The notes under the pieces: model-generated
The model's input: only the letters and a program-made list of their open reading frames with translations
Told to the model about the DNA's origin: nothing
Database searches by the model: none
Part shown: positions 1 to 64,000 of the stretch, piece by piece
Layout: each line of letters begins with the position of its first letter
How positions within the stretch are numbered: the first letter of the stretch is position 1
NCBI GenBank assembly: GCA_963737175.1
Contig: CAVTRQ010000019.1
Coordinates: 52,521 to 116,520, forward strand
Origin: an uncultured Acidobacteriota bacterium
Lineage (GTDB): Bacteria; Acidobacteriota; Terriglobia; Terriglobales; Acidobacteriaceae
Length of the DNA stretch: 64,000 bases
Reading direction: 5' to 3'
Made by a program: the position numbers and the translations under genes

Positions 1-41
1 GCCTCTTGTGTTGGTTGCTCGGTCGCACGGAGTCACGGCCA

Positions 42-317
42 CTAGGTGTACTGCATGCGCAAACCGCACCTTGCCTGTAGGCCAACCAAAGCAAGATCGA
101 AGGCTGGCGCAACCCATGAGATTACGGTGCGCACCGGACTGTAGGCCGCCGACTCGAAGATGAGCATCTGGCCGGACTTCTCCTGCCCCCGATGCCGCAG
201 CTTGCGTAACAAGCCTAGCGCCATCATCCAGCCAAATAGCTCTTCGGTCCTCTTCTCAAAATCCCTCGAAGGAGGTATCGGAAAACGACTATCGTTAGCC
301 CCCTGGCTTCCGTCCAA
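42..317 (-). mobile_element. C-terminal remnant of an IS5/IS1182-type DDE transposase (truncated)
   Basis: ORF contains 'KRTEELFGWMMALGLLRKLRHRG...ESAAYSPVR', which resembles the conserved C-terminal 'E..FGW.K....LRK.R.RG....AAAYNL.R' signature of this transposase group (recalled from memory). No N-terminal catalytic part is present; the neighbouring gene 295..1356 takes its place. Confidence 0.4.
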
Positions 318-1356
318 GCTTCAAGGCTAATTTTTGTGCAACAAGGCCCACCATGTTCATATGGATGACACTCGGTCGCACGATAGGGTTGGTCCCGAAC
401 TTCTCAGCAAAGAGCGCTTCGGCATGGGAATGATAGCTGTCAAAGTCGAAGTTTAGGCCGCGGCTCACGGCAAACTTGATCGCCTCCCAGACGAGTACAC
501 TGTTGGCTCCAGGAATCGCAGCAGCAGGATCTCTGCTTGATTGCCAGTAGAAGAGCATCTCTTCGTCCCAGACCAAAATCGATACGGCTGCCGGTCGTCC
601 GCGATCATCACTTGCGCATAGGATCGTAGACTGCTTTCGCTCCATAGTCGCCGCTACAAGGCGCCGAATTGGCTCACAACGGCGCCTACTCATTGGTTGA
701 CCGTGCTCCCGTTCAAACATCTCTAGAAATACCTCTATATCGCCGGTATGCTGAACTTCCAATTTCTTAGAGGAGGCTCGAATGGTATTCCGCGTCTTCA
801 GGTCGAGGTCGTCCCAGTACGAGTCTATGTCCATCCCAGCGGGCAATCTGAATGTAAAGTCCTGCTCGATGGTACAGCCGGCCATGGCGAACGGAAAAGC
901 GCACGGATCTTCCGGGTCGAGGAACAGATGAAAACGGTCATGCTTCGGCAGCGCATCCATTAGTCCCTGCACGACCTTGCGAAGATTTCGTTTGTATCTG
1001 CCGAGCTTTGACGGAGGTAATGTGAGCATGGGCCCGTGTGTACGGGTGAACGGCGGAAGCTTGAGCAATCGCAGACCGTAAACACTCTCCCTGACGAAGC
1101 AAAGCGCAGCGACCACCTTACCGTCCCACTTGACCTCGACCCGCTCAAGGGCGTCACCGCCAGAAGCCTGCAGCCACCAATCCTGCTGGAACAATCGTCC
1201 CGCAATGCCGGTTTTCGCATCCCTTGGTTCCGCTTTCTCCTTATTCGCAACAGCGAACAACCTGGGGCCTGACTCCCCTGTGTGTGTGTTAGAACTGGCA
1301 ACCGGTGATTGCATGTTTGCTCCCTGAACCAGAGTTCGGATTGCCGAAACTTTCAT
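295..1356 (-). CDS. FemAB/CelD-like GNAT acyltransferase (Acetyltransf_6-type)
   Basis: 353-aa ORF. The C-terminal half 'LFYWQSSRD...GANSVLVWEAIKFAVSRGLNFDFDS' looks like the FemAB/CelD (BioF2-like) GNAT fold often found in polysaccharide loci. The family call is from memory. Confidence 0.5.
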   Translation of the reverse strand: MKVSAIRTLVQGANMQSPVASSNTHTGESGPRLFAVANKEKAEPRDAKTGIAGRLFQQDWWLQASGGDALERVEVKWDGKVVAALCFVRESVYGLRLLKLPPFTRTHGPMLTLPPSKLGRYKRNLRKVVQGLMDALPKHDRFHLFLDPEDPCAFPFAMAGCTIEQDFTFRLPAGMDIDSYWDDLDLKTRNTIRASSKKLEVQHTGDIEVFLEMFEREHGQPMSRRRCEPIRRLVAATMERKQSTILCASDDRGRPAAVSILVWDEEMLFYWQSSRDPAAAIPGANSVLVWEAIKFAVSRGLNFDFDSYHSHAEALFAEKFGTNPIVRPSVIHMNMVGLVAQKLALKLGRKPGG

Positions 1357-1378
1357 TTTTATCCCTGTCGTTTATAGA

Positions 1379-1405
1379 GTAAGCAGTGACATAGTAAGCA
1401 GTGAC
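1379..1405. repeat. Tandem direct repeat GTAAGCAGTGAC x2 (15-nt spacing), candidate operator or 5'-UTR element of the 295..1356 gene
   Basis: Identical 12-mers at 1379-1390 and 1394-1405, about 23 nt upstream of the ATG at 1356 (minus strand). Confidence 0.6.
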
Positions 1406-1558
1406 GCAAAACCCGCAGAATGTTGCTCTACATTGGGTATTATCTTTCGACGCGAGGCGCCACAACGCGGAGATGCAATGCTACGTGGGGGGGACGCCCA
1501 CGCATCGCAACGAGTATCGCACGGTCTGAATGTTGCATCAGCGTGTCCAGTTGAGTGG

Positions 1559-2419
1559 TCACGCTAATCCCACTTTTGGGACGCAGCACCCTACTTGCTG
1601 CTGCCCGCTTGGTTGGGCCGGCCTCAAGGGCTTCAGCAGTTGAGGTCCGGCGCTGAATCGCGATTCGCGAGTCCTCGCTCTCTGCTCCGGCAAAGAATCT
1701 TCGTCCAAACAGAAGCTCAGGTTGCACCGAAAGGCAAATGCCACCAAGGCAACTCTATCTGTAATTCGAAGCTTACCGAAAACCGAAGAGAGGTGATGCC
1801 ACACGGTTGTTTCGGAGATAAATAGCCGGGTGGCAATTTGCTTATTGCGCAGCCCGCGACAAACCAAGCTGACAACTTCCATCTCACGATGCGTCAGCAA
1901 ATCAAAGCGCTGCTTTGCGTCGTATTCGCTGGAGGGCCGGGTGAAGACATGATCCAAGAGGGCTTCGGCATCCTCTTTCTCAAGCCATATTCCGCCGTCT
2001 GCCACTCGGCAAAGAGCCTTTCTGATCTGGCGCGCAGTGCTGCGCTTGTTGATGATACCGCGCACCCCAAGTTCAAGCGCCTGCTTGCGCTCACGAGGGC
2101 TCTCTCTCATTCCGAGAAGGACCAGTCTCGAATTCTGGCGAATACCCTTCAAGCACTCAAGGGATTCTTCATCAAAACAAGAGATCATTCCCCACTCCAC
2201 GAGTGCGATGTCGAGCGATTGACAATCGGTTTTCTGTTTCAATGCGCGTAGGTCCTGCGCCTCGCAAGCTATGTTGATCCTGGTATCAGATTCGAAGCTC
2301 TTTTGCAGTCCTACGTACACCATCGGGCAAGGATCGCAGACAACTACGTTCACCCTGTTGTGAATAAGCTCTTCTTCACTCACCTTTGACTCTCCGTTGA
2401 AAAGTTTGACAGCGCGCAT
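1559..2419 (-). CDS. LuxR/NarL-family transcriptional regulator with degenerate receiver domain
   Basis: C-terminal HTH 'LTHREMEVVSLVCRGLRNKQIATRLFISETTVWHHLSSVFGKLRI'. The N-terminal REC-like region aligns to NarL, but the acidic pair is 'CD' and the phospho-acceptor position reads 'LDIALVEWGM' (Glu instead of Asp). Confidence 0.8.
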   Translation of the reverse strand: MRAVKLFNGESKVSEEELIHNRVNVVVCDPCPMVYVGLQKSFESDTRINIACEAQDLRALKQKTDCQSLDIALVEWGMISCFDEESLECLKGIRQNSRLVLLGMRESPRERKQALELGVRGIINKRSTARQIRKALCRVADGGIWLEKEDAEALLDHVFTRPSSEYDAKQRFDLLTHREMEVVSLVCRGLRNKQIATRLFISETTVWHHLSSVFGKLRITDRVALVAFAFRCNLSFCLDEDSLPEQRARTRESRFSAGPQLLKPLRPAQPSGQQQVGCCVPKVGLA

Positions 2420-2501
2420 TAGTGGACTGAAGTATAAAACATGCAGGGAGGCACTCGCCTACCCACTATCGAGGCGTTGCAATATACCGCGCTACTGCAC
2501 T

Positions 2502-2891
2502 TTAGTCAGCACTCAGCACCAAGACGCGGCACTGTATCGCAAAGCCGCTTGGGGTGCCGCTCTGTGTCTCGTCTCGCAAAACTCTTCCTACTGTTTCGGC
2601 GACCGTGCATGCGAGTGGTTGCGGGCCAACCTCCAACGCCGGAAGTAACACCTGGCATCGAACAATAACCTTCGCCGGTGGAGCGTGAACTCCAAATATG
2701 TATATTCCACCCGTGCTTAGGTCGCGGGTAATGCCTTCTTCAACCCGTGTCAGGTTGTTGACTTTCCAACAGCACAAGACCGGTGCATTGGCGAGGAAAC
2801 GTTGATATTTACGGCGTTGCAACATCGCGCGCATCCTTTTTTTCGATCTGCAGCCAAAATACCCGTCGATTGTCTTCTGCAAAAGAGACAA
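2502..2891 (-). CDS. Single-domain PilZ protein (putative c-di-GMP receptor)
   Basis: Both PilZ signatures are present with normal spacing: 'QRRKYQRF' (RxxxR) and 'DLSTGG' (DxSxxG). The true start may be the internal Met in 'MRAMLQRRK'. Confidence 0.7.
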   Translation of the reverse strand: MSLLQKTIDGYFGCRSKKRMRAMLQRRKYQRFLANAPVLCCWKVNNLTRVEEGITRDLSTGGIYIFGVHAPPAKVIVRCQVLLPALEVGPQPLACTVAETVGRVLRDETQSGTPSGFAIQCRVLVLSAD

Positions 2892-3199
2892 ATTGCTCTT
2901 TATTTATTGGCGGCGACAGAGTCACTGTACTTTGGGACATTGCCCAGATGCGCTTCACAGATTGTCATACAGCTAAAAGTACAAATGTCCTTGGTAAACA
3001 GACGGGGCTGACGGAAGCATTATGCGTGTAGCCTCGAAGGTTAGCGGCACCATGACATCACGCAAAGAGCGCAGCAGTGGCAGAAATCGCTGTCTGGGCC
3101 TCACATAACTGAAGACATCCATCTACTGCTTGCCATCTCCTCGCGTAAACACTTCCTGTCTACTTGCGCCGTAAAAACAATAATAAAGTCGGCATCCTG

Positions 3200-4552
3200 C
3201 TAGTTATCAAACCTCAGCTCCACAATCACCGGATGATCGGGAACGCTCAATCTTAGTTGAGAAACGTTTGAGAGCTTGTTTGCTGGATCGACGCCCTGCA
3301 TGGGGTAGTAGATTGAGGCCGTACCAACCGGCCTTGTCAAGATCAGAGTCAACTCCCGCGGTGGCACAATCACCTCCGTGTGCAGCCGGGTGTTATAACT
3401 CGTGACCTCATGCCATAAAACCAGGTAAAAACGACCATCGTGCTTTTGCAAAAGTAAATGATGAATACCCGTTGTGTCTCCCGCTAAGCCGTACTCCAGA
3501 GTGCCGGAGTGAGTGGTCGGAGTTCCATCGTTCAATAGCGCTATAAAGTTGGCTAGCGAAACGAAAGCTGGCTTCTCGCTTCCGTCATTGCGCACCAGCC
3601 CCCAGTGCAGTTCATGATCCTCTGCACCGGGGTCTGGAAGTTCGTCGAACAGCTCATATAGGTAGGTCCGTACGACTCCATGGTTGTAGTTTTCAAGAAA
3701 CAGCCTGGAAACGTATTTCGCGGCCGCGTTCTCCGAGATGGCAGGCTGATCCTTGTGGTCGCCAAAGGCGTTATGGTAACCGCTTTCCGTCATAATGACC
3801 GGCCGCTGTCCATAGATGTTCCTGGCTAGGTCGGGTTGTTCAGGGAAGACCGTCGTCGGCAACTCCCCTGCTGGGTAAGAGTGCAGGTTCCCATAGTCGC
3901 AGATGGCGCTCAGATCGCCCACCTTTACGCCATTGGTAATGAAGGCCATTGAAGGCGCAATCACTGCGATTTGAGACAGATCTGAGCTGTCCTTCACAGA
4001 GTGATATATCTCAGCCTGAAAACTCCTGGCATCACCGATCCAATTGTCGCCCCCGCTCAGATCCAGTTCATTCGGACCTTCGAAAGATTCAACCAGATGG
4101 TGCGACAACTCTACTATTTTTCGAAGAGTCTCTGGCGTAGCGAGCTTGACCGAGCCACGCGGATCGAGAATTGCATTGAAGTGAATTCCGATCGATCCAA
4201 GTTGTACCCATCGTCCGTACATCTCCTGGTTGTAGTCATCACTCAATAGCTGGGCTCCGTCTCGGAGATGGTGGACACCCAGAATTGATAGCTTGGAGCG
4301 GACCAGAGAGAAGTTCCCATATAACCGGTCGTAGTAGTTGAGATGAGTATTAATACCAATGGATTCGGTAAAGCTATACGCGCTCTGCGCTGTTTCTTGC
4401 GTGATAACTGTATTTGCGTGCGCATCAGCCGATTTAGCTTTTGTCAGCCTGGAAAAGACCTTATACCCTGCCAGGCCTGTTGAGAGCACGATCACGACAA
4501 ATAACAACCCTGTCGAGTGCGCATTGCGGTTTGCCATCACTGACATAGGCAC
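3200..4552 (-). CDS. Membrane-anchored glycoside-hydrolase-like protein (clan GH-A TIM barrel plus C-terminal beta domain), paralog of 6609..8156
   Basis: N-terminal TM 'GLLFVVIVLSTGLAGY'. Putative acid/base 'FEGPNELD' and nucleophile 'IMTESGYHN' motifs. Collinear similarity to ORF 6609..8156 ('GINTHLNYY', 'LGVHHLRD', 'RTYLYEL', 'WGLVRNDGSEKPAF', 'HHLLLQKHDGRFYLVLW'). Confidence 0.6.
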   Translation of the reverse strand: MPMSVMANRNAHSTGLLFVVIVLSTGLAGYKVFSRLTKAKSADAHANTVITQETAQSAYSFTESIGINTHLNYYDRLYGNFSLVRSKLSILGVHHLRDGAQLLSDDYNQEMYGRWVQLGSIGIHFNAILDPRGSVKLATPETLRKIVELSHHLVESFEGPNELDLSGGDNWIGDARSFQAEIYHSVKDSSDLSQIAVIAPSMAFITNGVKVGDLSAICDYGNLHSYPAGELPTTVFPEQPDLARNIYGQRPVIMTESGYHNAFGDHKDQPAISENAAAKYVSRLFLENYNHGVVRTYLYELFDELPDPGAEDHELHWGLVRNDGSEKPAFVSLANFIALLNDGTPTTHSGTLEYGLAGDTTGIHHLLLQKHDGRFYLVLWHEVTSYNTRLHTEVIVPPRELTLILTRPVGTASIYYPMQGVDPANKLSNVSQLRLSVPDHPVIVELRFDN

Positions 4553-4638
4553 CCTACTCGTAACGAGTTTCGATTCGTCCGATCTTTCTTGCGCAAAATT
4601 GCGACGGAACGTTGGCCAGCCTCGCGAAGTAAGAAATA

Positions 4639-4776
4639 TTATGCAGCGCGAAAGAAATATCCCAATTCATTGTTAATTCGCGTCCCGCAAATGCACGTAA
4701 CTGTCGGGGCGTGTAAGCCGCCATGGACGCTCTGCACTTTTAAAAAGCGCATACAAGTGGGACACGTGATAGTCAT
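4639..4776 (-). CDS. Possible small MJ0042-type zinc-ribbon protein (45 aa)
   Basis: 'MTITCPTCMRFLKV...VTCICGTRI' gives a CPxC...CxCG arrangement typical of MJ0042-family zinc fingers. The ORF is short with no other support. Confidence 0.3.
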   Translation of the reverse strand: MTITCPTCMRFLKVQSVHGGLHAPTVTCICGTRINNELGYFFRAA

Positions 4777-5130
4777 CCACTCTTGGGACCGCTCCGGTTC
4801 TTCCGCCGCTCGATTCGGAAAGCTCATTTTGGCATCACTCCGATTATTCTGTGACAGACCGCAACGAAATATATTGTTTGAACCTTTTTAGTGTTGCGTC
4901 GGCGTTAGCCTATGCAATCTCCTTGCTGTTGCATCGGAGATCGCTCCGCTCCTTATGCTGCTGCAACGGACAATTGTAAGCAATGGCAGAAAACTGTAAT
5001 TCGAGATAGCCTACCCGGAACATCCGGTCAAGAAGTGACTAGGAGTTCTGGTCGAGGAAACTGCCGAGCAGGGAATGAACATCGCAGTACGAGCGATCGG
5101 GACGAAGGACACGCCGGATCATGCTCCGAT

Positions 5131-5217
5131 GGAATAGCCTACTTCGTCAACTACGCTGATGATCTAGTGATCTGCTGTAGTGGCGGAGCGGAAACTCCTG
5201 GCAGAAATGCCGGCTGA
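5131..5217 (+). pseudogene. Reverse-transcriptase remnant (group II intron/retron-type YADD motif only)
   Basis: 'GIAYFVNYADDLVICC', with YADD at 5152-5163, resembles RT motif 5. No other RT motifs were found in any frame upstream. Confidence 0.25.
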
Positions 5218-5229
5218 TGATTTGTAAGA

Positions 5230-6105
5230 TCACTCTTCAAGGCCTGCTCGCCAGAGAGGCTTTAATGTCGTGACAGCGCGTTCGGCGTCTTGATGTGGAG
5301 TGGGAACGGCGTTACGAACGCTTTGCCAGATCACGACCGTATCGTCGGCGTCTGGTCCGTAGCCGATCTCAGATGAGGCGTAGGAAAGCGTCTTTGCGTA
5401 CCATCTCTGAAAGGCGGAAGAGGAATCGATAATGCTTGCGTAGACCGGATTATAATAAACGACAAAAATGTGCGTCGCATCGGATAACAGCGCCGCTTCT
5501 AGGTTGTTTATCAACCTTGACATCAGCTCCGGGCCAAAGGCGTGGTACATAAACAATACTAGATGACCCTTTGGCAGCGGTGTGGCTACGGCGTCTGATT
5601 CAAGGATGGAAATATCCGGGCGGCTCGGGAAGTTACGCTTGATCTTTTCGGCGTTTGTTCGCGCGATTTTTGCTAGTTTATGGGAGAGCTCAATCCCGGA
5701 GATGCTCTGAAAATGAAATTCGCTGCCAAGGACAGTAATACGACCCTTTCCGCAACCTAAGTCAACTAGGGTATAGGTTTCGATATTTCCCAGCGCGTTG
5801 AATGCTTGGCGAACAATACTGGGTTGCGCTCCCACATATCCATTGACGGATTGGCTGAACTGCTTATCGTAGAGTCGATTGGCCGGGATCATATCGCTTG
5901 TATCTATTCCATAGAGGTCATCGATGGGGTGCCTGCGCACGTGACGCCAGTTAGGATGGAGCTTCTGGACAAGAGGAATTTGACACAAGATTTGCTTCAC
6001 ATTAGAAGCAAATGGAATTTGACAAAGGAGTTGTTTTGCAGTGGCAAGAATGGATAGCTTGATGGACGCGTTGGGGAGCTGCGCTGTTGCCTTTGTCTTA
6101 TACAT
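5230..6105 (-). CDS. Class I SAM-dependent methyltransferase
   Basis: Motif I 'LVDLGCGKGRITV' followed by 'GIELSHKLAKIARTN'. The N-terminal ~50 aa contain a 13-aa duplication, so the true start may be downstream (for example the GTG in 'RHVRRHPIDD'). Confidence 0.75.
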   Translation of the reverse strand: MYKTKATAQLPNASIKLSILATAKQLLCQIPFASNVKQILCQIPLVQKLHPNWRHVRRHPIDDLYGIDTSDMIPANRLYDKQFSQSVNGYVGAQPSIVRQAFNALGNIETYTLVDLGCGKGRITVLGSEFHFQSISGIELSHKLAKIARTNAEKIKRNFPSRPDISILESDAVATPLPKGHLVLFMYHAFGPELMSRLINNLEAALLSDATHIFVVYYNPVYASIIDSSSAFQRWYAKTLSYASSEIGYGPDADDTVVIWQSVRNAVPTPHQDAERAVTTLKPLWRAGLEE

Positions 6106-6608
6106 TGGTGTCCTGTTATGAGTCGATGTTGTTGATCCGTTTGTGAGCGGTTGTTGTATGCGCTATCAAAGAGTTCACTGCGTTTTAAGCTTCGTGTTGG
6201 CCGTCAATCACCGTTATCGAACGGTCGTTCAAATTGACTTGACTGCAGCGTCTCAGTTCCGTAGAACACTCACGGTAGATGCGCTTCCTTCGCAACTTAG
6301 CGGCTTGGAGAAAGCTTTGTCCTGGCTATCTTCCCGGGGAGTCAACGCAACACCGGTTGGCATGCATCAAACGCCTGCATCTGGGGCCGCGCTCATTCTG
6401 GCGTCTTATTGAGAGGCGTGACAGAGTGTTAAGGTCTGGACATTACGTCGGTGCTACGACCTCCGTAACCATAGTGCGTAACAATCGTAAAATGAACAAC
6501 ATGCTGAAATACACCTAGAGCTATTCGGTTCAACTATCTGGAGATGTCAGCGGATTCTCTGAGGTGAGTAGCTGGAGCAAAGCCGTATTGTGTCTTCGGA
6601 GAGCCTCC

Positions 6609-8156
6609 ATGAAACGATTGTTTTCGATGGCCATTCTGTTCTGTGCAATGACGATTGCAAGCTTTGCCAGCGTCGCTGTCTCGTCACCCACCAAGGGCGC
6701 CGCTGTTCAGTCACCGGTAGAATTTGTGGCCAGTGCCACCTCCAAGTTCCCAATCACCGAAATGGTCATCTATGTTGATACGAAGGATGTGTACACAACT
6801 GATTCGGCGAGTCTGAACACTAATATCCCGATGTCCAGCGGCAAACATGCGATTGTCGTGGAGGCCTTGGACAGCAGTGGCAGGAGTTCTTCCTCCGCTT
6901 TGACCCTGGTCGTTCAGCCTGCGCTGTCGTCGACGACGCCTGCTGTGCCTGTCGCACCAGTAACGTTGCCTATCGTTGAGGCTCAGATGGCGGATAGCTT
7001 TGTGGACTCCGTTGGCTTGAATGTCCACTTCAGCTACTATGGGACTGTCTACACTACCCAATTGCAGCAGATGCTCACCAATATCTCCACGCTTGGTGTT
7101 CGTCACTTAAGAGATCAGATGGCGTGGCAGGGCGCTAGCTCTGGCGCCCCCTTCTATTTGGTCCACAACAGCTTAGGCGCGATGGGGGTCAAGACAGACT
7201 ATATTCTTACCTCGATAGACTACCCGATGAGCCAAGTCCAAGCATATCCGACTCTTGTCGATGACATGGAAGCTGTTGAGGCCTCCAACGAATATGACGC
7301 GTCCGGTGACGCCAACTGGGTGCAGAACATACTGGCTCAACAAAGCGCGCTATATGCCCAGATCCATGACGCATCCTCGACACAGGGCATCTCAGTGCTC
7401 TCTCCGTCTCTCGCACAACCTCAAAATGCATCGCAGCTTGGCGCTATTAGCGATATCTCAGATGCTGGAAACTCTCATGCCTACTTCGCCGGCTGGAATC
7501 CAGGAAATTCGGGAACAGGAGGAGCGAACAATCCAGCGTATTTCATGGCGTTGGCACTCGCAAATACTTCCGCCGAGCCAATCTGGGTAACCGAGTCGGG
7601 CTACTGGGCTGAGCCCGGCCCGTACTTCGGTGGGGGTGGGATCAGTGAGGCTGCCCAGGCGATTTATAGCCCGAGACTGATGCTGGAGTTCTGGAACGCG
7701 GGCGCACGCCGCACGTATGAATACCAACTGGCGGATGACTCGAGTGATACTTACTTCGGCCTGCTCCGATCGGACGGTTCAGTCCGGCCCGCGTTCGGCG
7801 CAATGGCCAATCTACTAGGGTTGCTCAGTGATCCCGGAGCAACCTTCCATCCCGCTGGCCTCGCCTACAGTCTGTCTGGAGGAAACTCCCAGCTTCACCA
7901 TGCTCTGTTTCAAAAGCGGGATGGGTCCTACTATCTTGCTTTGTGGATTGAAGCTCTGAGCTACGACTTTACTAATTCCGTACTCTTGACCGTTCCTTCG
8001 CAGCAGGTCTCGTTGCAACTCGGCAGCCCCGTAGTATCTGCCGCCGCCTACCAGTGGGACGATGCGGGCAACATGACTACTACGTCCATCCCTGCCGGTC
8101 AGACGATGACGATCAATGTCACGGATAAGCTGCAGATCATTAAGCTTGTTCCGTAG
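6609..8156 (+). CDS. Secreted glycoside-hydrolase-like protein (Ig-like domain plus clan GH-A-like barrel), paralog of 3200..4552
   Basis: Signal peptide 'MKRLFSMAILFCAMTIASFASVA' with GGAGAG upstream. N-terminal Ig-like module. 'VEASNEYD' and 'IWVTESGYWA' catalytic-type motifs. The ORF track starts at 6564, but the ATG at 6609 gives a canonical signal peptide. Confidence 0.6.
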   Translation: MKRLFSMAILFCAMTIASFASVAVSSPTKGAAVQSPVEFVASATSKFPITEMVIYVDTKDVYTTDSASLNTNIPMSSGKHAIVVEALDSSGRSSSSALTLVVQPALSSTTPAVPVAPVTLPIVEAQMADSFVDSVGLNVHFSYYGTVYTTQLQQMLTNISTLGVRHLRDQMAWQGASSGAPFYLVHNSLGAMGVKTDYILTSIDYPMSQVQAYPTLVDDMEAVEASNEYDASGDANWVQNILAQQSALYAQIHDASSTQGISVLSPSLAQPQNASQLGAISDISDAGNSHAYFAGWNPGNSGTGGANNPAYFMALALANTSAEPIWVTESGYWAEPGPYFGGGGISEAAQAIYSPRLMLEFWNAGARRTYEYQLADDSSDTYFGLLRSDGSVRPAFGAMANLLGLLSDPGATFHPAGLAYSLSGGNSQLHHALFQKRDGSYYLALWIEALSYDFTNSVLLTVPSQQVSLQLGSPVVSAAAYQWDDAGNMTTTSIPAGQTMTINVTDKLQIIKLVP

Positions 8157-8174
8157 AATTGGGATCGAACTTGA

Positions 8175-8897
8175 TCACAGTGTCGGGCTCTGCGCCCGCA
8201 TCCCGGTAGCATTACTTGTCAGATGGAGTGCGACTTCGACGCGATTCGATACACCAAGCTTTTCGAAAATCCGCGAAAGATAGTTTCTGACCGTGTGCTC
8301 GCTTAAATTGAGTTTGCGCGAGATGTCGCGATTGCCTAAGCCTTGCCCGACCAGATCGGCAATTTGTTGCTCGCGTTTCGTCAGAGCGGGGATAGTTGTA
8401 TTCAAGGCCCTTAGTGGGGCGCTCACCGCCAACGCCTTAAGGATTGATTCCAATTCCGAATTGCTGACCCAGATCTCTCCATGATGAACCCGGTCGATAC
8501 ATTTCGCGAGATGCGCGAGAGGTTCTTCCCGGAATACTATGCCGCGAGCCCCGCCCCGAAACGCAGCAACGACAAGGTCGCGATCACGCGCTTCCAGCAG
8601 GATTACTACTCGGACCTCAGGATACAAGCTGTGAATCTCACGCAGGGCCTTGAAGCCGCTCAGTGCTCCGTCTTGCAGATGGCCGCTAATTAGCATCACG
8701 TCCGGTTCTGCAGCGGCCGCATCGATGGTCTTCTGAACACCGTGCCCACACCCAATCACTTTGAAAGACTTGCGCGAGCGCTGAAGGTTTTCTGAAATCG
8801 AGTCGCAAAACATCTTGCTCGAATCAGACAATACTAACCGGATTGTCTCTGCTTGGGTTGGCTCTGGCATCTTCAATCCGAGACACGGGGGTTGCAT
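8175..8897 (-). CDS. LuxR/NarL-family transcriptional regulator with degenerate receiver domain
   Basis: HTH 'LTKREQQIADLVGQGLGNRDISRKLNLSEHTVRNYLSRIFEKLGV'. In the REC-like region the acceptor position reads 'PDVMLISGHL' (Ser instead of Asp), the acidic pair is 'SD', and the conserved Lys position is Arg ('IVFRE'). Confidence 0.8.
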   Translation of the reverse strand: MQPPCLGLKMPEPTQAETIRLVLSDSSKMFCDSISENLQRSRKSFKVIGCGHGVQKTIDAAAAEPDVMLISGHLQDGALSGFKALREIHSLYPEVRVVILLEARDRDLVVAAFRGGARGIVFREEPLAHLAKCIDRVHHGEIWVSNSELESILKALAVSAPLRALNTTIPALTKREQQIADLVGQGLGNRDISRKLNLSEHTVRNYLSRIFEKLGVSNRVEVALHLTSNATGMRAQSPTL

Positions 8898-9030
8898 TTG
8901 AGTGCTCCTTGTAACAAAAAACTACTGCCGGGTTGAACCGTACGGTTGTAAATACCTGGAGTTGCCTTCGGACGAAAACGGTAGAGTGAACGCGGCTATG
9001 AACGATGGCGTGTTCGCCTCGGCAACGCAT

Positions 9031-9615
9031 TCATCCGCTTGCGAATCGCTCCAATTCATAATTGTGGAGCGAGAGTGCAACCGACTGACCGAGAAGTTCC
9101 ACGGAAACGACTAGCTTGCGCTCGTCCCCATTCCCAATCAGGACGCCTTCAACACCGTCGAGCGAACCGCCGCGTATGCGTACCCGCTCGCCGAATTTAA
9201 CAAAAGCATGTGGCCCAACCGGTACTCCGCTGCGCAATACGGTTTGAATCGCAAGAATTTCTTCTTCGGGTATCGGCGAAGGGCGTCCTTGGAAGCCAAT
9301 CCAACGCAACACGCTCGGATGCTGCAATACGGTTGCTTGCACCTCGGCGATGATCGTTGTAGAAACGAAGACGTAGCAGGGAAAGAGGGGAACTTCTAAG
9401 ACTCTAACCCGATCACTCCAGCGGTGAACTTCGCGTGAGACCGGAAGAAATGTCTCTACACCTCTGTCCTGCAACTCCGCTGCGACCTTCTTTTCGTGCT
9501 TGGCGCGGGTGTGAATCGCATACCAATGCTGAGTATCTGCAGCTGTCGACGTAGTATCCGAGAGAGGCAACTGCACGTTCTGCATACTGAGCACCTTTTC
9601 GCCTGCTGGCCCCAT
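9031..9615 (-). CDS. NusG paralog (RfaH/UpxY/LoaP-like specialised antiterminator)
   Basis: NGN motif 'WYAIHTRAKHEKKVAAELQDRGVETFLPV...PLFPCYVFV' and KOW 'GERVRIRGGSLDGVEGVLIG'. It lacks the ribosomal-operon context of housekeeping nusG. Confidence 0.75.
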   Translation of the reverse strand: MGPAGEKVLSMQNVQLPLSDTTSTAADTQHWYAIHTRAKHEKKVAAELQDRGVETFLPVSREVHRWSDRVRVLEVPLFPCYVFVSTTIIAEVQATVLQHPSVLRWIGFQGRPSPIPEEEILAIQTVLRSGVPVGPHAFVKFGERVRIRGGSLDGVEGVLIGNGDERKLVVSVELLGQSVALSLHNYELERFASG

Positions 9616-9856
9616 ATACTCCTCCTGCTCCCACGTACGGTCAGGGTTCGTCTTACATACGGATTCCCAGTCTCCGCTTATGCCGCATTTGTGTGCGGCG
9701 GGTATTCAGATTTGCTCTGCGTCGCAAGAATGAGAGTTCGTTCTCTCGTACCGCCCCAGCTCTGTAATCCAGAAGGTTTGGAAGTGGCGTCAGCCGATGG
9801 GCTCAAGAGCTTCGAAGTCGCGCAACGGACAATCCAACCTTAGAGTCTTGGATACA

Positions 9857-9881
9857 GCTTCGCCCTCAAAGTCACATCCGA
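9857..9881. repeat. Copy 1 of a 25-27-nt direct repeat GCTTCGCCCTYAAA(AA)GTCACATCCGA
   Basis: Read directly: 'gcttcgccctcaaagtcacatccga'. The second copy lies 228 nt downstream, inside the ORF-free region 9616-10814. Confidence 0.85.
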
Positions 9882-10002
9882 GGGCTGCTCCGGTTTGCAG
9901 TTCGCCGCGGTGATGCCACAATTTCCTACTTCAAATGTTTTGCTTTGGTAAGCACTGTCCTACGTTGAAATCTTTCAAAAGACAGATCACCTCGACAACA
10001 TG

Positions 10003-10033
10003 GTGTGAATTGCGTTACCGCTCCGATTCACAC
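10003..10033. repeat. Inverted repeat GTGTGAAT-N15-ATTCACAC between the two direct-repeat copies
   Basis: 8-bp perfect arms at 10003-10010 and 10026-10033. Confidence 0.6.
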
Positions 10034-10084
10034 AGACTCGAGTCTTACGGAACATGGCATCAATGTGGTTCCTCGTACACTGTT

Positions 10085-10111
10085 GCTTCGCCCTTAAAAA
10101 GTCACATCCGA
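10085..10111. repeat. Copy 2 of the direct repeat
   Basis: 'gcttcgcccttaaaaagtcacatccga'. It differs from copy 1 by one C>T and two extra A. Confidence 0.85.
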
Positions 10112-10814
10112 AAGAAAGAATCATTTACGGAGTGCTCCGTAGCAGAATCCTGCTTTGTCCTTTGTACGATGGCTCATTTTGGAGGAATGCTGCCTTCTAA
10201 TTTCTGAAATTCGAGTGTTCCTCAATTTATTCGGAAGCAAGAACCTTAATACACACCAGCATAGCTGTAGCCCCGTTCCAGAGCACACTGAACCTTATGC
10301 AAGGATGTCATCTTTCAACGCAATGAAGGCAAGCAACTTAAGAAGCAACAGAAAAACCTAGGAGGACTTAGATATATTTAGAGGTGTCTACAACGCAGAT
10401 TCGCTCAAATGCTAAGGAGACGTTCGCCAGCGCGGCAAACTCTTCCACCCATGGCGCTTCCGGAACTCTGCAACGCAGTTCGAACGAATTCCGCAATTCT
10501 GCTCGTGGTTATTTGGCGTCAAAGTGCAGCGAATGTTCGCGAATTGTTCGCGGGCAGAACTCGCCTCCCATCGCTGCAAAGTTAAGGATTGCCCGCTCGA
10601 TGCTCAACCTTGGTGTTTTAACAGCACCGTCAGTCGCCGGTAGTCGAACCCGTAAACGGGGCCGCCCCGGCAGTTCGTGCAGACGCACTCACAGCGCCGC
10701 CTGCGGGGTGCGGTGGTGCATATAGCGTTCGGTCATTCGAATAAAGCAAACTCCAGCTTCATCGCCACTCTCGAAAAACGTCAAGGCCGCACAGGAATGG
10801 GGCGCGGAGCACCG

Positions 10815-11687
10815 TCACTGCCTTCGATCCGCAAACTTGTGCGAGCGGCCAATCTTATAGCCCAGAAATTTCGCTCCCGAGCGCAACATCACGCTGGGGA
10901 TCTTCCAAGGGGCTTGCTTGGCGATCAAGGCAATTTCAGAGGTAATGAAGCGCAGGCCCTCACCCGAAGTTCCTCCGAACTCGCGCAGCATCCAGGCGTG
11001 CTCGGCATGCAGTTCGCCTACATATTTGTATCGCTCGAATTCCTGCCGCCACGTATAGTCATGCGAGTGGAACACCTCGGCTTCGGCCACATATGCAATC
11101 TTCCATCCCTTTAGCACAAGCCTGGCTGTCACCACAGTGTCTTCGCCGAAATTTACATCCAGCGGAAAACCTCCCACCGCCTGCAGCGCGCTGCGTCGGT
11201 AGGCCCCAAAGGAGTTGGAGAAGAAGATCGCCTTGAATCCGAGCGTGCCAACGCTCTCCCGGCTACGCACTGCTGAGACCGGTGGATAGTTGAACAGCCG
11301 CGCGTGGGCCTCGATCGGCCCAGCCCCCTTGCGCGGCAACTGCCGTCCGTATGCCGCTCCCACCGACGCGTCTTCGAACGGATGCAGCAGTGCTGCAAGC
11401 GAATCTGAGTTGGCCAGCAAAGCATCCTGGGTAAGATAAACGAGAATCTCCGAGTCGCATGCCAGGTCCACCGCAAGCTGCCGAGTCTTTCCATGCCGGA
11501 ATTCCTTCCGCGCAATGGGCAAGACGTAAAAGCCCTCCCGCCGTGCCAGTTCAGGGGTGCCATCCGTGGACTCGGAATCGATCACAATGACCCGCTGCGG
11601 CGCCACACTCTGAGCATTCAACGCCGCGGCAAACTCTTCCCATTGATCAGCGGCATTCAAGGTGGGAACACAAACCGTAAAAGTCAT
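10815..11687 (-). CDS. Family 2 glycosyltransferase (rhamnosyltransferase-like)
   Basis: GT-A N-terminus 'TVCVPTLNAADQWEEFAAALNAQS...VIVIDSESTDGT' and 'YLTQDALL'. It is the last gene of the EPS operon. Confidence 0.75.
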   Translation of the reverse strand: MTFTVCVPTLNAADQWEEFAAALNAQSVAPQRVIVIDSESTDGTPELARREGFYVLPIARKEFRHGKTRQLAVDLACDSEILVYLTQDALLANSDSLAALLHPFEDASVGAAYGRQLPRKGAGPIEAHARLFNYPPVSAVRSRESVGTLGFKAIFFSNSFGAYRRSALQAVGGFPLDVNFGEDTVVTARLVLKGWKIAYVAEAEVFHSHDYTWRQEFERYKYVGELHAEHAWMLREFGGTSGEGLRFITSEIALIAKQAPWKIPSVMLRSGAKFLGYKIGRSHKFADRRQ

Positions 11688-11758
11688 AAACGTAACGTTT
11701 CCGCGATTGCAACTCTACCCATCTTAGCTTCGGCGCCATCCGATCTGCAACTTACCGT

Positions 11759-12319
11759 TCAGATCGCAAACCAGTAGTCGTAGTCGAGTTTGTAGCGCAA
11801 ATCCTTTGAGCGATGGCGAATAAAGCGCGCTGGGTTGCCGCCCACAACCTCATAGTCGCCAACGTCTTTTGTAACGACCGACCCAGCGTACACCACGCAG
11901 CCCTTTCCCAGCGTAACGCCCGGCATAATAAGCACATTTGAAAAGATGCACGCAAAATCGCCGATCACAACCTCTTTCCCCTTGGTAGCGAAAAAGGGAT
12001 CGTCAATGTCGTGTCCTAGCGTATATATTTTTGTGTCATGCGCGATGGAAACATTGCTGCCGATCCGGATGCCTACTCTGTTATCGAGATAGCAGCCGTA
12101 ATTAATGACTGAATTCTCACCGATACTGATGCGTCGCATGCCAAAGAAGCGTGCGGGAGTGTGAATAACACTTCCTCTCCCGATGTTCACTCCCAATGCT
12201 CGCAGGAGCACATTCTTCAATACAAAGAAAGGCATCCAATTATATGAGAGATTAAACACCCGGATCACCAGGTTCTTTAATTGCCGTGTAGAGCGCCGTT
12301 CAGGAGCGTTTACGTGCAT
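11759..12319 (-). CDS. Hexapeptide-repeat O-acetyltransferase (WcaF/maltose O-acetyltransferase-like)
   Basis: Left-handed beta-helix repeats 'IGENSVINYGCYLDNRVGIRIGSNVSI' and 'VVIGDFACIFSNVLIMPGVTLGKGCVV'. The start overlaps the upstream stop (TGATG at 12317-12321). Confidence 0.8.
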   Translation of the reverse strand: MHVNAPERRSTRQLKNLVIRVFNLSYNWMPFFVLKNVLLRALGVNIGRGSVIHTPARFFGMRRISIGENSVINYGCYLDNRVGIRIGSNVSIAHDTKIYTLGHDIDDPFFATKGKEVVIGDFACIFSNVLIMPGVTLGKGCVVYAGSVVTKDVGDYEVVGGNPARFIRHRSKDLRYKLDYDYWFAI

Positions 12320-13227
12320 CAGCCTTCCCTCATAGTAACGTCCCTACTATGCTTCTCTTCAGTAGCGCCGTTGCGCAAACCGCTTATCAGGCCGGCCACC
12401 ATCCCCCGGACACGGCTCCAGTACGTTTTTCTTTTCTCTCGTTTATTAACGAAGACGAGAGCGCCAAGACAGGAGCGCAGAAGGGATCGTGCGAAACGGA
12501 AAAGCACCGAGTAGTGCCCCCTTCTGATGAACCACCCATTAAGCACACCGAATCCGATGTTATAGGCGTACTCCTTTGCAAGGTTGCTGCCCAGGTATTG
12601 AACGACAGGATGGTAAACCTGTATTGTTCCAACGTAATGCGCGGTCAACGAATTGCTCAAGACCCGCGATAGAAACTCTGTTTCTTCGCCAGACCCGATT
12701 TTTGTCCCGACCCCAAGGCGCTCATCGAAGGTTGGCCCGATTCGAAGCAATGCACCTCGTCGAATGAAGATTCCGCTCGAATTCACTAACTGAAATACAT
12801 TGCGGAATGACAACTTCTTAACAACGCCAACCGGCTGGCGTACGATCGATAGCTGTCGGTCCGGATCAAACACGTTAGTACACAGGCAGTCAACGTGCGG
12901 GTTGCTCTCAAAATAGGACACTACTTTCTGCAACAGCTCTTTCTCGTACCAACAATCGTCGTCGGGAAATCCGATAATATCTCCAGAAAATTTCTCGAGA
13001 CCTATATTCCGTGCGCCGGACAGAGAAATCTGGTGACCAACCTTCCGCTCGACAAAATCAATTCTTGCGGCACAATCCGCTGGCAGTCGAAGTTGTGCCG
13101 TCCCTTGCGACACGAAAATCAGCTCAATTTCGTCCTGAAATGTCTGGTTCGCGAGTCCAGAAGTGAAACGGTCTAGATACGTCTGCCTGTCATAACATGT
13201 GGTGATCAACGATATTTTCATATTCAC
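12319..13227 (-). CDS. Family 2 glycosyltransferase
   Basis: 'ISLITTCYDRQTYLDRFTSGLANQT' and 'GFPDDDCWY' (DxD-type) motifs. Confidence 0.75.
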   Translation of the reverse strand: MNMKISLITTCYDRQTYLDRFTSGLANQTFQDEIELIFVSQGTAQLRLPADCAARIDFVERKVGHQISLSGARNIGLEKFSGDIIGFPDDDCWYEKELLQKVVSYFESNPHVDCLCTNVFDPDRQLSIVRQPVGVVKKLSFRNVFQLVNSSGIFIRRGALLRIGPTFDERLGVGTKIGSGEETEFLSRVLSNSLTAHYVGTIQVYHPVVQYLGSNLAKEYAYNIGFGVLNGWFIRRGHYSVLFRFARSLLRSCLGALVFVNKREKRKTYWSRVRGMVAGLISGLRNGATEEKHSRDVTMREG

Positions 13228-13271
13228 CTATTGCGGCGATTATCAATCTTGCAAATCTATTTTGACTGCGT

Positions 13272-14498
13272 CTAGGTAGCCGTCGCGGCGATGATAGCTG
13301 ATGGCCCGCTCGTTTGGCTCTCTTTCACCGCCGGAGTGGCAAGGAGCACGCTGAAAGCATACAGCGTCAATAGCTCGGGATCATGACCGAGGTATTGGGA
13401 ATTAACCACGACAAAAAGTGCAGGTACAAGAAGCCAGCGCCATCGTACCGCCAGGGTTTTAAAGACAAACCACAAAAAGCAACAATAAAGTGATGCTCCA
13501 ACCAAGCCGAAGTCATAGAACTGATTCAGAAATACGTTGTGAAGATTAGTTTCCTCAAACGGGGGACTCAAGAAGTTAGCGACTGCGAAAACCCCGTGAC
13601 CGAAACAGACTTCACGCAACCCAAAGCTTGGTAGCCAGGTGAAGAAGTAATTCCATAGAAACAGCCTCGCAAGCAATCCATCGCCTTGATTACCAGCGCT
13701 GAGGTCTATGGTGGTAACCGATATGCGCATCAAGACCACTGAAAGACCAAGTAGTCCGCATACTAACAGCGCCACGATTATTCGCCGCACAAAACCAAAG
13801 CCGCTCCTGTACCGGAACAGCAGGTATCCAGAGATGCCAACCACAAACGCCAATTGTGCGGTGCGTGAGCATAGGTATACCAGAGTGAACAGGAACATCA
13901 GAAGAGCCGCTATATCGAATAGCTTCCATCGCGCCTGCCTCATGGAGAACAGCGTGAGATAGGTGAACAGCGTCTTGGTCGCCCAGAGGTTCTTGTTCTG
14001 ATCGCCGAATAGTATAGGAGCCGCGTTCTGGATTGCATACGCATCGGTGGAATCTTGAACGTTGAGGGGAAGCAACCAGAGGTGGCCAGCAATCACATTG
14101 ACCAGCGTCTGAACGAAACTCAGGGCTACTGCGGTAAACAAGGCGTAAATGATTACCTGCCTGATGCCTGCGTCACGACCATTCTTCGAGAGCCAGCTGA
14201 AGTAAGTAGTTGCAGTCAGGAAGAAGAGTGCGTTAACCAATATCCTGAAGGCCACGTCTCCGGCCCCGCCGTTGATTCCGTACATGACGGCAACGTAGAT
14301 GAGGTACAGGGCGCATCCCACCCACGCTGCTCTGGCGCGGCGAATCATCACGCCCCGGAGCGGAGCTGAAAGCAACGCGAACATCACGGAGAGTATAAAT
14401 AGGACGGAAACGGGAGGACTCCCCTTGAGTGGGGCGAAGTACACGGCATTGATCGCGACGAAGACTAAGAGTGCACTGGTCCAGCCACTGATGTTCAT
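13272..14498 (-). CDS. O-antigen ligase/polymerase-like membrane protein (Wzy candidate)
   Basis: Highly hydrophobic multi-TM protein in a Wzx/Wzy context. The start is taken at 'MNISGW' (ATG 14498), which forms an ATGA overlap with the stop of 14495..15751. The ORF track extends to 14588. Confidence 0.65.
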   Translation of the reverse strand: MNISGWTSALLVFVAINAVYFAPLKGSPPVSVLFILSVMFALLSAPLRGVMIRRARAAWVGCALYLIYVAVMYGINGGAGDVAFRILVNALFFLTATTYFSWLSKNGRDAGIRQVIIYALFTAVALSFVQTLVNVIAGHLWLLPLNVQDSTDAYAIQNAAPILFGDQNKNLWATKTLFTYLTLFSMRQARWKLFDIAALLMFLFTLVYLCSRTAQLAFVVGISGYLLFRYRSGFGFVRRIIVALLVCGLLGLSVVLMRISVTTIDLSAGNQGDGLLARLFLWNYFFTWLPSFGLREVCFGHGVFAVANFLSPPFEETNLHNVFLNQFYDFGLVGASLYCCFLWFVFKTLAVRWRWLLVPALFVVVNSQYLGHDPELLTLYAFSVLLATPAVKESQTSGPSAIIAATAT

Positions 14499-15751
14499 CG
14501 GAATGCCTTGCTCCCGGTGTTGGCAGCCTGCGGCTCCACGCCGTCGCTCCCGGAGAGCGCTTGGCACCCAAGCAGATTCTCCAAGCATTGCTTCATGATT
14601 CGTCTCTGATCGTACGCTTCTGCGATATAGGATCGTGCCGTTCGAACTAATGCTTTTCCCAACTCCTTCTCGCGCAAGAGATTGCGGATCGCGGCTGCAA
14701 ATGAATCAGCAGACTCCGCGATGAGAAGATGCACCTTATCCACAAGGCCGGTCCCCTCTGCGCCTACTCTCGTCGAAACGACTGGCAACCCCGCCTCGAT
14801 GGCTTCGACGGTCTTCAGTTTCAAGCCCGCTCCGGAAAACACCGGATTGACGAAGATAGCGGCATCCCGATAAAGCTCGCCGAGCTCGGGAACGTCTCTG
14901 TGCAACTCGATGTCGGGGTACGTTTTACATAACTCATCCAACCAGGATGTGCTTTTGCCTTGGGTCAGGCCGGCAATGACGAATCGATACCCATCGGTGC
15001 CTCGCAGTCGAGGGTGTACTTGCGTCAGGTACCAGGTCACGCCGGCAATGTTCATGGGAATGTTGAGGCCTCCCACGAACAGAACGCTGCCCCCGCGCAT
15101 CTGCTTCTCACCTCGATCAGGCACATCCATTCTGGGAGGGAGAAAAACGGATTTCGCCGCATCCGCCGGATGCGCCTGAACGTGTCTTGCTCTCTCGAAC
15201 TCCGAGATGAACCACAACTGCTCACAACGGGCCATGACATGTCGCGAATAGAAACGAAACTTGGCAGCTTCTGCCAGATAAAAGCACTTTGCCAGCCAAC
15301 TGCGACAGGTCTTGGCCAGTTCACGAAAGTAACGCTCCTCATCGTTGTGGACTCTGAGAACGAAGTGCTTACTTACGAGCGACTCGTTTTCCAGTATGGA
15401 CGAGACATACTCCGATTCAAGAAGCACGCAGTCGTATTGAGCCTTTACCGCCAGGTTTCGCAGCCGTCTCCGGCTCTCCACTTGAAACGGCCGGAGAGCA
15501 AGCACTTCTCTCAGCCCGCGGGATCTTGGCACATACGTAAATTCCCGAACTCTTTCGCGAATCGCGGCAAAACATTCATCGTCCGGCGCACTCATCCCTG
15601 TTGCGATAAGGTCGATATCAAATCCAAGCTCGCGCAGGGTTTCGATACGCTTCCATGTATCCAGGGCAGCGCCATGGTTCGGCGGATAAGGGACGTAGCC
15701 GGCCACCACGAGTACTTTTGATCGCTCTTTTGCCGATTCGCTCATAGTCAC
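14495..15751 (-). CDS. GT-B glycosyltransferase (GT4-like)
   Basis: 'VLVVAGYVPYPPNHGAALD' N-terminus and C-terminal 'FVNPVFSGAGLKLKTVEAIEAGLPVVST' (E-x7-E-type motif). Confidence 0.75.
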   Translation of the reverse strand: MTMSESAKERSKVLVVAGYVPYPPNHGAALDTWKRIETLRELGFDIDLIATGMSAPDDECFAAIRERVREFTYVPRSRGLREVLALRPFQVESRRRLRNLAVKAQYDCVLLESEYVSSILENESLVSKHFVLRVHNDEERYFRELAKTCRSWLAKCFYLAEAAKFRFYSRHVMARCEQLWFISEFERARHVQAHPADAAKSVFLPPRMDVPDRGEKQMRGGSVLFVGGLNIPMNIAGVTWYLTQVHPRLRGTDGYRFVIAGLTQGKSTSWLDELCKTYPDIELHRDVPELGELYRDAAIFVNPVFSGAGLKLKTVEAIEAGLPVVSTRVGAEGTGLVDKVHLLIAESADSFAAAIRNLLREKELGKALVRTARSYIAEAYDQRRIMKQCLENLLGCQALSGSDGVEPQAANTGSKAFR

Positions 15752-15830
15752 TCAGCCCTCGATGGCTTCGCAGAGCTGGAACGCTCGCGAAGACGTACCT
15801 TCCACCCGACGCGGCAGGTTGAAGTTATGC

Positions 15831-16763
15831 TTATCTCGGTCCCGTGCTCGGGACCCTCATTCCCAGCCAGCACCGCATCCCATCCCAGAAGCCTCCAACC
15901 ACAGCTCGGGCTCCCTTCCACGATTTCCTGATCACCAACTCCCTGAACGTAGAGCGCACTAGAATCCTTACCGACGAGTAGATGAACGGCACAGAGAAGT
16001 TCCCGAGCGCCCTTGCTACCAGAAACCGGTTTCGCGAGAAGTAGTATAGCGATGTTGGACTCAATAACGGCCAGTCGCGGCTGTTGAACGTGCTGGACTT
16101 CAGCGATGCGGTGGATAACTTACGCCGGAGCGAATATGCATTGACGTACAGGACGGAAGTTACCCTGGATGCAAGATAGCCGAAGAAAGTATCGTCGAGG
16201 CAGATGAAGAAACGCGGGTCGGGAAATCCGATCTTGGAAATCACCTTCCGGGAAACCAGCATTCCCTCAAAACATCCAACATTCAACTCGTGGGCTTCCC
16301 GCCCGCCGCAGAAGAGCCTGTCAGGGTCAGGAGTCGTGGTCACCGTGCGCGGATTGAAGAGCTCGCCCCAGGTCGCGGGCGTCTGATCTGGATTCATTCT
16401 TCTGCCATGAATGCACCCGGAGCGGCTACAAAATGGCAGCAATCTCTCCAGCCCCTCGGGATACGCCTCCACGTCGTCATCCATCAACCAAAACCAGTCG
16501 TATCCGGAGTCGAACGCTCTCCTTAGCCCTTCGTGGAACCCTCCGGCTCCGCCGGTGTTCTCACCGAGGCGGACATACTCGAAGATTGGGTCGCGCAAGA
16601 TCCCGCTTTCCTCTAGAAATTCTGGCGTCCCGTCGCTGGAGGCGTTGTCGATCACAAAGATCCGGTCAAGCGGTCGAGTTTGTTTCTTGAGTGCCTGCAG
16701 ACACTCAAGAAGCAACTGCTTGCGGTTAAAGGTCACCACCACCGCGGCAAACGTTTCCCTCAC
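15831..16763 (-). CDS. Family 2 glycosyltransferase, candidate galactofuranosyltransferase
   Basis: 'AVVVTFNRKQLLLECLQALKKQTRPLDRIFVIDNASSDGT' and 'WLMDDDV'. The GTG start overlaps the glf stop (GTGA at 16760-16763). The Galf specificity is inferred from the coupling to glf. Confidence 0.65.
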   Translation of the reverse strand: MRETFAAVVVTFNRKQLLLECLQALKKQTRPLDRIFVIDNASSDGTPEFLEESGILRDPIFEYVRLGENTGGAGGFHEGLRRAFDSGYDWFWLMDDDVEAYPEGLERLLPFCSRSGCIHGRRMNPDQTPATWGELFNPRTVTTTPDPDRLFCGGREAHELNVGCFEGMLVSRKVISKIGFPDPRFFICLDDTFFGYLASRVTSVLYVNAYSLRRKLSTASLKSSTFNSRDWPLLSPTSLYYFSRNRFLVARALGNFSVPFIYSSVRILVRSTFRELVIRKSWKGARAVVGGFWDGMRCWLGMRVPSTGPR

Positions 16764-17875
16764 TGGTGAGCTACCCCCGTTCTTTTGGGAAGTTCCCTAG
16801 CCGCCAGGCTCAGCGCGGCCGCCACTACCTGGTCCATGTTGTAGTATCGGTATTCGGCAAGCCGTCCGATGAAGTGGATATTAGCTTCCGTCTCGGCGAG
16901 GCTCCTGTACTGGTGATAGCGCTGCTGGTTTTCCGGCGTCAGAATCGGATAGTAGGGATCGCCGCTGCCCTGCGGATATTCGCGCACAATTGATGTGCCC
17001 GGGTGGCGCTGGCCGGTGAGATGTTTGAACTCCGTAATCCGGGTAAACTCGAAATCGTTCGGATAATTGACGGTGCCCACCGGCTGACAGCGCTCCACCT
17101 CTGCCAGATGTTCATGCTCGAAGCGCAGCGAACGGTACGGAAGCGCGCCGAACCGGAAGCCGTAGTATTCGTCGATAGGACCGCTGTAAAAGACCTCCTC
17201 GAACTCCATCCGCTCGCGCATCTGCTCGAAGGTGACCCCCAGTTCCACGCTGATTCCAGGCTGCTGCAACATGCGCGTGAACATGGCGGTGAAACCTTCG
17301 GCTGGCATATTCTGGAAAGAATCGGTGAAGTAGCGGTCATCGTCGTTGGTGCGCACCGGGATGCGTCCGGCCACCGCCGGACTGAGTTGGGAAAGGTCGA
17401 GGCTCCACTGCTTGTGCGTGTAGTTGCGGAAAAACTTGTCGCACAGATCCCGCCCCACGCTGCTCAGCACCACATCCTCGCTGTTCTCGATGCGCTCCCG
17501 CTTTTCGCGCACGCTCTCCAAGTATGCGGCCACGCCCGCTTCGTCCAGGGACAATCCGTAGAGAGAGTTGATCGTGGTGCGGTTGATCGGCACCGGATAC
17601 AACCGCCCTTCCACCGATGACAGGACGCGGTGTTCGTAGGGGCGCCACTCGGTGAAGCGCGAGAGGTACTTCACAACCTCCGCCGCATTGGTGTGAAAAA
17701 TGTGCGGACCATAGCGATGAACCAGGATCCCGAACTGGTCACGCTCATCAAACGCATTCCCGCCGATGTGCTCGCGCCTGTCGATCACCACCACCGATCG
17801 CCCCGCTGCTGCGTAGCGCTCCGCGATTACGCAACCGGCGAAGCCGGCCCCTACCACCAGTACGTCCGTCTTCAT
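16760..17875 (-). CDS. glf: UDP-galactopyranose mutase
   Basis: FAD fingerprint 'VVGAGFAGCVIAERYA', then 'IGGNAFDE', 'HRYGPHIFHTN', 'NYPNDFEFTRITEFKHLTGQ' and 'GRLAEYRYYNMDQVV'. The size of 371 aa fits. Confidence 0.9.
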   Translation of the reverse strand: MKTDVLVVGAGFAGCVIAERYAAAGRSVVVIDRREHIGGNAFDERDQFGILVHRYGPHIFHTNAAEVVKYLSRFTEWRPYEHRVLSSVEGRLYPVPINRTTINSLYGLSLDEAGVAAYLESVREKRERIENSEDVVLSSVGRDLCDKFFRNYTHKQWSLDLSQLSPAVAGRIPVRTNDDDRYFTDSFQNMPAEGFTAMFTRMLQQPGISVELGVTFEQMRERMEFEEVFYSGPIDEYYGFRFGALPYRSLRFEHEHLAEVERCQPVGTVNYPNDFEFTRITEFKHLTGQRHPGTSIVREYPQGSGDPYYPILTPENQQRYHQYRSLAETEANIHFIGRLAEYRYYNMDQVVAAALSLAARELPKRTGVAHQ

Positions 17876-19161
17876 CCCTCGACACTCCTCGGAACCAATA
17901 CGTGAATGTCATGCAGCGGCAGCAAGATCATCATGGTCACCGCGACGCAGGCTTCCGTGATGAGAACGGAAGCCCCAGCTCCCTGCGCGCCGAAGAGGTG
18001 AATCAACGGGATTCCAAGCACAATGTTCAGCACGCCCGAAGCCAGAAGAATGCGGCTGAACTGCCGGTCGAGTCCGAAGGTCAGCATGGTCTGTATGCCC
18101 AGCACGTTGCTGATCGCAATAAGGAATGGCAGCAGCGCAATCCAGCGCATGACGGGCACACTGCCGGCGGCCGTAGCGCCGAAACAAAGTTTCGCGATTG
18201 GCCTGGCAAGGGCAAACATCGCAACAGACGACAAAAAGGTGATTCCACCCATCCAGCGGAGAGTCTTCGAAATCAGATTCAGCGCCGCATCGCGCGAGCG
18301 AATCGCGAGCGAATTGATATGCGGGAAAACCGCCTGCGTGATGGGACCGATCAACCCGGTCATGGCGCGAATCAGTTTCTCCGCCGCGCTAAAATATCCA
18401 GCTTCCACGTTCCCTGCAAGCAGTCCCACCAGAACCATGTTCGTGTTGGTGTAAAGGCTCACCGCTGCCGTCGAGATAAATAGGTGCCACCCTTCGCAGA
18501 GCGTTTCACGAAGCGAGGCCCAGTCCGGCACTTCAAATCTCAGGCCTATGTGGCGCAGCGCCATGGAGATCCCCATAAGGCCGGCCAGCAATGCTCCGCA
18601 GGACTGAATCACAACGGCCAGCAGACCGTCGCCCGGGCCATGCACAAAGACGAAAAGCAACCCAGCGGAAATGAGCTTAGCGACTCCAGTGAATGCCGAG
18701 ATGTAACGCATCTTCTCAACTCCCTGGAAGTACCATTGCGGAAACAGAACATTGCCCACCACCGTCAGGAACGCAAATAAAAAATACGCTCCGTCGTGCC
18801 GAAACCGGGGAATCGTGAACACAATGGCAAACAGAAGCGCCAAGCCGACCAGCATCAACGCCGACTTTAGGATGAGAACCTGCCAGAACATGCTTCTCAC
18901 CTGGGCCAGGTTTGCGCGATTCTGTGCCACGTAGCGCGTCGCCGAGAGATTGAATCCGTAATCGCTCAGGATCGTGAAGTACTGGGCAAATGCCTGGCTG
19001 AAAGCGACCAAGCCGTACACCTCCATGCCCAGCACTCTTACCAGGTACGGCAGCACCGCCATCGGGATGATGTAGTTCAAACCCTGTAGCAGGTAGAGCG
19101 ACACAATGTTGTCGAGCAGCCGTCCCCTACTCTGTTTGTGTTCTGCCGTGGCTTCCGTCAT
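17872..19161 (-). CDS. wzx: Wzx-type polysaccharide flippase (MOP superfamily)
   Basis: 429-aa polytopic membrane protein. The N-terminus 'LLDNIVSLYLLQGLNYIIPMAVLPYLVRVLGMEVYG' is typical of Wzx/RfbX. ATGA overlap with the glf start. Confidence 0.8.
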   Translation of the reverse strand: MTEATAEHKQSRGRLLDNIVSLYLLQGLNYIIPMAVLPYLVRVLGMEVYGLVAFSQAFAQYFTILSDYGFNLSATRYVAQNRANLAQVRSMFWQVLILKSALMLVGLALLFAIVFTIPRFRHDGAYFLFAFLTVVGNVLFPQWYFQGVEKMRYISAFTGVAKLISAGLLFVFVHGPGDGLLAVVIQSCGALLAGLMGISMALRHIGLRFEVPDWASLRETLCEGWHLFISTAAVSLYTNTNMVLVGLLAGNVEAGYFSAAEKLIRAMTGLIGPITQAVFPHINSLAIRSRDAALNLISKTLRWMGGITFLSSVAMFALARPIAKLCFGATAAGSVPVMRWIALLPFLIAISNVLGIQTMLTFGLDRQFSRILLASGVLNIVLGIPLIHLFGAQGAGASVLITEACVAVTMMILLPLHDIHVLVPRSVEG

Positions 19162-19211
19162 CGCCTGATCCTAACTGCGGTCAACCCTGTGCCCTTGTAG
19201 GCAATGTCTGC

Positions 19212-20441
19212 TTACCCTAGCAACGCCGCTCGCAGGTCTGCGAGACGCTGGCGGTCGGTCGGGTTCTGGTTCATGCGCTCGTATCCTTCGGACATAGCGC
19301 TCCATCCGCAGGCCACAAAGAAGCCGAGCAGCGTCACCAGCACCACGATGATTGTGCGCGGGGGAAACGACTTCTTATCCGGAGCTACGGCCTCTTCGGC
19401 CACCTGGATCACCGGGCCCTCGCGCGCCTCATCCAGTTTGGCCATTTCAAACTGCTTGGCGATCAGTTCGTAAATGGTCTCGTGATACTTCACGTCGCGC
19501 AGTTTGCGTAGGTACTCCATCCCGGCCGCGGGAACCCTGCCCTTGGGCACGATCAAGTCCGATCCTGATTCCGGCTCCGCACCGCCCAGCTTTGAGAGCT
19601 GAGCTTTGAGCGCGGCAACTTGCTCCTTCACCATCATCAGTTCCGGATTGTCGTCCGTGGCATAGGAGCGCATGGCCTGAAGCTGAACCTCTTTTGCTAC
19701 CAATTGCCCACGTAGAACTGCGGCGGTCTCGATCAGCGCTTTCGCCTGGCTATCGATTTGGAGAACGCCCGTGGTTTGTTCGGTGGTCTTCATGGCCTCC
19801 TCGGCCGTGGTGAGGTTTCCCATTGCCTCAAGCAATTGCTGCTGGAAGAACAGGCGGCGCTGCGATGCCTCGCTGATTGCCAGGTTGGCGGAGAGCTTGC
19901 GGAACTCTTCGACATATCCATTGGCAATCGCAGCAGCTAGCTTTGGGTCGCGATCTTCCACGCTGATGCGGATTAATCCGTCCTTCGCGCCCAGAAGCAC
20001 AGTCGAGCGATTCTCGAATGCCTTCCGCGTATCGAACATTGTTTTCTTGCGATACCGGGCCTGAAGCCGGAAACGCTGAATCACAGCGTCTTCTACGCCC
20101 CGGCTGCGGAAGAGCGAAACATACATTTCGCCAGTATTCTTGATGCCGAGACTGCCACCCGCAAGGGAGGCCAGGGCGCCGGAGGATCCGCCAAGCTGGC
20201 TCAGCAGGGCGGAACTCATGGAGGAGGATTGGCTAGGCGGCAGAACGATCGCCGCCGCCGTGTACTTGTTCGGTATCAGCAAGGAAACGATCGCCGCCAG
20301 CACTGCGGTACCCAGGGTGAAGCGCAGAATGAAGCGCTTGTGGCGGGCCAGAAGAAGCAGGAAGTCGAGAGCCGCGAACTCGCTCTCCGCCCCTGGCGAA
20401 GAGGAGTCCTGCGCCCGATCGATGGTTTCCGTGTGGATCAT
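19212..20441 (-). CDS. Polysaccharide co-polymerase (Wzz/GumC-like chain-length determinant) without kinase domain
   Basis: N-terminal TM plus 'PNKYTAAAIVLPP'. It has a long coiled-coil-like periplasmic region and a C-terminal TM 'IIVVLVTLLGFFVACGW'. No Walker motifs are present. Confidence 0.75.
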   Translation of the reverse strand: MIHTETIDRAQDSSSPGAESEFAALDFLLLLARHKRFILRFTLGTAVLAAIVSLLIPNKYTAAAIVLPPSQSSSMSSALLSQLGGSSGALASLAGGSLGIKNTGEMYVSLFRSRGVEDAVIQRFRLQARYRKKTMFDTRKAFENRSTVLLGAKDGLIRISVEDRDPKLAAAIANGYVEEFRKLSANLAISEASQRRLFFQQQLLEAMGNLTTAEEAMKTTEQTTGVLQIDSQAKALIETAAVLRGQLVAKEVQLQAMRSYATDDNPELMMVKEQVAALKAQLSKLGGAEPESGSDLIVPKGRVPAAGMEYLRKLRDVKYHETIYELIAKQFEMAKLDEAREGPVIQVAEEAVAPDKKSFPPRTIIVVLVTLLGFFVACGWSAMSEGYERMNQNPTDRQRLADLRAALLG

Positions 20442-20451
20442 GCTTCCGCTC

Positions 20452-23109
20452 CTACTTAATTACAGCCAGCGCCGCGCCCGTCAAGGCCAATTGCGAGGTG
20501 ATCTGGGTCCAATCTTTCAGACCGCGAATGAGGTTTCCGGTTTCAATTTTACTTGGAACCACAATCTGGTCGCCTGGATACAGGTGCATCGCGTCAAACT
20601 TGTCGCCGGCAATTAAGCCATTGACCGAAGTTTTGGCCAGTACGGTACCGTCGGCATGGATCACGAAGGCGTGGCGTATATCTGCATTGGGCTTGCCCTT
20701 ACCCGCCAGATTCAAGTACTCGCCCACTCTGTTCCGCGGGTTGAAAACAAACGATGCTGGGTTATACACCATGCCCGACACGGAAACCGTCGCCGTACGA
20801 TGCGGCATCACGACGCGATCGTTATCCTCCACGGGGATTGCCGGATAGTCGGTGATGGAGTTTGCGGTCGGCTTCAGGTCAAGCACGACGCGCCCGGTCG
20901 CCTTCATATTTCGCAGTTGCGAGATCAGCGACTCCTGTGCAGCCTGGCGCGTGATAATCATCTGTGCGTCATCGGGATTGCTGCGCGTGGTAGCGGAAAC
21001 CTGTGCCTGCCGCATCTCCACCTCCAGGGCTCGCGTCAGCTCGTCGACGCTCTTCTGCTGCTCGATCCGCGCCGACTCGCGCGTCAACTGGGTACCGTAG
21101 ATAAATGCATCGGGAGTGACGCCACCGGCACGCTTCATGACGTCGGCGAGCAACTCACCATCTTCGATCTTGTAAACCCCAGCCCGCACCACTTCGCCTT
21201 CCAGGCTTATGAAGCGCGTCCGCATCTTCTCCGGCACCGAAACGTCGGTCTGCGAAAATACGGTTAGGATGTCGCCCGCCTGGAGTTCGAGATTGTCGGC
21301 CTCATCGCCCTCCAGTACCGCTTTTCCCAGATCAAAAGAGAGCAGCTTGGTGGAAAGATCCACGGGGTTCACGCGCTGAATAATCGCGTAGCTCCAGTTG
21401 ATCTCAGGGGAAGCGCGATGCAAATCCCGTGTCAGAATTTCGCTCTTGGGAATAACGCGTCCAATTTGGGGGGAAACATTCTTGCTCTGCTGTGTTTCGC
21501 GCGACGAGTTCGGCTGTCTGCTTTCCATATCCGTCGTAGCATCGCGTTCAGTACTACTGTCGCGCTCAGTACTACTATCGCGTTCGGTATCATCGCGCTG
21601 GGTATCGTCGGGCGCATTGACGTCGCGGGAATTCATGTCGCGGCCAGTAACATCGCTCGTGCTCTGGTCGCGGGTGGTGTAATCGCAGTTCGTCATGTCG
21701 CGGCTGCTCAGGCCGCTCGTGTTCGTGCTCCTGGCGTTGATTTCACATTCCCGGCGCTTGGTGCGGATGGGATACTCCGTGCTCCGGCCGTCGGTCATGG
21801 CGGCGCGAGCCAGCCAATAATGGCGCGTGAGCAATGCCTGCGCGTCCGGAATCAGATCGCGCACTCTCATGCCTACCTTCCAAGGGTAGCGTCCAGGGTT
21901 CACGACGTTGCCGCGCAGCGTGACCGTACTGGTGAATCGTGGAACAACGGAAAACACGCGCACGATGTCGCCATCGTGCAGCGCCAAGGCGCGCGACTCC
22001 GTATCCAGAGGAAACTCCAGCACCGAGCGAAACTGATGATCACCGATGCGCTCCACCGTCACCTTGTTCGAGTCAGCCACGGTGCTCAGTCCGCCTGCGA
22101 TTTCGATAAGATCTGTCAGCGGCGAATCTGGTTTCACTTCGTAGATCGCCGGTACGTTCACCGAGCCGGCGACTGCAACCAGCGGCCCCACGGGAGGAAA
22201 GCTCAGCACATCACCGGAGCGCAGACGGACGTCGTGCGACTTATCGCCCTTCACCAGAAGCTCATAAAAATCCAGGTGTGCAATGGTCTTGCCGTCGCGC
22301 TGCAACTGCACATCGCGCAATGAGCCCTGGGGCGTGGGACCGGCGGAGGCGAACACCGCATTGACCATCGTGCTCAGTGAACTGATGGTGTAGGTGCCCG
22401 GATAGCGCGCCTGGCCCACAACGTAAACCTGAATCGAGCGAATCTTTCCGACATTTACGGTGAGATCGAAATTGCGGAAGGTTTTCAGGATCTCGTTCTT
22501 CAAGTGCTGATCGAGATTGCTATAGTGAATCCCGGCAACCGGGATCTGTCCGACCCGTGGAATGTAAATTTGTCCGCTGCGATCAACAACCACACGCAGG
22601 TCGGCATTGATCTGACCCCAGATGCGGATTTGCAACTCATCATCCGGTCCCAGCACGTAATCCCCCGGAACCTGGATGTGGTCGGTAGGAGCGAATGTGC
22701 TCGGCGGCTGGTCAAAAAGCGACTGGCCGAAAACGGGCAGCGGGCGTCCAACCGTGTCCGCTACCAATTGCTCGAACTCGGTCTTCGGCCGCGGCGGCAC
22801 TTCAACTTTCCTGCGTTGCGACGGATTGAGGGGAGTAATGATTGCCCGCTCCGTGCCCTCCGCACGTCCGGAGGTTAGCTGCGGTGATTGCATCGGCGCG
22901 GATTCCTGCTGCTGCCGCGACGGCATTGCGTTGCCTTCCCCCTCGGCGCAGCCCGCCGGTAGCGGTTGGCCACCATTGGCCGCCGCCGAACACTCGTCCT
23001 GCGAAGGCCGCGTGCTCTGGGTTGAGTCCTGTGCCAGAGAGAAGCCTGCCAGAGCCACGGTTAACAGCAGCGAAAGATAAACCGGTCTCATGAATTTATC
23101 CACGTACAT
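20452..23109 (-). CDS. wza: Large Wza/KpsD-like outer-membrane polysaccharide export protein with multiple SLBB domains
   Basis: Signal peptide 'YLSLLLTVALAGFSLAQ'. Poly_export-type 'PGDYVLGPDDELQIRIWGQ'. Repeated SLBB-like 'G.V..PG.Y' units. It contains an atypical Arg/Asp/Ser/Thr-rich insert (aa ~440-555). Confidence 0.8.
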   Translation of the reverse strand: MYVDKFMRPVYLSLLLTVALAGFSLAQDSTQSTRPSQDECSAAANGGQPLPAGCAEGEGNAMPSRQQQESAPMQSPQLTSGRAEGTERAIITPLNPSQRRKVEVPPRPKTEFEQLVADTVGRPLPVFGQSLFDQPPSTFAPTDHIQVPGDYVLGPDDELQIRIWGQINADLRVVVDRSGQIYIPRVGQIPVAGIHYSNLDQHLKNEILKTFRNFDLTVNVGKIRSIQVYVVGQARYPGTYTISSLSTMVNAVFASAGPTPQGSLRDVQLQRDGKTIAHLDFYELLVKGDKSHDVRLRSGDVLSFPPVGPLVAVAGSVNVPAIYEVKPDSPLTDLIEIAGGLSTVADSNKVTVERIGDHQFRSVLEFPLDTESRALALHDGDIVRVFSVVPRFTSTVTLRGNVVNPGRYPWKVGMRVRDLIPDAQALLTRHYWLARAAMTDGRSTEYPIRTKRRECEINARSTNTSGLSSRDMTNCDYTTRDQSTSDVTGRDMNSRDVNAPDDTQRDDTERDSSTERDSSTERDATTDMESRQPNSSRETQQSKNVSPQIGRVIPKSEILTRDLHRASPEINWSYAIIQRVNPVDLSTKLLSFDLGKAVLEGDEADNLELQAGDILTVFSQTDVSVPEKMRTRFISLEGEVVRAGVYKIEDGELLADVMKRAGGVTPDAFIYGTQLTRESARIEQQKSVDELTRALEVEMRQAQVSATTRSNPDDAQMIITRQAAQESLISQLRNMKATGRVVLDLKPTANSITDYPAIPVEDNDRVVMPHRTATVSVSGMVYNPASFVFNPRNRVGEYLNLAGKGKPNADIRHAFVIHADGTVLAKTSVNGLIAGDKFDAMHLYPGDQIVVPSKIETGNLIRGLKDWTQITSQLALTGAALAVIK
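21541..21594. repeat. Three tandem 18-bp units inside the exporter gene (encode SSTERD/DDTERD hexapeptides)
   Basis: atcgcgttcagtactact / gtcgcgctcagtactact / atcgcgttcggtatcatc, read directly. Confidence 0.85.
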
Positions 23110-23241
23110 GACTGTCCGTTCGAGTCTGAATTCATTGCGAGTTCCATCATTGTCTCACCAAAGAAGAATGCTTCCATTGTTGCACGTCATGCCAGGCCAG
23201 TGCCCTGTACCGCGCCCCTCAAACACTTTGATCCGAACCGT

Positions 23242-24137
23242 CTAACTCATTCGCGCGCATGGATTTCGCCAATCACTTCGGCGAGTCCCGACTGCCAGCT
23301 CTCCTAGCCTGAATCCAAACGTGCGCTCAAACTTGCAGTTGCATAGAACCGAGTTCAGCGGACGGCGCGCTGGCGTCGGATACTCGCTGGAACTGATAGC
23401 CAGAATCCGTTGCAACCGGAACGTCTCGCGCTCGCCCAGAGCCGCGACGATGGCCCGCGCAAATCCGCACCAGGAGACGCTGCCTCCCGCCGTCATGTGA
23501 TACAGGCCCGCCGGGAATGCGTCCTCGCGCAACCGTCGCGTACCGCCGCACCAGCCTTGCCGTGGCTTGCGCAATCGTCCATCGAGCTGGTAGGTCCGCC
23601 CATCTGGTCGTCCACAATCTTCAGCTCTTCCCGCTCACGCGCCAGGCGCCGGATCGTCAGCAGAAAGTTGTTTCCATTCGCGCCATAGACCCAGCTCGTG
23701 CGCAGCACCAGATAGCGTCCTCCGGCTGCGGCCACCGCGCGTTCTCCCGCCAGTTTGCTGGCGCCATAAACATTCAGCGGCGCGGGCTCATCGTCTTCCG
23801 TGTAAGCTCCCGGCTTGCCGCCGTCGAAAACATAGTCGGTGGAGTAGTGTACGAACATCGCACCCGACTTTCGCGCCTCTTCCGCCAGCGTTCCCGCGGC
23901 GGTGCAGTTGATGGCGTAAGCCAGTTCGCTTTGCGCTTCGGCGTCATTCACCGCGGTATAGGCAGCCGGGTTCACGATCACCGATGGCCGCACCTCGGCC
24001 ACCAGTTTCCGGATCGCATCCGCCGAGGAGAGGTCGCATTCGGCACGGCTCACTGCGACCACCTCGCCCTGCTCCTGCAGCAGCGGAAGCAGATCCTTGC
24101 CCACCTGTCCGGTTGCGCCCGTCAGTAAAATTCGCAC
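23242..24137 (-). pseudogene. rmlD: dTDP-4-dehydrorhamnose reductase, reading frame broken at least twice in this sequence
   Basis: 'RILLTGATGQVG...YTAVNDAE...HYSTDYVFDG...YGASKLAGE...RTSWVYG' lies in one frame (ORF 23493..24830). 'GLYHMTAGGSVSWCGFARAI...EYPTPARRPLNSVL' lies in a second frame (23242..23574). The expected end 'WQSGLAEVIGEIHARE*' lies in a third frame. Confidence 0.75.
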
Positions 24138-24689
24138 GATGAAGATCCTATTCGAATACTTCGCCTGGCTCAACAAGATCCCGGCTCGATCCTTTTGAGA
24201 AAGCAACGGCTCACCACTCAGCGGCCAGGTTATGCCCAGTTGAGGATCGTTCCACAACAGCGAACGCTCGCAGGAAGGCGCATAGAAATCCGTGGCCTTG
24301 TACAGCACGTCCGCTGAGTCCGAGATCACGACAAAGCCGTGAGCAAATCCCTCCGGAATCCAGAACATCCTTTTGTTTTCCGCTGAGAGTTCCTCGGCAA
24401 CCCACTGCCCAAATGTTGGAGAGCTGCGGCGAAGATCGACCGCAACGTCCCAGATCGCACCCGCGACCACCCGAACCAGTTTGCCCTGCGGCTGCCCAAG
24501 CTGGTAGTGCAAGCCGCGCAGCACATTCCGCGCCGAGCGCGAGTGATTGTCCTGAACGAAATTCCGCCCCAGTCCAATCTCTTCAAAGCTCTTCTGGTTG
24601 TAGCTCTCCAGGAAGAATCCGCGGTCGTCGCCAAACACCTTCGGCTCAAGCACAACTACTTCGGGAATCTTTGTCTTCGTTAGCTTCAT
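24138..24689 (-). CDS. rmlC: dTDP-4-dehydrorhamnose 3,5-epimerase; no stop codon before rmlD in the sequence as given
   Basis: 'MKLTKTKIPEVVVLEPKVFGDDRGFFLESYN...LRGLHYQ...KLVRVVAGAIWDVAVDLR...FWIPEGFAHGF'. The start is taken at ATG 24689. It runs in frame into 'VRILLTGATG' of rmlD. Confidence 0.8.
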
Positions 24690-24702
24690 TTTATCACGGC
24701 AA

Positions 24703-27144
24703 TCATGGCAATTTATTGATGGAGCCTGAATTCGAGCCGACTCGCGCCTTCGGAAACAGATGGACCTCAAACGATGTAGAGACGTCGGAGCGTGTCCCCA
24801 CCGCCAGTAACGGAAAATTCCAGGTTTCATACTGGCTCGTAGCGGAGACCTCGATCCATGGCCGGACCAGCCACGTGATGCTCCCGGAAAAATCCTCCAG
24901 ATGCCCGCCTTCCAGATAAGACTTGTCCGTAACCGTCTTTCGATAGCTCACCGTAGCCTTGTTGCGAGCTGTAGAACCAGTAGGTACTCCGTCGCCACTC
25001 CGCCGCTCCCCTGCCTTCCAATCCAGCTGCCAAAGATCTGCCCGTAATTCGTGTACCCCTGGGGATAGTGCGCGTTCGAATAAAAGTAGGCTTGGTCCTT
25101 GAGTCCAGGCAGATTCGTATTGACTCCCTCCACACGCAAGTCCAGTTTCCGCATTCCCGGAATCTGCGGCAGATAGATGCCAGGGTCCATCCCATAACGC
25201 GAGATGAACTTTCCCTGTAAAGGGTCGTCATAGGAAAAACCCTCGCTGTAAAGAACCAGCCATTTTCGCAACCCCGGAATACGATAGGAGAAGTTAAACT
25301 CCGTCGTCCTCTTTCCAGGGTCGACCGCCTGGTTGTTGCCATAGCCTGAAAACGTGTGGAGGAACGTCTCAAGATTCAGCGGACGGCCATAGCCGGCAAA
25401 AATTGCCGTGTGCCCAACTCCAAGCTCGAGGTTTTCCGTGGGTTTCATCGAAAGGCTGATGCCCCATACATACGGTGGCGGGTTCAGCGGCTGGCCGGCT
25501 TCACCGTGAATGATAAACGTCGGCCCCAGGCGCTACGTAGTGCACTCCGCCCTCGCGTGCAAAGAATAGATCCCCGTGCACCGGGCCCAAGAGCGGCAGT
25601 TTCAGCGGCCTCACCCTGGCAAGGCGCAGCATCGGCATGGCCTCGGCATTGTTGGAGAGAATCATCGACGTGCTCCTGTCCGGTCCCCACCATAGGCTCT
25701 GCTGTCCGAAGCTGAATTGCCAGTCTGAGATGTTCAGCGAAGCGTAGGCTTCCACCGGGCGCACTCGACTGGTTGTCCCCAAAATGTTCCACCCAAAGGG
25801 CAACTCGTCTGAAGCCGCAATCGTCTGCTGTGCCGCCGCGTTGTAGGCCGGAATCGCCGATGCATACTGGTATTCGCCGCGCATGTAGAAGGCCAATGGT
25901 CCCGCCTCGGCGCGTTCGGAAATTCCCGCGATCGCGTTCGCGCCCTGGCCATAGGGACGCCCGTAGTCATCCACCAAGGTCTGCGCAAAGTGGTACGAAT
26001 CACGCAGCGGCGTTCCGGAGATTCCCGTAAAGCGCGCATATAGCTCTTCCACCTGTGCGCCAGCGTTCCTTCCGCCCTCCATCAAATTCGTCTCGTGCGC
26101 AAATTCCTCATCCAGCGCTGCGAGCAGTGGCCCGGCGATCTCACGATCATCATCCTCGCTGTTGGCGCCGTGGGCTTCCTGCAGCAGGCGCGCGCACTCC
26201 AGCCTCGTCCACGGACGTATCGTCGCCGAAGAGTCCGGTAAATATCCCATCGCCGCCAGCCGGTCGAAGGTGTCGTAAACCCAGCTGTCCAACGGAACGT
26301 AGTCGGAGCCCATCTCGCTAGTCGCGCGCACTTCCTCGCTGTTCTTGTCGCGTTCGAATTTGCCCCACTTGCGGACGTCGATCTCCGCGTCGCTGGAGCG
26401 GGCCCGATAAACCTGCCGCCCCACGTACCAGCCGAGCGCGCCACCGATCACGGTATCGCTCAGGAAATGGTCATGACTCTCGATTCGCGCCGCGCTCACT
26501 GCGCTGGCGAGGCCATAGCTCAAGAACTTAGTCATCGGCCCCGGGTACTCATGGGCGATCACGCTCGCAATCGCCCAGCTAATCGCCGAATGCTGCGAAG
26601 GAAAGGAGGTGCCCCCGCTGAAAAAGTTGCCTCGACCATCTCCCGTGAACGGGCGTTCGCGGCCCGCGATATGCTGAATCAAGGTGTTATCAAGGTAGGC
26701 GTCGATTGCGGCTTCACCGCTAAGAAATCCAGTCTCGCGCTGATGTTCATTCTTTGCGAACGTACCCCACAGATACATCCCGCCGCCCACTCCAGCCAGC
26801 GTGGCCAGCCCGGCATTCGAGAAGGTGGAAGCGTGTGAAATCGTCGAGGGATTCTTCGTGACGTGCCCTTCGACTGCCGTGTCGGAGGCAACCAAGCCAA
26901 CCGTCAGCATGGTTAGCGGCACCGCAACGGTCCACTGCCGCTCGCTCATCCGGAATGGCATTGTGAACAGCGCTTGCTGATCCTGCAGAATATTGCGGGG
27001 AAGAGATTTCAGAGCTACTCCGCGCGTCTCATCCGCGGGCTCAGCCGTCGCCTGCGTGCCGGTGCTAGCGACGGGCGGGGTAGATTGTGCCTGCGCGAAC
27101 AACGTGATTCCGGCAAACAACACGGTCGCAATCCAACTCCGCAC
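24703..27144 (-). pseudogene. wzi: PAP2 phosphatase domain fused to capsule-assembly Wzi-like beta-barrel; frame broken twice
   Basis: Signal peptide 'MRSWIATVLFAGITLFAQA'. PAP2 motifs 'GRERP', 'PSQH' and 'SRIESHDHFLSD'. Wzi-like 'LDSWVYDTFDRLAAMGYLP' and the barrel segments continue in ORFs 24948..25448 and 24703..24951, which are in other frames. Confidence 0.65.
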
Positions 27145-27312
27145 TCTGGGTCCCCCAAGAAAAAATTGAGCCCCAGAAGCCAGCGCCTACCTCGCAACCG
27201 CGAGGAAAACATTTCGTCCGGTGGGACGGAGCAGTCCCCACAGCTTCCGGATCACAGCAGCTTTTGCGACGTAATCTCAGTATACCCTGCGCACAACCAC
27301 GGAGCAGGCTGT

Positions 27313-28691
27313 TCAGTAGGCATTCTGTGCAAAGAAACCGGAAAATATCGTCATCAGAATGATCTGCAGGTCAAATGCAAAGCTCCAGTTCTGGATGTAG
27401 TAGATATCCAGTTCGACCCGCTTGGCAATGTCGGTATCGCCACGCAATCCGTTCACCTGCGCCCAGCCCGTGATGCCCGACTTCAGATGATGCCGGGTGT
27501 TGTAGGCATCGATCTCGTCGTTGAATTTCTCCACAAAATGCGGGCGTTCCGGACGCGGTCCCACCACGCTCATCTCGCCCCGCAGCACATTGAAAAACTG
27601 CGGCAACTCGTCCAGGCAACTCGTGCGCAGAAATGATCCCACGGCCGTTCGCCGCGAATCCCCGGGAGTCGTCCAGCGCGTATCGCTCTCCTCCACCGGA
27701 GCCATCTTCATGGTGCGGAACTTCAGCATCTGGAAGTCCTGTCCATTAATGCCCACGCGCTCCTGCAAGAAGAACACGGGACCGGGCGATGACAGCTTCA
27801 CCGCAATCGCGATCAATATCATGGGAATGGCGGTAACCGTAAGCGCTAGCAACGAGAACACAACGTCGAAGCTTCGCTTTAGGATGACGTAACTGATCGT
27901 CTCCGAGGGGGCGATCTGCACGTCAAGCAAATTGGTGCCACCGATCCGGAAGAACCGGTCGCGCACCTTCAAGTCCTTGCCAAAATCCAAAATCAGGCGG
28001 ATCGGAATCGCAAGGTCACTCAATTGTTCGATCAACTCGGAAAGGATCGGCAGAATTTCCGGAGAGACCGCAATCACTATGTCATTGGCGAAGTGCTTGA
28101 TGTTCCGGCTCATCAACTGTTCCAGTTCAAACACCGGAACGCCAGCGGCCACTTGCACCGGCTGGCCAGGGATGCGGACAAACGCCACGGTTTCACACGG
28201 CGCCACAACACTTTTCTTGAGCTCTTCCGAAGTCTGCTGCGCAAATGCATCCGCGCCTACAATAATGATGCGGAGGCGCTCGCCTTGGCTGCTGGAACGG
28301 ATCACAATCTTCCGGAAGATTACGCTAGGAGCAAAACCCCGGCCAGCAGAATCAGCGCGCTGGTGCCAAGCAGCAGCCGCGAATAGGAAGCCCCACGATA
28401 GAAGAATAGCCCGGTAAAGCCCAGCATATACGTCCAGGCGAGTGCCTTCAGGCAATTCCGCACGCCGTTGGAGTCAAGAAATAGCGCTTCCACACTGGCA
28501 ACTTCGAAATGCTCCGAGCAAACGATCCACACCAGCGAAAGCGTCACGCACAGGTAGAGGTAATCCTGGGATAGCGGATGGATCAATTTGAGACTCCGCA
28601 GCCCAGTGCTCGCAATCAGAAAGGTTAAAGCGGGCAACAGGAAGCAGCAGAACCGAAAAAAGAACTGGTACAACCTAAGCCGACGAATCAT
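27313..28691 (-). pseudogene. Polyprenyl-phosphate glycosyl-1-phosphate transferase (WbaP/EpsB-type priming enzyme); frame broken once
   Basis: Catalytic C-terminus 'KRSFDVVFSLLALTVTAIPMILIAIAVKLSSPGPVFFLQERVGINGQDFQMLKFRTM' and 'DELPQFFNVLRGEMSVVGPRPE' (ORF 27313..28455). The N-terminal TM bundle sits in a different frame (28320..28691, start ATG 28691). Confidence 0.8.
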
Positions 28692-29154
28692 GCTTTCCCT
28701 CACCTTAAAATATGGGACACAAATATTATGTCGATCTGCAGCGCGACACACGAAGGTCAGCGCCGCCGAGTGGGATTACATGAACTTCAGATGCGAAAAG
28801 TTGTTTAAATTGCAGTCAAGCCGAAGATCCTGTATGCATAAAATCGTTTGAATAAAGAAACGAGCAGCTCTTATTTAAAATGTACTTCCCCCGTAAAACC
28901 GAGGAATTCATCCACTCTGATGATTATAGGATATCCCGGGCACAAATGGGCTTCTTCCACCGCTCAACTAGCAAGTTTTAAAAGCCTCACTCGCTCGAGC
29001 CACCGGAGCTCATTTTCTTGCCGCAGCAGTGTAGCACAAAGATGAGGGCATGGAGGAATAACTAATAAGTAACCATGGCCGCCCGCTGAACACGGGGTCA
29101 TCGCTGTTGCTCGCAATTCCTTCATCCTAAAGGGTCAATGCTGTCCAAGAACGA

Positions 29155-29181
29155 GCGATCGCCAGTTTTCTGACCGATCGC
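29155..29181 (-). terminator. Possible hairpin downstream of the collagen-like gene
   Basis: GCGATCG (29155-29161) pairs with CGATCGC (29175-29181). This is a 7-bp stem with a 13-nt loop and a weak T tract on the minus strand. Confidence 0.25.
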
Positions 29182-29249
29182 ACCTCACCCAACCGTTGAA
29201 TTTTTCAACATCCTCCGCTTTCATGGCGACCTCCGCCCGGCCCCAGAGG

Positions 29250-31022
29250 TCACGGAAGCTGCAATGGACCCGCCACCGACAGCGGATTTCCAGACGTCGT
29301 CCAGCCCAGCGTGGCCCCAGTAATGTTCACCAATGGCCATGCAATCGTGTTGCCCGTCGTCCCACCATAGTCCGCGGTGGGAGTGCAGTAAGAAACCCCG
29401 TCGGCAATGGTGGAAATTGTCGCCCATGCGACTTGGGACTCGACCGTTTTAGTCGAAACGTTCACCGCCGAGGCCGTCAGTCCGCCGGTCGATACCGGTA
29501 CCATCAGTGAATTCGCATGGGCGGAATACACCACGCTCTTGGTATAAGTACTGGGAAGATCCGGAGTGACGGCGCTGTCTCCGGGCTCCAAATATCCGGT
29601 ATCCAGATACGCAGTTCCAGTGCAATTCGTGCCGGACCAATCGATTGCATTGGTAACCGGGAACAGTCCAAGAATGCCCACGGTTACAAAATACCCCTTT
29701 GTATAAACCGTCACATCGGTTCCGTTTTTTCCACCCATTGAGATCAGCGACCCGAGCACGTTTCCATTGGCATCTCTCACCGTGCCCGCGCCTGCCGGTC
29801 CCTGGGGTCCGGTCGGTCCGGCTGCCCCCGTTGCTCCGGTTGGGCCAGCCGGACCCGCGGGACCCTGCGTTCCCACCGGTCCCGCTTGCGCGGCTTTCGT
29901 CTGGCTGCTGCCATCCGGAAAGATAAATCCGCCCGTGGTGCTGTGAACGGAACCGTTCACGGTCAACATCTGATCCGGCGCGGCCGTGCCGATGCCAACC
30001 AGGCCGGCGGCGGTGATGCGCAATCGCTCCATCTCGGTGTTGGTCGTCGTCGCCGTCGTTGCCAGACTGATGTAGGTGCCCTGCGCCGTGTCGCTCCAGT
30101 TCTCGGCGGCGAAGAGCTTCACGTACGCCCGGCTGGAGGTCGAGAATCCGCTTGTGCCATAGCCTCGGCCCTGCAGCGTCACCAGGTTGTCATTCAGCAA
30201 GACCCCCTTGGGTGCCGTAGGCGTGCCTTCGGCGCGGCGGCCTATGAAGTTGAGGCCCACGAATCCGTAGCCGTCAATGGTGACCGCCCCCGGATCGAGC
30301 GTCGAGACCACGTGCAGGTTGAAGCTGGGCGCGCTGGTGCCGATGCCGAGGTTCCAGACCGGGTTCGAGGCTGTGCCCACATTCATCTGGTTGAGCGCCG
30401 AGTTGCCCAGGTCGCCGCCGCCGTCGGTGAAGACGGGGAGATATCCCGTGCTGGCGCTCGTGGCTGAGATCGCGGTTGTCGTCGCGATATCGGTTGCTGC
30501 AGAGGTTACGGTTGCGGGGTTGACGTAAGCGACGGGCGCTGCGGCGGCTGTTACGTCGGCGCGGAGAAAGGCCGAGGCGGGCAGGCCGCCGAGGGTTTCC
30601 GCGTCCGAGGCCTTGATCGCATATGGTACGCTGACCAGCAGCACGCGCGGCTGCTCGGGCTGCTCCCCGGGCTGAACGCCCAGCCAGTGGGCTTCGCCGC
30701 TGCGGAAGAGATCGACTGGGATGCCGGTGCTACTACGCGCGCCGAGCAGCGAGGTGTAGTGTCCACTGGCATCGACGGTAACGTTCTGCACCTCCTGCCA
30801 GAGCGGAGCGCCGCCGGTCTGATCCCTATAAAGCGCGAAGATGACGCCGATGGTACCCGAAGGTGCTCCGGAGATCGTTCCGCTGAACTTTACCAATGGC
30901 GGAACGGAAACGCTCTGTTGCGCGGAAACGGAGGCTACCAGGATGGCGGCGCAGAACAGCACGGCAATGCGGCGGCGGAACTGAGAGATAAATGAGCAGA
31001 CAACCGCGTGCTGATGAGACAT
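29250..31022 (-). CDS. Secreted tail-fibre-like protein with a collagen-like G-X-Y tract
   Basis: Signal peptide 'IAVLFCAAILVASVSAQ'. Repeated 'LGIGTSAPSFNLHV' / 'LVGIGTAAPDQMLTV' motifs. A continuous triplet run 'GPVGTQGPAGPAGPTGATGAAGPTGPQGPAG' is followed by a ~190-aa C-terminal domain. Confidence 0.7.
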   Translation of the reverse strand: MSHQHAVVCSFISQFRRRIAVLFCAAILVASVSAQQSVSVPPLVKFSGTISGAPSGTIGVIFALYRDQTGGAPLWQEVQNVTVDASGHYTSLLGARSSTGIPVDLFRSGEAHWLGVQPGEQPEQPRVLLVSVPYAIKASDAETLGGLPASAFLRADVTAAAAPVAYVNPATVTSAATDIATTTAISATSASTGYLPVFTDGGGDLGNSALNQMNVGTASNPVWNLGIGTSAPSFNLHVVSTLDPGAVTIDGYGFVGLNFIGRRAEGTPTAPKGVLLNDNLVTLQGRGYGTSGFSTSSRAYVKLFAAENWSDTAQGTYISLATTATTTNTEMERLRITAAGLVGIGTAAPDQMLTVNGSVHSTTGGFIFPDGSSQTKAAQAGPVGTQGPAGPAGPTGATGAAGPTGPQGPAGAGTVRDANGNVLGSLISMGGKNGTDVTVYTKGYFVTVGILGLFPVTNAIDWSGTNCTGTAYLDTGYLEPGDSAVTPDLPSTYTKSVVYSAHANSLMVPVSTGGLTASAVNVSTKTVESQVAWATISTIADGVSYCTPTADYGGTTGNTIAWPLVNITGATLGWTTSGNPLSVAGPLQLP

Positions 31023-31248
31023 GAGTCCTCCATCACGGTTCGCTTGATGAATTCGAGAGTAGCTGGAAGTCTATCCGTGTGAAGCCTGAAGGGCAAGGAA
31101 AACCCATTCTCCTACCCTTGCGCCTTGCGGGAAGTGATAACGCATGGCTACCGGCCGCTTAGTCCTTACGTCACCGCGCAAGGGCCTTTCGATGCCGCTT
31201 AAGGCTGCTACAATCCTCAACCAGTGCTGTAAGAGGAAATGTCTACTC

Positions 31249-32625
31249 ATGTCCAACACTCTCCTGGTCACCTGCCCGTTTCCTCCTGGCGGTGGCGTCG
31301 AAGTTTCAAGAGCGTTGGGCTACGTAAGATATCTGCCGGCCCAAGGTTGCCGGCTGTCGGTTCTGACGGTGACTAAAACGGGGCTGCGCGACAACGACCC
31401 TGAGCTATGCAAGCTTGTCCCTGGCGATATTACCGTGCATCGCGCTCGGTGTCCGGAAGTGCCGATTTCTCTGCGCCACCGTGTGAAGAATCTGGCTGCG
31501 GAAGCTTCGCCGGATGCGAAGAGCCGTTCGTTCCGCTGGCTCGCGCAGCAGACTCTCTCCCTCTCACAGCGGATATTCTTTCCCGATCTGCAAACGACCT
31601 GGACAACGCTCGCATTCCGCATGGCATGCCGCATTGTGCAGACGGAGGCAATCGATACCGTCATTGTCAATGTTCCGCCCTTCTCCTCCCTGAAGATCGG
31701 GATTGCATTGAAACAACGCTTTCCGAACCTGACGCTGATCTCCGACTTCAGAGATGAGTGGCTGGAATACTCTCTGAAGTACTTCGACCACGCAAGCGAG
31801 GACAAGATTCGCCGGGCCCGGAAACTGGAAGCGGCTGCGGTCGACGCGTCTTCTTACGTCTCAATCTCGACTGGAAAATGGGCAGAGCAACTCCGGGAGC
31901 GTTACCCAGGCCAACTGGCGGGCAAGTTCATCTGTACTCCGAACGGCTACGACCCTGAGATGTTCCGCAACCTTTCTCCGCAGCCACGCCGTGATGGGAA
32001 GATGGTGGTTACGTACTTCGGAAAAGTCTGGAACAATCGTATCTACTCTCCCCAGAACTATCTCGAGGCCATCGAGAGCCTTCCCGATGAGATCTGCAGA
32101 CGGATCGAAACGCGATTCATTGGCCCGGTATTTCCCGATACGATGCCGCTGCTGTCGCGGAGGAAGGCCAACGTCCGCCTGCAGGGGTTCATGCCCAAAC
32201 TCGAAGGAATTCGCCGCCTGCAGGAATGTGACTTTGCGTTATTGATCGCCACGGATGCCGGGTCACACGCCGGCAAGTTGTTCGATTATCTGGGCTGCGG
32301 CAAGCCGATTCTCGCCCTGTCTCCTCCCATGGGCGAAATTGGCCAGCTCCTCAAACGGACACGCTCCGGGTGGTGCGCCGATCCCTGGGACAAGGCCGCG
32401 ATTCGCGAGATGATTCTCTCCGCGTATCGGCGGCTGACCCAAGGCGGGCCCATCATCCATCCGGACCGGGAAGCCGTCCGGGCGTATTCTTGGCCGGAGA
32501 TCCTGGCCCGCTTCGCGGTGGCCACCGGAATCGGCGACGCGCAGCCATCGAGAAGCATGGAAGTCTGCTCCGGCACTGATTACCCATCGGAACGATTGGC
32601 AAAGGCAGCATCGAATTGTGTATGA
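31249..32625 (+). CDS. GT-B fold glycosyltransferase (GT4-like)
   Basis: 'MSNTLLVTCPFPPGGGVEVSRALGYVRYL' at the N-terminus and a C-terminal 'GSHAGKLFDYLGCGKPILA'-type nucleotide-sugar binding region. The start is taken at ATG 31249 (AGAGGA upstream); the ORF track starts at 31144. Confidence 0.65.
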   Translation: MSNTLLVTCPFPPGGGVEVSRALGYVRYLPAQGCRLSVLTVTKTGLRDNDPELCKLVPGDITVHRARCPEVPISLRHRVKNLAAEASPDAKSRSFRWLAQQTLSLSQRIFFPDLQTTWTTLAFRMACRIVQTEAIDTVIVNVPPFSSLKIGIALKQRFPNLTLISDFRDEWLEYSLKYFDHASEDKIRRARKLEAAAVDASSYVSISTGKWAEQLRERYPGQLAGKFICTPNGYDPEMFRNLSPQPRRDGKMVVTYFGKVWNNRIYSPQNYLEAIESLPDEICRRIETRFIGPVFPDTMPLLSRRKANVRLQGFMPKLEGIRRLQECDFALLIATDAGSHAGKLFDYLGCGKPILALSPPMGEIGQLLKRTRSGWCADPWDKAAIREMILSAYRRLTQGGPIIHPDREAVRAYSWPEILARFAVATGIGDAQPSRSMEVCSGTDYPSERLAKAASNCV

Positions 32626-32693
32626 ATCGCAACCAATAAGGTGCGGCGCAAGCGCCGTCGATCGCGTAGGTGCCTACCTTCGAGAAAAAGTAC

Positions 32694-33590
32694 TCAGATG
32701 TGAACCGCGAGCACGGGAGCCGATCCTAACTGAATGACTCGCTGAGTTGTGGAGCCGAAGATCGCCTGGTGCAGCGAGCCACGGCCACGCATGCCCATGA
32801 TCACCAGGTCGGTCTGTGATTCAAGCGCGAACTGAGTGATCTCCTGGTATGGCTTGCCGCTCCGCACCATCACCTTGACGTCGCTCCCATTGCGCATTTC
32901 AGGCGTAACAGACCCTTCCAACTGCTTCCTCACCTCCGCAGCTACGCTTGGGAGGTCTCCCGATTTCGGAATCTCTTCCAGCACGTGCAGCAGCGTAAGT
33001 TCCGCACCGTATTCCCTGGCCATTGAGAACGCATACTTCGAAGCATGCTGGGCCGGGTCTGAAAAATCCGCACAAAAGAGCATTTTTTTTATGGGGACTA
33101 GCTCCGGGTCATGCACCGGGCCTGCGACATGATGCGCGGGCTTTCGTACGGTTAAGACCGGGCACCCTGCCCGTCGCAATACCTTCTGTGCCACCGATCC
33201 CAGCACCAGCCGGTCAAAGCCGCGTAACCCGTGAGTTCCCATCACGATCAGATTCACGGTTTGCGCTTCGGCAAGAGAGAGGATGGAATCCGTCACCGAG
33301 CTCTCGTGCGCGGCCTCTTGCACATAGCATTGCTGCCGGATCGTAGTCCTGGTGTGGCGATTCGCAAATTCCTGAAGCTGCCGCTCGGTGTTGGCACGTT
33401 CTTTCCGCAGGCTCTCTTCATAGGAGTCTGGATAAGCGCTCCAAAACTCAGGCGGTTTCAGAGCGTGCAGGACGTACTGTAAGAGCAATGTTGCCTTGTA
33501 ATGCCATGCAATCGATTGCGCGTATTCGTAGGCATAGATCGAAAACTCTGAAAAATCGACGGGGCAAAGAATTGACTTGATTTGCGGCAT
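32694..33590 (-). CDS. Tandem universal stress protein (two UspA domains)
   Basis: Two repeats of the Usp pattern: 'ILCPVDFSEFS...LIVMGTHGLRGFDRLVLGSVAQKVLRRAGCPVLTV' and 'MLFCADFSDPA...LVIMGMRGRGSLHQAIFGSTTQRVIQLGSAPVLAV'. Confidence 0.85.
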   Translation of the reverse strand: MPQIKSILCPVDFSEFSIYAYEYAQSIAWHYKATLLLQYVLHALKPPEFWSAYPDSYEESLRKERANTERQLQEFANRHTRTTIRQQCYVQEAAHESSVTDSILSLAEAQTVNLIVMGTHGLRGFDRLVLGSVAQKVLRRAGCPVLTVRKPAHHVAGPVHDPELVPIKKMLFCADFSDPAQHASKYAFSMAREYGAELTLLHVLEEIPKSGDLPSVAAEVRKQLEGSVTPEMRNGSDVKVMVRSGKPYQEITQFALESQTDLVIMGMRGRGSLHQAIFGSTTQRVIQLGSAPVLAVHI

Positions 33591-33707
33591 GGATCGCCCC
33601 CACGTTGATGTCGGCGGATTCTGTCGATCCGGCAGAATCCGGGCATGTAAGTTGATGATCGCATTCCCGCACAGGTTGCCATCGGCGCTCGGTGTTATAG
33701 CTGATCG

Positions 33708-36122
33708 TTATGGCTGATCCGGCAGGACCGGAAGCACCGCAATGTTGACCGCCGTGGGATCATCTCGAAGCTTGATGTACAGAACCGTTCCATTCGGGCG
33801 CGGCACCGCCAGGCTGGTGTCTCCGAATCCCGAAGGCACAGACACCGCGTGGGTGAACTCCTGATCCGAGGCAATGGAATCGATCAAATACAACAGATCA
33901 CCGCTTAGCTCGCACTGTTTCTCGGGATCGTCCGGACAGCGCACCTCTTTGAGATGTGGCGTTCGGACAAGATGGGCGAGCGGCTGCCACTCTCCCACCG
34001 TACCGTCGGCAGCCAGCGGCCTGAACTGAAGCGATCCAAAGGCAGATTCGCCGAAGCTCTTCAGCGGATCAAGCACCGCTACCGCCGTCTGCGAATCCTG
34101 CAATGAAAGATTCTTATCGGCCAGACTCAGCACGATGTGGAAGAAGCCGTCGGCGCTGGCAACCTCAATTTTCTCGTCATGGGGAAATTTCGCGGGTACC
34201 TCGGATCTCACGAAGAAAGATACTCGGCCATCCACGGGCACGTCGTCCGGGCTACCCAGACGAATCGCGGACCGCGCCGCCTGAATGCGCTTGCTCAGGA
34301 GCGTGAGCTTGGGGCGCTCTGGCTTAACCGTAGTCTGGACGTTCAGCACACGTCCATCTTTCAGATTCACCTGGGTTGTGAGTTTCTGCTCCGGCTGAAA
34401 ATCCGGCGCCGGCGCATTCTCCGCCAAGAGGCTCAACTCATCCAGCTTTTCGGCGCGGCTCAAACGGGCAGGCAAAAAGTGCGTGCCATTCAGATCCAGG
34501 CTCGCAACCAGGTCGAGCCGGGCGCCTTTCAGCACTCCGGCCTGGTCACCGGCATGAATGATGAATTGGTCGACACGGCCTGCCTCGGCGTAGGTGTGCA
34601 GAGTCACCTCGATCGGCTTCGCCGACGCAAACTGTTTGATCGCCAGCGTCGCGGTGCCGGGCTCGGCACCTGCCAGCGACACCTTCACTTCGATGTCGCC
34701 GGGCGCAACGATCTTCCAGCTGGTCTTGGCGGGTTTGTCCTGTTGACTCTTGACGCTGATATCCTGAACGCAGGCGGCAAGCTCGGAATGCAGGTGGAAG
34801 GTGTCTTCGCGGCCAACCACCAACGCGCTCTCGTCCTCGGGAGAAAGCCCCCATTGAGCGGTTGCAGGAGCGCTTCTCAACTGGAAGGTTGGCCCTTCGA
34901 AGTTTGCATATCCCCAGCTTCCGCGTAGCGTGCCACTTGTGTCCCGGCCCAACTCCTCCAAGTTTGGCCCCCTCCCCTCCACTACAAATCCTCCGCGTGA
35001 CGCATCTGGCTTTACGGGCAGGTCCACGCTCTTGCCATCCTTGTTCTGAACGTGGAGCGTGAAGCCGTGCGCAATCTCAGTCGCAAAGACCAGTGGGGCG
35101 CCATCCGCCGCCAAGGCGAGCGATGGATTCTGCGTGCAGTACACCTGCTTCGGATCAACCTGGATCAGAACTGGCGGGGAGACAGCTTTCACGGGAGGCA
35201 AGGCCACGACCAGCACAGATTGTGGCTTGTGAAACGATGGAGCATTGTTGAGCTTCAGATTCAGTTGCTCATTCTGTGGCAGCGCGAGTGCCGGAATGTA
35301 TTGATACTGAGCGGTATGGAGGCTTTCCATCACTCTTGCCATATCGACCACCACGCCGATATAGGGACTGTAGGCGCCGCCGCCCTGCCTGGTGGCGCTC
35401 ACCGCTCCCAGCAGATCAACCTCGGGTCCTGCGGCCAACACCGCCAGCATGGATTGTCCATGCCCGTCGTCCAGAACCATTTGATCCGAGTTCTGCATCA
35501 GGCAGGGCGCCTGCAACTCGAGCGGCCGATCAAAACATTTTTCATCAACTTTGATCTTCAAACTTCGCGCCAGCAACAGGGAGAGCTCATGCAGGGCTTG
35601 TGGATCTTTCGCCGAAGCATCGCCAATCGCATTCAGGTACTTCTCAACCCGCAAACGGCTCTGACTTGCTAGGTTTAAGTCCTGAGTGGCTCGCACAAAG
35701 GCTCCCGGCTTTCCCTGAACTGCCGAGCGCAGCGTGCTGAAGTCGCCTCCCGTCTGTGGAGCAAGGAAGAACAGAGCCTGTTGCGCGTCGTTGGGAACGG
35801 TAACAACGATGCCTTTTTCGCGTACCTGCCGCGTCCACGTCTCGGCTTTCATAAACCAATTGTCCGGAGGTGGATTGGTGGCTCCTTGGAGAAATGCGAC
35901 CGCCAGCACGTAATGCACAGACTCGTTCTCGGGAAAGGCCGGGTGAATCCAGAGCTTGTCGCCGGCTTGCAGATTGGGCACCTCAGAGATCGGCAGAGTC
36001 ATGCCCGCTCGCGTTACCTTCACCTCCATCCGAGGTCCGGAAAGATCAAACGAGCTATCGGCGCTGGCAAAACAACACGTAACGAGAAAAAAACAAAGTA
36101 CCAGGCAATGAATTCGTGACAC
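33708..36122 (-). CDS. Large secreted protein of unknown function (~804 aa)
   Basis: Long uninterrupted ORF. I place the start at GTG 36122, giving the signal-like 'VSRIHCLVLCFFLVTCCFASA'. The ORF-track extension to 36623 overlaps the helicase gene. I recognise no domain. Confidence 0.55.
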   Translation of the reverse strand: MSRIHCLVLCFFLVTCCFASADSSFDLSGPRMEVKVTRAGMTLPISEVPNLQAGDKLWIHPAFPENESVHYVLAVAFLQGATNPPPDNWFMKAETWTRQVREKGIVVTVPNDAQQALFFLAPQTGGDFSTLRSAVQGKPGAFVRATQDLNLASQSRLRVEKYLNAIGDASAKDPQALHELSLLLARSLKIKVDEKCFDRPLELQAPCLMQNSDQMVLDDGHGQSMLAVLAAGPEVDLLGAVSATRQGGGAYSPYIGVVVDMARVMESLHTAQYQYIPALALPQNEQLNLKLNNAPSFHKPQSVLVVALPPVKAVSPPVLIQVDPKQVYCTQNPSLALAADGAPLVFATEIAHGFTLHVQNKDGKSVDLPVKPDASRGGFVVEGRGPNLEELGRDTSGTLRGSWGYANFEGPTFQLRSAPATAQWGLSPEDESALVVGREDTFHLHSELAACVQDISVKSQQDKPAKTSWKIVAPGDIEVKVSLAGAEPGTATLAIKQFASAKPIEVTLHTYAEAGRVDQFIIHAGDQAGVLKGARLDLVASLDLNGTHFLPARLSRAEKLDELSLLAENAPAPDFQPEQKLTTQVNLKDGRVLNVQTTVKPERPKLTLLSKRIQAARSAIRLGSPDDVPVDGRVSFFVRSEVPAKFPHDEKIEVASADGFFHIVLSLADKNLSLQDSQTAVAVLDPLKSFGESAFGSLQFRPLAADGTVGEWQPLAHLVRTPHLKEVRCPDDPEKQCELSGDLLYLIDSIASDQEFTHAVSVPSGFGDTSLAVPRPNGTVLYIKLRDDPTAVNIAVLPVLPDQP

Positions 36123-36297
36123 CAAATGCTGTACCCCTCTGTGACTAATACAACCATACCGAAGGTTCCGCCCACGACTTCTTATTCTAGTTTCATGAAA
36201 ACCCTGTTCTTGCAATTCAATAATGTTTGCCCTGCCGAAGTCCGCCCCTCTTAAGTCGATGAAAAGAAAATACGCCGCCGTGGAACCACTCTGTGCA

Positions 36298-37746
36298 TTA
36301 GCGCCGTTTCTCCTTCGGCCGCGCTTTGTCGTCTCGCTTCTTGCCGCGGTCGATCCACGGTTTCTTGGCTGCAAACGTCTTCTTGCCCAGCGAGGGACTC
36401 TTCTTTTTGAGCCGCGCTGGTTTCCTGTACGTGCCGGGATCTTCCAGTACCTCGGGTGCCGGCAGCAGTTCGCGGCGACTGCGGACCAGAAACGCAGCCA
36501 GGTGTTCCGCGCTCCGCTCAGCGAGCAGCACTCTCCCTGCCGCCAAATCGTCTTCCGCCGGAGCGTCTGACAGGGCAACGATTTCCCGCACCAGGTTTTC
36601 CTCATCGCGTGCGCGAATCGCATCCGCCGAAGGCGCAGTCGTCCAGAGTGCTTTGATCTTTGCCGACGCCAGCAATCGCTCCCCGGCTCCCCGATGCTGC
36701 GCGGGCACGATGATCACCGACAATCCCTTGCGGCCCGCGCGTCCGGTGCGGCCGCTGCGATGCAACAGCCCCTCCTTGTTCTGCGGCAGGTCGGCATGGA
36801 TCACCAAGCCGAGATCCGGCATATCCAATCCTCGCGCGGCTACGTCGGTGGCCACGCACACGCGAGCCCGCCCGTCGCGCAGGGCTTGCAACGCGGTCGT
36901 ACGCTCGTGCTGCTTCAGTTCTCCGGAAAGCGAAACCGCCGAGAATCCCCGCTCCCGCAGATTCGCATGCAGATGGCGCACCGCTTCGCGCGTTGAACAG
37001 AACACCAGCGCACCTTGCGCGTCGAAGTAGCGCAGCGAATTGACCACGGCGTGTTCCATATCCCGCGGGCCAATCAGAAACGCGCGATATTCAATGTCGG
37101 CGTGAGGCTCGTTCTCCGACGATAACGCGATGCGTAGAGCATTGTGCTGATACTGCCTGGCCAGCCCCAGGATCGCCTTCGGCAGCGTCGCCGAAAACAT
37201 CATGGTGCGCCGCTCCGGAGGAGTCGCTTTCATCAGTAGCTCGAGTTCTTCGCGGAAGCCGAAATCAAGCATCTCATCCGCTTCGTCCAGCACCACCGCG
37301 CGGATCTCTGCCAGGTCTAAATGTCCTTGATCGAGGTGGTCCGCCAGCCGGCCCGGCGTGCCGACCACGACATGCGCCCCCGCCCCCAGTGCGCGTTGCT
37401 CGCGGCGAATGTCCATGCCGCCCACGCAAGCGATCACGCGCCCGCCTGCGTCGCCTAACAGCCATGCCAGTTCTTTCTGCACCTGCAGCGCCAGTTCACG
37501 GGTCGGCGCCACAATCAACGCAAGTGGCTGCTTGGCCCGCCCGAATCGTGGCGCCTCGCCCAGCAGCGTTTCTCCTAATGTAAGGCCATAGGCGGCCGTC
37601 TTTCCCGAGCCTGTCTGGGCTGACACCAGCAGGTCACGCCCTGCTGCTTCAGGCCGAAGCACGGCGGTTTGAACGGGTGTAGGGTCGGTGTAGTTTCGTG
37701 CCGCAAGCGCGCGGAGCAAGCTGGGGTGGAGTTCAGGAAAGGCCAT
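36298..37746 (-). CDS. DEAD-box ATP-dependent RNA helicase with basic C-terminal tail
   Basis: Motifs 'AQTGSGKT', 'VLDEADEML', 'FSAT' and 'HRSGRTGRAG'. The start is taken at 'MAFPELHPSLL' (ATG 37746). Confidence 0.9.
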   Translation of the reverse strand: MAFPELHPSLLRALAARNYTDPTPVQTAVLRPEAAGRDLLVSAQTGSGKTAAYGLTLGETLLGEAPRFGRAKQPLALIVAPTRELALQVQKELAWLLGDAGGRVIACVGGMDIRREQRALGAGAHVVVGTPGRLADHLDQGHLDLAEIRAVVLDEADEMLDFGFREELELLMKATPPERRTMMFSATLPKAILGLARQYQHNALRIALSSENEPHADIEYRAFLIGPRDMEHAVVNSLRYFDAQGALVFCSTREAVRHLHANLRERGFSAVSLSGELKQHERTTALQALRDGRARVCVATDVAARGLDMPDLGLVIHADLPQNKEGLLHRSGRTGRAGRKGLSVIIVPAQHRGAGERLLASAKIKALWTTAPSADAIRARDEENLVREIVALSDAPAEDDLAAGRVLLAERSAEHLAAFLVRSRRELLPAPEVLEDPGTYRKPARLKKKSPSLGKKTFAAKKPWIDRGKKRDDKARPKEKRR

Positions 37747-37888
37747 ATTGGAAGTATATCCGGTGACCGCCCGATGTCTTGGCCATGGTGAGGCCTTAGA
37801 AGTTATCGGGGCCTCAGTTGCCCGTACAGCTACGGTTTCTTGCTCATTCCAATGTCCAGCCACTCAGGATATCTATATAAGCAGTGCA

Positions 37889-38131
37889 ATGTTGCGTCTC
37901 GACTACATTTCGTGTCTTCTCACGGTGATTTCCACAATTCTGGTTGGCCGCCGATTCTGGCAAGGCTGGATCGTCGCCGGGGCGAACAGCGTGATCATTT
38001 GTCTGATCGGGCTGAAGACGGCACAGACAGGGTTTATAGCGGCGAACGTCTTCTGCATGGGTATATACGGCTATAACCTGGTGAATTGGCGATCACAGAG
38101 GCAGGAGAATTCTCACGTCGGATGCATCTGA
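37889..38131 (+). CDS. Small 3-TM membrane protein (80 aa), function unknown
   Basis: 'MLRLDYISCLLTVISTILVGRRFWQGWIVAGANSVIICLIGL...AANVFCMGIYGYNLVNW' has three hydrophobic segments. It loosely resembles a PnuC-type helix-bundle unit. Confidence 0.4.
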   Translation: MLRLDYISCLLTVISTILVGRRFWQGWIVAGANSVIICLIGLKTAQTGFIAANVFCMGIYGYNLVNWRSQRQENSHVGCI

Positions 38132-38209
38132 TACTGTTACGCTGATGCCTACGCACTCGCGTGTTTCCTGGGATCTCTGCTCGTCAAGTGCTCGGCCGGG
38201 CGACGGATT

Positions 38210-38979
38210 ATGAAGGATCGTTCAGACATAGCCATCGAGTTCGTCCACGTCGATTACAACGTTAACGGAACTCGCACTCTCATTTCTGACCTCAATCTGG
38301 CAATTCGTTCCCATGAAATTCTGATCCTGCTGGGCAGAAGCGGCTCCGGCAAAACAACAACTCTCAAACTCATTAACCGGCTTCTTTCTCCGACTCGGGG
38401 AGAAGTACGTGTGGAAGGTCGCGCGACGCATCAGTGGGATCCCATTCAGTTGCGCCGCAGTATCGGATATGCGGTTCAGGAAGTCGGCCTCTTTCCGCAC
38501 TACACGGTGGAAGGCAACGTTGCGCTGATCCCGAAGATTGAAGGCTGGGACAGCAACCGGATTGAACGGCGAGTCAACGGAGATACTTTCGCTTGTAGGA
38601 TTGCCCTACGAGCAGTTTGCGCGAGCGCTATCCGCACGAGCTTTCGGGCGGTCAGCGGCAGCGAGTTGGGCTGGCTCGCGCACTTGCGGCGAATCCGCCA
38701 ATCCTGCTTATGGATGAGCCTTTCGGAGCGCTCGATCCGTTGACCCGCGCGGAGCTGCAACGGGAGTTCAAGCTGCTCCAGAAGCGCCTCGGCACAACGG
38801 TTGTGTTTGTCACGCATGACGTAACCGAGGCTCTCTTGCTTGGGGATCGCATCGCTCTTATGGAGAGTGGAGCATCCGTCGGAGTGTTCACGCCAGGAGA
38901 GTTTCTCAGGTCGTCCAATGAAAACGTGAAGCCCTATGTCGAGATCTTTCGATCCAGCTTCCAACTGCTGAACGAGTGA
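38210..38979 (+). pseudogene. ABC transporter ATP-binding protein (glycine betaine/choline Opu-type); frame broken once
   Basis: Walker A 'GRSGSGKTT' is in ORF 38210..38743. The signature 'LSGGQRQRV' and Walker B 'ILLMDEPFGALD' are in ORF 38617..38979, in another frame. Confidence 0.8.
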
Positions 38980-39623
38980 TCGATATGTCATTTCCCGAAT
39001 TTGTCGTCAAGCATCGCCTTGAGATCATGACGCTGTCGCTGGAGCATCTCCGCCTGGTCCTCTGGTCCATGATGTTTTCGCTTCTGATCGGCATCCCACT
39101 TGGCGTGCTTTTGGCGAGGCGTCCGAGATTGAGAGCGGCTGTCCTCGGAACAAATAACGTGATTCAAACCATCCCAAGTCTGGCGCTCTTCGGACTCCTG
39201 TTGCCGATGCCCTGGCTCGGCGCTCGGGCGGACCGGTTGACGATCACGGCTCTGACGCTCTATGCCCTCTTGCCAATTGTTCGCAATACCTACACTGGCA
39301 TCAGTGGAGTTGACCCGTCGGTGCTCGAAGTGGCAACAGGCATGGGACTGACCCCGCGGCAGATTCTGTGGCATGTAGAGATTCCTCTGGCCTCTCCGGT
39401 CATTCTCGGCGGGGTGCGAGTCGCCACCGTAATCACCATCGGGGTAGCGACCATCGCAGCCGCAATCGGAGCTGGCGGTCTTGGCGAGTTTATCTTTCGC
39501 GGCTTGGCCATGGTGGACAACAATGTCATTCTGGCAGGTGCAGTTCCCGCAGCGCTCATGGCGCTCGTCGCGGATGGAGCGATCGGGTTGCTACAGAGGG
39601 CGTCTCGCTGGCGACGCCGCTAA
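38976..39623 (+). CDS. ABC transporter permease (OpuBB/ProW-like)
   Basis: 215-aa polytopic protein with the loop 'LLPIVRNTYTGISGVDPSVLEVATGMGLTPRQILWHVEIPLASP'. Confidence 0.8.
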   Translation: MIDMSFPEFVVKHRLEIMTLSLEHLRLVLWSMMFSLLIGIPLGVLLARRPRLRAAVLGTNNVIQTIPSLALFGLLLPMPWLGARADRLTITALTLYALLPIVRNTYTGISGVDPSVLEVATGMGLTPRQILWHVEIPLASPVILGGVRVATVITIGVATIAAAIGAGGLGEFIFRGLAMVDNNVILAGAVPAALMALVADGAIGLLQRASRWRRR

Positions 39624-39624
39624 T

Positions 39625-40503
39625 ATGAATCGTCGAGCGTTTGTCACCGGGATCGCTGCGCTGTTGCTTGCAGGTTGCAGTCGTCGTGAGCGCCACGTAT
39701 CGGTCGGCACCAAGAACTTCACCGAACAACTCGTGCTCGGAGAACTTCTGGCTCAAGTTCTGGAAAGTCGCCTAACCCTCCCTGTCGAGCGCCGCTTCTA
39801 TCTGGCGGGGACCTATATCTGCCAGCAGGCCATTCTTGCCGGGCGAATTGATGTGTACGTTGAATACACCGGCACGGCTCTCGCCGCGATTCTCAAGCAA
39901 CCGGTACATCTCAGATTCCGAAGCTGTGTTTGAAATTGTACAAAAGCAATATCAGCGCCGCTTCAATCTCATCGTCCTGCCGTCGCTGGGATTCAACAAT
40001 ACATTTGCCATCGCAATGCGCGGCGATGACGCGAGAGCCGCGGGCATTACGAAATTGTCAGAGCTCGCCGCACATTCACCGCAGATGCGCATGGGCGTTG
40101 GCTATGAATTCCTGGAGCGTCCGGATGGTTTTGTGGGACTGGCGAGAAGCTATGGACTGCAATTCGCCGCGCCGCCAAGCGTCATGGATCTGGGTCTGCT
40201 GTATCGAGCGCCTGCAGGCAAAACAGGTGGACGTTGTAGCGGGTTCCAATACTGACGGAATGATCGCCGCGCTCGGCTTAACAGTACTGGAAGACGACAG
40301 ACATTATTTTCCGCCCTATGACGCGGTTCCGATTGTCAGGCCAGAGGCATTGCAACAGAACGACGGGATGCGAACGGCGCTCGAGCAACTTAGCCGGACG
40401 CATTTCAACCCAAGACATGCGTCGCATGAATTACGCGGTGGATGGCGAAAAGCGTGATGTTTCTGATGTCGTACACGATTTTCTTCAATCGCTCAGACAT
40501 TAG
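39625..40503 (+). pseudogene. Opu-type substrate-binding lipoprotein; frame broken at least three times
   Basis: Lipobox 'MNRRAFVTGIAALLLAGCS'. Consecutive conserved segments fall in four different ORF-track frames (39481.., 39836.., 39930.., 40318..40503). Confidence 0.7.
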
Positions 40504-40609
40504 AAGCGTTGATATGAAATCCAAGGTTATGCCTTGAATTAAAGCCCACCCCGGTACCCTTCCGTTCTCGCGTAAACGGCAGTTTCCGATAAACGCTATC
40601 GCGCCTTGT

Positions 40610-40777
40610 TCATGGACGCCTGAGGAATCTCGAGTAGAAAGCTCCGAACACCAAGACAATGCCGATATTCACTGTCAGCCGTTCCCAGAATCGGTTTCTG
40701 AAGAACACGAAATCCACACCGACTATGACGGCTGCCATCGCCACCGCGTAAAGCACGACAGTTACCTGTCTGCCCAT
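40610..40777 (-). CDS. Small 2-TM membrane protein (55 aa)
   Basis: My own translation gives 'MGRQVTVVLYAVAMAAVIVGVDFVFFRNRFWERLTVNIGIVLVFGAFYSRFLRRP'. GAGGA lies 8 nt upstream of the ATG. It is below the 60-aa cutoff of the ORF track. Confidence 0.4.
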   Translation of the reverse strand: MGRQVTVVLYAVAMAAVIVGVDFVFFRNRFWERLTVNIGIVLVFGAFYSRFLRRP

Positions 40778-40816
40778 TTCAGATTCCTCGCTTACATTCT
40801 TATGCCCTTACCTCAG

Positions 40817-42125
40817 TTATTGAAGCCGGGCAGTTCTACGCGTCTTCGCAATGTGATCCTTGATCCAGTGGCTGTCCCACCATTCCTTCGGGTCAATCTG
40901 GACGCCGTCGAGCTGCATGGCGAAGTGAATATGGTCGCCTCCGGCCATTCCGGTCATGCCGCTCGAGCCCATCACCTGGCCTCGCTTCACCATGTCGCCT
41001 TCGTGCACATCAATCTGGCTGAGGTGGCCGTAGATCGTCTGCAGCCCGTAGCCATGATCGACCACGATGCAGTTGCCGTAGATGCCCAGCGGAGCCGCAT
41101 ATACGACCCGGCCATCATTGGAGGCCTCCACGCCGACATGCTGCGTGACCGCGAGATCGTATCCCAGGTGCACCTGCTGATCGATCTTCTTGCCCTGGTA
41201 GATGTAGTTCCGCACGTCGGCAAAGGTCGCTTCCGCCTGGGAGTGAGACTGCCGCGTGAAAGGCTGCGACCACAGGAAGTTGTCTGCGGTCTTGAAGCGC
41301 AGATCCGAAAGCGTCTTGTTGTTGGCGCGCCGCATTTCGTTATTGATCTTCACAAAACGCGCCACCGGATCGCCCGAGCCCGTTCGGATCAAGCTCGTTG
41401 ACTACCTTCTGGATGAACCGGTCGTTCAACTGCAAGTCGTGCACGGTGTACTTCGGCTGCTCTTTCTTGGGAAACTGGACGACGAGCGGGCTGGTCACGT
41501 CGTTTCCTGCGCCGTTGGAGGCGTAGACCACGGGCACGGTGCCGGACGGCATGTTCCAGGCAAAGGCAAAGAGCGAAAAGAAGCCGGGCTTGCCGCCGGG
41601 CATGGGCCAAGCCCGAAATGTCTGATCGCCAACGCGCACGCCCGCTTCCGTCCAAGTACCGGAGACATTGAAGGTGGCCAGATCGGCCATGCCCAGGTAC
41701 AGGTAGTGCTGATCGGAATCGACACTGACGGTTGGCGGTTGCGTGACCACCGTCACCTCGCGCTCGTAGCGCGCGCTCTTCCTGAAGCAAGTCGTTCGAG
41801 GTGGCTTCGACGATCAGCTTCGCCTTGCCGTCCTGAAGCTGCGGCGTGGTGCTGATGCCGGCGGTAAAATTCCATCGTACCATCCGCCAAACTGCGTAGG
41901 TTGCGCGAGCTCCCAGACGCGATAGCGGGTGCCGTTCTGCTCAACAAACACCGCAAGCCTACGCACCCCATGCGGATCGCGTACGTGGACGGTGATCGGA
42001 GTGGCTTGGCCGAGGGTGGTGACCGGAGAGGACAAATCCACAACGGGCGTCGCTGATCGTCCTACTAGAAGCGCAATCGGCAACAAGACTATGAAAGCAA
42101 TGACCACAACAAAGATTCTTCGCAC
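40817..42125 (-). pseudogene. M23-family (LytM) metallopeptidase with N-terminal TM anchor; frame broken at least twice
   Basis: Catalytic part 'HLGYDLA...GNCIVVDHGYGLQTIYGHLS...GSSGMTGMAGGDHIHF' is in ORF 40817..41392. The middle segment is in 41340..41756 and the TM N-terminus in 41814..42125, both in other frames. Confidence 0.75.
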
Positions 42126-42221
42126 ATGCCATTGTAGCGCGCGCTCAGCGAGTCGAGGATCAGTGTTTAAACCTATTCGGAGACATCACCACGGCTGGGT
42201 TCACAATCCTCGAGGAGTTCT

Positions 42222-42548
42222 TTGATGTTTACAAGAGTGGTCGAACTAACAGGCAAGCACGGAAAGAGGAATGAGTTGTGCACCACCTTAGACGAAAAGG
42301 TGCTGCCTCTCTTGAAAAAACAGCAAGGCTTTCAGGACCAGATCGTACTGGTATCCAATACTGATCCCAATCAAGTGCGGGTACTAAGTTTCTGGAATAG
42401 GCGCGAGGATGCCGAACGCTATCACCGCGAGCAGTTCTCTCGGGTAACCGAGATGATACAGAACTTCTGCGATGGCGCTCCTGAGATTGCAACCCACGAC
42501 GTAAACACATCAACCGTCCATCACATCAATCGAGGAAAAGCGGCATAA
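42222..42548 (+). CDS. ABM (antibiotic biosynthesis monooxygenase-like) domain protein
   Basis: ~100-aa ferredoxin-like pattern 'GFQDQIVLVSNTDPNQVRVLSFWNRREDAERYHRE'. Confidence 0.5.
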   Translation: MMFTRVVELTGKHGKRNELCTTLDEKVLPLLKKQQGFQDQIVLVSNTDPNQVRVLSFWNRREDAERYHREQFSRVTEMIQNFCDGAPEIATHDVNTSTVHHINRGKAA

Positions 42549-42570
42549 TCGAAAGAAATATAGGGGGCAC

Positions 42571-42600
42571 AAGGCAAGCCGGGCAGCTTGCCTTTGTTCG
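42571..42600 (+). terminator. Hairpin terminator candidate after the ABM gene
   Basis: AAGGCAAGC (42571-42579) pairs with GCTTGCCTT (42586-42594). This is a 9-bp stem with a 6-nt loop, followed by TGTTCG. Confidence 0.5.
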
Positions 42601-42839
42601 ATCAATCGCCCCGTTAACGAGTGCTAAAAAAGAAGGGCGCACTCATCGCTGAATGTGCCCTAAATCAGGAGGTCTCCTCGATTTTTCGACACCACCGCTA
42701 CTGTCTGCTGATGTCTACTGAGTGGATGCTGGGAAGTTCGAAAAAGATGTCACGTCCAGCTCTGCTGCACGATTGACGAGGCGAGACGGACTTCTGATGC
42801 GGCGAGTGCGTTCCGTCCGGCTCGACAGCGGGCTCATCA

Positions 42840-43231
42840 TTCAAACTCCACCAGAACCTGGTGCAGTTGCACACCATCGCCCTGGTGCAACCGTCACGTT
42901 CTTCACCTTGCCCGCCACTGGCGAGGTCACGTTGGTTTCCATCTTCATCGCTTCCAGCACCAGCAGCAGGTCGTTGGGTTGAATCTGCTGTCCGGGTTGC
43001 ACGTTCACTCGCGTCACCATGCCTGCAATGGGCGAGCGGCAAACCTTCGTCTCGTCTGCCACCGAAGCATCGGCCGCCGCCTTCGCTACTCCCGCCGCTG
43101 GCGCCGCCGCGCGTCAACACCGTCGCCGTCGGCTGGGCGGGAATGTAATGCGGCTGTGGGGCCGCGTCGTCCTCTGTAATCTCTACCTCGACTTCGTAGG
43201 ACTTGCCGTCGATTCCGATCTGTAGCTTCAA
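42840..43231 (-). pseudogene. Biotin carboxyl-carrier subunit (1.3S-type); frame broken at least twice
   Basis: Biotinylation motif 'LVLEAMKMETNV' is in ORF 42841..43062. The N-terminus 'KLQIGIDGKSYEVEVEI' (TTG 43231, GGAGAA upstream) and the end 'GDGVQLHQVLVEFE*' are in other frames. Confidence 0.7.
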
Positions 43232-43338
43232 AGTCGTTCTCCTCGTGCGCTCGCGTCGCGCCATCGGTCAGTTGGAGCGCCGCATCGCATTGCCTCGCGA
43301 GGCCCGCTCCGCGACCGGACGCTCCTGGTCTCATCGCC

Positions 43339-43593
43339 TTAGCGTTTCAGGTTGTGCGAGGCCTGGACGATCGCACGTCCGACCTGCGCCCACGTATTCA
43401 CCGTCGGTATCAACTGCGCCGCCCGGATCTTCACCTTTTTGCCAAGGAAGGTTGTAACCGCCGCCGCAATCATTGCCAGCGTCTCGGCCGGAATCTGCTC
43501 TTCGACCGCTTCCGCCTTCGTCGGCAGCAGTGCTTCCATGGCGCTGATCCGCGCTGAAAATTCATTCTTCAGCGCCTCCAACTCAGCGTGCAA
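43339..43593 (-). CDS. Small subunit-like protein of the carboxyltransferase operon (OadG/delta-like?)
   Basis: 84-aa ORF 'ELEALKNEFSARISAMEALLP...MIAAAVTTFLGKKVKIRAAQLI'. A better start (AAGGAGAAGACC-ATG at 43658) lies upstream in a different frame, so this gene may be frame-broken too. Confidence 0.35.
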   Translation of the reverse strand: MHAELEALKNEFSARISAMEALLPTKAEAVEEQIPAETLAMIAAAVTTFLGKKVKIRAAQLIPTVNTWAQVGRAIVQASHNLKR

Positions 43594-43677
43594 TGCCCTT
43601 CACTTCTGCTTCGACGTCCATCTTCGCGGCGTCATCTTTCCAGTGCTGTCGTTGCCATGGTCTTCTCCTTGCCGCGA

Positions 43678-45259
43678 TTAAAGCGGAATCAATCCGTGCT
43701 TCTTGGAAGGCCGCAGTTCGCGCTTGGTTTCCAGCGCGCCCAGTGCCTGGGCCAGTGCGCGCCGCGTCTGCGAAGGCTCGATCACGTCGTCCACCAGCCT
43801 GCGCCCGGCGGCCACAAATGGGTTGGCAAACGCATCGCGATACAGTCCGATCAGCTCCTGCCGCTTCGCCTGCTTGTCCGTCGGCTGCCGTCAATCTCCT
43901 TGCGGAAGACGATTTCGGCCGCGCCCTCGGCGCCCATCACCGCAATCTCCGCCGTTGGCCAGGCCAGCACGCGGTCCGCGCCCAGATCCTTCGAGCACAT
44001 CGCCACGTAGGCGCCGCCGTAGGCTTTGCGCAGAATCACCGTGATCTTCGGGCTGGTCGCCGCCGAGTAGGCAAACAGCATCTTCGCTCCGTGGCGGATG
44101 ATCCCGCCGTACTCCTGTTGCACCCCCGGCAAAAAGCCCGGAACGTCCACAAAGGTCACGATGGGAATGTTGAATGCGTTCAGGAAGCGGATGAAGCGCG
44201 CCGCCTTGTCGCTGGCGTTGATGTCCAGCGCTCCGGCCAGCACGTTCGGCTGGTTGGCGACGATCCCGATCGAGCGTCCCTGGATGCGGCCAAAGCCAAT
44301 CACGATGTTCGGCGCAAAGCCCGGCTGCACTTCCATGAAGTCGTTGTGATCCAGGATGCGGGTCAGAATCTCGCGCACGTCATACGACTGCTTGTGCTCC
44401 ACCGGAACAATGCCGTTCAGCGACGCGTCGTCTTCCATCGGGAACTCGTACTGCAGCCGCGGCGGATCTTCCAGGTTGTTCGAAGGCAAAAAGCTCAGCA
44501 GCCGGCGGCAGATGTACACCGCGTCCTCATCGTTTTCCGCCACAAAGTGAACCACGCCCGAGTTGTTCATCTGCGCCACCGGACCGCCCAGCGCCTCGGC
44601 CGTTACCACCTCGCCCGTCACCTGCTTGATCACCGAAGGTCCGGTGATGAACATCTGTGCCTGCTTGGTCTGGATGATGAAGTCGGTCAGCGCCGGACTG
44701 TACACCGCGCCGCCCGCGCAAGGTCCGCAAATCAGCGAAATCTGCGGCACCGTGCCGCTCAGCATCACATTGTTAAAGAACACGCGGCCGTAACCGCCCA
44801 ACGCGTCAATGCCTTCCTGGATGCGCGCCCCGCCCGAATCGTTGATGAAGATGAACGGCGAGCCGGTCTTCAGCGACGCCTTCATCATGCTCCACGCACT
44901 TGTCGGAGTGAACCTCGCCCGCCGCCCCGCCGGCCACCGTAAAGTCCTGGCTGGCCAGGTGTACCAGCCGCCCGTCAATCCGCGCGCATCCGGTCACCAC
45001 GCCGTCGGCCGGAAGCTCTTTTCCTTCCATTCCGAACAGCGTCGCCCGGTGCGTCGCGAAGGCGCCAATCTCCTGGAACGATTGCCGGGTCCACCAGCTT
45101 TTCCACCCGCTCGCGAGCCGTCAGCTTGCCTTGCGCGTGCTGTTTTTCAATGCGCTTTGTGCCGCCGCCCTTTTCTACCGTTGCGCGCTTCTCACGCAGA
45201 GCCTCAATGCGCTCTTCCATCGTCTTCGTCTTCGCCCGTGCTGCCGCTGGAGTCGTCAT
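43678..45259 (-). pseudogene. Acyl-CoA carboxyltransferase (12S / propionyl-CoA carboxylase beta-type); frame broken about three times
   Basis: 'FINDSGGARIQEGIDALGGYGRVFFNNVMLSGTVPQISLICGPCAGGAVYSPALTDF' is in ORF 43851..44978. N-terminal pieces are in 44975..45259 and 44806..45030. The C-terminal 'LYRDAFANPFVAAGRRLVDDVIEPSQTR...KKHGLIPL*' is in yet another frame. Confidence 0.8.
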
Positions 45260-45282
45260 TTGTCTCTACCAATCCCTTCGTT

Positions 45283-46786
45283 CTACCGCGCCGTGGCGAC
45301 GGTGACGTTGTGCGTCTGTCCATTGATGGTGACCGCGTACTTGACCGGAGCGGTGGGCTGTGCCGCCTCGCCACCTTGGCGCGGCTGCCGCCGCCGGAGC
45401 TGCCTTCGACGGATCCTTGCCCAGGTTTTTCGCTCCCTGGTCGCGCGTGGCAAAGAACTTCGGCGCCACCTGCGGGAACATCGCAAAGGTCAGTACGTCT
45501 TCGTCGGTGCCGTTGCAACCCTTCAACGCCAGCGCGTCGGCCCGCAGCGCCTCCCACTCCGGCTTCAGCAAATCCGCCGGACGGCAGGTGATCGGCTCCT
45601 TCTTCGCGTGCAGCCGGGCCTTTTCCAGCACCTCGGGATCCTTCGGGCCAATCGTCTCGCCGTAGTAGCCCAGCATCAGGTCGGCAAACTCACCCGTCAA
45701 AACCTTGTACGGCCCCATCAGCACATTGAACACCGCCTGCGTGCCCACAATCTGCGAACTCGGCGTAACCAGCGGCGGATAGCCCGATACCTTGCGCACC
45801 CGCGGAACCTCCAGCAGTACCTCTTCCAGCTTGTCGCCGGCGCCCTGCTGCTTCAACTGGCTCTCCATGTTGCTGATCATGCCGCCTGGAATCTGGCTCT
45901 TGAAGATCTCCGTTTCCACTCCCGTGATGTCGCTCAGGAATTCCTTGTAGCGCGGACGGATCGTCTTGAAGTAATTCCGCACCTTCAGCAGCCGCTTCAT
46001 GTCCAGCCGCGTCTCCACGCCCGTGCCTTCCAGCATCTCCACCAGGCTCTCCGTCGGGTTGTGTCCCGGTCCCAGGGAGAGCGAGCTGATCGCCGTGTCC
46101 ACGATGTCCACTCCGGCTTCAATCGCCTTCATGTAGCTCACCAGCGTGACACCGGTGGTCGAGTGGCAGTGCAGGTGCACCAGCGTCTCCTGGCCGCATT
46201 TTTCCTTGATGCCCTTCACCAGGTCATAGGCCGGCTGCGGCTTCAGCAAGGCCGCCATGTCCTTGATGCAGATCGAATCCGAGCCCATGTCCTTCAGCTT
46301 CTGCGCCATCTCCACAAACGCTTCCACCGTGTGCAACGGGCTGACCGTGTAGCAGATCGTGCCCTGCGCGTGCTTGCCTGATTTCTTCACCGCCGCAATC
46401 GACGTCTCCAGGTTGCGCAGGTCGTTCAGCGCGTCGAAAACCCGGAACACGTCCATCCCATGCTCGGCCGCCTTGGCCACAAACCGCTCCACCACCGAAT
46501 CTTCGTAGTGCCGGTAGCCCAGCAGGTTCTGGCCCCGCAGCAGCATCTGCAGTTTGGTCTTCGGCAGCAGCTTGCGGAACGTCTTCAGCCGCTCCCACGG
46601 GTCCTCGTTCAGGAATCGAATGCAGGAGTCAAAGGTCGCGCCGCCCCAGCACTCCAGGGACCAGTAGCCGGCGTTGTCCAGATCCTCGCAGGCGGGAACC
46701 ATGTCTTCCATCGCCATGCGCGTGGCCATCAGCGACTGGTGCGCATCGCGCAGAATCAAATCCGTAACTTCCAGTATTCGTTTCAT
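45283..46786 (-). pseudogene. Carboxyltransferase 5S / oxaloacetate decarboxylase alpha-type subunit; frame broken near the 3' end
   Basis: 'VTDLILRDAHQSLMATRM...YWSLECWGGATFDSCIRFLNEDPWERL...LLRGQNLLGYRHY'. The expected tail 'PVKYAVTINGQTHNVTVATAR*' is in the frame of ORF 45283..45486. Confidence 0.8.
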
Positions 46787-47404
46787 TATTGCGCTTCCTT
46801 ATGTATGGAACCCTGCATGATTCAGGCTCAGAATGGGCCTGAGCGCACGCCCAAGCCGCCCTGACCAACAAACTGTACCATCGCTCCACGCCCGCGCCGC
46901 TGCAGCCCTCTTTTGTATCGCCGCCTTCTGGACCAATTTTGCGCAGCCGGAAAACAGTGCCTGAAATGGACCTGAGCCCAGCACCACCGCAATTCGTGCG
47001 TGCGAGGTACTGCTTACGCTATCCGCGTCGGCACGATGCCGTCTGAGCAAGAATGCTCACTCATGAAAGCCCGAATGCTCTCGGTGCGACTGAACCGGTT
47101 TGCCGTTCCTACTTGCCGCTCTCATTCACTTTTCACGAAGGTGAGCAATGTTGAACAGAATGCCTGATCCAGAGTTGCTAGGGTGGCACCTGTAACAAGG
47201 TCGTCAGTCATCGGCAGGGAAGGGACACGGATGAGAACACACAGTAATCAAGCGTTAGCCCGGACCGGGCTGTCACATTGCTCGCCACAACCGTTGTCGT
47301 ACCTTCCTGTCAATAAAGTTTCGCCGTCAATTTTGCGGCGAGTCCCACCAACCCTCGGGCTGGAGAACACATTTCGCGTTATTGAAGCTCAGGAGAAAAT
47401 TCGG

Positions 47405-49207
47405 ATGTCATCGCATTCAATCGGCCATATTGGTCGTGTTATAGCAACGTTATCGGCAACGGCCGCGCTCCTGTGCGGCTTTGGCACACTGGCCATGGCT
47501 CAGGAACAACCGGCTCCCAAGTGGGAGCTTTACGGCGGATACTCTTTTCTGTATCCAGGCGCGGACGTGCACGGAACTCTTCCGCCAGGATCGATTCCTC
47601 TGAGCAGTCACTTGGACTGGAACTTGCGCGGAGCTGGAGCCAGCGCCACCTATGATTTCACTCGGCATTTCGGAATCACCGTCGATGCCAGCGACCATTG
47701 GGGCATCAGCGAAAACAGAATTGATCACGTCGATTTCTCCAACCTCTCCATCGGTCCAAAGTTCACATTCCGTCATTCTCATCTCTCGCCATTTCTTGAG
47801 GTGCTAGGTGGCGACCAACGTCTTTACCCTGAAGCCTTCCATCATGTCGACAAGTTAGGGCTCATGGCGGGTGGTGGTCTTGATGTCAATTTGACCAAAC
47901 ACTTTGCTTTGCGGCCGATCAGGGCCGACTATGTAATGTCCAGCTATCGCTATGGTCCTTCGGCTACCACTCCGACCACCGTTCTCAACGGCGTGCGACT
48001 ACAGACGGGCGCCGTGTTTATGTTCGGCGGCGGAGCGCCTGCGGTGGCACCCAGTGCGACTTGCTCGGTACAGCCAATGGAAGTCTTTGCAGGCGAGCCG
48101 GTGACCGCGACTGCCGGCGGATCCAATTTCAATCCCAAGCGTACGGTCAAATACAACTGGTCCGGCACCGGAGTAAAGGTTTCCGGCAGCAGCCCTTCCA
48201 CTCAGATTGACACCAGCGGATTGGCGCCAGGTTCCTACCAAGTCACGGCCAACCTGAGCGACGGAAGCCATACCGGAGTCGCTTCCGCCAGCGCTAGCTT
48301 CACCGTGAAGCGGCCAAATCCGCCGTCCATTTCGTGCTCGCCGAGCCCGACGAGGATACCGATGGGCGGGACCTCAATCATCACTTCGAATGCCAGCAGT
48401 CCTGACGGTCGCAGCCTGACTTACAGCTATACCGCCAGCGCCGGAAGCATTTCCGGCAACGGCTCAACTGCTACCCTGGAAACCAGGGGCGCAGGGCCGG
48501 GGATGATCACCGTCACCTGCACTGCAAGCGATAACCGCAATCCGCCGCTCACGAGTACTTCCACAACGACTGTGAACGTGCAAACGCCGGCGCCTGCCGT
48601 TGTCGTGGAGACACCGGAAGTGATTGCCATCGCGAAAAGACTGGCGATCCACAGTGTGTATTTTGCAACCGCCAAGCCAACGGACAAAAATCCCGACGGT
48701 GGCCTGGTTCCCAGTCAGGAAAACACTCTTGCTACGCTCGCCAGTGATTTCCAGACCTATCTTCAAAGCAAGCCAGAGGCTCGCTTGACTCTGGAAGGTC
48801 ATGCCGACCCGCGCGGTTCGGTGGAATACAATCAGGCACTTTCCGAACGGCGTGTGGAACGCACCAAGCGCTTCCTGGTCGAGAAGGGCGTTCCGGCAGC
48901 CAGTATTCAGACCGAGGCGTTCGGTAAGCAACATGAACTCAGCGAAGCCGAAGTGAGAAGCTCGGTGGAACGAAACCCCGAACTAAGCACGGAACAACGG
49001 CAGAGGTTGCTCGATCATAGCAATACGATCTTCCTCGCCAGCAACCGCCGTGTGGACATCACTCTGAGCACGGATGGTCAGAAGGCTCAGCAGTCAGTCC
49101 GCGAATTTCCATTCAACGCCGCGGATTCACTGACCCTACTCGATACCGCCGAAAGCGGTAAGTCGGCAAATTCTGCGGCGAAAAAGAAGAAAGCCACGAA
49201 GAAGTAA
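47405..49207 (+). CDS. OmpA-family outer-membrane protein (N-terminal beta-barrel, two Ig-like repeats, C-terminal OmpA domain)
   Basis: Signal peptide 'RVIATLSATAALLCGFGTLAMAQ' (ATG 47405, AGGAG upstream). OmpA motif 'LEGHADPRGSVEYNQALSERRVERTKRFLVEKGV'. Confidence 0.8.
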   Translation: MSSHSIGHIGRVIATLSATAALLCGFGTLAMAQEQPAPKWELYGGYSFLYPGADVHGTLPPGSIPLSSHLDWNLRGAGASATYDFTRHFGITVDASDHWGISENRIDHVDFSNLSIGPKFTFRHSHLSPFLEVLGGDQRLYPEAFHHVDKLGLMAGGGLDVNLTKHFALRPIRADYVMSSYRYGPSATTPTTVLNGVRLQTGAVFMFGGGAPAVAPSATCSVQPMEVFAGEPVTATAGGSNFNPKRTVKYNWSGTGVKVSGSSPSTQIDTSGLAPGSYQVTANLSDGSHTGVASASASFTVKRPNPPSISCSPSPTRIPMGGTSIITSNASSPDGRSLTYSYTASAGSISGNGSTATLETRGAGPGMITVTCTASDNRNPPLTSTSTTTVNVQTPAPAVVVETPEVIAIAKRLAIHSVYFATAKPTDKNPDGGLVPSQENTLATLASDFQTYLQSKPEARLTLEGHADPRGSVEYNQALSERRVERTKRFLVEKGVPAASIQTEAFGKQHELSEAEVRSSVERNPELSTEQRQRLLDHSNTIFLASNRRVDITLSTDGQKAQQSVREFPFNAADSLTLLDTAESGKSANSAAKKKKATKK

Positions 49208-49252
49208 TAGCAGAATGAATTGAGGACAGGCGCATACAAGCGCTCTGCCGGG

Positions 49253-49286
49253 GGGCTCGTCATTCAGTGGCGAGCCCATTTTTGTT
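49253..49286 (+). terminator. Rho-independent terminator after the OmpA-family gene
   Basis: GGGCTCG (49253-49259) pairs with CGAGCCC (49271-49277), followed by ATTTTTGTT. Confidence 0.6.
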
Positions 49287-49355
49287 CACAGCATTAGCCG
49301 TCAGATCGCGCAGGGAGGCTGTTCGCCACCGGCTTTCACGTTTATATGAGAGTTG

Positions 49356-51038
49356 TTACCGAAGCTGTCTCTCGTAAATTTCATAACATTCGTACTCAGA
49401 TACTTTCCCCAGCCAAAATTGTGCTCCGCAAAATTCGCGCCTTCTTACGAAGTGCCTCTTCGCGAGCTGCACGCTTGCGAACTCGGACCTTGCAGGTTTG
49501 GAAGTAGTCTGGCCACCCGTAGAAACCACAATAATCGCCTTATTGGGAGGGGCCTCGTAGAGGATTCGATTGGATTCAGAAGCCCTTCGAGTTGACCAGG
49601 TCCAGAATGCCGTAGGCCAGTTGACGAAGATATTCCTGTCGTAATATGCCTGCACGCCTGTTCCATAGAAATTCACGCTGTAGATAGGCCTGCCGCCCAC
49701 GTAAGGACGAAGAAACTCAGCAGTAGCTCTGGCGCCGGAATATGGCCCTTGCACTTCATCGCGCACCGTTTTCGCCGTCGACGGCAACTGGAAGACCAGC
49801 AACACAGCCAGCGCGACTGCCAGAATTCGTGTTGGAGATTCAAACTCAGGCAGGTGCCCGGCGGGCCACGCTCCCCATACTGAAACCAGAAATGCAGTCA
49901 GAGCCATTCCGTGATGCCACGGTCGAGACCAAACCAATCCCATGGCAAACACCGTAAAGAGGAACGGAAGAGCGCAATGTAGCTGCTTCACTGCAACAAA
50001 CCAGGCGAGCACTAAGATCAGCAGAACCACGCCCCCACCAATTCCGAAGAAGGTGATATTTCCGGTACTCATCTGGTATGCCACGACCAAGGTAGCGATC
50101 GACGGCAGTACGAAAGAGCGTTTCTTTGCGGCAATCACCCAAATCGTGAAGAGGAGCAGCAGGCTTAGTCCCCAAGTCATATTCAGGCCGAGCGCGATAC
50201 CCAATTTCGGAAGGCCGCTCAGTCCCTTGGTAATGCTCCCCAATACGGTTTCCTTTTGAAGTTGGATCGCCGCCTTGAAGCTGCAGTCTGGAAATGGAGT
50301 CGCGAGAGACCTGGCAACTGCCGCAGAAGCCAGCACCAAAGCACCGGCTACGCTGGTTTCGAAGATTTGGCTTCGCGAAGGCCGCTGTTTGCGAAAGTCC
50401 CGAATGCATTCCCAGGCAAACGCGCAGGCAATTCCTGCCGCGATCATGAATCCGTGCATGTTGGTTTGCGCCAGCAATGCCACAACAAAGCCAAGGGGAA
50501 TCACGCGAACCGGCTTCGCTCTCCAGAGCGCAACCGCCGCAAAGGCGAGGAGAGTCGACAATGCATAACTTCGAGCTACAACCGCGTACTGATACTGGTA
50601 ATAAAAGGTGAATGGAAGCAGCACGCGGACGGGCGCGGGAAGTGGGCTCCAGCGCAGCCAGATATACATTCCAGCCGCCATCAGGGTAAGGGACACGGCT
50701 CCCAGTGCCGCATAGGGCAGGTGCAGTCGAATCAGTACCCAGAGTAGAAGGTGCCAGAGCGGAGGACTGCCTTCGTACCCCATCTGATGCAGAATTCCGC
50801 GAATGCCAAGGTCGCGCGCGATGAGCCAAGCTTGCGCCTCATCCGCCCACGGCTCGTGAAAGCAGACTGCCAAGGCTGCAATCGCCGTGAATATAAACAA
50901 CACCAGGCACTCGGCGAAAGACAGCCCGACGAAGCGGCGGTTCAGAAGCCTTACCTTCAGTTGGCACTTTCTTTCCATCACAATGGCAGGGAGGACACCC
51001 TGGACTTCAGTTCGAGTGCACGCAGTTTGTAGAACCAA
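49356..51038 (-). CDS. Polytopic membrane protein, GT-C-like glycosyltransferase candidate
   Basis: ~560 aa with more than 10 hydrophobic segments. It has an early acidic loop 'HEPWADEAQAWLIARD' of the kind seen in ArnT/PMT-type enzymes. The start is uncertain (51038 or 50978). Confidence 0.45.
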   Translation of the reverse strand: MVLQTACTRTEVQGVLPAIVMERKCQLKVRLLNRRFVGLSFAECLVLFIFTAIAALAVCFHEPWADEAQAWLIARDLGIRGILHQMGYEGSPPLWHLLLWVLIRLHLPYAALGAVSLTLMAAGMYIWLRWSPLPAPVRVLLPFTFYYQYQYAVVARSYALSTLLAFAAVALWRAKPVRVIPLGFVVALLAQTNMHGFMIAAGIACAFAWECIRDFRKQRPSRSQIFETSVAGALVLASAAVARSLATPFPDCSFKAAIQLQKETVLGSITKGLSGLPKLGIALGLNMTWGLSLLLLFTIWVIAAKKRSFVLPSIATLVVAYQMSTGNITFFGIGGGVVLLILVLAWFVAVKQLHCALPFLFTVFAMGLVWSRPWHHGMALTAFLVSVWGAWPAGHLPEFESPTRILAVALAVLLVFQLPSTAKTVRDEVQGPYSGARATAEFLRPYVGGRPIYSVNFYGTGVQAYYDRNIFVNWPTAFWTWSTRRASESNRILYEAPPNKAIIVVSTGGQTTSKPARSEFASVQLAKRHFVRRREFCGAQFWLGKVSEYECYEIYERQLR

Positions 51039-51234
51039 AATGTTGAAGCGGAATACGGCCCAGAACCACGGTCTGCGCCAGGGTAGTGGCGAGCACTCCG
51101 GCGACGATTACAATCGCCGCCGAAGCGAAAAGCTTGTCGGCTCGGTCTTCGGTGCCGGATGCCGTAGAAATGGCCGTCTTGCATCCTAAAGGCCAGCGTA
51201 TCTGCTCAACGGCGGTCGGGGGGACGACTGCGAA

Positions 51235-51372
51235 TCAGCCTTTCGCCGGTTCATCCTTGCCGATTCGTGAGACGGTTTGGGTAAAGTCCTCGCGCCTGCG
51301 TCCGGGAGTGGGTTTAGGCTGCGGTTTGGCGGTCTTCTTCTTTTCTGGTTTTGCTGAGCTCTTGTTTCCCAT
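51235..51372 (-). CDS. Possible small basic protein (45 aa)
   Basis: My own translation gives 'MGNKSSAKPEKKKTAKPQPKPTPGRRREDFTQTVSRIGKDEPAKG'. No Shine-Dalgarno sequence was seen, so support is weak. Confidence 0.2.
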   Translation of the reverse strand: MGNKSSAKPEKKKTAKPQPKPTPGRRREDFTQTVSRIGKDEPAKG

Positions 51373-51639
51373 TTGAACAGTCTATCCGCAATCACTCCTA
51401 CTGACCAGCGCGGCGGTGGAGCGCGGTCGCCATCACGGAGTGAATGGGAGGGAGTGGTCGACCTCTGTGCCGCATCGCTTAGCGCGGTGCCCGTCGCCCG
51501 GAGTTTTCCGCGGGAGAATTTCCTTGATTCGTCCTGCTCTGGTTTGTACAGTTGATACGATCCGCTAGGGGAAACTCCTTGTGTGAGGGTTTCCGCGTGC
51601 GAGGTGTCGGATTAGACAGAGAAAAACAGTTGTGCCTGG

Positions 51640-53370
51640 GTGGAGGCATTCTTGTCAGATTCGCACATTACCGTTCCTGCCGCGCAGTTTGTTCGGAAGC
51701 TCAGAGCGAAGTTCCCGCAGTACGCATCTCTTGCCGACGATCGCTTGATTGAGTTCTTCATAAAGCCGAATCCGCAGTACCGGGTGACCTACGAAGGCAC
51801 CACTCCCGTTAGCGTCAGTTGGGATCGTCCGGCTCCAGGTCCGGCCTTGGCGGACCAAGCAACAGCGTTTGCGGTGCCTTCCGCCGAGAAGAAGGCGAAA
51901 ATAGAATCCACCCTTTCCCCCATAAAGCAGTGTGTCGTCTGCGAGGCCGCCATTCCTCAGACGGCGAAGTTCTGTCTGGAGTGCGGTGCTTCTCAGAATC
52001 CAAAACCAGAAGCCAATCGAACCCCAAGTGCTCCCGCGGATGCACCCAATCCCGTTCTGACTTTGCCGTCCGAAGCTGTCGCAACCCCAACTGCTGAGGC
52101 TCGTCCCAGTTGGCATGAAACCGCCACGGAGGGCACACCAGAAGAGCCGTACAGGACAGAACTGGACGAGGAACCTGACAGCGGTGCCGCTAAAAGCCCG
52201 GTAAAGCATCAGGGTGAAAGCGACGGGTCGCTCCGCAATCAATGGATTGCGATTGTGCTCGTAGCAGTGGTGGTGATCAGTGCTGGCTTCACAGCAGTTC
52301 GTAACAGAGGAAAAGACGTCCAGCTACCAGACGGCACCAAGATTTTCGGGCAACGCACGCTGAAAGACGGCACCGTAAGAATGAGGCGCATTGAGTTCCC
52401 CGACGGGCAGAAGAATTTTGACGAGACGCGTTTTCCAGATGGCACCGCAAAGGCAGCGCGGGTTGAATTCCGGGATGGGAGTGAGAACTTCGATAGGACT
52501 TGGCTCCCGGACGGCACCCAGAAAATAGCGCGTATCGAATTTCCGAATGGGCAGAAGCGCTTCGACGTAACAATCCTTCCAGACCACACCGAGAATACAG
52601 GGCGCGATGAGTTTCCCGACGGGAAGAAGAGGTTTGACCTGACGATTCTTCCGGACGGCACCCAAAAAATAGGGCGTATTGAGTTTCCGGACGGGAGTAA
52701 GAATCTCGACGTGACGATCCTTCCGGACAGCACTCAGAAAATTGGGAGGGATGAGTCCATCAACGGGAAAAGCGACATCGCCATGACGATTCTTCCGGAC
52801 GACACCCAGAAAGTTGGGCGTGGAAAGTCCATCAAGGGGAATCAGAACCTCGACGTGACGCCGCTTCGGGATGGAACAAATCCGGGCGGCACAAAAGCGG
52901 TCGCCGTTGGTGGATTTTACGCGGGAATGACATGGAAAGAAGCGGAGGCGATGTTAAACAGGCACAGTGCAACCTGCGCAAAAGGGAGTGGCGTCGGGGA
53001 GAGTCCTCATGCCAAAACTTGTGTGATTAAGTATCGGGCTAAACAAGGGAACGCTACCTTCCTAGGTTTTTACGACGACTATTTATATGTCATCGTAAGT
53101 AATTGTCGCGTCTCTGGCAGTGACTCGTGTGTCATCTTCGGCCGCACCCTGAAAGAAGTGAAGCACAGTTTCGGCCCCGGCAGAACGTCGGTCAGAAAGT
53201 CAGCAAACGGCTCCGATATCCCATGCTGGCATGTCGGAGATGTGACCTACTTCGCAGATAACGAGCCCGATAATCTCAGTCAGCTAGAAGTTTACGATTT
53301 CAAGTACGCTCCGCCTTCGGTTCAGGCACAACGAAGCAACGACCCGGTATGCACAGGCACGGCAAACTAA
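51640..53370 (+). CDS. Zinc-ribbon / single-TM / 12-residue-repeat membrane protein
   Basis: 'CVVCEAAIPQTAKFCLECG' is a zinc ribbon. It is followed by a Pro/Glu-rich linker, the TM 'WIAIVLVAVVVISAGFTAV', about 15 tandem 12-aa units, and a Cys-containing C-terminal domain. Confidence 0.7.
   Translation: MEAFLSDSHITVPAAQFVRKLRAKFPQYASLADDRLIEFFIKPNPQYRVTYEGTTPVSVSWDRPAPGPALADQATAFAVPSAEKKAKIESTLSPIKQCVVCEAAIPQTAKFCLECGASQNPKPEANRTPSAPADAPNPVLTLPSEAVATPTAEARPSWHETATEGTPEEPYRTELDEEPDSGAAKSPVKHQGESDGSLRNQWIAIVLVAVVVISAGFTAVRNRGKDVQLPDGTKIFGQRTLKDGTVRMRRIEFPDGQKNFDETRFPDGTAKAARVEFRDGSENFDRTWLPDGTQKIARIEFPNGQKRFDVTILPDHTENTGRDEFPDGKKRFDLTILPDGTQKIGRIEFPDGSKNLDVTILPDSTQKIGRDESINGKSDIAMTILPDDTQKVGRGKSIKGNQNLDVTPLRDGTNPGGTKAVAVGGFYAGMTWKEAEAMLNRHSATCAKGSGVGESPHAKTCVIKYRAKQGNATFLGFYDDYLYVIVSNCRVSGSDSCVIFGRTLKEVKHSFGPGRTSVRKSANGSDIPCWHVGDVTYFADNEPDNLSQLEVYDFKYAPPSVQAQRSNDPVCTGTAN
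52324..52878 (+). repeat. About 15 tandem 36-nt (12-aa) coding repeats, alternating 'FPDGxKxFDxTx' and 'LPDGTQKIGRIE' types
   Basis: Read from the translation: LPDGTKIFGQRT LKDGTVRMRRIE FPDGQKNFDETR FPDGTAKAARVE FRDGSENFDRTW LPDGTQKIARIE FPNGQKRFDVTI LPDHTENTGRDE FPDGKKRFDLTI LPDGTQKIGRIE FPDGSKNLDVTI LPDSTQKIGRDE SINGKSDIAMTI LPDDTQKVGRGK SIKGNQNLDVTP. Confidence 0.85.
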
Positions 53371-53485
53371 GACCAACGTATTTTGCGCATAAGAATCCGA
53401 AGACCATCCATCATCGCGGGTATGGCAGCTTCGTTGTAGATGGTGAGATGATCAAGCTGAAGTCGAGAATGCGATAATCGGCACT

Positions 53486-54943
53486 ATGACGAACCCAAGC
53501 CAGTCAGCTTCTAAGCCGCGGGTCGATAAACCGATCACGCCGCTTCGCGCTCTGGCCGACCGGGCGTTTTCCCGAACTGCAGGGGCGCCCCTGATCCTGG
53601 GGAATAAGGTGAGTGTCCTGCAGGACGCGACCGAAAACTATCCTGCATGGCTGGAAGCAATTCGCTCCGCCAATAGCCGAATTTATTTCGAAAACTACAT
53701 TATCCGTTCTGACGCTGTAGGCGAGCAGTTTGCTGAAGCTCTGGCGGCCAAGGCACGCCGAGGCGTGCGGGTAAGACTGATCTACGACTGGCTGGGAGCA
53801 CTGGGCGCAACCTCGAATCGGTTCTGGAAGTCATTGCGGCAGGCAGGAGTGGAGGTAAGGTCCTGCAACCCACCCCGTCTCGATAGCCCTTTGGGCTGGC
53901 TGAGTCGCGATCACCGCAAGATGCTCTCGGTCGACAGCCGAATCGCTTTCATCTCCGGCCTGTGTGTGGGCCGCCGATGGGCGGGCGATCCACTCCGTAA
54001 CATCGAACCCTGGCGTGACACCGGTGTTGTGATTGAAGGACCTGCGGTCGTCGATATCGAGCAGGCGTTTGCGACCATGTGGGCAACCCTGGGTTCGCCG
54101 ATCTCCGAAGAAGAACTTCCCCATGAGAGAGAGCCCATTCCGGCGGCTGGTGACGTGGCTTTACGCGTTGTGGCAAGCATGCCAAATTTCGCCGGTGTTT
54201 ACCGGTTGGACCAACTGATCGCAGCGATTGCCCGGCGTTCGATCTGGCTGGCTGACGCCTACTTTGTCGGAACGACATCCTACGTGGAGGCCCTCAAGGC
54301 GGCGGCGCAGGATGGCGTGGATGTCAGGCTCCTGGTGCCCAGGGCCAGCGATATTCCGGTTATACGTGCGGTGTCCCGAGCCGGATTCCGGGGACTGCTG
54401 GAAGGCGGAGTGAGGATCTTCGAATGGAACGGTCCCATGATGCATGCCAAGACGGCGGTCGCTGACGGTCGCTGGGCAAGGGTGGGTTCGACCAACCTCA
54501 ATATGGCCAGTTGGATAGGAAACTGGGAGCTAGACGTCATCGCGGAGGACGAACGGCTTTCGCGGAAGTTGGAGAACATGTATATGCAGGACTTGGCCCA
54601 TTCGGTCGAGATTGTCCTGCGAGAGAAGCGAAAGGTACGTCCGGCGGTCGAGCGGCCGAGAAAAGGACCGACCCGGAGAACTGCATCCGGAAGCGCCGGA
54701 CGTGCAGCCGCCGGAGTTCTTCGAATCGGCAACGCGGTAGGAGCGGCGATCACCAATCATCGAGTCCTGGGGCCGGCTGAAGCCAGGATTATGTTTACCG
54801 TGGCCTGGTTGCTACTGTTGCTGATGGTGGTCGCCATCGTCTGGCCTCGGGTGGTTGCGCTTCCAATCGCCGTGTTGGGTGGATGGATGGCAATTTCGCT
54901 GCTTGCAAAAGCTTATCGACTGCGCTGCCGTCGCAACGAGTAA
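53486..54943 (+). CDS. Phospholipase D / cardiolipin synthase-like protein with C-terminal TM anchor
   Basis: Two HKD motifs, '[16 protein letters not shown]' and '[21 protein letters not shown]'. Hydrophobic C-terminus '[37 protein letters not shown]'. Confidence 0.75.
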
Positions 54944-55013
54944 TCTCGATGATCCACAACCATGGGCAGCTCTCCATCCACCCGTCGTCCGCGCCCTGCC
55001 GCTTCGATTGCCG

Positions 55014-56762
55014 TCACATAGCCTGAGTTGCAGAGGCGACATCGACCGGTACCATGCCAGGAATCACAAAAGCCTGCAGCAGAACGATAGCGATAACGAA
55101 AAGAAGCAGGATCACCGAATAGCGCAGCGTGCTCCGGAAAATATCCGTCTCGCGACCCACCAGTCCAGTAGCTGCACACGCAATCGCGATCGATTGCGGA
55201 GAGATTAACTTACCCATTACTCCGCCGAAGAGATTGGCTGATGTGGTAAGAACGGGGTTGACGTTGATGGCCACGGCTGTTACTTGCTGTAACTTTCCAA
55301 ACAGCGCCGCCGAAGACGTGACCGATCCGGTGAGGAACACACCTATCCAGCCAATTACTGGGGAGAAAGCAGGAAAGGCGCGACCGGTATAGTGTGCGAA
55401 TGCCAGTCCGAGCGTGTACGACATGCCGGAATAATTTGCCAGGAATGCAATGCCGAGTACCGATGCCAGGGTCACAAGCGCAAATGAAAGCTGTTTGAAT
55501 GTCTTCTGGAGGACCTTCACGCCACGTCCCGGTCCAATGCCAAGAATGACCATTGCGACCAGAGCCGAGATCATCATTGCCGTACCGGCGGCGGAAAAGA
55601 ACTCCCAGCGATAACTGGCCGCGTATTTGGCTGGCTTCGCAACGATCGGTGCGGAACGAAATACAATTCCGTCCAGCCACGGCCACGATGGAATATTAAC
55701 GAACCAATGGAGTTTATTGAGAATCAGTCTCTTATAAGCAGGAATTCCCCATATGCCCATGATCGCCATCAGGACGACATACGGAGACCATGCCTTGGTG
55801 ACTTGGGCAGCCGTGTAGGTTACTTCTATCTCTCTGGAGACCTCCAGGACGGCGGAGGAAGACCGTGTTTTGGTCGCCTGGCCGGCAGTGTAAGTCGCTT
55901 CCATCTCTCTGGGGAGCGCGGGATCGTTTTCAAAGCGCCAGATGCTCTTCGGCTTCCAGAATTTGAGAAAGGCAATGAGGCACACGATAGAGACGAATGA
56001 CGAAAGAATAGCGGGAAGTTCGACCCCAATATATCTGGTGACGATGTAGCAGGCAATTGCATAACTGACACCCGCCACCAGTGCCGCCGGAAGCACCTCC
56101 ATCGCCTTCTTCCAGCCCGCGAGCACCACCAGCATAAAGATAGGAATGATCAGCGCCATGATGCACATATCCAGCCCGATGGCACGGGTCAACACGCTGT
56201 CATTGATCTTGGTTACGGAGATCATCATTTGCGTCGGCACACCCACCGGTCCGAAGGGAACTGGCGGTGTATTCGCGACCAGGCAGACAATGGCCGCTGA
56301 GAGTGGCGGAAAGCCCATTCCAATGAGCATGGCGGCAGCCACCGCAACCGGCGCGCCCTGCCCCGAAACTCCTTCCATGAAAGCTGAGAAGCAAAAAGCG
56401 ATCAGCAGCGCCTGCAATCTGCGATCTGCCGAGATGGAAGAGATGGAGCTTTTGATGATCTCAAACTGGCCTGCCTCGACGGTCAAGTTGTAGAAGAACA
56501 CGGCAGTCAGAATGATCCATCCAATCGGGAACAGGCCATTCAGCATGCCGAGAACACTTGCGGAGAGCGCGGCGCGTACAGGCATGTGGTATGCAAGGAT
56601 AGTCACGATCAGCGTCAAGAGTAACGTCAAAAGTCCGGCAATATGCCCTTTCATTCGCTTGAACGCTAGCGCCCAGAATAAAAATAAGATCGGGATGGAG
56701 ACAACGAGCGCGGTGAGTCCAAGGCTGTTTCCAACTGCAGAATAGTTATGGTACCAAGGCAT
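55014..56762 (-). CDS. L-lactate permease (LctP family)
   Basis: 'MPWYHNYSAVGNSLGLTALVVSIPILFLFWALAFKRMKGH...LNGLFPIGWIILTAVFFYNLTVEAGQFEIIK' is typical of LctP/GlcA. The start is taken at ATG 56762. Confidence 0.85.
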   Translation of the reverse strand: MPWYHNYSAVGNSLGLTALVVSIPILFLFWALAFKRMKGHIAGLLTLLLTLIVTILAYHMPVRAALSASVLGMLNGLFPIGWIILTAVFFYNLTVEAGQFEIIKSSISSISADRRLQALLIAFCFSAFMEGVSGQGAPVAVAAAMLIGMGFPPLSAAIVCLVANTPPVPFGPVGVPTQMMISVTKINDSVLTRAIGLDMCIMALIIPIFMLVVLAGWKKAMEVLPAALVAGVSYAIACYIVTRYIGVELPAILSSFVSIVCLIAFLKFWKPKSIWRFENDPALPREMEATYTAGQATKTRSSSAVLEVSREIEVTYTAAQVTKAWSPYVVLMAIMGIWGIPAYKRLILNKLHWFVNIPSWPWLDGIVFRSAPIVAKPAKYAASYRWEFFSAAGTAMMISALVAMVILGIGPGRGVKVLQKTFKQLSFALVTLASVLGIAFLANYSGMSYTLGLAFAHYTGRAFPAFSPVIGWIGVFLTGSVTSSAALFGKLQQVTAVAINVNPVLTTSANLFGGVMGKLISPQSIAIACAATGLVGRETDIFRSTLRYSVILLLFVIAIVLLQAFVIPGMVPVDVASATQAM

Positions 56763-56967
56763 AAGGGCCTCATGTTGATGTGTGCTGCAAAACCAGAACA
56801 GATAGACGACGGTATCTTCTCTCACAAATATCGGAATGTCTATGATTTTGAGTGGGGGGTACCAAAACGCGGCACTACTTAACGCGGCAATCGCGCGGCA
56901 CTGCTAAAAAACAGCACCACCAGCCGCAGCGATCACTCGGCAACTCTACTTAAGAGCTGCCGAGTCA

Positions 56968-57027
56968 GCAGCGCACGTCGTAATTGGGGCAGGGCACGAA
57001 CGGGTTTGCCCTGTGCGCTGCCCCAAT
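56968..57027. promoter_or_regulatory. Intergenic element with mutually exclusive hairpins
   Basis: ATTGGGGCAG (56983-56992) is the perfect complement of CTGCCCCAAT (57018-57027). GCAGCGCAC (56968-56976) is the complement of GTGCGCTGC (57013-57021). CAGGGCA (56990-56996) is the complement of TGCCCTG (57007-57013). Confidence 0.5.
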
Positions 57028-57133
57028 CACGGGGCGCCCCCCGCCCGAATATGAAAACCCGTTGCAATGACAACTTGAGTTCCTATAGGCACATCCACTG
57101 TTCATCAGAAATGTGTCAATCAGGAGGTTGAGA

Positions 57134-57634
57134 ATGAAGCGCGGTTTATTTTTGCTCATTCTTATTTTGGCTGCCGCCAGTATTTTGCAGGCGCAGGACA
57201 ATTGGTCGTTCTTCAAGGGTACGGTGACCGAGATGCGAACGGTTGATTGTCCGTCGCAGCACGGGATCGCGGCCGCCATGTCGGGAGTTCCGTCTCCCCC
57301 GGGAATCACCTGTCCTGAGTACACGGTGGTGGGCGACAGAGTTGTGTACGTAGTGGTGGGGCGGCGCACCGAGGAGTTCATCCCGTTGGCGGAGAATATG
57401 AATTTCCAGATCCGCAAGAACGAACTCGTCACCTTCTCTGATAACGAAAAGAAGTCGCGCTTTGTGATTCAGCGGATGATCCTGCGGACGGAGTGGGATC
57501 GGAGTAAGGCTCGAAAAGATCTCGCGTTAAAAGTACTGGCGGAGCATGGCGTGGACTACGATCCGCACGCTCCTCCAGAGTCCGCCGGGCCGCACAACCC
57601 GCCCGAGCCCGCTTTGTCCACCAACACAAGATGA
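57134..57634 (+). CDS. Secreted protein of unknown function
   Basis: AGGAGG lies 5 nt upstream of ATG 57134. Signal peptide 'MKRGLFLLILILAAASILQAQ'. I recognise no domain. Confidence 0.6.
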   Translation: MKRGLFLLILILAAASILQAQDNWSFFKGTVTEMRTVDCPSQHGIAAAMSGVPSPPGITCPEYTVVGDRVVYVVVGRRTEEFIPLAENMNFQIRKNELVTFSDNEKKSRFVIQRMILRTEWDRSKARKDLALKVLAEHGVDYDPHAPPESAGPHNPPEPALSTNTR

Positions 57635-57741
57635 GTACCGTAGCAGCGCCGGAGAAGGTTGCATGAACGGCGCGAAGCGCGCAGTGCTGCGATCGGAAGT
57701 CCGCGGCGATTGAAGAAAAGAAGTTGGCCAAGAGATTCGCA

Positions 57742-58713
57742 ATGCAGTTTGTTTCACAGGGCCGAATCGTAGTCCTTCTGTTTTTATTGTTCCTCGCTAA
57801 CAGTCTGTCCTCTGCTTCCCTCTACGCTGCCAACGATGCCGGATACACTTTCAGCACTAATGCAGACATAGTGCAACTGGTTTTCTCCGCTCGGGACCGT
57901 CAAGGCCACGCGATCAAGACACTTCTCGCCTCCGACATTGCGGTGGTCGACAACGGATCGATCATCCGCCGTTTTCGCAGCTTCCGGCCGACAGCGGAGA
58001 GTCCGCTGGACATTGTGATCCTGCTCGATGCCAGCGACTCGGTAGCGTCGCAAATACCGGAAGAGATTAGCGCGGTAAAGGATTTCATCCGAGACTCGGA
58101 CTGGGGCGAGCACGACAGGATCTCGATTCTGGCCTTTGGCGGGCGCAGACCCCAACTGCTTTGCGCTCGCAACTGCATGAGAGACACCGCAGCGGTGAAG
58201 TTGAATGCTCTGCGCGCCAATGGCTTAACGCCACTCTATGACGCGCTGTACCAAGCCACTGAACTGCTGAAGGAAACTCTTGACGAGGAGTCGCGTCCGG
58301 CGATGATCCTGTTCTCCGACGGCGAGGACACGGTCAGTACGCATGGCATGTACGACGCGTTGCAGGCCGCGCAGAACATTCAGTCTGCGATCTACTCGGT
58401 CAGCTCCCGCTCAAAAAAGTTCGAGCACACCCAAGGGGATGCAGTGCTGAACTATCTTGCGGCGAGCACCGGCGGGCTGAGCTTTGCACCGGGAGAGAAC
58501 GTTAAGAAAGTTCTGCGCTCAGTGGTTGAGGATCTGCACAGCGGGTATGTACTGACCTACGAATTGCCAGGAGAAATCACGGGGCAACACTCGGTGCGAA
58601 TTCTGCCGACCCGCGATCCGAGACTGCAATTCCGCTCCCGCCAGGCATACACCTGCACCAGCTTGAGCGGGACCAGTAAGACTTCAGCGAGCCGCAGGAG
58701 CACGCTGCGATAA
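57742..58713 (+). CDS. VWA-domain protein of the acidobacterial VWFA-related type
   Basis: Signal peptide 'VVLLFLLFLANSLSSASLYA'. N-terminal beta module 'VQLVFSARDRQGHAIKTLLASDIAVVDNGSII'. MIDAS 'LLDASDS', then 'LTPLYDAL' and 'ILFSDGEDT'. An alternative TTG start exists at 57724. Confidence 0.75.
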   Translation: MQFVSQGRIVVLLFLLFLANSLSSASLYAANDAGYTFSTNADIVQLVFSARDRQGHAIKTLLASDIAVVDNGSIIRRFRSFRPTAESPLDIVILLDASDSVASQIPEEISAVKDFIRDSDWGEHDRISILAFGGRRPQLLCARNCMRDTAAVKLNALRANGLTPLYDALYQATELLKETLDEESRPAMILFSDGEDTVSTHGMYDALQAAQNIQSAIYSVSSRSKKFEHTQGDAVLNYLAASTGGLSFAPGENVKKVLRSVVEDLHSGYVLTYELPGEITGQHSVRILPTRDPRLQFRSRQAYTCTSLSGTSKTSASRRSTLR

Positions 58714-58792
58714 CAGGTATCGCCACTTCGCACACGATAACTCCACTATGGTTCGCCCTTGTCCGGCAGTGCGATCCCGCGCTTGCAGGAGT

Positions 58793-59194
58793 TTATTTTG
58801 CATCCGGCACGGTCGTCTGCGACGGAAATGTATTTGCGCCTTTCGGCGTGTCGGTTCCATCTGGAGCTATGGTGTCACCGTAACGGTCTCGCCTGTCTCC
58901 CGGAGGCGTAGGGCCTACTCCTTGCGTGTTTTGCGTTGTTGAGTTGCTCATGCTGGACGGCTGCGAAGCGCGAGAGCTTTTATCAAACGTATTTGCGCCC
59001 TTCGGTGTGTCGGTGCCATCTGGAGCTATCGTGTCACCATAACGATCTCTCCGGTCTCCCGGTGGCGTGACACTTGTTCCTTGCGTGCTTTGCTGTGCTG
59101 TCGAGGTGCTCTGTGCGCTGGAATCTGTTGATTGGCCCATTACGGTACCGCACGACAGTAGCGCGATCGAGGCCAAACAGATGAACTTCTTCAT
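58793..59194 (-). CDS. Small secreted protein with an internal duplication
   Basis: Signal peptide 'MKKFICLASIALLSCGTVMGQ'. 'TPPGDRRDRYGDTIAPDGTDTPKGANTF' occurs twice. Confidence 0.65.
   Translation of the reverse strand: MKKFICLASIALLSCGTVMGQSTDSSAQSTSTAQQSTQGTSVTPPGDRRDRYGDTIAPDGTDTPKGANTFDKSSRASQPSSMSNSTTQNTQGVGPTPPGDRRDRYGDTIAPDGTDTPKGANTFPSQTTVPDAK
58830..58909. repeat. 80-nt repeat, copy 1 (coding)
   Basis: Aligns without gaps to 58989-59068, with 9 mismatches by my count. Confidence 0.85.
58989..59068. repeat. 80-nt repeat, copy 2 (coding)
   Basis: See copy 1. The spacing is 159 nt (53 codons). Confidence 0.85.
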
Positions 59195-59448
59195 ACTGAC
59201 CTCCTCATTCTGTTCCGGAGTATTAGATGCATTAGTCTTCGCAGTAGTCTAGAAGACTTTTCGGGTCAGATTTCGTTTGGATCACCTCCGGAATTCTGTG
59301 AAGCCTTGATACGCAACTCCATCCTGACGTCCAGTTTCTAATTGTTAGAAATAAATAGAATGAAACGCTCTGCAGGTACGCTGTTGCTGATATTTCAGCT
59401 CACTGTACTGGCGATCCGCTTGGGAGGTTAGTGGAGGTACTTAGGGCG

Positions 59449-60558
59449 ATGACGAAGCGGTACGTATATGTTCTCGGCGGCACCGCAAGGCACTCACAGC
59501 AACGCCACAGACTTACCTTAATCTCAATTCTCTTGTTAACCTTAGCTCTTATTTTTTTACCCTCGTGCCGGCATCAGCCGTCGAGCTACGCGCAGCAACC
59601 CTCTCCTCCGCCTGGCGCACCAACTCATACGCAGGAAACACCCGAGCAGCTGCAGCAGTTGGTCGCACCGATTGCGCTCTACCCAGATTCGCTGGTGGCG
59701 CAAATTCTCGCGGCTTCCACCTTTCCCGAGCAGGTAGTCGAAGCCGACCGCTGGCTGCAATCGCATCCTGAGCTGAAGAATGAGGGGTTGGCGAAGGCTG
59801 TGGACCAGCAACCCTGGGATGCAAGCGTCAAGGCGCTCACCGCGTTTCCATTCGTACTCGGGAACATGGACAAGAATCTCTCCTGGACCTCGTCGCTTGG
59901 CGATGCTTATTACAACCAGCAGCAGAACGTGATGGACGCTATTCAGGTGATGCGCCAACGCGCGCAGCAAGCCGGTACTCTTAAGAGCACACCGCAGCAA
60001 TCCGTTTCCGATGGCTCTGACATTGTTATTCAGCCCGCCAATCCTCAGCTCGTCTACGTCCCCGCCTATGATCCATGGGGCGCCTACGGTTATGACGTGC
60101 CCCCTTGGCCGGATTGGTATGACTACCCTGGTATCTGGTTTGGCGGTCCTTACCTTGATTTTGGTTTCGGCTTCGGCGTGGGCTACTTTGGAGGCTTTGG
60201 ATGGGGCTGGAACCGTTGGGGATGTGACTGGCATCATCACGGCATCACGTTCGGCAACAGCCGGTACTACTCCAGCAGCCGCACCTTCTACAATCGGAGC
60301 AACTTTTATCGCGGCGGTGGCGGAGCGGCCGGCAGACCCTTTGAAGGTGACGCCCGTGCAGCTCGTGGTTTCGCCGAACCCCGTGGCCAGCGCGGCGTCC
60401 GTTCGGGTGCATTCAGCAACTATGGGCAGGGCGGACAGGCCAGGGGCTTTTCGTCGCGTGGCAGTTCTAGCTTCGGCGGAGGTCGCGGTGGCGGCTTTGG
60501 TGGCGGTCGCGGTGGTGGCTTCGGTGGTGGAGGGCATGGCGGTGGTGGGCACCGGTAA
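59449..60558 (+). CDS. DUF3300-family protein with Gly/Arg-rich C-terminal tail
   Basis: 'LVAPIALYPDSLVAQILAASTFPEQVVEADRWLQ' is the DUF3300 hallmark. The tail reads 'GGGRGGGFGGGRGGGFGGGGHGGGGHR'. Confidence 0.75.
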   Translation: MTKRYVYVLGGTARHSQQRHRLTLISILLLTLALIFLPSCRHQPSSYAQQPSPPPGAPTHTQETPEQLQQLVAPIALYPDSLVAQILAASTFPEQVVEADRWLQSHPELKNEGLAKAVDQQPWDASVKALTAFPFVLGNMDKNLSWTSSLGDAYYNQQQNVMDAIQVMRQRAQQAGTLKSTPQQSVSDGSDIVIQPANPQLVYVPAYDPWGAYGYDVPPWPDWYDYPGIWFGGPYLDFGFGFGVGYFGGFGWGWNRWGCDWHHHGITFGNSRYYSSSRTFYNRSNFYRGGGGAAGRPFEGDARAARGFAEPRGQRGVRSGAFSNYGQGGQARGFSSRGSSSFGGGRGGGFGGGRGGGFGGGGHGGGGHR

Positions 60559-60692
60559 TTAGAAACCAAAGTCCATCACTTGGAGCAACTCGTAATGGAG
60601 CAGCCATAAGGCCGAGAACGAGATTCTTTGGATTTGATTGCGTCACGCTAGCAACCGCCGCCCTCTGCGTCATTCACCTTTCTATTCTATCC

Positions 60693-60800
60693 ATGGCACA
60701 ACAGGCGCAACAGCGGGCCTTTTCATCGCCCGAGGAAACCAGCAACGTTCTCGTCTCGGCAACACAGAACAACGACGAAACAGCCATGATCGATATTCCG
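60693..60800 (+). pseudogene. Possible N-terminal remnant of a DUF2950-family gene
   Basis: 'AQQAQQRAFSSPEETSNVLVSATQNNDETAM' resembles the mature N-terminus of DUF2950 proteins, which usually follow DUF3300 genes. A hydrophobic signal-like stretch lies in frame upstream but has no start codon. There is no room for the remaining ~230 aa. Confidence 0.3.
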
Positions 60801-60918
60801 AATAGAATCTTACGCCCCCCGCATCGCGGCAACCTTTGGAATGTGGCGTGCTTCATTACGGAGGTACGATCGATCCAGGGGGATAAGGTCGCGCGAAAGT
60901 TTGATAACGAGGATTGGC

Positions 60919-61617
60919 ATGGCTCTGGAACCTCGCGTTCCCGGGGTGGATCTTGACGCTCTCGGACGTATAGATACGTGCATGGTCTGCAACGCAATCG
61001 AGACCTTTGAGGTCAGGCTGCGCAACACCGGTTTCGCGGACGCACACATTCAGTGCATGTTCAAAGATCTTCCTCCCATGTTGGGCTACGCGGCCACGGC
61101 TCGTCTTCGCACGGTTGAGCCCCCAATCGCTGGCGGCTCATACCGTGACCGCACTGACTGGTTGAACAGCATTCTTCAACTGCCTCCACCGCGGATCGTG
61201 GTTTTAGAAGATATCGACAAGCCACCGGGCGCCGGAGCGTTCCTCGGCGATACTCATGCCGCGATCTTACGGGCGCTCGGTTGCGTCGGGTATGTGACCA
61301 ATGGTGCAGTTCGGGAACTGCCGCGCGTACGTGCCATCGGACTTCAGCTATTTGCCGGAAGCGTCGCCGTGTCCCATGCTTACGCCCACATCTTCGACTT
61401 TAGCGCGGTGGTGAAGGTCGGCGGTCTTGAAGTGCATCCCGGCGATCTTTTGCATGGAGACTGTCACGGACTGTTGGCCATTCCGGGAGAGATCGCTTCC
61501 CGGATTCCCGCAGTCGTAGCCAGATTGCAGGAGGCCGAGCAAAAAATAATTGATTTCTGCCGATCGCCCGAATTTTCAGTGGAGAAGCTACGGCTCGTGC
61601 TCAAAGGGTCGAGTTAG
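60919..61617 (+). CDS. RraA-family protein (RraA / HMG-CHA aldolase-like)
   Basis: 'DTCMVCNAIE...RIVVLEDIDKPPGAGAFLGDTHAAILRALGCVGYVTNGAVRE...GGLEVHPGDLLHGDCHGLLAIP'. The start is taken at ATG 60919. Confidence 0.65.
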   Translation: MALEPRVPGVDLDALGRIDTCMVCNAIETFEVRLRNTGFADAHIQCMFKDLPPMLGYAATARLRTVEPPIAGGSYRDRTDWLNSILQLPPPRIVVLEDIDKPPGAGAFLGDTHAAILRALGCVGYVTNGAVRELPRVRAIGLQLFAGSVAVSHAYAHIFDFSAVVKVGGLEVHPGDLLHGDCHGLLAIPGEIASRIPAVVARLQEAEQKIIDFCRSPEFSVEKLRLVLKGSS

Positions 61618-61702
61618 TAATTGAGTAAGTGATAGGTTGCTGGTGAGGATGCCACAGAAGGCTAGTGTTCACCGCAGCGTGCCTCAAAAAGAGTGAATGC
61701 TA

Positions 61703-64000
61703 ATGTCAGGCTTTTCCATACGCAATCCGTATTTCATTGTCGTGATCTGTCTTGCACTGGTCATCATCGGTGTTACCAGCGTGGCGCGGATGCCTGTGGA
61801 CTTGTTTCCGACTATCAACCTGCCGGAGGTGGTTGTAGCTACTTTCTACTCAGGAATGCCGCCTCAGGATATTGAGACCGATATCACCGATCCTCTGGAG
61901 CGGTTCTTCACTCTGGCCAGCGGCATCGACCACATGGAGTCGCGTTCACTGCTAGGTGTCAGTATCATTCGCGTTTATTTTCAGCCAGGAACCAACGCGG
62001 ATGCCGACGTAACTGAACTCTCAAATCTTGCACTGGCCGATCTGAAGCGCCTTCCTCCCGGCACCTTGCCTCCAGTAGTCTTGAAGTTCGACGCATCGAG
62101 CTTGCCGGTTTGCCTGGTAACACTAAAAGGAGAAAATTTAAATCAGACTCAACTCCACGATATAGGCCAATTTGCCATTCGCAACCAGATCGCAGTTGTG
62201 AAGGGCGCCGAGATTCCGCCTCCGTTCGGAGGCAAATACCGGCAGATCATGGTGTATGTCGATCCCTACAAACTGACCTCCCGGCAGTTGGGCCCGATGG
62301 ACGTTGTGAGCGCAGTAAACAAATCTAACCTTATCCTGCCTGCAGGAGATGTGAAGTGGGGGCCGTACGACTACTACGTGTACTCGAATAGCCTGGTTAC
62401 GGACATGACTCAACTCGGACACGTTCCAGTGAAGACCGCCGGGAATTCGTGGGTGACGGTCAGCGATGTAGGCGGGGCAGAAGACGCGAATCAGATTCAA
62501 TACAACCTGGTGCGCGTAGATGGGCAGAAATCCGTGTATCTGCCGATCATGAAGCAGGGTGGCGATACCAATACCATTGAGGTCGTGAGCGGCATTCGCA
62601 AGATGATCCACCATCTCTTCGATATTCCAAAACAGTTGATCGCAAGCGTGGTGTTCGACCAGTCGGTGTTCGTGAAAGAAGCCATTCGCACCCTGCTTCA
62701 TGAAGGGTTAATCGGTCTGCTTCTTACCAGCCTGATGATCCTTGTGTTTCTGGGAAGCATGCGCGCAACCTCAGCTGTGTTTCTGTCGATTCCGTTGTCT
62801 GCACTGGCCACGTTCGTTGTTCTGAGCATAAGTGGCAGCACCGTAAACACCATGATTTTAGGTGGGTTGGCACTTGCGTTCTCTCGCATCATTGATAATT
62901 CCGTAATCTCACTGGAAAACATCTATCGTCATCTTGAAATGGGCGCTCCTCCAGAGGTGGCCGCCGAGACTGGAGGTTCGGAAGTCAGCCTTGCCGTGTT
63001 GGCAGCCACGCTGACAACTGTGGTTGTCTTCTTTCCAGTTACATTTCTTTATGGAGTAAGTAAGTTCTTGTTTTCAGCACTCGCGCTGGCGGTGGTGATC
63101 TCGTTGTTCGCTTCCTACGTTGTGGCCATGACGGTGATCCCGCTGTTCTGTTCACGATTTCTAAAGTCTGTGCCACATCACGCCGGGCATGGCCCAGAGG
63201 ACGGAATGCCATCTTTGTGGAAGCGGTTCAACTACGCCTTTAATCGCCTGTTCAATAAGCTCTTGGATTCTTATGAATTCTGGGTAAGGCGTGCATTGAC
63301 ACGACCAGGGCGGACGGTTGCTGTGCTCATGGTTTTGTTTCTACTGAGCCTCGCCATTTACCCCCTTCTAGGATTGGCGTTTTTCCCGCAAACCGATGCC
63401 GGGCAATTCACGATCAACATGAAAGTTCCAACAGGCACTCGCATTGAAGTGACTGAGCAATATGTCGCAAAAGTTGAGGATTTAGTACATCACGTCGTCG
63501 ATCCTAAAGATTTCAAGATGGTCGTTTCCAACATAGGCGTGGTTCCGGACTTCTCCTCGTCTGTACACGACTAACGCCGGACCGTATACCGCTACGATCC
63601 AGGTAGCTCTGAATGACCCACATCGTGTGAGCAGCTTTGAGTATATGAACCGAGTGCAGAAGGACATAACAGACAAGATGCCGGAGGTTCGGACCTTCTT
63701 TACAAGCGGTTCAATGGTAGATGCGATCCTAAACATGGGAATGCCTGCGCCGATCGATGTCCAGGTGAGCAGTCCGGACCTACCCCAGATTTACGGCATA
63801 GCACAGGATTTGGCTGTTCGTATACGGCAATTGACTGGGTGTTGGCGAAGTCTACATTCCGCAGGACATGAACTACCCGGCACTGCAGTTGGATGTGGAC
63901 CGCGTACATGCCGGTGAACTTGGACTGACGCAAAAGGATGTCGTGGACAATGTCATCACGGCGCTCAATTCCAATTACATGATCGCACCCAACTACTGGG
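61703..64000 (+). pseudogene. RND efflux transporter permease (AcrB/CzcA superfamily), runs off the window; frame broken at least twice near 63.56 and 63.84 kb
   Basis: 'MSGFSIRNPYFIVVICLALVIIGVTSVARMPVDLFPTINLPEVVVATFYSGMPPQDIE'. The continuation 'MGMPAPIDVQVSSPDL' and then 'VYIPQDMNYPALQLDVDRVHAGELGLTQKDVVDNVITALNSNYMIAPNYW' lie in other frames. Confidence 0.8.

Follow-up and report, generated by a model that had tools for sequence, protein, structure and literature searches.

A proposed regulatory and polymer-processing gene block between two Wzx/Wzy-type exopolysaccharide clusters in a Terriglobales bacterium

Nine genes at the left edge of the window (the whole 64,000-nt stretch of DNA that was analyzed) are read here as a regulatory and polymer-processing block that joins two co-oriented Wzx/Wzy-type exopolysaccharide (EPS) clusters of a Terriglobales (Acidobacteriaceae-like) soil bacterium, and that combines two sub-modules, each recurring separately in related genomes. 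We consider this explanation as a whole, i.e., the junction position, the two sub-modules, their proposed action and the signal input, slightly better than an even bet. All nine ORFs described in an initial annotation were recovered in place (Table 1), and its domain calls held in Pfam/NCBIfam profile searches, structure comparisons and alignments. Every gene class recurs beside the Wzx/Wzy clusters of related genomes, in line with a set of EPS-linked regulators and polymer processors and not with a chance neighborhood.

Table 1. Predicted features of the nine-gene block and its surroundings in the window
Feature	Position	Strand	Basis or remark
IS5-family transposase remnant, C-terminal	42..317	-	tblastn against plasmids: residues 17-63, 47% identity, E 3e-6
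FemAB/CelD-like GNAT-fold acyl-/aminoacyl-transferase	295..1356	-	Acetyltransf_6 PF13480, 54 bits
LuxR1, pseudo-receiver + GerE, closest to 'type A'	1559..2419	-	Glu at VraR D55 position
Stand-alone PilZ-domain protein, 107 aa	2502..2825	-	PF07238, 22.8 bits (threshold 22.5); likely start 2825, ORF open to 2891
GH_a, predicted membrane-anchored PslG-like (GH39-like) hydrolase	3200..4552	-	AF2 model, Foldseek
Cys4 (CPxC...CxC) small protein, 62 aa	4639..4827	-	Frame and four Cys kept in L001
Class I SAM-dependent methyltransferase	5230..6105	-	Methyltransf_11, 22.4 bits (threshold 21.2); VDLGCGKG motif I
GH_b, predicted secreted PslG-like (GH39-like) hydrolase, N-terminal Ig (Big_7)	6564..8156	+	Big_7 match; likely start 6609
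LuxR2, 'type B' pseudo-receiver + GerE HTH	8175..8897	-	Ser at NarL D59 / DevR D54 position
UpxY-family specialized NusG paralog (NGN + KOW)	9031..9615	-	NCBIfam NF033644, 115.8 bits (cut-off 100)
Non-coding leader, 1.2 kb, EPS cluster 1 to NusG paralog	9616..10814	-	86% identical to L001
Candidate ops-like recruitment/pause element GGATGTGACTTTGAGGGCGAAGCTGTATCC	9850..9879	-	Model R1: 29.9 bits, E 3e-8
Degenerate upstream motif copy GATGTGACTTTTTAAGGGCGAAGC	10085..10108	-	Model R1: 8.6 bits, E 0.17
EPS cluster 1 (context)	10815..28455	-	Wzx/Wzy-type; Pfam matches

EPS cluster 1 encodes Bac_transf, PAP2/Wzi, RmlC-RmlD, Wza (SLBB), Wzz and Wzx, followed by UDP-galactopyranose mutase, GT2/GT4 enzymes, Wzy, a hexapeptide acyltransferase and a terminal GT2; as it runs on the minus strand from 28455 to 10815, the block lies downstream of it. 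The initial annotation placed the nine genes between this operon and an IS remnant at the window edge, and both flanks are indeed there, the remnant matching an 'IS5 family transposase', but the block is not the terminal appendix of a single operon, as a second cluster begins beyond the edge. This could be followed in a locus that shares 17,723 nt with the window at 100% identity (L171), in which a co-oriented gene for a 500-aa CoA_binding_3/Bac_transf protein, a second priming glycosyltransferase, begins 557 nt outside the left end of the window. This second Bac_transf gene is preceded by a 600-nt spacer that could contain a promoter for it, and in the L171 gene table the IS5 remnant separates it from the FemAB-like gene. 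Elsewhere in the window, Wzi, ABC/OpuAC and AcrB genes appear split or truncated.

The exact order of the nine genes recurs only in a close relative of about 90% identity (L001) and was not found in 79 other hydrolase-anchored and 80 paralog-anchored loci. The 'self-contained unit' first proposed thus dissolves outside this pair into separate sub-modules, and the neighborhood is conserved in related genomes at the level of the sub-modules, which recur widely, but not as a full order. Of 60 loci, 30 combine a PslG-like hydrolase with a LuxR regulator without the phospho-acceptor Asp, and of 51 loci, 20 have PilZ as the gene immediately 5' of the NusG paralog. The first sub-module, the operon head, would comprise an extended leader that carries an ops-like element, the UpxY-family NusG paralog and an Asp-less LuxR of 'type B'; the second, for processing, would consist of the membrane-anchored PslG-like endoglycosidase, an Asp-less 'type A'-like LuxR and the FemAB-like transferase, to which this lineage would have added the secreted Ig-domain hydrolase paralog, the methyltransferase, the Cys4 mini-protein and the PilZ protein. 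Each part is known from elsewhere: UpxY-type NusG paralogs at polysaccharide operons (PMC11685472, PMC7593976), PslG-type hydrolases in EPS clusters (PMC9075953), and pseudo-receiver LuxR regulators such as VpsT and CsgD (PMC12632262). The suggestion that no such system had been described therefore stands for the particular combination, which was not found in the literature searched, and not for its components.

It is also conceivable, albeit unlikely, that the region is a rearrangement mosaic, in which IS-shuffled head and tail genes of separate EPS loci are transcribed independently, with the NusG paralog stranded and no integrated function. The IS5 remnant, a gene order unlike that of any other locus examined, the convergent GH_b gene that breaks strand continuity, the split or truncated-looking genes in the window, and orthologous loci with Bac_transf right after the paralog, or with one acyltransferase gene between, would all agree with such an origin. 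However, the nine ORFs have stayed intact in both the window and L001, whose nucleotide sequences differ by about 10%, with more synonymous than non-synonymous changes and no frame-breaking indels, the motif-bearing leader is the best-conserved spacer (86% identity to L001, as compared to 73-81% for the others), and the second Bac_transf gene remains downstream on the same strand. Judged from sequence, the nine ORFs are all under purifying selection, and a junction of two sub-modules is the reading that we retain.

The NusG/RfaH-type paralog recognized initially scored as a member of the UpxY family and fell below cut-off with the RfaH, LoaP and NusG models (65 bits for RfaH, cut-off 144.5); its PDB alignments span residues 29-190. 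Orthologs with 73-78% identity open an EPS operon in each of five loci, three of which (L086, L169, L170) have a glycosyltransferase gene just 5' on the same strand, and Bac_transf comes directly after the paralog or after one acyltransferase gene. Among metagenome loci with at least 3 kb of downstream sequence, the paralog is followed in 25 of 27 by co-oriented genes for Bac_transf, Wza, Wzc, UGDH or glycosyltransferases.

A 24-nt motif, TG[GT]GACTNWGAGGGCGRAGCTRTG, which includes a GCGNAGC mini-hairpin, was found 5' of NusG-paralog genes. When its 20-nt core was searched with one mismatch allowed in 2.1 Mb of loci, it was located upstream, on the same strand, of 66 of the 80 NusG-paralog genes, with only three further matches in these 80 loci, all in EPS-head regions, while in the 79 hydrolase-anchored loci it matched only in two that also carry a NusG paralog. 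Positions 21-24 (T-R-T-G), outside the search pattern, were conserved in 58-66 of 69 instances, and a hairpin of at least 6 bp lies 5' of the motif in 43% of instances vs. 12% of shuffles, i.e., enriched but not universal. In the window, the sole significant copy under model R1 includes GCGAAGC, of the GCGNAGC mini-hairpin class, ends in GTA where GTG or ATG is usual, and is situated in the leader about 240-265 nt 5' of the paralog's ATG; the degenerate copy further upstream is kept in L001. The motif is absent from the leader of the upstream EPS operon (28456-29249) and from the rest of the window outside the NusG-paralog leader. This leader also holds a terminator-like hairpin at 10141-10126(-), and had neither a sigma-70-like promoter match nor an Rfam match.

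In the E. coli ops element (GGCGGTAGCGTG, which includes GCGGTAGC), a non-template G+C mini-hairpin is likewise followed by T-G (GCGGTAGC-GTG in ops; GCGAAGC-TRTG here), and the first G of GCG lies 11 nt from the final TG in both, although the ops consensus itself was not found beyond chance. The UpxY/UpxZ antitermination system of Bacteroides capsule operons resembles the present case in that a locus-linked NusG paralog of the same NCBIfam family heads a polysaccharide operon and in that a conserved GCG...AGC-type hairpin element (opsX, with GCG-AGC stems) is found in the transcribed leader upstream of upxY (PMC11685472). Unlike in Bacteroides, no UpxZ-like gene is present here, the neighbors being an Asp-less LuxR and often PilZ, the motif is near-identical across many loci instead of locus-specific and overlaps the paralog start codon in most of them, no invertible promoter was seen, and in the window accessory genes come between the paralog and the biosynthetic core.

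In most loci the motif abuts the gene and takes in its Shine-Dalgarno sequence and start codon (the window copy being a distant exception), so that a translational role is possible. Instead of loading the NusG paralog, it could act in the RNA, as a translational operator or ribosome-binding element that governs paralog synthesis, or it could be bound by a regulator at the DNA level: in most loci it spans GAGGG (Shine-Dalgarno-like) and ends in an ATG or GTG start, pairing between its 5' half and sequence further upstream is frequent, and some copies contain the palindrome GTCACA-N-TGTGAC. We give this only a small chance, given that the nearest start codon is 150-600 nt away from the motif in the window and in L001, L086, L087 and L169, some of which hold a second copy, that the motif also precedes non-paralog genes (Wza, L107), and that its GCG-to-TG spacing equals that of ops. 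Moreover, the invariant core GCG[A/G]AGC falls in a DNA mini-hairpin class (GCGNAGC, the other being GCGNNAGC) and is no special RNA motif (PMC13037366).

According to the favored explanation, RNA polymerase in the leader would pause at GGGCGAAGCTRT(G), the non-template strand at the pause site could fold into the GCGAAGC mini-hairpin, and the NusG paralog would load in place of NusG, yielding a termination-resistant polymerase; transcription would run on through the following ~9 kb, past the convergent GH_b gene and the IS5 remnant, into the second cluster. Loading at its own leader with readthrough downstream would mean that the paralog acts in cis on downstream genes and not on the upstream EPS operon. 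The initial proposal was that the nine genes form one c-di-GMP-responsive unit, self-contained and in charge of both regulating and remodeling the polymer of the upstream EPS operon, with readthrough there brought about by the NusG paralog. It seems very improbable to us: the block adjoins that operon and shares its strand, it includes a PilZ protein with both motifs, the whole block recurs in the same order in L001 and RfaH is a NusG paralog able to act in trans (PMC7593976), but the paralog gene lies 3' of the operon, the candidate motif is found ahead of the paralog but is missing from the operon's leader, orthologs head the operon that comes after them, a second Bac_transf gene follows beyond the block, and the gene order is absent from the 79 other hydrolase-anchored and the 80 paralog-anchored loci.

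Both LuxR receivers lack the phospho-acceptor Asp, as had been noticed, with Glu in LuxR1 and Ser in LuxR2. LuxR2 has D-S for the acidic DD pair and Arg at K109, and shares this signature and a 'GxIW[AV][SN]' helix-6 motif with 22 LuxR genes located 5' of NusG paralogs ('type B', the subfamily beside NusG-paralog genes), none of which has the Asp (20 Ser, 2 Gly). LuxR1 has D-P for the DD pair but keeps Lys at K109, and its W-L-E-K/Q helix-6 motif and HTH sequence are common to 32 hydrolase-adjacent LuxR genes ('type A', the subfamily beside the PslG-like hydrolase), again all without Asp (31 Ser, 1 Gly). As neither protein would be phosphorylatable at the canonical site, a ligand or partner protein would have to control them. 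They resemble the biofilm regulators VpsT and CsgD in having a receiver-like domain with a GerE HTH, no canonical phosphorylation and linkage to matrix polysaccharide genes (PMC12632262), as well as a Trp that opens the extra helix 6, and VpsT is among their PDB sequence matches. The W-V-S-N of LuxR2 aligns to the W-L-T-R of VpsT, yet the c-di-GMP motif W[FLM][TS]R of VpsT, in which R134 is essential (PMC3359988), is absent from both LuxR1 (WLEK) and LuxR2 (WVSN). Further differences from VpsT/CsgD are the Ser or Glu at the phospho-acceptor position and the Arg at K109 of LuxR2, which is also found in both wider subfamilies.

The two TIM-barrel hydrolase-like proteins, reported earlier as a membrane-anchored and a secreted paralog, proved to be PslG-like with intact catalytic Glu residues. 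The AF2 model of GH_a (pLDDT 87.9) comprises a helix at residues 7-38, a (beta/alpha)8 barrel and a C-terminal beta-sandwich, with PslG structures as best Foldseek matches (5bx9, 4zn2, 9g17; E about 2e-19, TM 0.60-0.68); N161-E162, E256, H224, Y226 and R97 are invariant, and the profile aligns TEsGY with TEWGW of PslG. GH_b is 35% identical to GH_a (E 1e-60), keeps the catalytic motifs N-E and T-E-S-G, has by eye a signal-peptide-like N-terminus (gene call of 515 aa in L171), and is convergent with LuxR2. Apart from the Big_7 domain of GH_b, neither had a match in Pfam or NCBIfam, GH39 included. P. aeruginosa PslG, a membrane-associated GH39 hydrolase of the psl cluster whose catalytic residues are E165 and E276, shares with them the barrel and beta-sandwich, the conserved acid/base and nucleophile Glu and a gene position beside an EPS cluster, and with GH_a the N-terminal membrane anchor (PMC9075953). 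In contrast to PslG, to which identity is only 16-17%, there are two paralogs here, one of them secreted with an Ig domain, and in related genomes the hydrolase gene is usually convergent to the EPS operon and divergent from its own LuxR gene. The hydrolases would trim or release polymer, PslG-like, while the methyltransferase and the FemAB-like transferase would decorate it.

The methyltransferase call rests on weak class I matches, with other methyltransferase models below threshold and weak PDB matches that are all methyltransferases; its substrate is presumed to be a sugar or the polymer. The FemAB-like protein, a CelD/FemAB-like acyltransferase as annotated, aligns from end to end, with 28% identity (E 6e-28), to an Acetyltransf_6 protein whose gene ends EPS operons beside the hydrolase (L004), and homologs occur in seven further hydrolase-anchored loci. 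Of the possible MJ0042 zinc-ribbon peptide, the Cys4 ORF is real, while no family HMM in Pfam or NCBIfam matched it or backs MJ0042 membership. In a comparison with L001, 12 of its codons differ synonymously and 5 non-synonymously, without indels, its flanking spacers are 73-81% identical with indels, and an overlapping 56-aa ORF is frameshifted there. It is probably a zinc ribbon.

The PilZ protein carries both c-di-GMP-binding signatures attributed to it, RRKYQR (RxxxR) and DLSTGG (DxSxxG), which are kept in about 30 family members; 25 of 26 members match PilZ. The gene is not adjacent to the NusG paralog in the window, and its closest ortholog (74%, L084) lies in the order LuxR, PilZ, EPS operon, with no NusG paralog seen in the roughly 0.8 kb covered 5' of the LuxR gene. 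As stated initially, the window encodes no recognizable histidine kinase or diguanylate cyclase: no kinase or GGDEF/EAL domain was matched by Pfam in ORFs of at least 150 aa (except a few overlapping longer ones), and no GGDEF or H-box motif occurs in any frame. We infer that the block may be c-di-GMP-responsive, in which case the PilZ protein would bind c-di-GMP made elsewhere in the genome and relay the signal by protein contact, the NusG paralog or the LuxR proteins being its likeliest partners because of the neighbors of PilZ genes in related genomes.

PilZ control of EPS is already known, and as with Alg44, BcsA and the single-domain adaptors YpfA/MotI, a PilZ domain with RxxxR and D/NxSxxG is encoded here with EPS genes. 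In the literature searched, no PilZ gene was found beside a NusG paralog that is accompanied by both Asp-less LuxR regulators and a conserved ops-like element. In contrast to Alg44 and BcsA, the protein is stand-alone (~107 aa), with no synthase or co-polymerase fusion, and in contrast to known PilZ systems the family is found at operon heads beside a transcription elongation factor and a LuxR regulator, a position that suggests transcriptional, not post-translational, control by this PilZ family.

The nine genes listed in the initial annotation are all present (295-9615), eight on the minus strand and one, encoding the secreted hydrolase GH_b, on the plus strand. They do adjoin an EPS operon (cluster 1), from which a non-coding gap of 1.2 kb separates them, but since cluster 1 runs on the minus strand towards the block, they lie downstream of it. 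Exact look-ups gave no record for GH_a (as 450 or 448 aa) or for the FemAB-like protein, and the source contig was retrieved through the NusG paralog only. This Logan contig (ERR12035941_727733, locus L171), with 100% identity to the window across 17,723 nt, carries 970 nt more past the left edge, where a 500-aa CoA_binding_3/Bac_transf gene, i.e., a second priming glycosyltransferase, follows on the same strand past the FemAB-like gene and the IS remnant. The block is therefore situated between two EPS clusters, and the description of a module beside a single operon has to be amended accordingly. This also changes how the NusG paralog is to be read: the genes after it in the window are a LuxR regulator gene and accessory ones, and ~9.6 kb pass before Bac_transf is reached.

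Table. Coordinates of the block, its leader and the surrounding features (window positions unless stated otherwise)
Feature	Position	Strand	Content
Second Bac_transf gene	L171 18280-18693; start 557 nt beyond left window edge	minus strand of window	CoA_binding_3 + Bac_transf
IS5-family transposase remnant	42-317	minus	C-terminal remnant
FemAB-like gene	295-1356	minus	Acetyltransf_6
LuxR1	1559-2419	minus	Asp-less LuxR regulator
PilZ	2502-2825	minus	stand-alone PilZ protein
GH_a	3200-4552	minus	membrane-anchored hydrolase
56-aa ORF	4554-4724	minus	overlaps Zn62; probably no gene
Zn62	4639-4827	minus	62-aa Cys4 ORF
Methyltransferase	5230-6105	minus	class I SAM methyltransferase (weak matches)
GH_b	6564-8156	plus	secreted paralog of GH_a with Ig domain
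LuxR2	8175-8897	minus	Asp-less LuxR regulator
NusG paralog	9031-9615	minus	UpxY family
Leader	9616-10814		non-coding
Motif copy 1	9850-9879	minus	sequence-only model, E 3e-8, sole significant copy
Motif copy 2, degenerate	10085-10108	minus	sequence-only model, E 0.17
Terminator-like hairpin	10126-10141	minus	TACGGAGCACTCCGTA, then T-rich run
Cluster 1	28455-10815	minus	Bac_transf, PAP2/Wzi, RmlC-RmlD, Wza, Wzz, Wzx, UDP-galactopyranose mutase, several glycosyltransferases, Wzy, hexapeptide transferase, terminal GT2
RmlC-RmlD fusion ORF	23493-24830	minus	RmlD part covers model positions 2-187 of 287
Split Wzi homolog	24948-25448 and 25501-27144	minus	model positions 7-140 (PAP2-fused) and 160-317
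590-aa protein	29250-31022	minus	weak collagen-like Gly-rich stretch
Transporter fragments	38210-40457 and 61697-63574	plus	ABC ATPase 177 aa; OpuAC model 165-227 of 257; AcrB-like ORF 1-598 of 1021

The order of all nine genes was kept in a relative with ~90% nucleotide identity (L001), while in other related genomes the co-location mostly dissolved into separate parts. The taxonomic placement is drawn from relatives that carry the labels Terracidiphilus, Acidobacteriaceae or Terriglobales. Among 60 hydrolase-anchored GTDB loci of at least 15 kb (L001 included), a LuxR-type gene adjoined the hydrolase in 30, all of them Acidobacteriaceae/Terriglobales-type genomes, and was usually divergent and a few hundred bp off. 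Bac_transf was located within 10 kb of the hydrolase in 37 of these loci and the FemAB-like gene was also present in eight; the NusG paralog was found in only three, the methyltransferase in two, and a PilZ or Zn62 gene in the close relative only. A less probable reading is that the block is a mosaic put together by IS activity and has no integrated function. The IS5 remnant, the convergent gene and the unique gene order would fit this, yet the ORFs are intact and the leader is conserved, which speaks against decay.

The product of the gene nearest to the leader, initially described as a NusG/RfaH-type paralog, is a NusG paralog of the UpxY family (NCBIfam NF033644, 115.8 bits, cut-off 100) with NGN and KOW domains (Pfam NusG, 75 bits; PDB alignments covering residues 29-190). 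It remained under the cut-offs of the RfaH, LoaP and NusG models, and membership in RfaH was rejected (TIGR01955, 65 bits vs. 144.5). The E. coli ops sites (GGCGGTAGnnTG) were rejected as target sites, as their matches were no commoner than expected by chance. Homologs with 70-80% identity are numerous, and in every annotated one the paralog opens an EPS operon (NusG, optional acyltransferase, Bac_transf, Wza/Wzc, Wzx/Wzy); in the metagenome loci with at least 3 kb downstream, same-strand EPS genes followed it in 25 of 27 cases. A glycosyltransferase gene is placed immediately 5' of the paralog on the same strand in three loci (L086, L169, and L170). Genes near NusG paralogs are known to be enriched in EPS genes, sometimes including CheY-like genes (PMC7593976, PMC7819879). 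Unlike in Bacteroides, where the inhibitor UpxZ is encoded alongside its partner UpxY, no unknown or UpxZ-like gene follows the paralog here, the next gene being LuxR2 in the window and Bac_transf or an acyltransferase in the orthologs. Tandem duplicates of the paralog gene were observed in three loci (L122, L142, and L158), all with a PilZ ORF upstream and two of them (L122, L158) with a divergent LuxR gene.

The 1.2-kb leader contains a direct repeat that is kept in L001, L086, L087, and L169 and has the form TG[GT]GAC[TC]N[AT]GAGGGCG[AG]AGC (24-nt version TG[GT]GACTNWGAGGGCGRAGCTRTG). This motif is found on the same strand upstream of, or overlapping the start of, 66 of the 80 NusG-paralog genes; just three further matches occur in the paralog loci, all in EPS-head regions, and the 79 hydrolase-anchored loci gave only two, in the two loci that also carry the paralog. 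Four bases 3' of the search pattern (T, A/G, T, G), which were outside the query, are kept in 58-66 of 69 instances, and the final (A/G)TG is the start codon of the paralog in most loci. A sequence-only model detected one significant and one degenerate copy in the leader; the cluster 1 leader and the stretch ahead of the second Bac_transf gene held no copy. Rfam contained no family for the motif in the window and 18 loci. The motif is highly specific and makes a candidate ops-like site. In the tandem loci L122 and L142 each paralog gene has its own motif copy, and in L158 the motif was seen only before the second.

The invariant core of the motif, GCG[A/G]AGC, falls in the “mini-hairpin DNA” class GCGNAGC, whose sister class GCGNNAGC includes GCGGTAGC (PMC13037366). 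The special stability of the GCGAAGC hairpin is taken from that study and not from a folding calculation; nearest-neighbour DNA folding did not single this hairpin out. The opsX sites of Bacteroides, located in the leader upstream of upxY, likewise form hairpins with a GCG-AGC stem and are aided by RNA pause hairpins (PMC11685472). A helix of at least 6 bp with the 5' half of the motif as its 3' arm was present in 43% of the motif instances vs. 12% in shuffles, which makes upstream pairing a suggestive, though not conclusive, feature of the site. The E. coli ops element, GGCGGTAGCGTG, contains GCGGTAGC. Measured from GCG to the closing T-G, the motif spans 11 nt, as E. coli ops presumably does too, and a pause placed at the T before the last G would bring a G to position -10, in line with what we take to be the pause consensus (G-10/Y-1/G+1). 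A sigma-70-like site was not found in the 1.2-kb leader, although such scans are uninformative for Acidobacteria. Just upstream of the degenerate motif copy there is a terminator-like hairpin, kept in L001, that could either end cluster-1 transcripts or serve as a pause hairpin. An Rfam Acido-Lenti-1 sRNA match (51.9 bits) was recorded in L133 at 3603-3648(+), ~6 kb upstream of an EPS operon headed by a NusG paralog.

As it usually overlaps the Shine-Dalgarno sequence and the start codon, the motif could also act on translation; in this clade, however, it is kept 150-600 nt from any start codon, and in L107 it stands ahead of a Wza gene, which argues for a role at the level of DNA or transcription. 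Extra copies before genes other than the paralog (L107 at 5339, the Wza gene, and L131 at 6377) indicate that one operon can carry two sites. The original proposal that the block is a unit controlling the adjacent upstream operon, cluster 1, is weakened by its orientation, by the missing motif in the cluster 1 leader and by the orthologs, which head operons of their own.

PilZ, in its likely 107-aa form, was correctly recognized as a stand-alone protein with both c-di-GMP-binding signatures: it carries RRKYQR and DLSTGG (RxxxR and [D/N]xSxxG), both conserved in its family, and reaches 22.8 bits against PF07238 (threshold 22.5). This assignment is based on a Pfam run on 26 family members; the AF2 model, built from a 4-sequence alignment, has a pLDDT of 37. 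Directly 5' of the NusG paralog, 20 of 51 loci carry a small ORF from this PilZ family; a LuxR gene occurs within 3 kb upstream of the paralog in 15 of 27, and the closest PilZ ortholog (74%) lies in the order LuxR, PilZ, WecG, Bac_transf and onward. Taken further, there is an outside chance that in Terriglobales the operon-specific NusG paralog has a c-di-GMP-dependent partner in the small PilZ protein (an UpxZ-like inhibitor or a co-factor), through which the second messenger would gate elongation/antitermination of EPS operons at the GCGAAGC-hairpin ops-like site, and not initiation or the synthase, with the Asp-less LuxR proteins setting promoter activity and the three forming an undescribed EPS-operon head module.

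Both LuxR proteins align over their full length with NarL-family response regulators (NarL, DevR, VraR), with Response_reg scores (26.7 and 27.0 bits) marginally below threshold. In these alignments the phospho-acceptor Asp, reported as lacking from the outset, is replaced by Glu in LuxR1 (“DIALVEWGM”) and Ser in LuxR2 (“DVMLISGHL”), and the acidic DD pair is gone in both, which places them among the Asp-less pseudo-receivers of the NarL/LuxR family. Such pseudo-receivers are common, with the biofilm regulators CsgD and VpsT among them (PMC12632262). Two types were distinguished by the residues at NarL D13-D14, D59, S87, and K109. Type A copies, adjacent to the hydrolase (n = 32), have D-N, Ser (once Gly), Thr, and Arg and share “GGVWLE[QRK]”, and type B copies, adjacent to the NusG paralog (n = 22), have D-[SN], Ser (twice Gly), Leu, and Arg together with “EGQIW[AV][SNT][SN]”. 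LuxR2 matches the type B signature exactly, while LuxR1 has the HTH sequence and W-L-E-K in common with type A and differs by Glu at the acceptor position and a Lys that is kept. VpsT was among the PDB matches of both proteins, but VpsT-like c-di-GMP binding was rejected, as the motif with which helix 6 begins, W[F/L/M][T/S]R, is replaced by W-V-S-N in LuxR2 (aligned to VpsT in the PDB) and by W-L-E-K in LuxR1 (aligned to a VpsT sequence that agrees with the PDB alignment in this region); in VpsT, R134 is needed, since R134A abolishes binding (PMC3359988). The hydrolase-adjacent LuxR protein of L033 has W-F-T-R, the exact VpsT motif, in place of the W-[LF]-[ED]-x carried by all other subfamily members. 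As noted initially for kinases and diguanylate cyclases, the window encodes neither a histidine kinase nor a GGDEF/EAL domain, based on a scan of ORFs of at least 150 aa and a six-frame motif check.

GH_a and GH_b, first described as two TIM-barrel hydrolase-like proteins, are indeed paralogous (35% identity, E 1e-60) and PslG-like, with the catalytic residues kept in both. Neither had a match in Pfam or NCBIfam at E ≤ 0.1, sequence membership in PF01229 (Glyco_hydro_39) was not supported, and single-sequence searches of the PDB returned nothing meaningful. A 39-member alignment including GH_b revealed the clan GH-A signature, with R97, N161-E162, H224, Y226, and E256 (T-E-S-G-Y) invariant, and the family profile retrieved PslG as its best PDB match (E 0.018) with the nucleophile motif aligned. 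The AF2 model of GH_a (pLDDT 87.9) consists of an N-terminal helix, a (beta/alpha)8 barrel, and a C-terminal beta-sandwich, and the top three Foldseek hits in the PDB were PslG structures (E ~2e-19, TM 0.60-0.68), followed by GH39, GH30, and GH79 enzymes. On the strength of the barrel and beta-sandwich of this model and of the conserved acid/base N-E and nucleophile T-E, both were assigned to the GH39/PslG-like class (clan GH-A). PslG itself is a hydrolase of the psl cluster that is associated with the inner membrane, with E165 and E276 as catalytic residues (PMC9075953). The two belong to an unrecognized PslG-like family of at least 767 proteins from Acidobacteriota, Cyanobacteria, Actinomycetota, Planctomycetota, and other phyla, for which Pfam and NCBIfam hold no model.

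Of the remaining genes, the one annotated as a SAM methyltransferase kept that assignment through weak class I matches, and the CelD/FemAB-like acyltransferase through Acetyltransf_6 (PF13480, 54 bits vs. 22), i.e., the broader family only, as it did not reach the PEP-CTERM/XrtA-associated FemAB model (TIGR03019, 35.3 bits vs. a cut-off of 260). It matches the hydrolase-associated Acetyltransf_6 type. In L167 a 585-aa Acetyltransf_6 gene comes after the NusG paralog; the idea that the FemAB-like gene is its displaced ortholog was rejected for lack of similarity. The suggested MJ0042 zinc ribbon of Zn62 was not recovered, as Pfam and NCBIfam gave no match at E 1 or 0.1 and only a CPxC...CxC pattern is present. 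Compared with the ~90% relative, Zn62 shows no indels and 12 synonymous vs. 5 non-synonymous changes, a pattern of purifying selection, and the overlapping 56-aa ORF called in the Logan assembly is frameshifted there, so that Zn62 is probably the real gene. Elsewhere in the window several genes look broken, among them the fragmentary transporter genes. The Wzi homolog of cluster 1 is split, which points to a frameshift, a pseudogene, or an error in the assembly, and the RmlD part of the RmlC-RmlD fusion is possibly truncated. The 590-aa protein encoded immediately upstream of cluster 1 had no family match apart from its collagen-like stretch.

We propose that the block unites the head region of a second EPS cluster with a polymer-processing sub-module. 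The data show the identities of the genes, how often they co-occur, the motif's specificity, purifying selection and the placement between two clusters, whereas the course of events given here is proposed. Polymerase would pause at the ops-like site of the paralog's own leader, where the NusG paralog would load and carry transcription downstream; promoter activity would be set by the pseudo-receiver LuxR proteins independently of a kinase, and PilZ would bring in c-di-GMP made elsewhere. The two PslG-like hydrolases may trim the polymer or set it free, GH_a at the membrane and GH_b outside the cell, and the methyltransferase and FemAB-like enzyme may decorate it. The early impression that no such system had been described holds only in part: every part has a known counterpart and this is no new kind of system. 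Four features nevertheless appear undescribed in the literature searched, namely the ops-like element conserved among UpxY-like paralogs of acidobacteria, the recurring head module made up of a pseudo-receiver LuxR, PilZ and the NusG paralog, the two Asp-less LuxR subfamilies, and the unannotated PslG-like family.

Acidobacteria rank among the most abundant bacteria of soils, whose aggregation is shaped by their exopolysaccharides, while the regulation of their EPS loci is, to our knowledge, essentially unstudied. Even if its parts were functionally unrelated, the locus would still be a well-annotated example of EPS loci built from head and tail modules, and members of the PslG-like family could serve as biofilm-degrading enzymes. 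The candidate site, which goes with a UpxY-like NusG paralog from outside Bacteroidota, would constitute a third, independent case of ops-type targeting, and its hairpin is the shortest stable DNA hairpin that we know of. Two kinase-independent LuxR families are both tied to EPS loci, and the recurrent position of a putative c-di-GMP receptor gene beside that of an elongation factor hints at second-messenger control of antitermination.
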